DNA of 18,155 bases, counting the filler, from an uncultured virus (IMG/VR IMGVR_UViG_2061766007_000220) (lineage: Duplodnaviria; Heunggongvirae; Uroviricota; Caudoviricetes). It is 2 parts of one record of this genome, joined end to end, with 100 filler letters (N's around TTAATTAATTAA, not from the genome) between each part and the next. Parts side by side here need not be neighbours in the genome. Positions count along the whole stretch, not along the records: positions 1 to 17,363 come from IMGVR_UViG_2061766007_000220; positions 17,464 to 18,155 come from IMGVR_UViG_2061766007_000220. One strand, written 5' to 3'. Positions 1 through 18,155 of the stretch are shown piece after piece. The notes below the pieces were generated by a model that worked only from the letters and a program-made list of their open reading frames with translations, did not search any database and was not told the origin of the DNA. The position numbers and the translations under genes were made by a program. The first letter of the stretch is position 1. Every line of letters starts with the position of its first letter.

Positions 1-90
1 AGTTGTAGTCGCCCGAGTTGTAGTCGCCCGAGTTGTAGTCGCCCGAGTTGCAGTTGCCCGAGTTGTAGTTGCCCGAGTTGCAGTAGCCCG
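1..90. repeat. 15-bp tandem repeat, 6 copies (AGTTG(T/C)AGTHGCCCG), encoding the pentapeptide repeats
   Basis: agttgtagtcgcccg x3 followed by three variant copies; the array is cut by the window start. Confidence 0.95.
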
Positions 91-400
91 TACAAGTCTT
101 ATTAGTATTACTTGCTTCTCTTGGGTTTTTTATTTCTCTGACAATACGGATCTTATTCGTAACGTATTTGTTACCGTTAGCATCTTTAACAATCTCGCCC
201 AACGGTTCTACTTCGCATACTCTTGTATCCTCTGACATCGAGTAATAGTCGTAAACATCAGAAACACTATTGCAAAAATGAAAGCCCTTATTGCAGAGAA
301 TGGGTAAACCCTCAATTTCGTAGGTCTTTCCAATTTCATACTGAAAACCCCTGCAAGTTAAATTATTCTCAAATGCTTTGTAATACTTTTTCTTTGGCAT
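1..400 (-). CDS. Phage pentapeptide-repeat protein with DUF7666-like N-terminal domain (runs off the window edge)
   Basis: Not in the ORF track. My translation from ATG 400 (RBS AGGAGG at 407-412) gives MPKKKYYKAFENNLTCRGFQYEIGKTYEI...CNKGFHFC...RVCEVEPLG...NKIRIVREI, followed by NSG(N/D)(Y/C) repeats. Confidence 0.85.
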   Translation of the reverse strand, partial: MPKKKYYKAFENNLTCRGFQYEIGKTYEIEGLPILCNKGFHFCNSVSDVYDYYSMSEDTRVCEVEPLGEIVKDANGNKYVTNKIRIVREIKNPREASNTNKTCTGYCNSGNYNSGNCNSGDYNSGDYNSGDYN

Positions 401-413
401 ATTGATCCTCCTT

Positions 414-1056
414 TTATCCGAAACAAAATTCCTCGCCTTTCCATTCCCAAAATACTCTGCCTTGATTAAAGTGTGCTTGATAAACCACATTTCTCGGTGC
501 TATCGGGCCATATTGCAGCAGTATTTCTGCAAGCCTGTAACATTCTTCCGGAAGTTCCTTTCCGATAAAACCTTTGGTTCGTGGAGCATATTGTTCGTAC
601 TTCTCTGATTTCTGATAAACGACATCATGGATATTGTTTGGAAAGTCGGGAGATAAGACTCTGTTGAGTACAACACTTCCGGCAAGCATCATTTCGTAGC
701 GATTTGGATANNNNNNNNNNNNNNNNNNNNNNNNNNNNNNNNNNNNNNNNNNNNNNNNNNNNNNNNNNNNNNNNNNNNNNNNNNNNNNNNNNNNNNNNNN
801 NNNNNNNNNNNNNNNTGAGCGTTTCAAGCCGTTCGATTTCTTTGGAACATAACTCCAAGTCTGTTTGTGCTTCGAGCAACTTGATTTCATAGTCCTCTGC
901 TTTTGTCTGCCAATCAAGTGCTTTCTGCTCATAAGTCGTCACGCGTTCGTAGATCATTCTATTTTCTTCGTTAAGATACCGCACTTGAACTGCGAGTGCT
1001 ATCACAAATAATCCGCAAATCAACAGTGCTACAGACAAAACAATACTTTTCTTCAT
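414..1056 (-). CDS. Membrane-anchored SleB/Hydrolase_2-like cell wall hydrolase (spans an N gap)
   Basis: N-terminal hydrophobic segment and coiled coil (ORF 625..1056), then C-terminal ...MMLAGSVVLNRVLSPDFPNNIHDVVYQ...QY (ORF 414..932). The variant copy supplies DIDILAAVMYGEE, the putative catalytic Glu region. Confidence 0.7.
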
Positions 1057-1143
1057 TGATAACCTCTCTTTCGAAATGGTAATAATCCGTACCTTTTTAC
1101 AAAAAAATCCCTCAAACCATTTGAGCGTGTCGGAACTCTTAAT

Positions 1144-1530
1144 TTACGAATNNNNNNNNNNCCTGTTGAGTACAACACTTCCGGCAAGCATCATTTCGTA
1201 GCGATTTGGATATTCCTCTCCGTACATTACCGCTGCCAAAATGTCAATATCATCTTGTGCGTATTCGCAATTCCACTCGCCATTAAAGACGTATTCGGAG
1301 ATTTCCTCAATATCTTCCTCATTTTTCTTCAACATACTCATTTCCTCTGAAATGATGTANNNNNNNNNNNNNNNNNNNNNNNNNNNNNNNNNNNNNNNNN
1401 NNNNNNNNNNNNNNNTGCGTTCGTAGATCAGTCTGTTTTCTTCGTTAAGATACCGCACTTGAACTGCGAGTGCTATCACGAATAATCCGCAAAGCAACAG
1501 TGCTACAGACAAAGCTATTTTTCTTTTCTT
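1144..1530 (-). CDS. Partial variant copy of the cell wall hydrolase gene (assembly duplicate)
   Basis: Near-identical to parts of 660-710 and 940-1140, bounded by N gaps. A third short fragment lies at 1629-1676. Confidence 0.7.
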   Translation of the reverse strand, partial: KKRKIALSVALLLCGLFVIALAVQVRYLNEENRLIYERXXXXXXXXXXXXXXXXXXXYIISEEMSMLKKNEEDIEEISEYVFNGEWNCEYAQDDIDILAAVMYGEEYPNRYEMMLAGSVVLNRXXXXS

Positions 1531-1717
1531 CATTGATAACCTCTCTTTCAAAATGGTAATAATCCTTACCTTTTTACAAAAAATCCCTCAAACCATTTGA
1601 GCGTGTCGGAACTCTTAANNNNNNNNNNCAGTCCGCAAAGCAACAGTGCCACAGACAAAACAATTCTTTTCTTCATTGATAACCTCTCTTTCAAAATGGT
1701 AATAATCCTTACCCTTT

Positions 1718-2925
1718 TTACAAAAAATCCCTCAAACCATTTGAGCGTGTCGGAACTCTTAATTTACGAATTGCTTTTGCTTCTACTTGCCGGATACGTT
1801 CTCTTGTAACGCCCATTTCTTTAGCGACTGCTTCCAAAGTCATTTCCTCTCCGCTATCCCAACCTGTTCGCATTTTCAAGACTTTTTGTTCTCGCTCGGT
1901 CAATTCCGACATGCTCTTTTCAAGCATTTGACGAAGTGCCATTCGGTCTATTTCTTCGGTAAAATCCTTGTTGTCTCGCACNNNNNNNNNNTTCAGTCAA
2001 TTCCGACATGGTCTTTTCAAGCATTTGCCGAAGTGCCATTCGGTCTATTTCTTCGGTAAAATCCTTGTTGTCTCGCACCATTTCGTCAAAAAAGACATCG
2101 TCAGGCAAATCTTCCGGAAAGTCCGTGTACGCTATCTCGTCTAAACTTTCCGCNNNNNNNNNNATCGGGCATATCTTCCGGAAAGTCCGTGTACGCTATC
2201 TCGTCTAAACTTTCCGTGTTTATTACCGACATTACAAAGCCGGCAACTCCATCTTTTAGGCGGTCACAACGGTAATCTGTAACGTGATTATCAGGAATAT
2301 GCGTAGCGTAGTGGTCGAGTGATTTTCTCATANNNNNNNNNNATCTATTACGGACATTACGAAACCGGCAACTCCGTCTTTTAGGCGGTCACAACGGTAA
2401 TCTGTAGCGTGATTATCAGGAATATGCGTAGCGTAGTGGTCGAGTGATTTTCTCATAGCTGCAAACATATACCAGTTTGCGTATGTGCTAAATGCGCCCT
2501 TGCGAAAATCGTGTTTTTCAGCAGCCTTGATAAGTGCCAATCTCGCTTCCTGAACGGCATCATCGTATGTAAACAANNNNNNNNNNGCAACGGTAATCCG
2601 TGGCGTGATTATCGGGAATATGCGTAGCGTAGTGGTCGAGTGATTTTTTCATGGCTGCAAACATATACCAGTTTGCGTATGTGCTAAATGCGCCCTTGCG
2701 AAAGTCGTGTCTTTCTGCTGCTTTGATAAGTGCCAATCTCGCTTCCTGAACGGCATCATCGTATGTAAACAAGTGGTTTAACATGCCCTTTTCTTTTATC
2801 TTGTTTACGAACTTATGAACATATCCATCGTTAAGTTCAAGAATCTCTCCGATAACCGATCTGTCACCATGTTGTAAGCGTTCGCATAATTGCTGATTTC
2901 TCGTCCGGTAATTATTCTGCGTCAT
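1718..2925 (-). CDS. Sigma-70 family RNA polymerase sigma factor, in overlapping duplicated fragments (about 240 aa reconstructed)
   Basis: Region 2-like YDDAVQEARLALIKAAERHDFRKGAFSTYA and region 4 LTEREQKVLKMR...TLEAVAKEMGVTRERIRQVEAKAIRKLR. The fragments overlap across 10-N gaps. Confidence 0.9.
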
Positions 2926-3161
2926 AAGTCATTACCTCTGTTCTCGGTAAGAATAGGGCAAATATACCTATAGACCGCATAATCTTTTCCGTCTGTAGGT
3001 TTGTCTGTTGAAATAACATGATACTTGCGAAGCCGATTGATAACAACTGATAGCCGGAAATTACCGTAAAGGTTAAGTGCTTCAAGCGGAGTGATCGTTC
3101 CTTTGCTCTGCAAGTGTTCCAGAATTTTTGAAGTGGTAGAATTATTCCTATGCTTTTCCAT
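2922..3161 (-). CDS. Small winged-helix/HTH DNA-binding protein (79 aa); variant copy at 3190-3348
   Basis: MEKHRNNSTTSKILEHLQSKGTITPLEALNLYGNFRLSVVINRLRK...YAVY, with a purine-rich RBS and an ATGA overlap with the sigma gene. Confidence 0.75.
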   Translation of the reverse strand: MEKHRNNSTTSKILEHLQSKGTITPLEALNLYGNFRLSVVINRLRKYHVISTDKPTDGKDYAVYRYICPILTENRGNDL

Positions 3162-3376
3162 TTTGAACCCCCTTTTTATNNNNNNNNNNATCTGTTGAAA
3201 TAACATGATACTTGCGAAGCCGATTGATAACAACAGATAACCGGAAATTACCATAAAGGTTAAGTGCTTCAAGCGGAGTAATCGTTCCTTTGGTCTGCAA
3301 GTGTTCCAGAATTTTGGAAGTGGTAGAATTATTCCTATGCTTTTCCATTTTGAACCCCCTTTTTATNNNNNNNNNN

Positions 3377-3465
3377 GACACAAGTGTAGCCAACCTTTTT
3401 CGGCATTGTCATTCTCTGTGAGGTGTCCTGCTCTCTCTCACATCATCTGGGAGCTACCCAGCGAC
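3377..3465 (-). ncRNA. Structured RNA directly 3' of tRNA-like unit B, possibly the 5' part of a skipping-rope motif
   Basis: GTCG-CTGGG tagct CCCAG-ATGAT-GTGAG...CTCAC-AGAGAA-TGAC forms a three-way junction. The variant at 17464-17490 has a compensatory hairpin, TCGGG tcata CCCGA-ATGATGTGAG. The family name is from memory and unverified. Confidence 0.55.
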
Positions 3466-3570
3466 TATCTCGGGTAAGGATTTGCACCTTACATGACTCC
3501 GTACCGTCAACTGTACTTGCCTTGGTGTTGGCATACAACCTAGCGTTTACCATTTTCCGCCACCGAGATA
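3466..3570 (-). ncRNA. tRNA-like unit B, allele 1 (50-nt insert)
   Basis: TATCTCGG-TG-GCG GAAAATGGTAAA CGC-[50 nt]-GTAAGG TGCAAAT CCTTAC-CCGAGATA. No canonical anticodon arm and no encoded CCA. Confidence 0.8.
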
Positions 3571-3622
3571 CTCTTTCTCAATCAACTTCTGNNNNNNNNN
3601 NTCTTATGTCATCTTCCCAGGC

Positions 3623-3782
3623 TATCTCAGGGTGAGGACTTGAACCTCACATGATGGTTTCCCTTGTTGTCGTATCGGTTTATACCCCGACATTGTTGGC
3701 TCAACTTTTTGTCTACATACCATCAAGACTCTGTTATTACTTCAACAAGTTTGTATGCGTCTACATTCCGCCACCCGAGATA
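3623..3782 (-). ncRNA. tRNA-like unit A, allele 1 (106-nt insert)
   Basis: TATCTCGGG-TG-GCG GAATGTAGA CGC-[106 nt]-GTGAGG TTCAAGT CCTCAC-CCTGAGATA. Confidence 0.8.
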
Positions 3783-3812
3783 CAATCGACATTAAATCGA
3801 CTTGTTGTATGT

Positions 3813-3841
3813 AGTATATTACGTTTTTCTAAATATGTCAA
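3813..3841 (-). promoter_or_regulatory. Sigma-A type promoter driving the tRNA-like locus
   Basis: TTGACA (3841-3836), 17-nt spacer, TATACT (3818-3813); identical copy at 18109-18137. Confidence 0.85.
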
Positions 3842-3850
3842 GCGTAAATC

Positions 3851-4102
3851 TCACTTTTTTGAGCGGATTTTTTCATCGTTTACGCTCATTTTGCAACTCA
3901 CCCGAACAATACTTTCGTCGTTGTTTTCGCGCAACCTACGCATAATCTCTGCACAAAAGCTGATAGAGCAGGCGGTTTTACCTTCGATCACTTCCATTCC
4001 CACATCTTTTGCGCACTCCAATATGTAAAGAACATCGACTTCTTCACGCGTAGGCGTTCCAATGTCGTCAACAATCAATCCGAAAACGTTTCTGCGTAAC
4101 AT
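3851..4102 (-). CDS. Hypothetical protein (83 aa)
   Basis: ORF with an RBS (AAGGGAG) and TAATG coupling to the upstream ORF. Confidence 0.65.
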   Translation of the reverse strand: MLRRNVFGLIVDDIGTPTREEVDVLYILECAKDVGMEVIEGKTACSISFCAEIMRRLRENNDESIVRVSCKMSVNDEKIRSKK

Positions 4103-4275
4103 TACTGCTCTCCCTTCTCTCCGTTGATCTCATCCAATACCGAACCGATGTAATGCGATATGGTCTTTTTCGCATCGTCAAGGTCTATCTTTCCGTTGAC
4201 TGCTTTGGCTGATAAATCGCCCATTACTTCCGCCCATGCCGTAATAAGTTTGGTATTCTTTTCTTCGAGTGTCAT
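4102..4275 (-). CDS. Hypothetical protein (57 aa)
   Basis: MTLEEKNTKLITAWAEVMGDLSAKAVNGKIDLDDAKKTISHYIGSVLDEINGEKGEQ, coupled by ATGA and TAATG overlaps on either side. A variant copy lies at about 17687-17806. Confidence 0.7.
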   Translation of the reverse strand: MTLEEKNTKLITAWAEVMGDLSAKAVNGKIDLDDAKKTISHYIGSVLDEINGEKGEQ

Positions 4276-4625
4276 TTGATCGTACCGTCCTTTCTCATGT
4301 TTTCAACGTGTCTAACCGCATTTTGTATAAATGGAAGTATGCTAGGTAACGCAATTCCATTTCCCCATAATTTGTACTCCGCACTGTCTGAATGTTCTAC
4401 GTCAGCGCACCAGTCAACCGGAAATCCTTGTAGCGCAGCGCACTCTGTAGGTGTTAAGCGTCTTACCTCGTACTCTGATTCCATTTCTCCGCTCCTTTCA
4501 ATTATCACGCCATGTCTTTCTGTGGAGTTTAGGGTATATTGTTCTCTATCTCCTTGTGAGATACCCTCTCCACAATGTGACGGTCTTTGACCGTTTCCTT
4601 CAAATGTTCCGTGAACTATAACCAT
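4272..4625 (-). CDS. C5 cytosine methyltransferase C-terminal polypeptide (last TRD-like module plus motifs IX-X)
   Basis: VRRLTPTECAALQGFP (motif IX) and YKLWGNGIALP (motif X), with its own RBS (GAGG) and ATG. Confidence 0.9.
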   Translation of the reverse strand: MVIVHGTFEGNGQRPSHCGEGISQGDREQYTLNSTERHGVIIERSGEMESEYEVRRLTPTECAALQGFPVDWCADVEHSDSAEYKLWGNGIALPSILPFIQNAVRHVENMRKDGTIK

Positions 4626-5774
4626 TTCTTTTCCTCACAAGAACCGCTATTTGATCGTGCATACAGTTTAGTGTCGGACATAGTTTGTGAAGTTTCAACT
4701 GTTGAAGCTGCCCGTTTCCGATGCACCATGACGTACTGTTGCCCCCCCCNNNNNNNNNNACTACAACGCCCGTTCCGTGAAACCTTTTGAGGTATTCGGA
4801 TTAGCAGAAAACATTACCGGTTTAGGATTTGACGTACCGCACGATAATGTTCCTTGCTATGGATATTATCTCAAATGGGATGATAGAAGAATCCTATATC
4901 TGACAGACTTGGAGTATTGCCCTATCGACTTGTCCAAAATCACACCTACTGACGTGATAGTAGAATGTAACTATTGCGAGNNNNNNNNNNCTGACATTAT
5001 GTGTCGGCTTTGAACATCGCCAGGATTTAAGCAGGCCATACTATCGCTCTCCTTTTACCTGTTTCACTGTCGTTTTCGGAACAAAGAGTGTTTGATCTTG
5101 GCTAATCCCAAGTGTCGCCGAAAGGTTTTCTTGTATCAAAGCCCCTTTTCCGGCTTTCTTGCCTTTACTATCCACTTCACACCCCCCCGAACTTTTAAGG
5201 TGTAAACTATCGCCTTTTCTGTAGTATCAGTTTGTTCTGAACCACTTGCTCTTGCTGACACCATTTGTGATCTGTCGCACATAGCGCTCCTATCTTATCT
5301 TGGTAAATCAACCACTGACTTTCTGCAACATACGGCCGACCCCCCCCGTGCCACTAAAGCGGGTTCTTCGTTTTCAAAAACTTGGAAGTCGTATTTTGCA
5401 TTGTAGCCTTGATTCCATGCGTACCGGTCTAGTCCGTATGCTAATTTGTCGTTATCAGGGCTGTCGTTTGCTTGTTTTGCCTCTTCTTCAATACGCACGG
5501 ATACCCTTGCCCCGCTTGACCCCCGCCTATCGAAATTGCCGTGTGCTTCTCTTTCGTCAGCCAACATTCGCCATTTCCTTTCGATACTACTCCATATGCT
5601 TTTGTAAAATCAGTTTGCTCTGTCGGAGTGCAAAATGATTGGTGTATTACCGCCCCCCGTGCCATACCTTGCCGTAACACTATTTCCGACTGTTCGGCAT
5701 TCCGTGACTCGACTATCTTGCGGGTGATGGTCGTAGTATATGTATCGACATCGGGGGTCATAAGTTTTTTTGAC
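4600..5774 (-). CDS. Array of overlapping short reading frames encoding methyltransferase TRD-like modules
   Basis: Modules lie in different frames: 5610-5774, 5441-5761, 5295-5567, 5207-5340, 5041-5282 (shifted at G7), 4991-5039 (cut by gap) and 4600-4749. Each complete module has a TL-like motif. Positions 4760-4980 are an unrelated misplaced contig. Confidence 0.7.
4760..4980 (+). other. Misplaced inverted contig: middle part of the MBL hydrolase gene
   Basis: Reverse complement nearly identical to 9946-10079 (NVPCYGYYLKWDDRRILYLTDLEYCP), flanked by N gaps. Confidence 0.9.
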
Positions 5775-6585
5775 TTACTCCGTCAGCAGCTTCTGTAACT
5801 CCGCTTCTGATATATTCGCTTGCGCTAACAATGCGTTCTTCAAGACTTCGGGAAGCGTCTTGCCACGTTTCTCGGATCGCCTTAAAATTCCAAGGCAAGC
5901 CTTTGCGCTCAAAAAGTATTTCTGTGGCACTGTTTCCTGTAAAATCTGCCACAAGAAAGACTCTTCTACGTCTCTGTGGCACTCCTTCGTTAGCTGCGTT
6001 TCGGACACACCATGCGATGCTCCATCCGTTACCGTCCAAACATCCGGCATTTGTCCACTTTCCGTTTTTAGGCGAAGGTACATGAACTTCGGGGTCGATG
6101 ACCCTTGCGATTTCTTCAAGGACGCACCTAAAATCTTCTCCCTTGGGGTTTCCTGATGACAATGCTCCGCAGACATTTTCCCAACACCAGATGTAAGGCC
6201 TGACGTATTGAATAGGCTTATCTGATTGTCGCATTCGTAATTGTTCAAATTCATGTTCGCGCATCTCCTTTGTGATTCTAATTACTTCATGGAAAAGGCT
6301 CGATCTCGTATCAGAACCTTGTTCCATTCCCTTGCGCTTTCCGGCAACGGAAATATCCTGACATGGACTCGAATTAGTCATTATGTCGCAAGGCTCTATG
6401 TCGTAACCGCTTACCTTTGTTATGTCGCCAAGCTGCTTGCATTCAGGAAAACGCTTTGCTTCAAGCCGAACTGGAAACGGCTCTATCTCGCTCTCCCATA
6501 TCGGTGTTGCTCCGCACAACTTGGCGGCTAATTCCCATGTGCCTGACCCCGAAAAGAAATTTCCCAGTGTCACTCTCTCACTCAT
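5758..6585 (-). CDS. C5 cytosine methyltransferase catalytic N-terminal polypeptide (motifs I-VIII)
   Basis: FSGSG (I), LGDI (III), SPCQDIS (IV, catalytic Cys), WENV (VI), PQRRRRVF (VIII); RBS AGGAG. Confidence 0.95.
   Translation of the reverse strand: MSERVTLGNFFSGSGTWELAAKLCGATPIWESEIEPFPVRLEAKRFPECKQLGDITKVSGYDIEPCDIMTNSSPCQDISVAGKRKGMEQGSDTRSSLFHEVIRITKEMREHEFEQLRMRQSDKPIQYVRPYIWCWENVCGALSSGNPKGEDFRCVLEEIARVIDPEVHVPSPKNGKWTNAGCLDGNGWSIAWCVRNAANEGVPQRRRRVFLVADFTGNSATEILFERKGLPWNFKAIRETWQDASRSLEERIVSASEYIRSGVTEAADGVSQKNL
5775..6254 (-). CDS. Alternative-frame methyltransferase subunit nested in the catalytic gene (M.EcoHK31I beta-like)
   Basis: 159-aa ORF in the +1 frame ending LWQILQETVPQKYFLSAKACLGILRRSEKRGKTLPEVLKNAL, the segment expected after motif VIII. 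AAGGAG lies upstream of the ATG. Confidence 0.75.
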   Translation of the reverse strand: MNLNNYECDNQISLFNTSGLTSGVGKMSAEHCHQETPREKILGASLKKSQGSSTPKFMYLRLKTESGQMPDVWTVTDGASHGVSETQLTKECHRDVEESFLWQILQETVPQKYFLSAKACLGILRRSEKRGKTLPEVLKNALLAQANISEAELQKLLTE

Positions 6586-6602
6586 GCGTTTCTCCTAATA
6601 CC

Positions 6603-6905
6603 TTATAATTTTGTCACTGTGTACTCCCATTTCTTACCCTCGTACAGATAAGCATGAGTAAGTTCGTTACCGTACTCTGATTCATAGCGTTCAAACTCCG
6701 GTATTGTGATATTGAAACCGCCATGAATGTTTGAATACTTTAAGACAAACCACATTCCAAGACCTCTGTTATCGGGTTTCCACAGCCCATCTTCATTGAA
6801 GCTACCACCCCTCATGCAAAAATCTCGAAGTTTCGGGTCTGACACAATGTCTATCTGTGCGTATCTTTCGGTGTCGTAACCGATTCCGAACCCGCAAAAT
6901 ATGGG
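6603..6905 (-). pseudogene. C-terminal fragment of a PAPS-reductase-family protein
   Basis: Begins IFCGFG (remnant of the GCxxC motif) and continues PKLRDFCMRGG...GLGMWFVL; no ATG or RBS. Confidence 0.6.
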
Positions 6906-6923
6906 GTATATCAACTTGAGTGT

Positions 6924-6990
6924 GTTTAGAGGAAAATCCTAAAGGCACTTTAGTATAGTAGAGTGCTGTGTTTAGGACTTTCCAATAAAC
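6924..6990. repeat. Long imperfect inverted repeat (hairpin)
   Basis: GTTTA..GGAAAATCCTAAA.GCACTTTA-gtatag-TAGAGTGC....TTTAGGACTTTCC..TAAAC. Confidence 0.8.
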
Positions 6991-6995
6991 GATAT

Positions 6996-7943
6996 TTAGC
7001 TTGCTTTTGTAGCTTTGTATTCCTCAAAGGTTGCACAGCTCCAAAAGATAAATCTGTTGTTTACCCAACGTTGTAACTTCCTAAGTTCATGACCTTTAGG
7101 AAGATGTTCCTTGTCATAAAGCATTACATAAGGTGCATAGCCATTGTCTCTAAGCCACCCTATGCGGTATAAATCCTGTTCAAGTACCTCACGTTCATGA
7201 TCTCCGCATAGTACATAAACTTGTAGATTATGAGGATGGATTTTGCTTGACTTCCTAAACTCTAAGAATCTTGGCTGAACAAGGTCTTTGTCCTCATATC
7301 TATCCCAGGCAAAGTGGATAGAATCAATCTTGATCTGAGATAGCATATCTGCTTTTTCAGCAGTCATCATTCTTATGTCAAGACCTTGATTGAAGTCTAC
7401 ACGAGCTTTACTATCAATGAGCTGTTGGAGTAAATCTTTCCAATCTGGACAAGCAAGAATGTTAGGATCGCAAAGTACAATGTGCTTTTGTCCATTCCAA
7501 AACTCAGATAAATCTGCAACCTTATGTGAGCATTGACCTTCTTTTGGTGCTACATGGCAGAAGCTACAACCTCTTGGACACCCACGAGTAAGGAAACCAT
7601 AAGCGGTATCACCACACTCAGGATAAATACTGTAATCAGGGTATATATGTTCAATTTCATCAGATAAGGGAACGTCTTTAGACTTATCGTAGACTTCCTT
7701 ACCATTAACAAGTGAAATGGCATATCCTGTACCACCTTTAACGATTTTGTCTGCATCAATGAAATACTCATAGTCTGGTGTGAAACTAAACACCTTGCTC
7801 ATGTAGACAATATCCATGTGACCACTAAACATAGGCTGATACCATTCAACGGAATCGCCTTTAGCCTTGTGGTATGCGGAAAGTTTCATTAAAGGGAGAT
7901 TAGGATAGTTGTGACCATCCACATCAATTAGACCTATTCTCAT
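6996..7943 (-). CDS. Radical SAM protein, phage type (315 aa)
   Basis: CxxxCxxC motif in TRGCPRGCSFC. The likely start is MRIGLIDVDGHNYPNLPLMKLSAYHK at 7943, not 8024. Confidence 0.92.
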   Translation of the reverse strand: MRIGLIDVDGHNYPNLPLMKLSAYHKAKGDSVEWYQPMFSGHMDIVYMSKVFSFTPDYEYFIDADKIVKGGTGYAISLVNGKEVYDKSKDVPLSDEIEHIYPDYSIYPECGDTAYGFLTRGCPRGCSFCHVAPKEGQCSHKVADLSEFWNGQKHIVLCDPNILACPDWKDLLQQLIDSKARVDFNQGLDIRMMTAEKADMLSQIKIDSIHFAWDRYEDKDLVQPRFLEFRKSSKIHPHNLQVYVLCGDHEREVLEQDLYRIGWLRDNGYAPYVMLYDKEHLPKGHELRKLQRWVNNRFIFWSCATFEEYKATKAS

Positions 7944-8024
7944 GATGTTTCTCTTCCCAAAACTTAAACTTATTGGCATATCTGTTGATTCTGCCAATAC
8001 GTTGACGGATTTCAACAATATCAT

Positions 8025-8342
8025 TTATCTGCTCAGATGTATCGTTTCCCTGAACGTCATTTTAGGCTTTAAGAACGTCACATTGTCAGTCGTTTTAACC
8101 TTTGCTCTGACTTCCGGATATTCAAGCCCTGTGTCCATGAACACCGCGGGAATATCGGGATAGTTCTTTCTGACTATATCAAGTAGCACCGTACTGTCCT
8201 TGCCGCCTGAAAAGCTGACAAAAACGCCATCTTCTCCGTATTCGTTGACCCAATCTTTGATTCTTGATTCTGTCATGCGAACCTTAACGGATAACGGAGC
8301 AGCTTGCATACATTTCAGACCGGCTATTGTTCTTTCACTCAT
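8025..8342 (-). pseudogene. N-terminal fragment of a PAPS-reductase-family (PP-loop) protein
   Basis: VSFSGGKDSTVLL and VFMDTGLEYPE motifs; ends abruptly after LKPKMTFRETI. Confidence 0.8.
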
Positions 8343-9166
8343 ACGTTTCTCCTGTCAGCAATTCGATTATTTTTTTCCCCATATCTCGGTCACGGCAAAA
8401 AACAAACTTGCATCCGTATTTCAATTCCATTGTTTCGAGTGCTTTTGCCAACTTGTCACCTTTCATAGCATATGGATATTTGTAAATCGGTCTGCGATTA
8501 CCCATAGCATCTCGCCTTGTCCACGCTTTAACGATAAGACTTCTCGGATTTGTCCACATTCTCAGACTGTTAATGTCGGTAACGGCCTTGTTGAGAATAT
8601 CCTTTTTCATGCCGATCATTTCAGGGTCTGATGCAACAAGAATAAATAGCCTTGTTCGCCTTATCTGCGCCCTTACAAGTCCTCGGTGGAAGAATCCTCG
8701 GTACTTCGTATAAAGGGTCTGTAAACGGCTTATAAGCGTTTCTGAAAGCCTATTCTCGTAAACATACATCGTTATCTCGTTGTCAACGTCACGGTTTGTA
8801 TCGTCCGAAGTGATGATGTTNNNNNNNNNNTGTTATCTCGTTGTCAACGTCACGGTTTGTATCGTCCGAAGTGATGATGTTCACTAAGTTCTTGTGATGC
8901 TTACCTTCTTCCGAAACAGTCAGCAGATTTTTAACCGCTGCCGATACTGCGGATTTGCTGATGGTCTTTGCCTGAATGTCACCGATCAATTCCTGAATAT
9001 CTTTTTTAGTGTCAACTGCAACGTCCGACTTTCCGGCAAGTTGATAATCACCGCAATTAAGCGTTTCTCTTGTCCACGAAATGCCGTTTTTCAAGAACCA
9101 TTGATGCTTCGCGGTATGTTTCTTCGCTTGCTGACGTGTATCTTCAAGAAGCAGAATCCTATCCAT
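8335..9166 (-). CDS. ERCC4-domain nuclease-like protein (one gene split by a gap with a duplicated overlap)
   Basis: EDTRQQ...LNCGDY...VDTKKDIQEL at the N terminus and LETMELKYGCKFVFC at the C terminus; 8770-8820 duplicates 8831-8881. Confidence 0.75.
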
Positions 9167-9377
9167 GTCTTAATCTCCTTTTGTAATGTCCATCGTAATT
9201 ATACTCCTTTATCTCGTCCTCAACCTTGTCAAAGTCGAATTTGTCGGCTCTTTTATAAAACTTGCATTTGCCGGTTTTAGCGCAAACCATTTCTGTAAGG
9301 CAAGCACACAAATCGTCACGATGATAAAAAGCGCACGAACACCGAGGAAAATGGTTATTTTTTCTTCGCTTTTGCAT
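9159..9377 (-). CDS. Small Cys-rich hypothetical protein
   Basis: 72-aa ORF with an RBS (GAGG), overlapping both neighbours; C-x-C...C-x-C...C...CKFYK pattern. Confidence 0.65.
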   Translation of the reverse strand: MQKRRKNNHFPRCSCAFYHRDDLCACLTEMVCAKTGKCKFYKRADKFDFDKVEDEIKEYNYDGHYKRRLRHG

Positions 9378-9699
9378 TTTCTTCTACCTCTTTGTCGTTT
9401 TGTCCTCTGGCAGTAACCTCAAATTGGTTCACGATCAACTGAGGATTGTAATGCGTTTCTCCGTTCATCGTATATTTATTCGGGGAGATTTCCCCATAAA
9501 CAGTTACTGTAGTACCTTTTTTGCAAAATCTCGCCATATGCTCTGCGGTCTTGTCAAACGCCACGAGATTGTGCCACTCTCCATCAGTAGAATGATTGCA
9601 ACGCACATACATAGACGTTTTTGCTATCGTCTGTCCTTTTTCGGTCTTTCCGATAGTAACATTTGCTCCCAGGTTTCCCGAAAGTATGCAGCAGTTCAT
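9355..9699 (-). CDS. ssb: Single-stranded DNA-binding protein
   Basis: MNCCILSGNLG...EWHNLVAFDKTAE...KKGTTVTVYGEI OB-fold pattern; RBS AAAGGAG before ATG 9699. Confidence 0.9.
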   Translation of the reverse strand: MNCCILSGNLGANVTIGKTEKGQTIAKTSMYVRCNHSTDGEWHNLVAFDKTAEHMARFCKKGTTVTVYGEISPNKYTMNGETHYNPQLIVNQFEVTARGQNDKEVEENAKAKKK

Positions 9700-9710
9700 A
9701 AATGCTCCTT

Positions 9711-10295
9711 TCAAAGTCCTATTGTTAAACCTTTCCTCGCCACATAGACATGAGCAGTTTCAGCAACAGTCGAAATCGTTTTTGTAATTTCGTCAGGGTC
9801 GCTTGTGTCAAGTCCTCGGTGACAAAGAATCACATTTTTAAGTTCAGTGCTTGCAACGTGCTTAACGAAGTCTTTGCAAGCCTTTAATCCCATATGTCCG
9901 AGAAGTTTATGCCTTATATTATCCGCTTCCATGTCAACCATATCCTCGCAATAGTTACATTCTACGATCACGTCAGTAGGTGTGATTTTGGACAGATCAA
10001 TAGGGCAATACTCCAAGTCGGTCAAATAAAGGATTCTTCTATCATCCCATTTGAGATAATATCCATAGCAAGGAACATTNNNNNNNNNNNNNTGCATCAA
10101 GAGTTTTTCGAGTGCTTGCGTGTGGTCTTTGTGAATGTGACTAATCAATACACCGCGTATCTTTGTCACGTCGAACCCCAACGCTTGCTTAATCTCTTTA
10201 ATGCTCATTCCCGCATCAAGAATCACATCTGAAATGCCATCACTTAAAATGTACGCATTTCCACTACTGCCCGTTCCGACAACCTTTAATTCCAT
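9711..10295 (-). CDS. MBL-fold metallo-hydrolase (phage nuclease type); partial variant copy at 10315-10517
   Basis: GTGSSGNAY, LDAG, ISHIHKDH (HxHxDH), TD, ECNY and GHM motifs. Confidence 0.92.
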   Translation of the reverse strand: MELKVVGTGSSGNAYILSDGISDVILDAGMSIKEIKQALGFDVTKIRGVLISHIHKDHTQALEKLLMXXXXXNVPCYGYYLKWDDRRILYLTDLEYCPIDLSKITPTDVIVECNYCEDMVDMEADNIRHKLLGHMGLKACKDFVKHVASTELKNVILCHRGLDTSDPDEITKTISTVAETAHVYVARKGLTIGL

Positions 10296-10520
10296 ATCTT
10301 ATCCNNNNNNNNNNAACATCAAGAGTTTTTCGAGTGCTTGCGTGTGGTCTTTATGTATGTGACTAATCAATACACCGCGTATCTTTGTCACGTTGAACCC
10401 CAACGCTTGCTTAATCTCTTTGATGCTCATTCCCGCATCAAGAATCACGTCTGAAATGCCATCACTTAAAATGTAAGCATTTCCGCTACTGCCCGTTCCG
10501 ACAACCTTTAATTCCATATC

Positions 10521-11339
10521 TTATCCNNNNNNNNNNNNNNNNNNNNNNNNNNNNNNNNNNNNNNNNNNNNNNNNNNNNNNNNNNNNNNNNNNNNNNNNNN
10601 NNNNNNNNNNTGTGCCGTCGTCACGAATAACCGCCTGATCGTTGTTGAAAGCGTTCTGGAACTCGATGCTCATGATTCCCCATTTGCTGATAAGTTGACG
10701 AAGCATGGTTTTCTTCGCCATTTCGTTAAAGTTCTTGCTCCAAAACGTATAGGACGTGCCTTTTGTAATGTCGCTCTTGTAGCCTTTGGAATACTGCTTT
10801 GCGTGTGCTTGCATTTCCTCAATCGTCCAGTACATTTCCTTGCGGAAGCCTGTTGTCAACTCGAAGTAGGCGTAGTAGCCGATAACCTTTGCCTTTTCGC
10901 GCTTGTTGGGGTCTGTGATCGGAGCAAATTTGTAATCCTCGTCAAAAGGATTGTAGTGAACCAACTCGCCCTCTCTAACCTCGATTACATTCATCTTGCG
11001 GTACTGACCGCTTCTCATGGCAAGTCTGATTAACCCCTTGTATCCAGCCTGAAAGACTGCTTCTGCAACGCCCTTGTTCTCGTACTTAACCATGTAATAT
11101 TCGCCAAGCTGCGGAGAAGGACTTAACTTCAAACTCTGTCCGAGCAAAGCTGCATTGACGATCGAAGCATTCGTACATTGTGCCAAGTCTTTATTGGTCT
11201 GTACGGCTGATACGATAGATGTCACGAAGCTGGTGTAGTCCTTTTCGCCTACGACCGGAAGTATATTTTCTTTGACCTTATCACTTCCGAGATAGGTGGC
11301 AATTCCGGTTTTCTGTGTCTGTGCGACTGCTGTTCCCAT
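10521..11339 (-). CDS. recT: RecT-family single-strand annealing recombinase
   Basis: LSPSPQLGEYYMV, FQAGYKGLIRLAMRSGQY and FNEMAKKTMLRQL motifs. Confidence 0.93.
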   Translation of the reverse strand: MGTAVAQTQKTGIATYLGSDKVKENILPVVGEKDYTSFVTSIVSAVQTNKDLAQCTNASIVNAALLGQSLKLSPSPQLGEYYMVKYENKGVAEAVFQAGYKGLIRLAMRSGQYRKMNVIEVREGELVHYNPFDEDYKFAPITDPNKREKAKVIGYYAYFELTTGFRKEMYWTIEEMQAHAKQYSKGYKSDITKGTSYTFWSKNFNEMAKKTMLRQLISKWGIMSIEFQNAFNNDQAVIRDDGTXXXXXXXXXXXXXXXXXXXXXXXXXXXXG

Positions 11340-11354
11340 GTTTTCTCTCCTTTC

Positions 11355-14317
11355 TTACTGTGTAAGTTCCTTGTCCTCTGAAACAACAAGACCGATCAAC
11401 TGCTTTCCGAAAGGCATCTCCAAAGCGATTCTCTTTTCACTGTCGCTTGAAAGTGATTCAAACCCATCAACAAAAAGCGGTACGCTCTGCTCAAACAAAG
11501 ACTGTAAGCCAAACGCAATATCGATCTTTGCAATAATCTCTCTGCCGGTATTAGCCGATTCACCCAACTTCTTGTCATCAATATAGGCATCGCAGACCTC
11601 TGTGTACTCTCCGTTCTTCTTGTAGTCAAAGAACTTCCATTTGACAATGCTGAAATGATTATTGACCGATTCAGTAACAAGTTCATTGGTGAACCGATTT
11701 AACTTGTCGATTTCGTCAAGCGTTTTTTCGGCATCTGCCTTTGCCTGTTCGTACTCCATCTGCTGCTTGCGTAAATCAGCGATCTTCGCATCAATCGCAC
11801 GGTTTGCATCGAATATTGCAAGTTTACCGTTCAACTCGCCACGTTCTGCATCGAGTTCCTTTAACCTTTCAACCTCGATAGCCGGAGCGGGTGCGGTATA
11901 TAAATCCGAATACTCTTTAAGTGCCTTTTCAGCATCAGCCTTAACCTTTGCAAGCGATTTCTGCAAGTCCTTCGTTTCCTTGCTTGCCTTTACGGGTTTA
12001 CTGTCGATTTCTTCGAGCTGCGTGTAATATCCGTTCTTGCTTTCTGACATGGCATTGATTTCGTCAGTAAGCTTCTTTTCCGCTTCTGTAGCATCAGATA
12101 CTGCTTTTTTGGCACGTTCGACTTCTGCGATCAATTCCTCAATCTGCCTTTGGTGTGCTTCTCTTATCTTGATCGCCTTTTCTGCGTCAAGCGGTCTGCC
12201 GCAAGTCGGACAAATGATTGCATTGTCAGCACGTTCGTTCATCTGTCGGATAGTCTCNNNNNNNNNNGCCCTTGTAAGCGATTTCTGCAAGTCCTTCGTT
12301 TCCTTACTTGCCTTTACGGGTTTACTGTCGATTTCTTCGAGCTGCGTGTAATATCCGTTCTTGCTTTCTGACATGGCATTGATTTCGTCAGTAAGTTTCT
12401 TTTCCGCTTCTGTAGCATCAGATACTGCTTTTTTGGCACGTTCGACTTCTGCGATCAATTCATCAATCTGTCTCTGGTGTGCTTCTCTTATCTTGATGGC
12501 CTTTTCTGCGTCGAGCGGTCTGCCACAAGTCGGACAAATAATCGCATTGTCAGCACGTTCGTTCATCTGTCGGATAGTCTCGGTCATGTCGGCAACGCTT
12601 GTTTGTGCCGTGGACTTTGAGATTTTAGCCTGGTTGAGTGCATTCGTCTTATCTCCGATTGAACGGTCAAGTTCTGCGATAGCATCAGCNNNNNNNNNNA
12701 TAGCATCAGACACTGCTTTTTTGGCACGTTCGACTTCTGCGATCAATTCCTCAATCTGCCTNNNNNNNNNNNNNNNNNNNNNNNNNNNNNNNNNNNNNNN
12801 NNNNNNNNNNNNNNNNNNNNNNNNNNNNNNNNNNNNNNNNNNNNNNNNNNNNNAGTCATGTCGGCAACGCTTGTTTGTGCCGTGGACTTTGAGATTTTTG
12901 CCTGGTTGAGCGCATTCGTCTTATCTCCGATTGAACGGTCAAGTTCTGCGATAGCATCAGCGACAAACTTCCGGTCATGTTCATGTGAAGCATTGTCCGA
13001 AGCAACCGACTTCTCGTACTTGTCCATGAGTTTCTTTAACTCTTCCGAAGCACTATCTGCGTTGATTTTGAGTTCTCTGAGCTGCTCTGCACGTTCTTCC
13101 TGCGCTTTCTTGTTCTCTGAAAAGATCGCGTCTCTCGCCTTGTCAACGTCATCAATCTTTTTCTTAATGTCAGATTCGCTTTCCGGAGCGTCTATNNNNN
13201 NNNNNGGTTTCGTACACCAACAATTACGAGGTAAATTCTGTCGAACTGACAGAAAGAGACTTCTTCAAGACCCTTAACGAAAAGGGAGTTGACACAGACA
13301 ATCTTTGCATCTTTTCTCACACGGACGCTTTTATCGGAATGAAAACCGATGAAAAACGCAAGATTTTATTCCGATTCACCGAAAAGGCTGACGAAAAAAC
13401 AATCATCACTAAGGCAATCAAAAAAGGAATCGACTTGCCTACGATCAAAGAAAAGATTTCTGCCTACAATCTCAATGAGATTGAATCCATGGCAAAGGCT
13501 TCTATTCGCAAAATAAGGGAAGTTTACGGCAAGGACGGAGAAATTCTCAACGCAAAGATAAACGGCTTGGATATGGGGCGTATAGACNNNNNNNNNNGTC
13601 TGCGTTGATCTTGAGTTCTCTGAGCTGCTCTGCACGTTCTTCCTGTGCTTTCTTGTTCTCNNNNNNNNNNCGCGTTAAGGATTTCTCCGTCTTTGCCGTA
13701 AACTTCCCTTATCTTGCGAATAGAAGCCTTTGCCATGGATTCAATCTCATTGAGATTGTAGGCNNNNNNNNNNNNNNNNNNNNNNNNNNNNNNNNNNNNN
13801 NNNNNNNNNNNNNNNNNNNNNNNNNNNNNNNNNNNNNCGATTTTTCATCGGCCTTTTCGGTGAACCGGAATAAAATCTTGCGTTTTTCATCGGTTTTCAT
13901 TCCGATAAAAGCGTCNNNNNNNNNNNNNNNNNNNNNNNNNNNNNNNNNNNNNNNNNNNNNNNNNNNNNNNNNNNNNNNNNNNNNNNNNNNNNNNNNNNNN
14001 NNNNNNNNNNNNNNNNNNNNNNNNNNNNNNNNNNNNNNNNNNNNNNNNNNNNNNNNNNTCACGGGCGATCCGTTTATCTCGATTTTAGCAGTAACTGTAG
14101 GCGTGTATTCGCCCTCTCCGATAGGAAACACTGCGGGATTAGCTGTAAGGTTTGCATCTTTTCCGCAGATAAGCCATAACCAGGCTGTAAGGATTGTTGT
14201 CTTTCCGACCCCATTCTTGCCCTTAACCTTTGATAGACCTTCCGAAAAGTCGAGTTCCTTTTCTCGAATCCCTTTGAAGTTTTGCAGCTTTAAGTTCTTT
14301 AAAATAACTTCTGTCAT
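11355..14317 (-). CDS. SbcC/Rad50-like ATPase with coiled coil and zinc hook, in duplicated fragments
   Basis: LQNFKG and Walker A GKNGVGKTT at the N terminus, CPTCG hook, and C-terminal NTG...PLFVDGFES (Walker B-like). 13205-13587 is an inverted contig of the same gene. Confidence 0.88.
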
Positions 14318-14621
14318 ATTTACCCCCTTTGGTTAGTATTTTCGGATATTCCATAACAAAATCGTACAGATTTGTTATATCCCATCCAAATTCAAATTCT
14401 TCTCTTAAAAGCTGGTGTGCTAACCGCCTTACTGTTTTCCAACGCTTCGCAAATTCTATGCGCTCTGCTTTTACGCCCTCTAAACATTCCCAAGAACACA
14501 TGTACATGGCAGTTCCGTGAGTTTCGGTGCGATCGATGTATGCTTTGAAAGGCCATTCTTTAGCCGAGCATTCTCGGTAAAAGCGTTTGCCGCAACAAGC
14601 GCAATAACTCGCGGTCAACAT
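14223..14621 (-). CDS. Hypothetical protein with possible Zn-binding CxxCGK...CSWEC motif
   Basis: 132-aa ORF in operon orientation; its 3' end overlaps the ATPase start by about 95 nt. Confidence 0.6.
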   Translation of the reverse strand: MLTASYCACCGKRFYRECSAKEWPFKAYIDRTETHGTAMYMCSWECLEGVKAERIEFAKRWKTVRRLAHQLLREEFEFGWDITNLYDFVMEYPKILTKGGKYDRSYFKELKAAKLQRDSRKGTRLFGRSIKG

Positions 14622-14761
14622 AACCCCTGTAAATGGTCATAGACTTTTTGCCGGTCCGAAGTTGTGACAAAATAACTTTCCCATCTGTCAGTAGGAATGT
14701 TGAGAAGTCTGCACCAAAGTAGAATCTTCTCTACGGAAAATCCGCATTTTCCTTGTAACGT
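14615..14761 (-). CDS. C-terminal fragment of a Cro/XRE (DUF739-like) HTH protein
   Basis: LQGKCGFSVEKILLWCRLLNIP...YF resembles the C-terminal half of phage HTH proteins; the 5' part is in the gap. Confidence 0.45.
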   Translation of the reverse strand, partial: TLQGKCGFSVEKILLWCRLLNIPTDRWESYFVTTSDRQKVYDHLQGLC

Positions 14762-15587
14762 NNNNNNNNNNNNNNNNNNNNNNNNNNNNNNNNNNNNNNN
14801 NNNNNNNNNNNNNNNNNNNNNNNNNNNNNNNNNNNNNNNNNNNNNNNNNNNNNNNNNNNNNNNNNNNNNNNNNNNNNNNNNNNNNNNNNNNNNNNNNNNN
14901 NNNNNNNNNNNNNNNNNNNNNNNNNNNNNNNNNNNNNNNNNNNNNNNNNNNNNNNNNNNNNNNNNNNNNNNNNNNNNNNNNNNNNNNNNNNNNNNNNNNN
15001 NNNNNNNNNNNNNNNNNNNNNNNNNNNNNNNNNNNNNNNNNNNNNNNNNNNNNNNNNNNNNNNNNNNNNNNNNNNNNNNNNNNNNNNNNNNNNNNNNNNN
15101 NNNNNNNNNNNNNNNNNNNNNNNNNNNNNNNNNNNNNNNNNNNNNNNNNNNNNNNNNNNNNNNNNNNNNNNNNNNNNNNNNNNNNNNNNNNNNNNNNNNN
15201 NNNNNNNNNNNNNNNNNNNNNNNNNNNNNNNNNNNNNNNNNNNNNNNNNNNNNNNNNNNNNNNNNNNNNNNNNNNNNNNNNNNNNNNNNNNNNNNNNNNN
15301 NNNNNNNNNNNNNNNNNNNNNNNNNNNNNNNNNNNNNNNNNNNNNNNNNNNNNNNNNNNNNNNNNNNNNNNNNNNNNNNNNNNNNNNNNNNNNNNNNNNN
15401 NNNNNNNNNNNNNNNNNNNNNNNNNNNNNNNNNNNNNNNNNNNNNNNNNNNNNNNNNNNNNNNNNNNNNNNNNNNNNNNNNNNNNNNNNNNNNNNNNNNN
15501 NNNNNNNNNNNNNNNNNNNNNNNNNNNNNNNNNNNNNNGTAACACGCTTCTGCTGCTATTAACATAAATTCATTCATACGTTCTCCT

Positions 15588-15619
15588 AAAAAATTGGCGC
15601 ACCCAATTAAGAGTGCGCC
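15588..15619 (-). terminator. Rho-independent terminator
   Basis: GGCGCACTC-ttaatt-GGGTGCGCC-AATTTTTT just after the stop at 15626. Confidence 0.7.
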
Positions 15620-15625
15620 TTATAA

Positions 15626-15943
15626 TCATCTGCCCCTGTAGGATTCCATGCTTTCGCCATCATCATATGAACCGCGTCTTTCCGAAGAATAGCGACCCAT
15701 ACTATCACGCCTAGCACCTCTCCCGCGTCCTCTGGCATACGAATCATAGCCATCGTGGTAATAGGGCATCGGATAATGCTCCGAGTAACCCGCATCTTCC
15801 ATAGCTTCAACTGTTAAAATGCTTTTAAGCGCATGAGCAAGTTTGTCAACTTGTTCAAGGCTCTGCATATTTAACTCGCCTTTGCTCTGGATATGTTCAA
15901 GTTCCTCACAAAGCATCTCTTTAAGTTCCTTGTATTTATCCAT
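15626..15943 (-). CDS. Uncharacterised phage protein with helical N terminus and Arg/Gly/Tyr/Ser-rich tail (105 aa)
   Basis: MDKYKELKEMLCEELE...SYARGRGRGARRDSMGRYSS; RBS AAAGGAG. Confidence 0.85.
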   Translation of the reverse strand: MDKYKELKEMLCEELEHIQSKGELNMQSLEQVDKLAHALKSILTVEAMEDAGYSEHYPMPYYHDGYDSYARGRGRGARRDSMGRYSSERRGSYDDGESMESYRGR

Positions 15944-15956
15944 GGTCTTATCTCCT

Positions 15957-16418
15957 TTACGAAATCCTTGTAATAACAAGGTTTGAGTTGAGTGCGCTGA
16001 TAACGGGCGTAGGTGTTACAGTAGGATCGTCTGTACCGGGTACATAAGCGACCGAAAGCGAGAAGCAACAACCTTTGGGAACACGGATAATTGCCGTAGA
16101 TGTTACGTTTCCGTATTCGTCAGGCGCGGTTGCCGTAGGTGTAATAATTGCTCTGCTTGACGGCCTGCTTTCGCCATTAACGACAATAGCGACCGCAATA
16201 GGTGTAACCGCTCCACCCTCTGCAATTCCAATGTTTCCGTTATATGTTACCTGATATGTTGCGTAACATTGACCGTTCGTGATTCCACGAAGAATAAAAA
16301 TTCCTGTTTCGTTTTCATGGTAAATATAGGATTTACCACAAGGAATAGATGCCGTGAAAATGATAGGCGCATTTACACTGACATTCTGCGCTGATACGGC
16401 AAGATATTCAGCAGCCAT
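15957..16418 (-). CDS. Uncharacterised beta-strand-rich protein, possibly BclA-C/C1q-like
   Basis: MAAEYLAVSAQNV...GIFILRG...YQVTYNGNI...NSNLVITRIS; RBS GAGGTG. Confidence 0.8.
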   Translation of the reverse strand: MAAEYLAVSAQNVSVNAPIIFTASIPCGKSYIYHENETGIFILRGITNGQCYATYQVTYNGNIGIAEGGAVTPIAVAIVVNGESRPSSRAIITPTATAPDEYGNVTSTAIIRVPKGCCFSLSVAYVPGTDDPTVTPTPVISALNSNLVITRIS

Positions 16419-16425
16419 ACGCACC

Positions 16426-17298
16426 TCACATTCCGCAACCGCAGCCGTACTGATTCTGATTGCAAGTGAAGATCGGAGTGCGACCGTAAACAGGCGTTGT
16501 GGGAACAGGGCAGTTGCTCAATCTGTTGTAAAGAGCATCAACCTCTGCTTCCTGACCCTGACGAAGAGTAGCAGTCTGCTCAATCTGCGAAGCCTGATTC
16601 TTTGCAAAAGTGAGTTCCTGACGAAGCTGCGCGATCGTATCGTTCTTTGCATCGATTTCAAGAGCGCAAAGTTTGTCAAGAATAGCCTGTGTACCTCTTG
16701 TCTGTGCATCGATAATATCTCTGGTGTTGTTTGCATCAGCAAATCTTGTAGCGTTGCCCTCGTTCTGAACGATGTTCTGTGTCTGACAAGTTGCTAATTG
16801 CTGGTTGCAACAGCAGCTTGCTAACTGTGACTGAATAGCGTTCATAGCCTGAGCCGAGGCAGTCTGTGCATTGTAAGACCTTTCAAGAGCAGCGATCTGA
16901 TCTGCATACATCTGCTGTGCAAGTGCGTTCTGTGCGTTTGTAACAGAAGCTGTTACGCCAGCAAATCCACCGCAAAGCTGAGTAGAGATACCGGATATTC
17001 CGTCTCTGATAGATGTTACTCCATCATTCAGCATAGCGAACTGGAAGCCGTTGTTGGTGTTGTTGTTGATTCCGCTCTGTCCGTTAAGAAGCCAAGGAAA
17101 ATCATAGCCGAGTGCCATGTTTCCTGCGCCACCAAAGCCATTTCCGAAGCCGTTGTTCCAACCGCCCGCAAACAGAATCAAAAGCACAATCCACCATCCG
17201 TCAGCTCCGAACATATTGCCGAAGCCGCCATTACCGCCACCGTACATAGGCGATACAGGCATTACCATGTTGCCGTTTGAGTTACTGTCAAGTGCCAT
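16426..17298 (-). CDS. Uncharacterised protein: Gly-rich hydrophobic N terminus, long coiled coil, Cys clusters
   Basis: GGFG...WWIVLLILFAGGW, QLASCCC and C-terminal GCGCGM; RBS AAAGGAG. Confidence 0.9.
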   Translation of the reverse strand: MALDSNSNGNMVMPVSPMYGGGNGGFGNMFGADGWWIVLLILFAGGWNNGFGNGFGGAGNMALGYDFPWLLNGQSGINNNTNNGFQFAMLNDGVTSIRDGISGISTQLCGGFAGVTASVTNAQNALAQQMYADQIAALERSYNAQTASAQAMNAIQSQLASCCCNQQLATCQTQNIVQNEGNATRFADANNTRDIIDAQTRGTQAILDKLCALEIDAKNDTIAQLRQELTFAKNQASQIEQTATLRQGQEAEVDALYNRLSNCPVPTTPVYGRTPIFTCNQNQYGCGCGM

Positions 17299-17493
17299 AG
17301 TTTTTTCTCCTTTTTATTTGAGGTTAGCGACTATTCACGCGTTAAATAGCCGGTATAGTAAGGNNNNNNNNNNNNNNNNNNNNNNNNNNNNNNNNNNNNN
17401 NNNNNNNTTAATTAATTAANNNNNNNNNNNNNNNNNNNNNNNNNNNNNNNNNNNNNNNNNNNNGCTCACATCATTCGGGTATGACCCGACCTC

Positions 17494-17629
17494 TACCTCG
17501 GGTGAGGATTTGCACCTCACATGGCAACATAGCGAACACCTTTGGTTATCTCTCAATTCGAGTCCGTCTATTAAACGGCTGTTAGTTGCCTTACGTTTCA
17601 AGCGTTTACCATTTTCCGCCACCGAGATA
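17494..17629 (-). ncRNA. tRNA-like unit B, allele 2 (81-nt insert)
   Basis: TATCTCGG-TG-GCG GAAAATGGTAAA CGC-[81 nt]-GTGAGG TGCAAAT CCTCAC-CCGAGGTA; same 5' flank as 3466-3591. Confidence 0.8.
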
Positions 17630-17956
17630 CTCTTTCTCAATCAACTTCTGNNNNNNNNNNAACTCAACTAAGGATTCTGTTTTCACTTACTTTGTTTCCC
17701 CTTCTCCACTGATCTCATCCAATACGCTTCCGATGTAGTGCGAGATAATCTTCCTTGCATCGTCAAGGTCTATCTTTCCGTTGACTGCTTTGGCTGATAA
17801 ATCGCCNNNNNNNNNNTCCTTTCCACTAAGCCACTTATCTTAGTCTTGTGCGCTAATTTCAGGGACTGACTATCTGACCGTTACAGACATTTATCCAATG
17901 CGGACTTCTTTGATGGAGATTTGCAACTCGTCCATCAATGTGTTGTTGATTGAAAA

Positions 17957-18077
17957 AACCTTGGGTAAGGACTTGAACCTTACAGTTAGTCGTTGTCCGA
18001 TTCCAACTACTGACTATTCTTCGAGGAATCTATCGGCAATTCCCCTCGCCATGCGTCTGCCATCTGCCACCAAGGTC
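17957..18077 (-). ncRNA. tRNA-like unit A, allele 2 (69-nt insert)
   Basis: GACCTTGG-TG-GCA GATGGCAGA CGC-[69 nt]-GTAAGG TTCAAGT CCTTAC-CCAAGGTT; behind the same promoter as 3623-3782. Confidence 0.8.
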
Positions 18078-18108
18078 ACAAGCGACATTAAATCGACTTG
18101 TTGTATGT

Positions 18109-18137
18109 AGTATATTACGTTTTTCTAAATATGTCAA
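18109..18137 (-). promoter_or_regulatory. Sigma-A type promoter (variant copy)
   Basis: TTGACA-N17-TATACT, identical to 3813-3841. Confidence 0.85.
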
Positions 18138-18155
18138 GCGTAAATCTCACTTTTT

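Follow-up and report, generated by a model that had tools for sequence, protein, structure and literature searches.

Methyltransferases are one of the principal means by which phages evade host restriction, although methylation can in turn make a phage vulnerable to methylation-dependent nucleases. Multispecific C5-cytosine methyltransferases are known from Bacillus phages (SPR, phi3T, rho11, SPbeta, and H2; Trautner laboratory), which carry several target-recognition domains (TRDs) between motifs VIII and IX and whose TRD modules can be gained, lost, or reordered. To our knowledge, all of them are single polypeptides encoded by one ORF without slippery tracts.

Three further groups of systems are related in design. 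M.AquI and M.EcoHK31I are C5 methyltransferases made of two polypeptides, and complementation between fragments has been described for M.BspRI, M.BsuRI, M.HhaI, and M.SssI (PMC3404938). In phasevarions, bacterial Type I and III methyltransferases are switched by slipped-strand mispairing in repeats (PMC12707154). Poly-G or contingency loci of phages include the receptor-binding proteins of Fletchervirus, the methylase gene of Bordetella phage BPP-1, a PB1-like baseplate gene, and examples in T2/T4 (10.1101/2025.10.21.683753).

Here, we analyzed a C5 methyltransferase locus in an 18,155-nt stretch of DNA from an uncultured virus of the Caudoviricetes (the whole stretch is referred to as the window). 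Like the SPR/phi3T type, it is phage-encoded and carries tandem TRDs in the interval from motif VIII to motif IX. Compared by description, however, it differs from that type in its staggered frames, in the poly-G runs within its modules, and in a hidden overlapping ORF, and it is not a single polypeptide. As in M.AquI, one polypeptide holds motifs I-VIII and a second holds the variable region with motifs IX-X (catalytic ORF at 6585-5758 and a separate last ORF at 4625-4272 with its own ATG and an upstream GAGGA), whereas M.AquI and M.EcoHK31I, as far as the accessible text of PMC3404938 describes them, consist of just two pieces and lack tracts. With phasevarions it shares a repeat tract within a methyltransferase gene that sets the frame; those loci, in the accessible text of PMC12707154, are bacterial, have one tract per gene, act as on/off switches, and serve as regulators or in defense, whereas the present gene belongs to a phage and may contain as many as ten tracts, every one of them in a recognition module of its own. 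The phage poly-G loci likewise have hypermutable homopolymers that are read as bet-hedging, and one prior case is a methylase gene, but in the accessible text of 10.1101/2025.10.21.683753 each of those loci has one tract, most often in a receptor-binding or structural gene, and no array of switched recognition modules is described there. Our literature searches found no published description of such a locus.

Architecture of the locus and its sequence quality

The locus occupies 6585-4272 on the minus strand. It starts with a catalytic ORF (alpha; motifs I-VIII), continues as about eight tandem TRD-like modules distributed over three frames, and ends with an ORF containing motifs IX-X. At least seven frame changes separate motif VIII from motif IX, and the locus thus departs from the usual one-polypeptide form of PF00145 enzymes. 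The translations, coordinates, and three-frame arrangement of modules 1 to 8 given in an earlier note on this DNA were reproduced on rechecking, as follows.

5758-6585, minus strand: alpha, the catalytic ORF of 275 aa, with motifs I-VIII of C5 methyltransferases
5610-5774, minus strand: module 1 'YDHHPQDSRV..ARYGTGGGNTPII', TRD-like, without a start codon, holding an in-frame G6 run
5441-5761, minus strand: module 2 ORF of 106 aa, with module 2 'AYGVVSKGNGE..SIGGGQAG' in its 3' part
5295-5567, minus strand: module 3 ORF 'AYGLDRYAWNQG..ALVARGG', ATG at 5567, cut short after a G8 tract
5207-5339, minus strand: module 4 'IYQDKIGALCATDHKW..NKLI', without a start codon, its terminal stop conserved in relatives
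5136-5282, minus strand: mini-ORF start, ATG at 5282 with TAGGAG 4 nt upstream, a leader plus 'IVYTLKVRGG', truncated past a G7 tract
5041-5181, minus strand: body of module 5 'CEVDSKGKKAGKGALIQENLSATLGISQDQTLF'
4991-5039, minus strand: module 6 mini-gene, start 'MACLNPGDVQSRHI', AAGGAG 8 nt upstream, stop TAG 4 nt before the ATG
4750-4990, no strand: scaffold defect, two 10-N runs flanking a 221-nt foreign piece (4760-4980)
4600-4741, minus strand: module 7 'CIGNGQ..PTLNCMHDQIAV', without a start codon, continuous in the C-terminal ORF of the related locus L004
4272-4625, minus strand: last ORF of 117 aa, holding module 8 'FEGNGQRPSH..YTLNSTERHGV' and motifs IX-X, with its ATG at 4625 and GAGGA 6 nt upstream

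Alpha aligns with positions 5-102 of PF00145 (E 1.4e-24) and matches the DNA methyltransferases of phrog_116/363; 'SPCQ', 'WENV', and 'QRRRR' are present in its translation and invariant in the alignment of alpha sequences (A1). The last ORF covers PF00145 positions 258-315 (E 9.7e-9), with 'RRLTP.EC' and 'GNGIAL' invariant in its alignment (A2). In one related locus, L021, a stop lies within alpha.

The modules are real, since they match modules of continuous C5 methyltransferases of 578-745 aa. Module 1 matches the homologue P0092 and is 74-82% identical at the amino acid level to its counterparts in L001 and L013, with saturated dS. The 5' part of the module 2 ORF is an alternative frame of module 1, and module 2 itself matches residues 201-230 of P0244 (57% identity, E 4e-9). 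Module 3 has 84-92% amino acid identity to L001 and L011 (dN 0.08-0.12). The array also changes between relatives: the 194-nt block of module 2 is missing in L006 and replaced in X5, one of three related contigs from other samples (X5-X7), and in all three of these 131 letters replace 4611-4621. A single in-frame TGA lies between modules 1 and 3; an alternative genetic code or read-through at this TGA was considered and set aside, the other genes of the window being intact under table 11. In L006, a TGA is found in the linker ahead of module 1, a sign of local decay.

The earlier note had proposed a multi-subunit enzyme, and the start signals bear this out in part. The Shine-Dalgarno (SD) site and ATG of module 6 (the 'M.CLNP' cassette, ATG at 5039) are kept in all seven relatives compared although the upstream modules differ, the context of the ATG at 5282 is common to L006, L013, L016, and L018, and the SD-ATG pairs at 4625 and 5282 are plausible. 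Some of the frame changes look like real mini-gene boundaries with an SD site and an ATG. Modules 1, 4, and 7, however, lack a start codon, which weighs against the reading preferred below.

Gaps are frequent in the window, a scaffold interrupted by 30 N runs, one pair of which falls in this gene. The true sequence between 4749 and 4991 is 42 nt long, as seen in a contig of the source sample itself (X1 record 2). The 4760-4980 piece was found on another contig at a different depth, and its plus-strand translation matches the metal-dependent hydrolase family phrog_392; it is a mis-scaffolded fragment of another gene, which the earlier note had not recognized at the assembly break. The X1 contig was built independently (1632 nt) and, when compared with 4172-4749 plus 4991-6002, shows 0 differences and 0 gaps. 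Because it reproduces the tracts, the pattern of the locus is not an assembler artefact. A poor scaffold with a misplaced piece inside the very gene, and the error-prone nature of long G runs, could suggest that homopolymer sequencing or assembly errors have broken one continuous ORF. We consider this extremely improbable: tract lengths are identical in the independent assembly of the source reads, the pattern recurs in N-free contigs of 11-112 kb that come from different samples and studies, roughly one frame change in two is away from homopolymers, and errors would have to be assumed in over half of the G7-G10 tracts.

Homopolymer tracts in the window and in related loci

The homopolymers that the earlier note had listed were all located at their positions.

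5765-5771, minus strand: A7 tract where alpha ends, read there as A_AAA_AAC in frame with alpha, with a +1-frame stop TAA just upstream
5653-5658, minus strand: G6 tract inside module 1, in frame
5340-5347, minus strand: G8 tract at the junction of modules 3 and 4, out of frame ('off') in the window
5182-5188, minus strand: G7 tract within module 5, not in frame ('off') in the window
4742-4749, minus strand: G8 tract at the junction of modules 6 and 7, at least 8 bases, adjoining an N run

All four G/C runs of at least 6 in the window fall inside the methyltransferase locus, within 1.1 kb of the 18-kb window, a clustering that exceeds chance. Length changes at these tracts have the effects on frame that had been predicted. 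Loss of one G at 5340-5347 joins module 3 to module 4; X7 has one base fewer here (-1 at 5340, with differences at 5339-5340), L006 has G7 and is fused, and five of eight relatives are in frame. Addition of one G at 5182-5188 joins 'YTLKVRGG' to 'CEVDSKG..GKGALIQ' (giving 'TLKVRGGCE..GKGALIQ'). X5 and X7 each have one additional base at 5181 (C and G, respectively, on the plus strand), L006 has G8A, and L004 and L005 encode the module 5 motif without a homopolymer; across the clade, the tract is in frame in 3 sequences and out of frame in 7 (n = 10). At 4742-4749, one register reads 'GGQQYVMV..' and another reads module 7, and in L013 the former continues in frame into motifs IX-X. For the A7 tract, the catalytic frame runs into module 1 when the tract is A6 and into the 107-codon frame of module 2 when it is A8.

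The claim that frame changes coincide with homopolymers held for about four of the seven mapped in the window, but the rest lie elsewhere, and of 89 frame changes mapped automatically, 47 are away from homopolymers. These were placed by a homology-supported frame map; a minimum-cost frame path, which allowed cheap shifts at homopolymers only, was dropped when it strayed from the homologous modules. Among 83 tract registers examined, 59 could be clearly called (26 in frame and 33 out of frame) and 24 were unclear. Since the register is near random, most genomes have several 'off' tracts at once, which is hard to reconcile with a single-chain enzyme that needs the full frame.

This distribution also bears on recoding, in which the tracts and junctions would be sites of transcriptional slippage or ribosomal frameshifting that yield a full-length chain or fixed fusions from any tract length, the DNA length differences being incidental. 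Such a reading would be in line with the missing start codons of many modules, the existence of continuous homologues (P0012-P0120 and L022), and the A7 tract. A_AAA_AAC sits in an interval of about 14 nt bounded by the stop of the +1 frame and that of alpha, and A7 is kept in seven sequences (the window, L006, L007/L008, L010, and L013/L014). Its length is constant in all seven and it thus gives no sign of hypermutability. The slippery run is, however, absent from the end of alpha in L011 (and the A tract is shorter in L001, L012, and L016), and the G tracts need shifts in both directions, about 15 requiring one base fewer and about 18 one base more, so that no uniform frameshift rule fits. 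With 5-10 corrections per molecule, a full-length product would be very rare, and the DNA tract lengths themselves vary and toggle the frame. Recoding is therefore an unlikely explanation of the tracts.

A nucleotide search of phage records gave short matches only (60-80% identity), and in all five viral loci compared the gene is broken past motif VIII. A metagenome scan yielded 24 loci, with the same architecture in L006-L018 and L023. The earlier note had asked whether homologues keep the layout, and it recurs in ten related phage contigs (a rumen phage clade).

In ten multi-tract sequences, there are 54 G runs of at least 7 in 15,880 nt of variable region versus 5 in 63,225 nt of flanks (3.4 versus 0.079 per kb, an enrichment of about 43-fold, Fisher p 3e-32). 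C runs of at least 7 are absent from the coding strand, and hence every run reads as G there. One of the five outside tracts lies in alpha (L016), one in an ORF matching the DNA methyltransferase family phrog_799, and the other three in ORFs judged by eye to have an NPPY motif or homologous sequence. The related arrays L004, L005, L026, and L022 have 29-40 Gly codons and no G run of at least 6.

Tract lengths differ among close relatives. L007 and L008 have 4 mismatches in 1692 columns, and their only two indels are G9/G7 and G8/G6; L016 and L023 have 7 mismatches in 1004 columns and again only two indels, both in or abutting poly-G. In these two pairs (99.1-99.6% identical), all four indels are thus in or abutting poly-G. 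The X5-X7 differences given above come from a comparison by contigs, over the covered parts of X5-X7. The tracts accordingly show the features of a contingency locus: a tract within coding sequence sets the frame, lengths vary in near-identical genomes, and the tracts are over-represented. On these comparisons, the suggestion that they behave as slippage-prone switches is upheld.

A static split gene, made of many small ORFs for a multi-subunit enzyme and with poly-G as a by-product of Gly-Gly codons that has no switching role, appears quite improbable against this background. It would explain the SD sites and ATGs at several cassette starts and the frame changes away from homopolymers that are conserved among relatives, and split C5 methyltransferases are described in the accessible text of PMC3404938. 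On the other hand, the Gly motifs also occur in relatives that use no homopolymer to encode them, conserved motifs are broken by tracts in some genomes and intact in others, and G runs of at least 7 outside the variable region occur only in alpha, in a second methyltransferase gene, and in the NPPY-motif ORFs.

Selection was examined on the modules of all three frames, as the earlier note had called for, and it is purifying: dN is 0.08-0.45 with mostly saturated dS, whereas the same DNA read in shifted frames gives omega mostly above 1 (range 0.14-9.5). These values come from tblastx-selected segments, a choice that favors conserved frames. They argue against a decaying pseudogene, that is, an unneeded methylase that accumulates frameshifts at mutation-prone runs, which we hold to be very doubtful. 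Several tracts are off in every genome, one nonsense codon each is present in L006 and L021, and cassettes are lost or gained between close relatives, as decay would have it; yet the modules remain open with low dN across genomes that are about 70% identical in alpha, the layout persists in at least 10 diverged genomes, the SD/ATG signals are kept, and random decay would not give a 43-fold concentration of G runs on one strand in one region. The two outcomes that the earlier note had named as fatal to its proposal, sequencing error and pseudogene decay, are both unlikely in view of the tract polymorphism, the enrichment, and the purifying selection.

A slippage-switched modular methylase as the preferred reading

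The reading that we consider probable from these sequence comparisons is a poly-G-switched modular methylase built from overlapping short ORFs, with a mixture of forms in the population. The methylase is encoded as a string of overlapping short reading frames with many target-recognition modules rather than one ORF, and its parts are the catalytic ORF, a hidden +1-frame ORF started from an internal SD site and ATG, the staggered TRD cassettes, and the last ORF with one TRD and motifs IX-X. The conserved helical segment beyond motif VIII is carried by the hidden ORF. The G runs, which lie at Gly-Gly motifs within the cassettes, would gain or lose bases through polymerase slippage, and each length change would set which cassettes are in frame and to which partners they are joined. 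A phage population would then hold a mix of methylase forms with differing sets of recognition modules.

Several consequences would follow if this is correct. The tracts may switch at a high rate within a population, and the pieces would be expected, by analogy with the subunits of M.AquI and the fragments of split C5 methyltransferases, to assemble with one another. Tract switching would presumably alter the sites that are methylated and could aid the phage against hosts with different restriction systems. The methylation specificities present in the phage population thus probably shift. A more elaborate version seems possible but doubtful to us: a true multi-part machine in which a catalytic subunit, a hidden 'hinge' protein, and a core with motifs IX-X are joined in trans by free-standing recognition mini-proteins that dock as exchangeable specificity subunits, like HsdS of Type I systems, each with its own poly-G switch, giving 2^n reversible and heritable repertoires, with the neighboring amino-methyltransferase genes switched likewise.

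If modules are switched one by one by slippage, a phage lineage could hedge between hosts with different defenses, and phage methylomes would be far more variable than gene content suggests. Such loci also matter for annotation, as gene callers fragment them or call out-of-frame proteins, and automated annotation would tend to label them pseudogenes.

An overlapping ORF in the +1 frame

In addition to the parts already proposed, we found a hidden ORF within the catalytic gene, which is a new finding and absent from the earlier note.

6265-6270, minus strand: Shine-Dalgarno-like AAGGAG of the hidden ORF, embedded in the alpha codons K-E-M-R
5775-6254, minus strand: hidden +1-frame ORF overlapping alpha, 159 aa, ATG at 6254-6252

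Residues 1-100 form an unconstrained leader, and residues from about 101 to 159 form a conserved helical segment (5778-5954 in the window). The first 100 or so residues were considered as a conserved 'N-terminal domain', and this was rejected: conservation in this stretch is much higher in frame 0 than in +1, the conservation of +1 is about equal to that of +2, and AF2 gives no structure (pLDDT about 50-57 at residues 1-100, versus 93-96 at residues 111-150). Comparisons with Pfam gave no match above threshold (DUF7078 below threshold only), and PHROGs gave no match. Among PDB sequences none was significant (best E 0.76), nor was any PDB structure in a Foldseek search (best E 0.42, weak three-helix-bundle look-alikes). 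A total of 2929 representative proteins match the hidden ORF at E<=1e-3, and these look-alikes bear on the annotation of such sequences.

In M.EcoHK31I, the small subunit is encoded in another frame inside the large subunit, which resembles the arrangement seen here, where a second ORF is open in another frame with its own SD-like site and ATG (12 of 13 genomes). The small subunit of M.EcoHK31I carries motif IX, whereas the hidden ORF does not; its conserved part is the helical segment after motif VIII instead.

The start signal is well preserved. In 12 of 13 genomes, an ATG follows the conserved KEMR codons at a distance of 13-22 nt, and the third-position variability of the KEMR block is unusually low (0.17). 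Only the openness of the frame, the start signal, and the last 55 or so residues of the hidden ORF are under selection, and the ORF offers a clean, testable example of a long overlapping gene.

The final 55 or so codons of alpha are an out-of-frame reading of the conserved segment of the hidden ORF. Past motif VIII, frame-0 identity is 0.43, which is the background level, versus 0.71 in the +1 frame, and wobble periodicity shifts to +1 about 30-45 nt beyond motif VIII. The +2 frame of alpha has stops throughout in 12 genomes, whereas the +1 frame is stop-free for about 150 codons from alpha column ~121 in 12 of 12 genomes, the exception being one bin in one genome.

Anatomy of the split methylase locus

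The window derives from a bovine gut metagenome and is a scaffold with many gaps (30 N runs). For ORFs around the methylase, family matches are to phage recombination and replication proteins (RecT-like, SbcC-like, ERCC4-type nuclease and metal-dependent hydrolase), and further genes encode a radical-SAM protein, a sigma factor and an endolysin; the window is therefore phage DNA. Two parts of the methylase were located by motif or domain match:

6585-5758, minus strand: C5-methyltransferase motifs I-VIII (the catalytic ORF, alpha)
4625-4272, minus strand: C5-methyltransferase motifs IX-X (the last ORF)

Translation of the 1.1 kb between them bore out the claim of an earlier note on this DNA that target-recognition-domain (TRD)-like modules, numbered 1-8 in reading direction, lie there in three frames. 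On re-translation, the position and predicted frame effect of each homopolymer were all as claimed. All four G/C runs of at least 6 in the 18-kb window fall inside this inter-motif stretch.

The frame shifts could have been homopolymer assembly artefacts. This explanation is contradicted by contigs: those built independently from the source sample's reads show zero differences from the window over 4172-4749 and 4991-6002, reproducing the tracts exactly, and the tract lengths are therefore not the first assembler's invention. The same contigs link 4749 to 4991 by 42 letters and place the 221-nt piece 4760-4980, which sits between two 10-N runs, on a separate contig of different depth. On the plus strand (frame from 4762), this piece matches the phrog_392 metal-dependent hydrolase at positions 117-171. 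It is therefore mis-scaffolded and foreign to the methylase gene, which is continuous across the break; its true home is probably the gapped ORF 9711-10295, a metal-dependent hydrolase also of the phrog_392 family. The locus is real and conserved, and not an artefact.

Judged from family matches, selfish elements target the catalytic ORF. A relative with 96% identity (P0001) and eleven others (P0002-P0011 and P0013) have an intein at the Pro-Cys motif, according to precomputed Hint and intein Pfam families, and in one related locus (L002:4001-5293; L002/L018) a NUMOD4 + HNH_3 homing endonuclease is fused onto the end of the catalytic ORF.

Poly-G tracts and reading register in related loci

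The protein search returned many uninterrupted homologues of alpha (578-745 aa) with the same modules in a single frame; in closer relatives obtained as DNA, the gene is not uninterrupted. The break after motif VIII was present in all five viral loci and, among the 24 loci returned by a metagenome scan, in L006-L018 and L023. In three distant genomes (L004=L019, L005 and L026), a single G9 or G10 directly follows the catalytic part, beyond which all TRDs and motifs IX-X share one long ORF. The variable regions of the window's clade (L001=L015, L002=L018, L003=L017, L006, L007/L008, L011, L012, L013/L014 and L016/L023) each contain 2-10 G runs of 7-11. Tracts and frame breaks, which the earlier note had proposed to check in homologous loci, recur across the clade.

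Across ten distinct sequences, G runs of at least 7 numbered 54 in the variable regions (15,880 nt in total) and 5 in the flanks (63,225 nt), a contrast with Fisher p 3e-32. C runs of this length were absent from the coding strand of these sequences, every run being G on that strand. The arrays of four related loci (L004, L005, L026 and L022) contain 29-40 glycine codons, yet no G run of at least 6.

Each of the five outside tracts falls in a methylase gene or a candidate for one. The first is within alpha of L016; another is a G9 placed in frame 12 codons into ORF L001:7070-7672, which matches phrog_799 DNA methyltransferase (E 2e-58); the other three are in ORFs that have an NPPY motif or belong to the same sequence family (assigned by eye only). 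The L011 homologue of ORF L001:7070-7672 has a G11, out of frame. G runs of at least 7 outside the C5 methylase, located in neighbouring NPPY-motif ORFs, are:

L001:7106-7114
L011:130-140
L008:6324-6330
L013:7074-7081

From their placement, poly-G switching seems to reach the other methylases of these phages too.

Closely related sequences differ in tract length. L007 and L008 show 4 substitutions in 1692 columns, and their only indels are G9/G7 and G8/G6; L016 and L023 show 7 substitutions in 1004 columns, with indels only at a G8/G9 in alpha and at one base adjoining a G11. Contigs of window relatives from three other samples (X5, X6 and X7) differ from the window at two tracts: one added base at 5181 in X5 and X7 restores 'TLKVRGGCE', and at 5340 the loss of one base in X7 fuses modules 3 and 4, while X5 lacks two bases there. 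L006, whose alpha is 93% identical to that of the window, has G7 versus the window's G8 and is in frame there, and has G8A versus the window's G7, still out of frame there. Among ten clade sequences, the homologous tract 'TLK(V/I)R-polyG-..GKGALIQ' is in frame in three and out of frame in seven; L004 and L005 encode the same motif without a homopolymer.

In a homology-supported frame map of 11 sequences, with the near-duplicates L007 and L008 both counted, 26 tracts of at least 6 were in frame, 33 out of frame and 24 unclear, and the two shift directions were about equal in frequency. This near-random register argues against a single chain needing every tract in frame and for independently switched cassettes.

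A hidden +1 frame in the catalytic ORF

In one lineage (L016:752 region, L023:395 and the homologous protein P0124), the catalytic ORF itself contains a G8 or G9 poly-G between motifs VI and VIII. As called, P0124 is the catalytic N-terminus joined via that poly-G to the +1 frame. In the window, this frame holds the following feature:

6254-5775, minus strand: hidden +1-frame ORF of 159 aa with its own SD/ATG, an open frame in relatives and a conserved helical C-terminal segment

In all 12 genomes compared, the +1 frame stays open between alpha column ~121 and the end, except for a stop in one bin of one genome. Over the first 120 alpha columns, 3-11 of the 12 genomes have a +1 stop in each 12-codon bin, and the +2 frame has stops all along. 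The ATG opening the +1 frame lies 13-22 nt past conserved K-E-M-R codons (AAGGAG or GAGGGAG) in 12 of 13 genomes. With codons numbered from the Q of QRRRR, pairwise identity at codons 28-52 averages 0.43 for frame 0, 0.71 for +1 and 0.42 for +2 (78 pairs); the window compared with L004 gives 0.12, 0.68 and 0.20. Third-position variability passes from frame-0 to +1 wobble 30-45 nt past the Q codon. Before motif VIII, +1 sequence conservation is not above that of +2. AlphaFold2 gave residues 1-100 a pLDDT of ~50-57 with no secondary structure, and residues 111-150 a pLDDT of 93-96 with three to four helices. Taken together, the open frame and its start, the low upstream conservation and the AlphaFold2 pattern identify 6254-5775 as a 159-aa ORF with an unconstrained, overprinted leader and a conserved C-terminal part predicted to be helical.

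A search of 1.84 billion representative proteins gave 2929 look-alikes of the hidden ORF at E<=1e-3; they are mostly N-terminal in called proteins of 99-620 aa, the long ones extending into TRDs and motifs IX-X. In L026 the frame and the complete array form one unbroken 470-aa reading, the lone poly-G of L004 and L005 parts the two there, and in the window's clade a stop and then an A run close the frame just ahead of module 1, itself in the same frame. Family, sequence-of-structure and fold searches gave no family match and no fold match. Four long look-alikes (P0133, P0146, P0166 and P0184) have TRDs and motifs IX-X, then a motif I-like 'SLFDGIGGF..EIEEFP..RFP', and end right after 'RFP', a layout that suggests circularly permuted or rearranged core pieces of another subfamily.

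Selection, proposed working and cassette boundaries

The window was compared with seven relatives (alpha 52-77% identical). Modules in all three frames, including the out-of-frame ones for which the earlier note had proposed dN/dS, gave dN of 0.08-0.45 with dS mostly saturated, a purifying pattern, and the same DNA in the two shifted frames gave omega mostly >1 (range 0.14-9.5); these values are approximate and, as segments were picked by tblastx, biased toward conserved frames. Even with this bias, neutral decay is not expected to conserve one frame per module to such a degree above the others, which contradicts random decay and indicates that the locus is not a pseudogene. Signs of local decay are a TGA in the linker ahead of module 1 in L006 and a stop within alpha of L021.

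The most likely working, which the data fit, is that the methylase would be made as separate pieces, with the catalytic part ending just past motif VIII, as it always does. Slippage at the G tracts would set which recognition cassettes are translated and what they are fused with, be it the catalytic part, the IX-X part or nothing. Switching would be frequent within a population, the pieces would assemble into an enzyme, and the set of methylated sites would change with tract state, which may help against restriction that varies among hosts, methylation-dependent types included. The earlier proposal of a slippage-switched methyltransferase is well supported at the level of comparison between sequences (tract polymorphism, enrichment and selection on modules).

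Multispecific Bacillus phage C5 methyltransferases carry tandem TRDs in a single polypeptide, whereas the tandem modules of this locus lie in staggered frames. Our literature search, mostly by listings, returned no phage C5 methyltransferase with a poly-G-switched array of recognition modules, nor this hidden ORF. The split point after motif VIII is the same as in natural two-subunit enzymes (M.AquI) and in experimental fragments (M.HhaI, M.SssI and others), which are described as still assembling (PMC3404938). Repeat-switched phase-variable methyltransferases are well known in bacteria (reviewed in PMC12707154). Phage poly-G tracts are described in Fletchervirus receptor-binding proteins, the BPP-1 methylase gene and a PB1-like baseplate gene, and contingency loci of T2/T4 are also named among such cases (10.1101/2025.10.21.683753).

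Frame changes coincide with homopolymers, as the earlier note held, only in part: an automatic map of ten sequences, in which some calls are spurious, placed 42 near a homopolymer and 47 elsewhere. Several of the latter, conserved among relatives, look like gene boundaries. The earlier note gave several pieces their own RBS and ATG. The cassette 'M(A/G/S)CLNP.DVQS' (window ATG 5039) has an ATG in 7/7 genomes and a Shine-Dalgarno-like site 6-10 nt upstream in six of them, and the upstream open stretch ends -32 to +20 nt from this ATG despite a differing preceding module; the last ORF (4625) opens with an SD and ATG in the window, as it does in relatives, where their position varies. At ATG 5282, the TAGGAG context is kept in L006, L013 and L016, perhaps only because the 'IGAL' codons of module 4 are conserved. 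Modules 1, 4 and 7 are without a start codon.

In L013, a 189-aa ORF runs from module 3 through an alternative frame of module 4 into modules 5 and 8. Past another tract, modules 6 and 7 follow each other in one register, and the second register carries module 6, module 7 in an alternative frame and motifs IX-X as one continuous frame. Alternative frames of modules 4 and 7 thus stay open in L013 and connect their flanking modules, in one case also motifs IX-X, as single ORFs within these regions:

4454-5023 (locus), 959-1528 (extracted region)
4998-5407 (locus), 1503-1912 (extracted region)

This arrangement suggests that some alternative frames are possible 'bypass' linkers chosen by tract register.

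Modules 1 and 3 of the window share a frame, with one TGA (5610-5612) and module 2's alternative frame between them; in L003, one in-frame TGA likewise parts the catalytic ORF from the next module. Cassette turnover among close relatives was observed at window 5448-5619 and 4611-4621. The module 2 block (194 nt) is missing in L006, and X5 has 145 other letters in its place. The window's 11 nt at 4611-4621 correspond, in X5, X6, X7 and L006, to a further TRD-like cassette that adds ~120 nt.

What the first reader, a model, noticed from the sequence alone, without database searches (positions are those of the whole stretch)
17464..18155. Same locus positions carry different inserts in a co-assembled variant: hypervariable cassette
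Seen in sequence: 17601-17650 is identical to 3542-3591 (leader, acceptor 5' strand and D arm), yet the insert that follows is unrelated (81 vs 50 nt). Likewise 18083-18155 is identical to the promoter and leader at 3787-3859, yet the first unit has a different acceptor stem and insert (69 vs 106 nt). Duplicated protein-coding segments elsewhere in the window differ only by scattered substitutions. Inference: the inserts are exchanged as modules, probably by recombination at the conserved D and T arms (a RecT is encoded nearby), under diversifying selection. This resembles a repeat-spacer system built from tRNA halves.
Basis: partly seen in the sequence, partly recalled or inferred. Interest (0 to 1): 0.8.

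Follow-up and report, generated by a model that had tools for sequence, protein, structure and literature searches.

The report
Phage tRNA-shaped RNAs with swappable inserts
A rumen phage makes small RNAs that keep the top half of a leucine tRNA but carry an unrelated folded insert where the anticodon arm should be, and related phages carry different inserts at the same spot, so the insert behaves as an exchangeable module whose job is still unknown.

Summary
3542-3591 equals 17601-17650 and 3787-3859 equals 18083-18155 exactly, and the inserts are 50/81 and 106/69 nt with no similarity.

The 50-nt length is an assembler artefact. 17 of 30 N-free pieces end in an exact 50-nt repeat, which is the k-1 overlap of a k=51 graph. 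The 73-nt match is cut by the window end. Scaffold order and phasing are unreliable.

The units are four minus-strand RNAs derived from tRNA-Leu, with an 8-9 bp acceptor, a Leu-type D arm and a 6-bp T stem. ARAGORN and Rfam miss them.

They belong to a large uncatalogued family: at least 116 IMG/VR loci and at least 120 stretches in genome contigs, mostly Bacillota by title. This scan had already noted the family on other DNA.

Unbroken contigs of relatives (L198, L200) and public-run contigs show further inserts behind the same promoter or trailer. Near-isogenic prophage pairs differ only by the insert block.

Inserts are replaced, not mutated. One insert class shows compensatory pairing.

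Modular exchange is supported. The repeat-spacer analogy, a RecT role and diversifying selection are not shown. Function is unknown.

The parts
18109..18137 (-). Promoter-like site of the variant scaffold (TTGACA, 17 nt, TATACT), identical to the one at 3813-3841
   Evidence: 11 of 12 consensus positions; identity shown
17957..18077 (-). U1_var, a tRNA-Leu-like unit. Acceptor 5' strand 18070-18077, D arm 18053-18069, insert 17984-18052 (69 nt), T stem-loop 17965-17983 (loop TTCAAGT), acceptor 3' strand 17957-17964, followed by a run of six T
17817..17956 (-). Trailer of U1_var, unlike the trailer of U1_main. Its last bases before the N gap (about 17817-17845) look like the 5' acceptor strand and D arm of a further unit cut by the gap
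   Evidence: read from the sequence, not followed up
17661..17806 (-). Fragment of a homologue of the 57-aa gene at 4102-4275. It is 79% identical to 4085-4221, and its last 50 nt are exact (assembler overlap). It most likely belongs to the right of 18155, so the scaffold order is wrong
   Evidence: closer to L198 (91%); gene order in L198, and the X4 contig runs on past the promoter into like sequence
17494..17629 (-). U2_var, a tRNA-Leu-like unit. Acceptor 5' strand 17622-17629, TG plus D arm 17602-17621, insert 17521-17601 (81 nt), T stem-loop 17502-17520 (loop TGCAAAT), acceptor 3' strand 17494-17501
17464..17493 (-). Trailer hairpin of U2_var, homologous to 3436-3465 and kept by compensatory changes
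   Evidence: (D17, 74% over 70 nt)
17364..17463 (.). Contig joiner (N44, TTAATTAATTAA, N44). What lies to its right is a separate scaffold
3813..3841 (-). Promoter-like site of the main scaffold (TTGACA, 17 nt, TATACT)
3623..3782 (-). U1_main, a tRNA-Leu-like unit. Acceptor 5' strand 3774-3782 (9 nt), D arm 3757-3773, insert 3651-3756 (106 nt), T stem-loop 3632-3650 (loop TTCAAGT), acceptor 3' strand 3623-3631
   Evidence: a 239-nt contig of a small-RNA library covers 3602-3759 with 2 differences
3466..3570 (-). U2_main, a tRNA-Leu-like unit. Acceptor 5' strand 3563-3570, TG plus D arm 3543-3562, insert 3493-3542 (50 nt), T stem-loop 3474-3492 (loop TGCAAAT), acceptor 3' strand 3466-3473
3377..3465 (-). 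Trailer of U2_main with two hairpins. It is 88% identical to the trailer behind the unit of L200
3542..3591 (-). 50-nt branch node shared with 17601-17650 (leader, acceptor 5' strand, D arm). It abuts a 10-N gap in both copies

Best explanation
The locus encodes tRNA-frame RNAs.

A strong sigma-70-type promoter on the minus strand drives one or two small RNAs. Each keeps the upper half of a class II leucine tRNA and carries an unrelated 50-106 nt folded insert in place of the anticodon and variable arms.

The retained frame has five parts:
- an acceptor stem lengthened to 8-9 bp;
- U8 and G9;
- a Leu-type D arm with the GG of the D loop;
- a CAU junction;
- a T stem lengthened to 6 bp, with a T-loop-like heptamer.

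They cannot decode. There is no anticodon stem-loop, and the acceptor plus T stack is 14-15 bp where a normal tRNA has 12.

The frame most likely gives folding, end-processing by the tRNA maturation enzymes, and stability (inferred). The insert is the working part and binds or mimics something still unknown (inferred).

Related phages in the same and in other cattle-gut samples carry different inserts in the same frame behind the same promoter or in front of the same trailer. These alleles arise by wholesale replacement through ordinary homologous recombination between short conserved sequences: frame halves, leaders and neighbouring tRNA-like elements. They do not arise by point mutation.

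The window shows this polymorphism as branch points of a k=51 assembly graph. That explains the exact 50-nt identity, the 10-N gaps and the unreliable order and phasing of the pieces.
For: Shown:
1. The four units are real and far beyond chance.
2. A promoter-like site matches 11 of 12 consensus positions in both scaffolds.
3. Family size. One scan of species-representative genomes gave 120 stretches before its limit, most with Bacillota titles by my reading of the 80 listed.
4. The frame is an RNA structure.
- 128 units were scored.
- Among the 87 with a TG.AAAT-type loop, 68 have a 6-bp T stem plus at least 7 of 8 acceptor pairs, and none fits the canonical 7+5 register. These 87 use 59 different acceptor strands.
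- Over all 128, mean acceptor pairing is 6.14 of 8, against 3.84 +/- 0.10 when partners are shuffled.
5. The same position carries different inserts.
- L198 is an unbroken 17.7-kb contig, patchily 84-95% identical to the window. It has the same promoter, leader, acceptor and trailer as U1_main but another insert.
- L200 has the U2 T arm, acceptor and trailer with a 90-nt insert.
6. Public-run contigs.
- In X1, two contigs (337 nt carrying U1_main; 482 nt carrying U2_main) both stop at 3816, where they overlap a shared 90-nt promoter contig by 30 nt.
- The 482-nt contig has about 261 letters between U2_main and the leader that do not fit U1_main. This figure is my inference from the contig lengths.
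- Further joints and loose ends in X1, X4 and X20 at 3446/3551, 3495/3775 and 3498 point to more alleles.
7. Replacement in near-identical backgrounds.
- L089/L147: right flank 99.7% over 600 nt.
- L081/L112: 96.8% over 727 nt upstream and 100% over 77 nt downstream.
- In both pairs the inserts cannot be aligned. The unlike stretch starts right after GACGC of the D arm and ends at the T stem.
8. Inserts are not hypermutated.
- L094/L120 keep a 100% identical insert while the left flank is 93% identical.
- The U1_main allele recurs with 2 differences in 158 nt in a run of another study.
9. Inserts are diverse but functional-looking. 116 inserts fall into 90 similarity clusters, 74 of them singletons. 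One class of 12 distinct sequences has 13 of 29 predicted pairs with compensatory double changes and occurs in different acceptor frames.

Hint only:
- A contig of a size-fractionated RNA library (X19) covers the insert, T arm and 81 nt of trailer of U1_main.
Against: - No function is shown. Nothing tested here says what the inserts bind.
- The four inserts of this window fold no better than shuffles (z -0.97 to -1.90; 6 to 35 of 200 shuffles fold as well). They have no relatives, so their structure is not supported by covariation.
- Transcription rests on one contig of one RNA library, which may hold DNA.
- Processing by RNase P and by 3' nucleases is inferred from tRNA likeness only. A 14-15 bp stack is not the normal substrate.
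- The variant scaffold comes from a clearly different lineage (gene fragment 79% identical), so within this window the comparison is between related phages, not strains.
- The conserved 5' half is an identity island between two unlike stretches, so crossover exactly at the arms is not proven.
- With strict flank criteria, only 2 of 16 flank-matched pairs show replacement. Most of the other 14 are the same phage seen twice.
- The 261-nt 'other allele' in X1 is inferred from lengths, not read.
Confidence: 0.6

Rival explanations
1. Fixed paralogues collapsed by the assembler. One phage genome carries an array of three or four units that share leaders and 5' halves. The k=51 graph could not resolve the repeats, so paralogues look like alleles.
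For: A repeated 50-mer inside one genome gives the same graph topology as an allele. Arrays of several units in one contig do exist (L197; L114 and L093). The X1 contig of 482 nt suggests that a unit-sized stretch precedes U2_main in one molecule.
Against: L198, an unbroken contig, has a single unit between the same promoter and the same downstream gene. Two X1 contigs with unlike content converge on the same promoter contig. U2_main, U2_var and L200 share one trailer, which marks one position. Near-isogenic pairs elsewhere show true replacement.
Confidence: 0.12
2. Decaying tRNA-Leu pseudogenes. The units are dead copies of phage tRNA-Leu genes whose middle parts have drifted or been hit by insertions, with no function. 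The differences between phages are neutral mosaicism.
For: No function is known. ARAGORN and Rfam do not call them. The window's inserts have no significant folding signal.
Against: The frame is kept in hundreds of loci with many compensatory acceptor and T-stem changes and a consistent non-canonical 8+6 geometry. One insert class covaries. A near-consensus promoter sits directly upstream. An allele is conserved (2 differences in 158 nt) between runs of different studies. Drift would give graded divergence, but inserts are either identical or cannot be aligned.
Confidence: 0.07
3. An adaptive repeat-spacer system. The tRNA halves act as repeats, and the inserts are captured pieces of foreign nucleic acid used as guides.
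For: Conserved halves flank highly diverse inserts: 160 non-redundant of 190 distinct. Several units can lie in series.
Against: - No insert of the window matches GenBank phages, the window itself beyond chance-level 14-17 nt runs or 1.98 Mb of fetched loci.
- 27-30-nt probes from the inserts have no exact match in IMG/VR.
- Insert lengths vary from 40 to over 100 nt.
- Insert classes are conserved, structured and shared between different frames.
- No integrase-, Cas- or reverse-transcriptase-like gene is among the 34 distinct frames scanned.
- The carrier is a phage.
Confidence: 0.03
4. Working tRNAs with introns or giant variable arms. The inserts are removed or tolerated, and the RNAs decode leucine codons.
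For: Some family members with a TTCAAAT loop have canonical 7+5 geometry (32 of 41) and A at the discriminator position (35 of 41). A few are called as tRNAs by ARAGORN (e.g. L104 as tRNA-Leu(taa)).
Against: All four units of this window have the 8-9 + 6 geometry. G or T follows the acceptor stem, and there is no 5-bp/7-nt anticodon arm. ARAGORN finds nothing even when introns of 0-200 nt are allowed. Rfam tRNA does not reach E = 1.
Confidence: 0.03

Closest known systems
Class II bacterial and phage tRNA-Leu (within Rfam RF00005)
   Same: U8-G9, a 3-bp D stem, a D loop with GG, a T loop of TTCAAGT type and an acceptor stem formed by the two ends. That the D-arm sequence GGCGGAA..GGTAGACGC is that of leucine tRNAs is my recollection, not a call.
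   Different: There is no anticodon arm. The acceptor is 8-9 bp and the T stem 6 bp. Many members have G at loop position 55. No A follows the acceptor stem in this window. RF00005 and ARAGORN do not detect them.
Uncatalogued phage 'tRNA-Leu-like scaffold RNA' family noted earlier by this scan (e1-4035489, e1-5339191)
   Same: The same frame (Leu-type D arm, 6-bp T stem, large variable insert) in phage DNA, and the same reading as a frame with a variable interior.
   Different: Here the new point is population-level: alternative inserts at one position in co-occurring and related phages, with replacement boundaries mapped. Those notes are AI leads that I did not see in full.
Engineered tRNA scaffolds for recombinant RNA (Ponchon and co-workers; PMC3753655, of which I saw only the search listing and the start of the abstract)
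   Same: An arbitrary RNA replaces the anticodon arm of a tRNA, so that the cell folds, processes and protects it. This is the best functional analogy.
   Different: That is a laboratory device using a normal 7+5 tRNA body. Here it is a natural phage gene family with its own lengthened geometry.
Phage T4 stable RNAs 'species 1 and 2' (rnaC, rnaD) and bacterial or phage YrlA (Rfam RF02553)
   Same: Small phage or bacterial RNAs with tRNA-like parts and no decoding role, often next to tRNA genes (recalled, not tested).
   Different: YrlA is circularly permuted relative to a tRNA (recalled) and gives no Rfam match here. No sequence comparison with T4 rnaC or rnaD was made.
Modular mosaicism of phage genomes at short conserved boundary sequences
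   Same: Blocks are exchanged between related phages at short stretches of identity. L198 and the window are alike only in patches of 84-95% identity.
   Different: Here the exchanged block is the interior of a small RNA gene and the boundary sequences are parts of the RNA's own frame.

Membership tests
Canonical tRNA (Rfam RF00005; ARAGORN) | Detected by the tRNA covariance model or by ARAGORN | tested here: not met
   No Rfam match at E <= 1 on the window. ARAGORN finds 0 genes and 0 when introns of 0-200 nt are allowed.
Canonical tRNA (Rfam RF00005; ARAGORN) | 7-bp acceptor plus 5-bp T stem, and a 5-bp anticodon stem with a 7-nt loop | tested here: not met
   All four units fit 8-9 + 6 bp. 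No anticodon arm was seen by eye or by ARAGORN.
Class II tRNA-Leu | A at the discriminator position, the leucine identity element (recalled from the literature) | tested here: not met
   G follows the acceptor stem in U1_main, U2_main and U2_var, and T in U1_var.
Class II tRNA-Leu | Leu-type D arm (3-bp stem, GG in the loop) and a T loop able to form the elbow | tested here: met
   TGGCGGAA..GTA[AG]ACGC or TGGCAGATGGCAGACGC, plus GGT[TG]CAA[AG]TCC, in all four units.
Phage tRNA-Leu-like frame RNA family (uncatalogued) | Leu-type D arm, CAT junction, 6-bp T stem, 8-bp acceptor, insert of 40-115 nt in place of the anticodon arm | tested here: met
   4 of 4 units. The same pattern occurs in 116 IMG/VR loci and 120 genome stretches. 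68 of 87 units fit 6 bp plus at least 7 of 8. The junction ATCAT is enriched, 31 against 8.5 expected.
CRISPR-like repeat-spacer array | Three or more regularly spaced repeats | tested here: not met
   There are two units per scaffold with unequal spacing.
CRISPR-like repeat-spacer array | Spacers derived from foreign DNA | tested here: not met
   No match in GenBank phages or in 321 fetched loci, and no exact probe match in IMG/VR. Host genomes were not searched with the inserts.
CRISPR-like repeat-spacer array | Acquisition or effector genes next to it | tested here: not met
   PHROGs on 20 frames and Pfam on 23 frames (34 distinct) give methylases, a radical SAM protein, RecT, SSB, nucleases and sigma factor pieces, and no Cas, integrase or reverse transcriptase. 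Only 34 of 103 listed frames were scanned.
tmRNA | tRNA-like domain plus tag reading frame, detected by ARAGORN or Rfam | tested here: not met
YrlA (RF02553) | Match to the covariance model | tested here: not met
   No match at E <= 1 in the window or in 10 related loci.
Group I intron in tRNA-Leu | Match to the intron model; an intron of about 200 nt or more in the anticodon loop (size recalled) | tested here: not met
   No Rfam match. The inserts are 50-106 nt.
Diversity-generating retroelement | Reverse transcriptase plus a template copy of the variable region | tested here: not met
   No second copy of any insert in the window. No reverse transcriptase in the frames scanned. Alleles are unrelated, not point-mutated.

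The most novel reading that the evidence does not exclude
Phages of Bacillota carry a natural 'tRNA scaffold' expression system. A lengthened tRNA-Leu frame is recognised by the host's tRNA maturation enzymes and presents one of hundreds of interchangeable folded RNA payloads. Each payload is a decoy or binder for a host or rival-phage factor (for instance an RNA-sensing defence protein). Payloads are shuffled between phages by recombination at the frame and kept polymorphic within populations by an arms race. That would make this an RNA counterpart of exchangeable anti-defence protein cassettes.
Probability: 0.3. Interest if true: 0.85.

Novelty: new variant of a known kind. Interest (0 to 1): 0.62.

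Why it matters
tRNA-like RNAs without a decoding role are known only as a few isolated cases. Here there is a very large family with hundreds of loci, no Rfam model and no annotation even in a RefSeq phage. In Lactobacillus phage Lb the 667-nt gap between two genes holds such a unit.

The family's interior behaves as an exchangeable module. If the inserts are working parts, they are a large unexplored library of natural RNA domains in phages. The frame itself is a natural version of a tool that RNA biochemists built by design.

There is also a practical point. Such loci break short-read assemblies at fixed k-1 overlaps and produce scaffolds in which alleles are strung in series. This should be recognised before tandem duplications or arrays are read into them.

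Tried and rejected
- No whole genome is held for this window, so the rest of the variant scaffold beyond 18155 could not be read.
- ARAGORN, with and without introns, found nothing, and Rfam at E <= 1 found nothing on the window. Rfam on 10 related loci found only ordinary or 58-nt armless tRNA matches, none on the large-insert units.
- Relatives found through the radical SAM gene (80 loci kept of 225 confirmed relatives among 228 pattern matches) were no help. Even the 95-97% identical copies L001 and L002 share only that gene with the window. Of the 80, only L033 holds a unit.
- GenBank phages gave no match for 3377-4749 or for three of the units with their surroundings. U2_main was covered only.
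- IMG/VR exact probes gave nothing for the U2 5' half and nothing for each of the four inserts. The promoter-leader probe found one contig, with the same length and the same matches to the window as L198's record, so taken as the same contig.
- Complementarity of the inserts to the window gave only 14-17 nt runs at E 0.013 to 1.3, so there is no support for self-targeting.
- Folding of the four inserts alone gave z -0.97 to -1.90, which is not distinctive.
- A k-mer search for a motif shared by 160 non-redundant inserts found only the junction (N)TCAT clearly enriched, with AACGG(T) weakly so.
- In the RNA run X19 the flanking genes 3791-4749 have no cover, and in X4 and X20 large parts of the units have none. 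Absence of cover in contigs is not evidence and is not used.
- The contig depths in X1 (42.8 for the promoter contig, 35.3 and 7.4 for the two contigs that run into it) add up neatly, but contig depth is no measure of shares, so this is only a remark.
- Four literature searches (search listings and abstract starts only) found no description of this family. This is a limited search of open-access text.
- Neighbour genes in 120 genome loci were clustered. The largest clusters are a small protein with an HNH-like motif downstream (14 loci), two regulator-like families upstream (11 loci each) and terminase-like proteins. Their names are my reading, backed only by the annotation of phage Lb. No protein is constant enough to be a dedicated partner.
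Full report
**What the window is**

The window is a phage scaffold from cattle gut. Run X1, labelled bovine gut metagenome, holds 0.86 of the sampled words of 3377-4749. Almost all genes run on the minus strand:
- C5 DNA methylases, a radical SAM protein, an ERCC4-type nuclease and SSB;
- a metallo-hydrolase, RecT at 10611-11339 and an SbcC-like ATPase;
- downstream of the finding, a winged-helix protein and sigma-70 pieces.

The scaffold is broken by 30 runs of N. At 17364-17463 an N44-TTAATTAATTAA-N44 joiner separates a second scaffold. That scaffold consists of three pieces of 187, 146 and 339 nt. No whole genome is held.

**The observation**

Both identities are exact and stop abruptly.

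Four units lie on the minus strand. Each has:
- an acceptor stem of 8-9 bp, followed by TG;
- a D arm, GGCGGAA..GTA[AG]ACGC or GGCAGATGGCAGACGC;
- an insert, then CAT or ACT;
- a 6-bp T stem with loop TTCAAGT or TGCAAAT;
- the 3' acceptor strand.

The inserts are 106, 50, 69 and 81 nt and match nothing but themselves in the window. The arm motifs are far above chance: 5 found against 0.07 expected, and 4 against 0.04. A TTGACA-17-TATACT site precedes U1 in both scaffolds.

**What the assembler contributed**

17 of 30 N-free pieces end on the right in an exact repeat of exactly 50 nt found elsewhere in the window. No left end does so. This is the k-1 overlap that a k=51 de Bruijn assembler leaves at branch nodes.

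It also explains the many tandem 'duplications' of 94-98% identity that flank 10-N gaps. Alternative strain paths were strung in series by the scaffolder.

The 50-nt identity of U2 therefore marks a real branch: one 5' half followed by two different continuations. Its length carries no meaning, and by itself it cannot tell alleles from repeats within one genome.

Piece 17661-17806 also ends in such a 50-mer (equal to 4172-4221). It is otherwise much more diverged from the main copy (79% overall) than the strain-level duplicates. It is closer to the relative L198 (91%).

In L198 the homologue of this gene lies directly upstream of the promoter. The X4 contig likewise runs on past the promoter into sequence like it. 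The piece therefore belongs to the right of 18155, and the scaffold order is wrong.

**Independent DNA**

One metagenome scan for the acceptor plus D-arm pattern gave four loci.

L198 comes from an unbroken 17.7-kb contig that matches the window in patches of 84-95%. From promoter to downstream gene it carries:
- the same promoter and leader;
- the same acceptor TATCTCGG;
- a third insert of about 90 nt and a TGAAAAT loop;
- the same 3' strand and the same trailer start as U1_main.

It then runs into the same downstream gene without any second unit.

L200 has a unit with the U2-type T arm, 3' strand and trailer (88% over 105 nt) but a 90-nt insert. Across U2_main, U2_var and L200, the T stem and the trailer hairpin are kept by compensatory changes in 3 of 11 predicted pairs. 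These three units are positional homologues with three unrelated inserts.

Contigs of public runs were laid on 3377-4749.
- In X1, a 337-nt contig with U1_main and a 482-nt contig with U2_main both end at 3816, 30 nt into a shared 90-nt promoter contig.
- From the lengths I infer that the 482-nt contig holds about 261 letters, unlike U1_main, between U2_main and the leader. That would be a further allele at the U1 position, followed by U2_main on the same molecule.
- Other joints and loose ends point to still other interiors on the same frame. These are X1 3446 to 3551, X4 3495 to 3775, and X20 behind 3498.
- A 239-nt contig of a size-fractionated RNA library from another study (X19) covers 3602-3759 with 2 differences plus 81 nt of trailer. 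This hints at expression and shows that the allele is stable.

**The family**

A similar scan of species-representative genomes returned 120 stretches before its limit. Most of the 80 listed titles are Bacillota, including Bacillus, Paenibacillus, lactobacilli, Weissella and Clostridia MAGs.

128 units were scored for geometry.
- Of the 87 with a G at the second loop position, 68 have a 6-bp T stem plus at least 7 of 8 acceptor pairs, and none fits the canonical 7+5 register. These 87 use 59 different acceptor strands.
- Of the 41 with a TTCAAAT-type loop, 32 fit the canonical 7+5 register and 35 have A after the stem. This grades into real leucine tRNAs with long arms.

The four units of this window all have the lengthened geometry.

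Rfam holds no model. No match was found on the window or on the large-insert units of 10 related loci. In RefSeq phage Lb the gap between gp25 and gp24 holds such a unit and is not annotated.

The units usually lie among phage tRNA genes or in front of the packaging genes, on the same strand as their neighbours.

**Are the inserts exchanged as modules?**

The 116 IMG/VR inserts fall into 90 similarity clusters, 74 of them singletons. Over all sets, 160 of 190 distinct inserts are non-redundant.

Two flank-matched comparisons were made.
- Both flanks aligned over at least 150 nt: 14 pairs, of which 7 have 100% identical inserts and 7 have no detectable similarity. None is intermediate.
- Stricter criteria over 236 units (both flanks at least 85% over at least 200 nt): 16 pairs, of which 14 are identical and 2 unrelated. 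Most identical pairs are the same phage seen twice.

In L089/L147 the sequence is identical through GTGCTTGTGGCGGAATAGGTAGACGC, unlike across the insert, and 99.7% identical for 600 nt from the T stem on.

In L081/L112 the upstream 727 nt are 96.8% identical and the downstream 77 nt are 100% identical. The unlike stretch covers the spacer and the insert, with the 26-nt 5' half as an island of identity between them.

The reverse also occurs. The same insert class sits in different acceptor frames (L085/L100, L087/L145, L105/L154, L143/L159).

Inserts do not mutate fast. L094/L120 have identical inserts with flanks of 93% and 99% identity.

One class of 12 distinct sequences from lactic-acid-bacteria prophages has 13 of 29 predicted pairs with compensatory double changes, inside the insert as well as in the frame.

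The inserts are therefore discrete, conserved, folded modules that are replaced wholesale. Whether the crossovers lie in the arms themselves or further out cannot be settled, because the arms are nearly invariant across the family.

**How it most likely works**

Shown:
- the frame is a conserved RNA structure;
- a strong promoter-like site sits upstream;
- the inserts are modular and diverse, and at least one class is structured;
- replacement occurs between close relatives;
- several alleles occur at one position in this lineage.

Inferred:
- the frame recruits tRNA maturation and protects the RNA, as engineered tRNA scaffolds do (PMC3753655, search listing and abstract start only);
- the insert is the active part;
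- the alleles are maintained by selection.

Not shown:
- any target;
- any role of the nearby RecT;
- diversifying selection.

**Verdict**

The observation needs three corrections:
- the 50-nt figure is an assembly constant;
- the variant scaffold is a related lineage, not a strain;
- its piece order is wrong.

The repeat-spacer analogy is not supported. This scan had already met the RNA family on other DNA. What this window adds is allelic replacement seen within one lineage and sample.

Noticed in passing
window 1-18155 (for example 10083-10304 against 10305-10526, 11945-12244 against 12269-12568, 3004-3189 against 3191-3376): Many 'tandem duplications' of 94-98% identity flank 10-N gaps. 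Three inverted pairs (4846-4980/9945-10079, 13462-13553/13672-13763, 13324-13398/13841-13915) also abut gaps. Together with the 50-nt overlaps, they are alternative strain paths strung in series or flipped by the scaffolder, not real repeats.
   Followed up: partly
window 3602-3622, continued in L198 1270-1395 (-) and L200 1680-1760 (-): A conserved trailer follows U1-type units (GCCTGGGAAGATGRCACAAGAGAACTGGG.GTTG.AATCCGTCT.GAACGGTA.AC.CAGGGGAG.CATCAAGA). It contains T-loop-like and D-arm-like stretches in reversed order. The X19 RNA contig runs 81 nt into it. It may be a further structured RNA hidden by the gap at 3592-3601.
   Followed up: no
L197 1118-1290 (+): One unit of a four-unit array carries a second insertion of about 60 nt inside the D loop (between GGCGGAATAG and GTAAACGC), in addition to the usual insert. 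The frame tolerates modules at two sites.
   Followed up: no
L321 1457-1514; L258 2745-2802; L082 1241-1298; L202 2377-2434: 58-nt 'armless' tRNA-like genes have an acceptor, D arm and T arm with only about 11 nt where the anticodon arm should be. They still match Rfam tRNA end to end at 38-47 bits and sit next to the large-insert units in Lactobacillales phages and prophages.
   Followed up: no
L200 1440-1500 (-); L321 about 1900-2000: Some inserts themselves contain a second T-arm-like hairpin (GGCGGTTCGATTCCGT; GCCGGTTCGACACCGGC).
   Followed up: no
window 17817-17845 (-): GATAAGTGGCTTAGTGGAAAGGA, just before the N gap, looks like the 5' acceptor strand and D arm of a further unit downstream of U1_var.
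   Followed up: no
window 6996-8024 (-): The radical SAM gene (phrog_9298, E 3.5e-105; no Pfam match) is 95-96% identical in DNA to copies in L001 and L002, whose flanks are unrelated to the window. 225 IMG/VR stretches encode a relative. The gene moves between phages as a cassette.
   Followed up: partly
window 1-105 (+) / frame 2-490 (-): A 15-nt tandem repeat (AGTTGTAGTCGCCCG, 5-6 copies) encodes pentapeptide repeats at the end of a DUF7666 protein (Pfam E 1.1e-29). The frame is cut by the window start.
   Followed up: no
window 9711-10517 (-): A metallo-beta-lactamase-fold protein is split by gaps and a duplicated piece. It has a weak likeness to the anti-Pycsar protein Apyc1 (26 bits, below the cut-off of 50).
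   Followed up: no
window 3851-4102 (-): An 83-aa frame between the 57-aa gene and the promoter is absent in L198, where the 57-aa gene homologue runs straight into the promoter region. By their sequence next to the promoter, the X4 contig and the variant scaffold appear to lack it too.
   Followed up: partly
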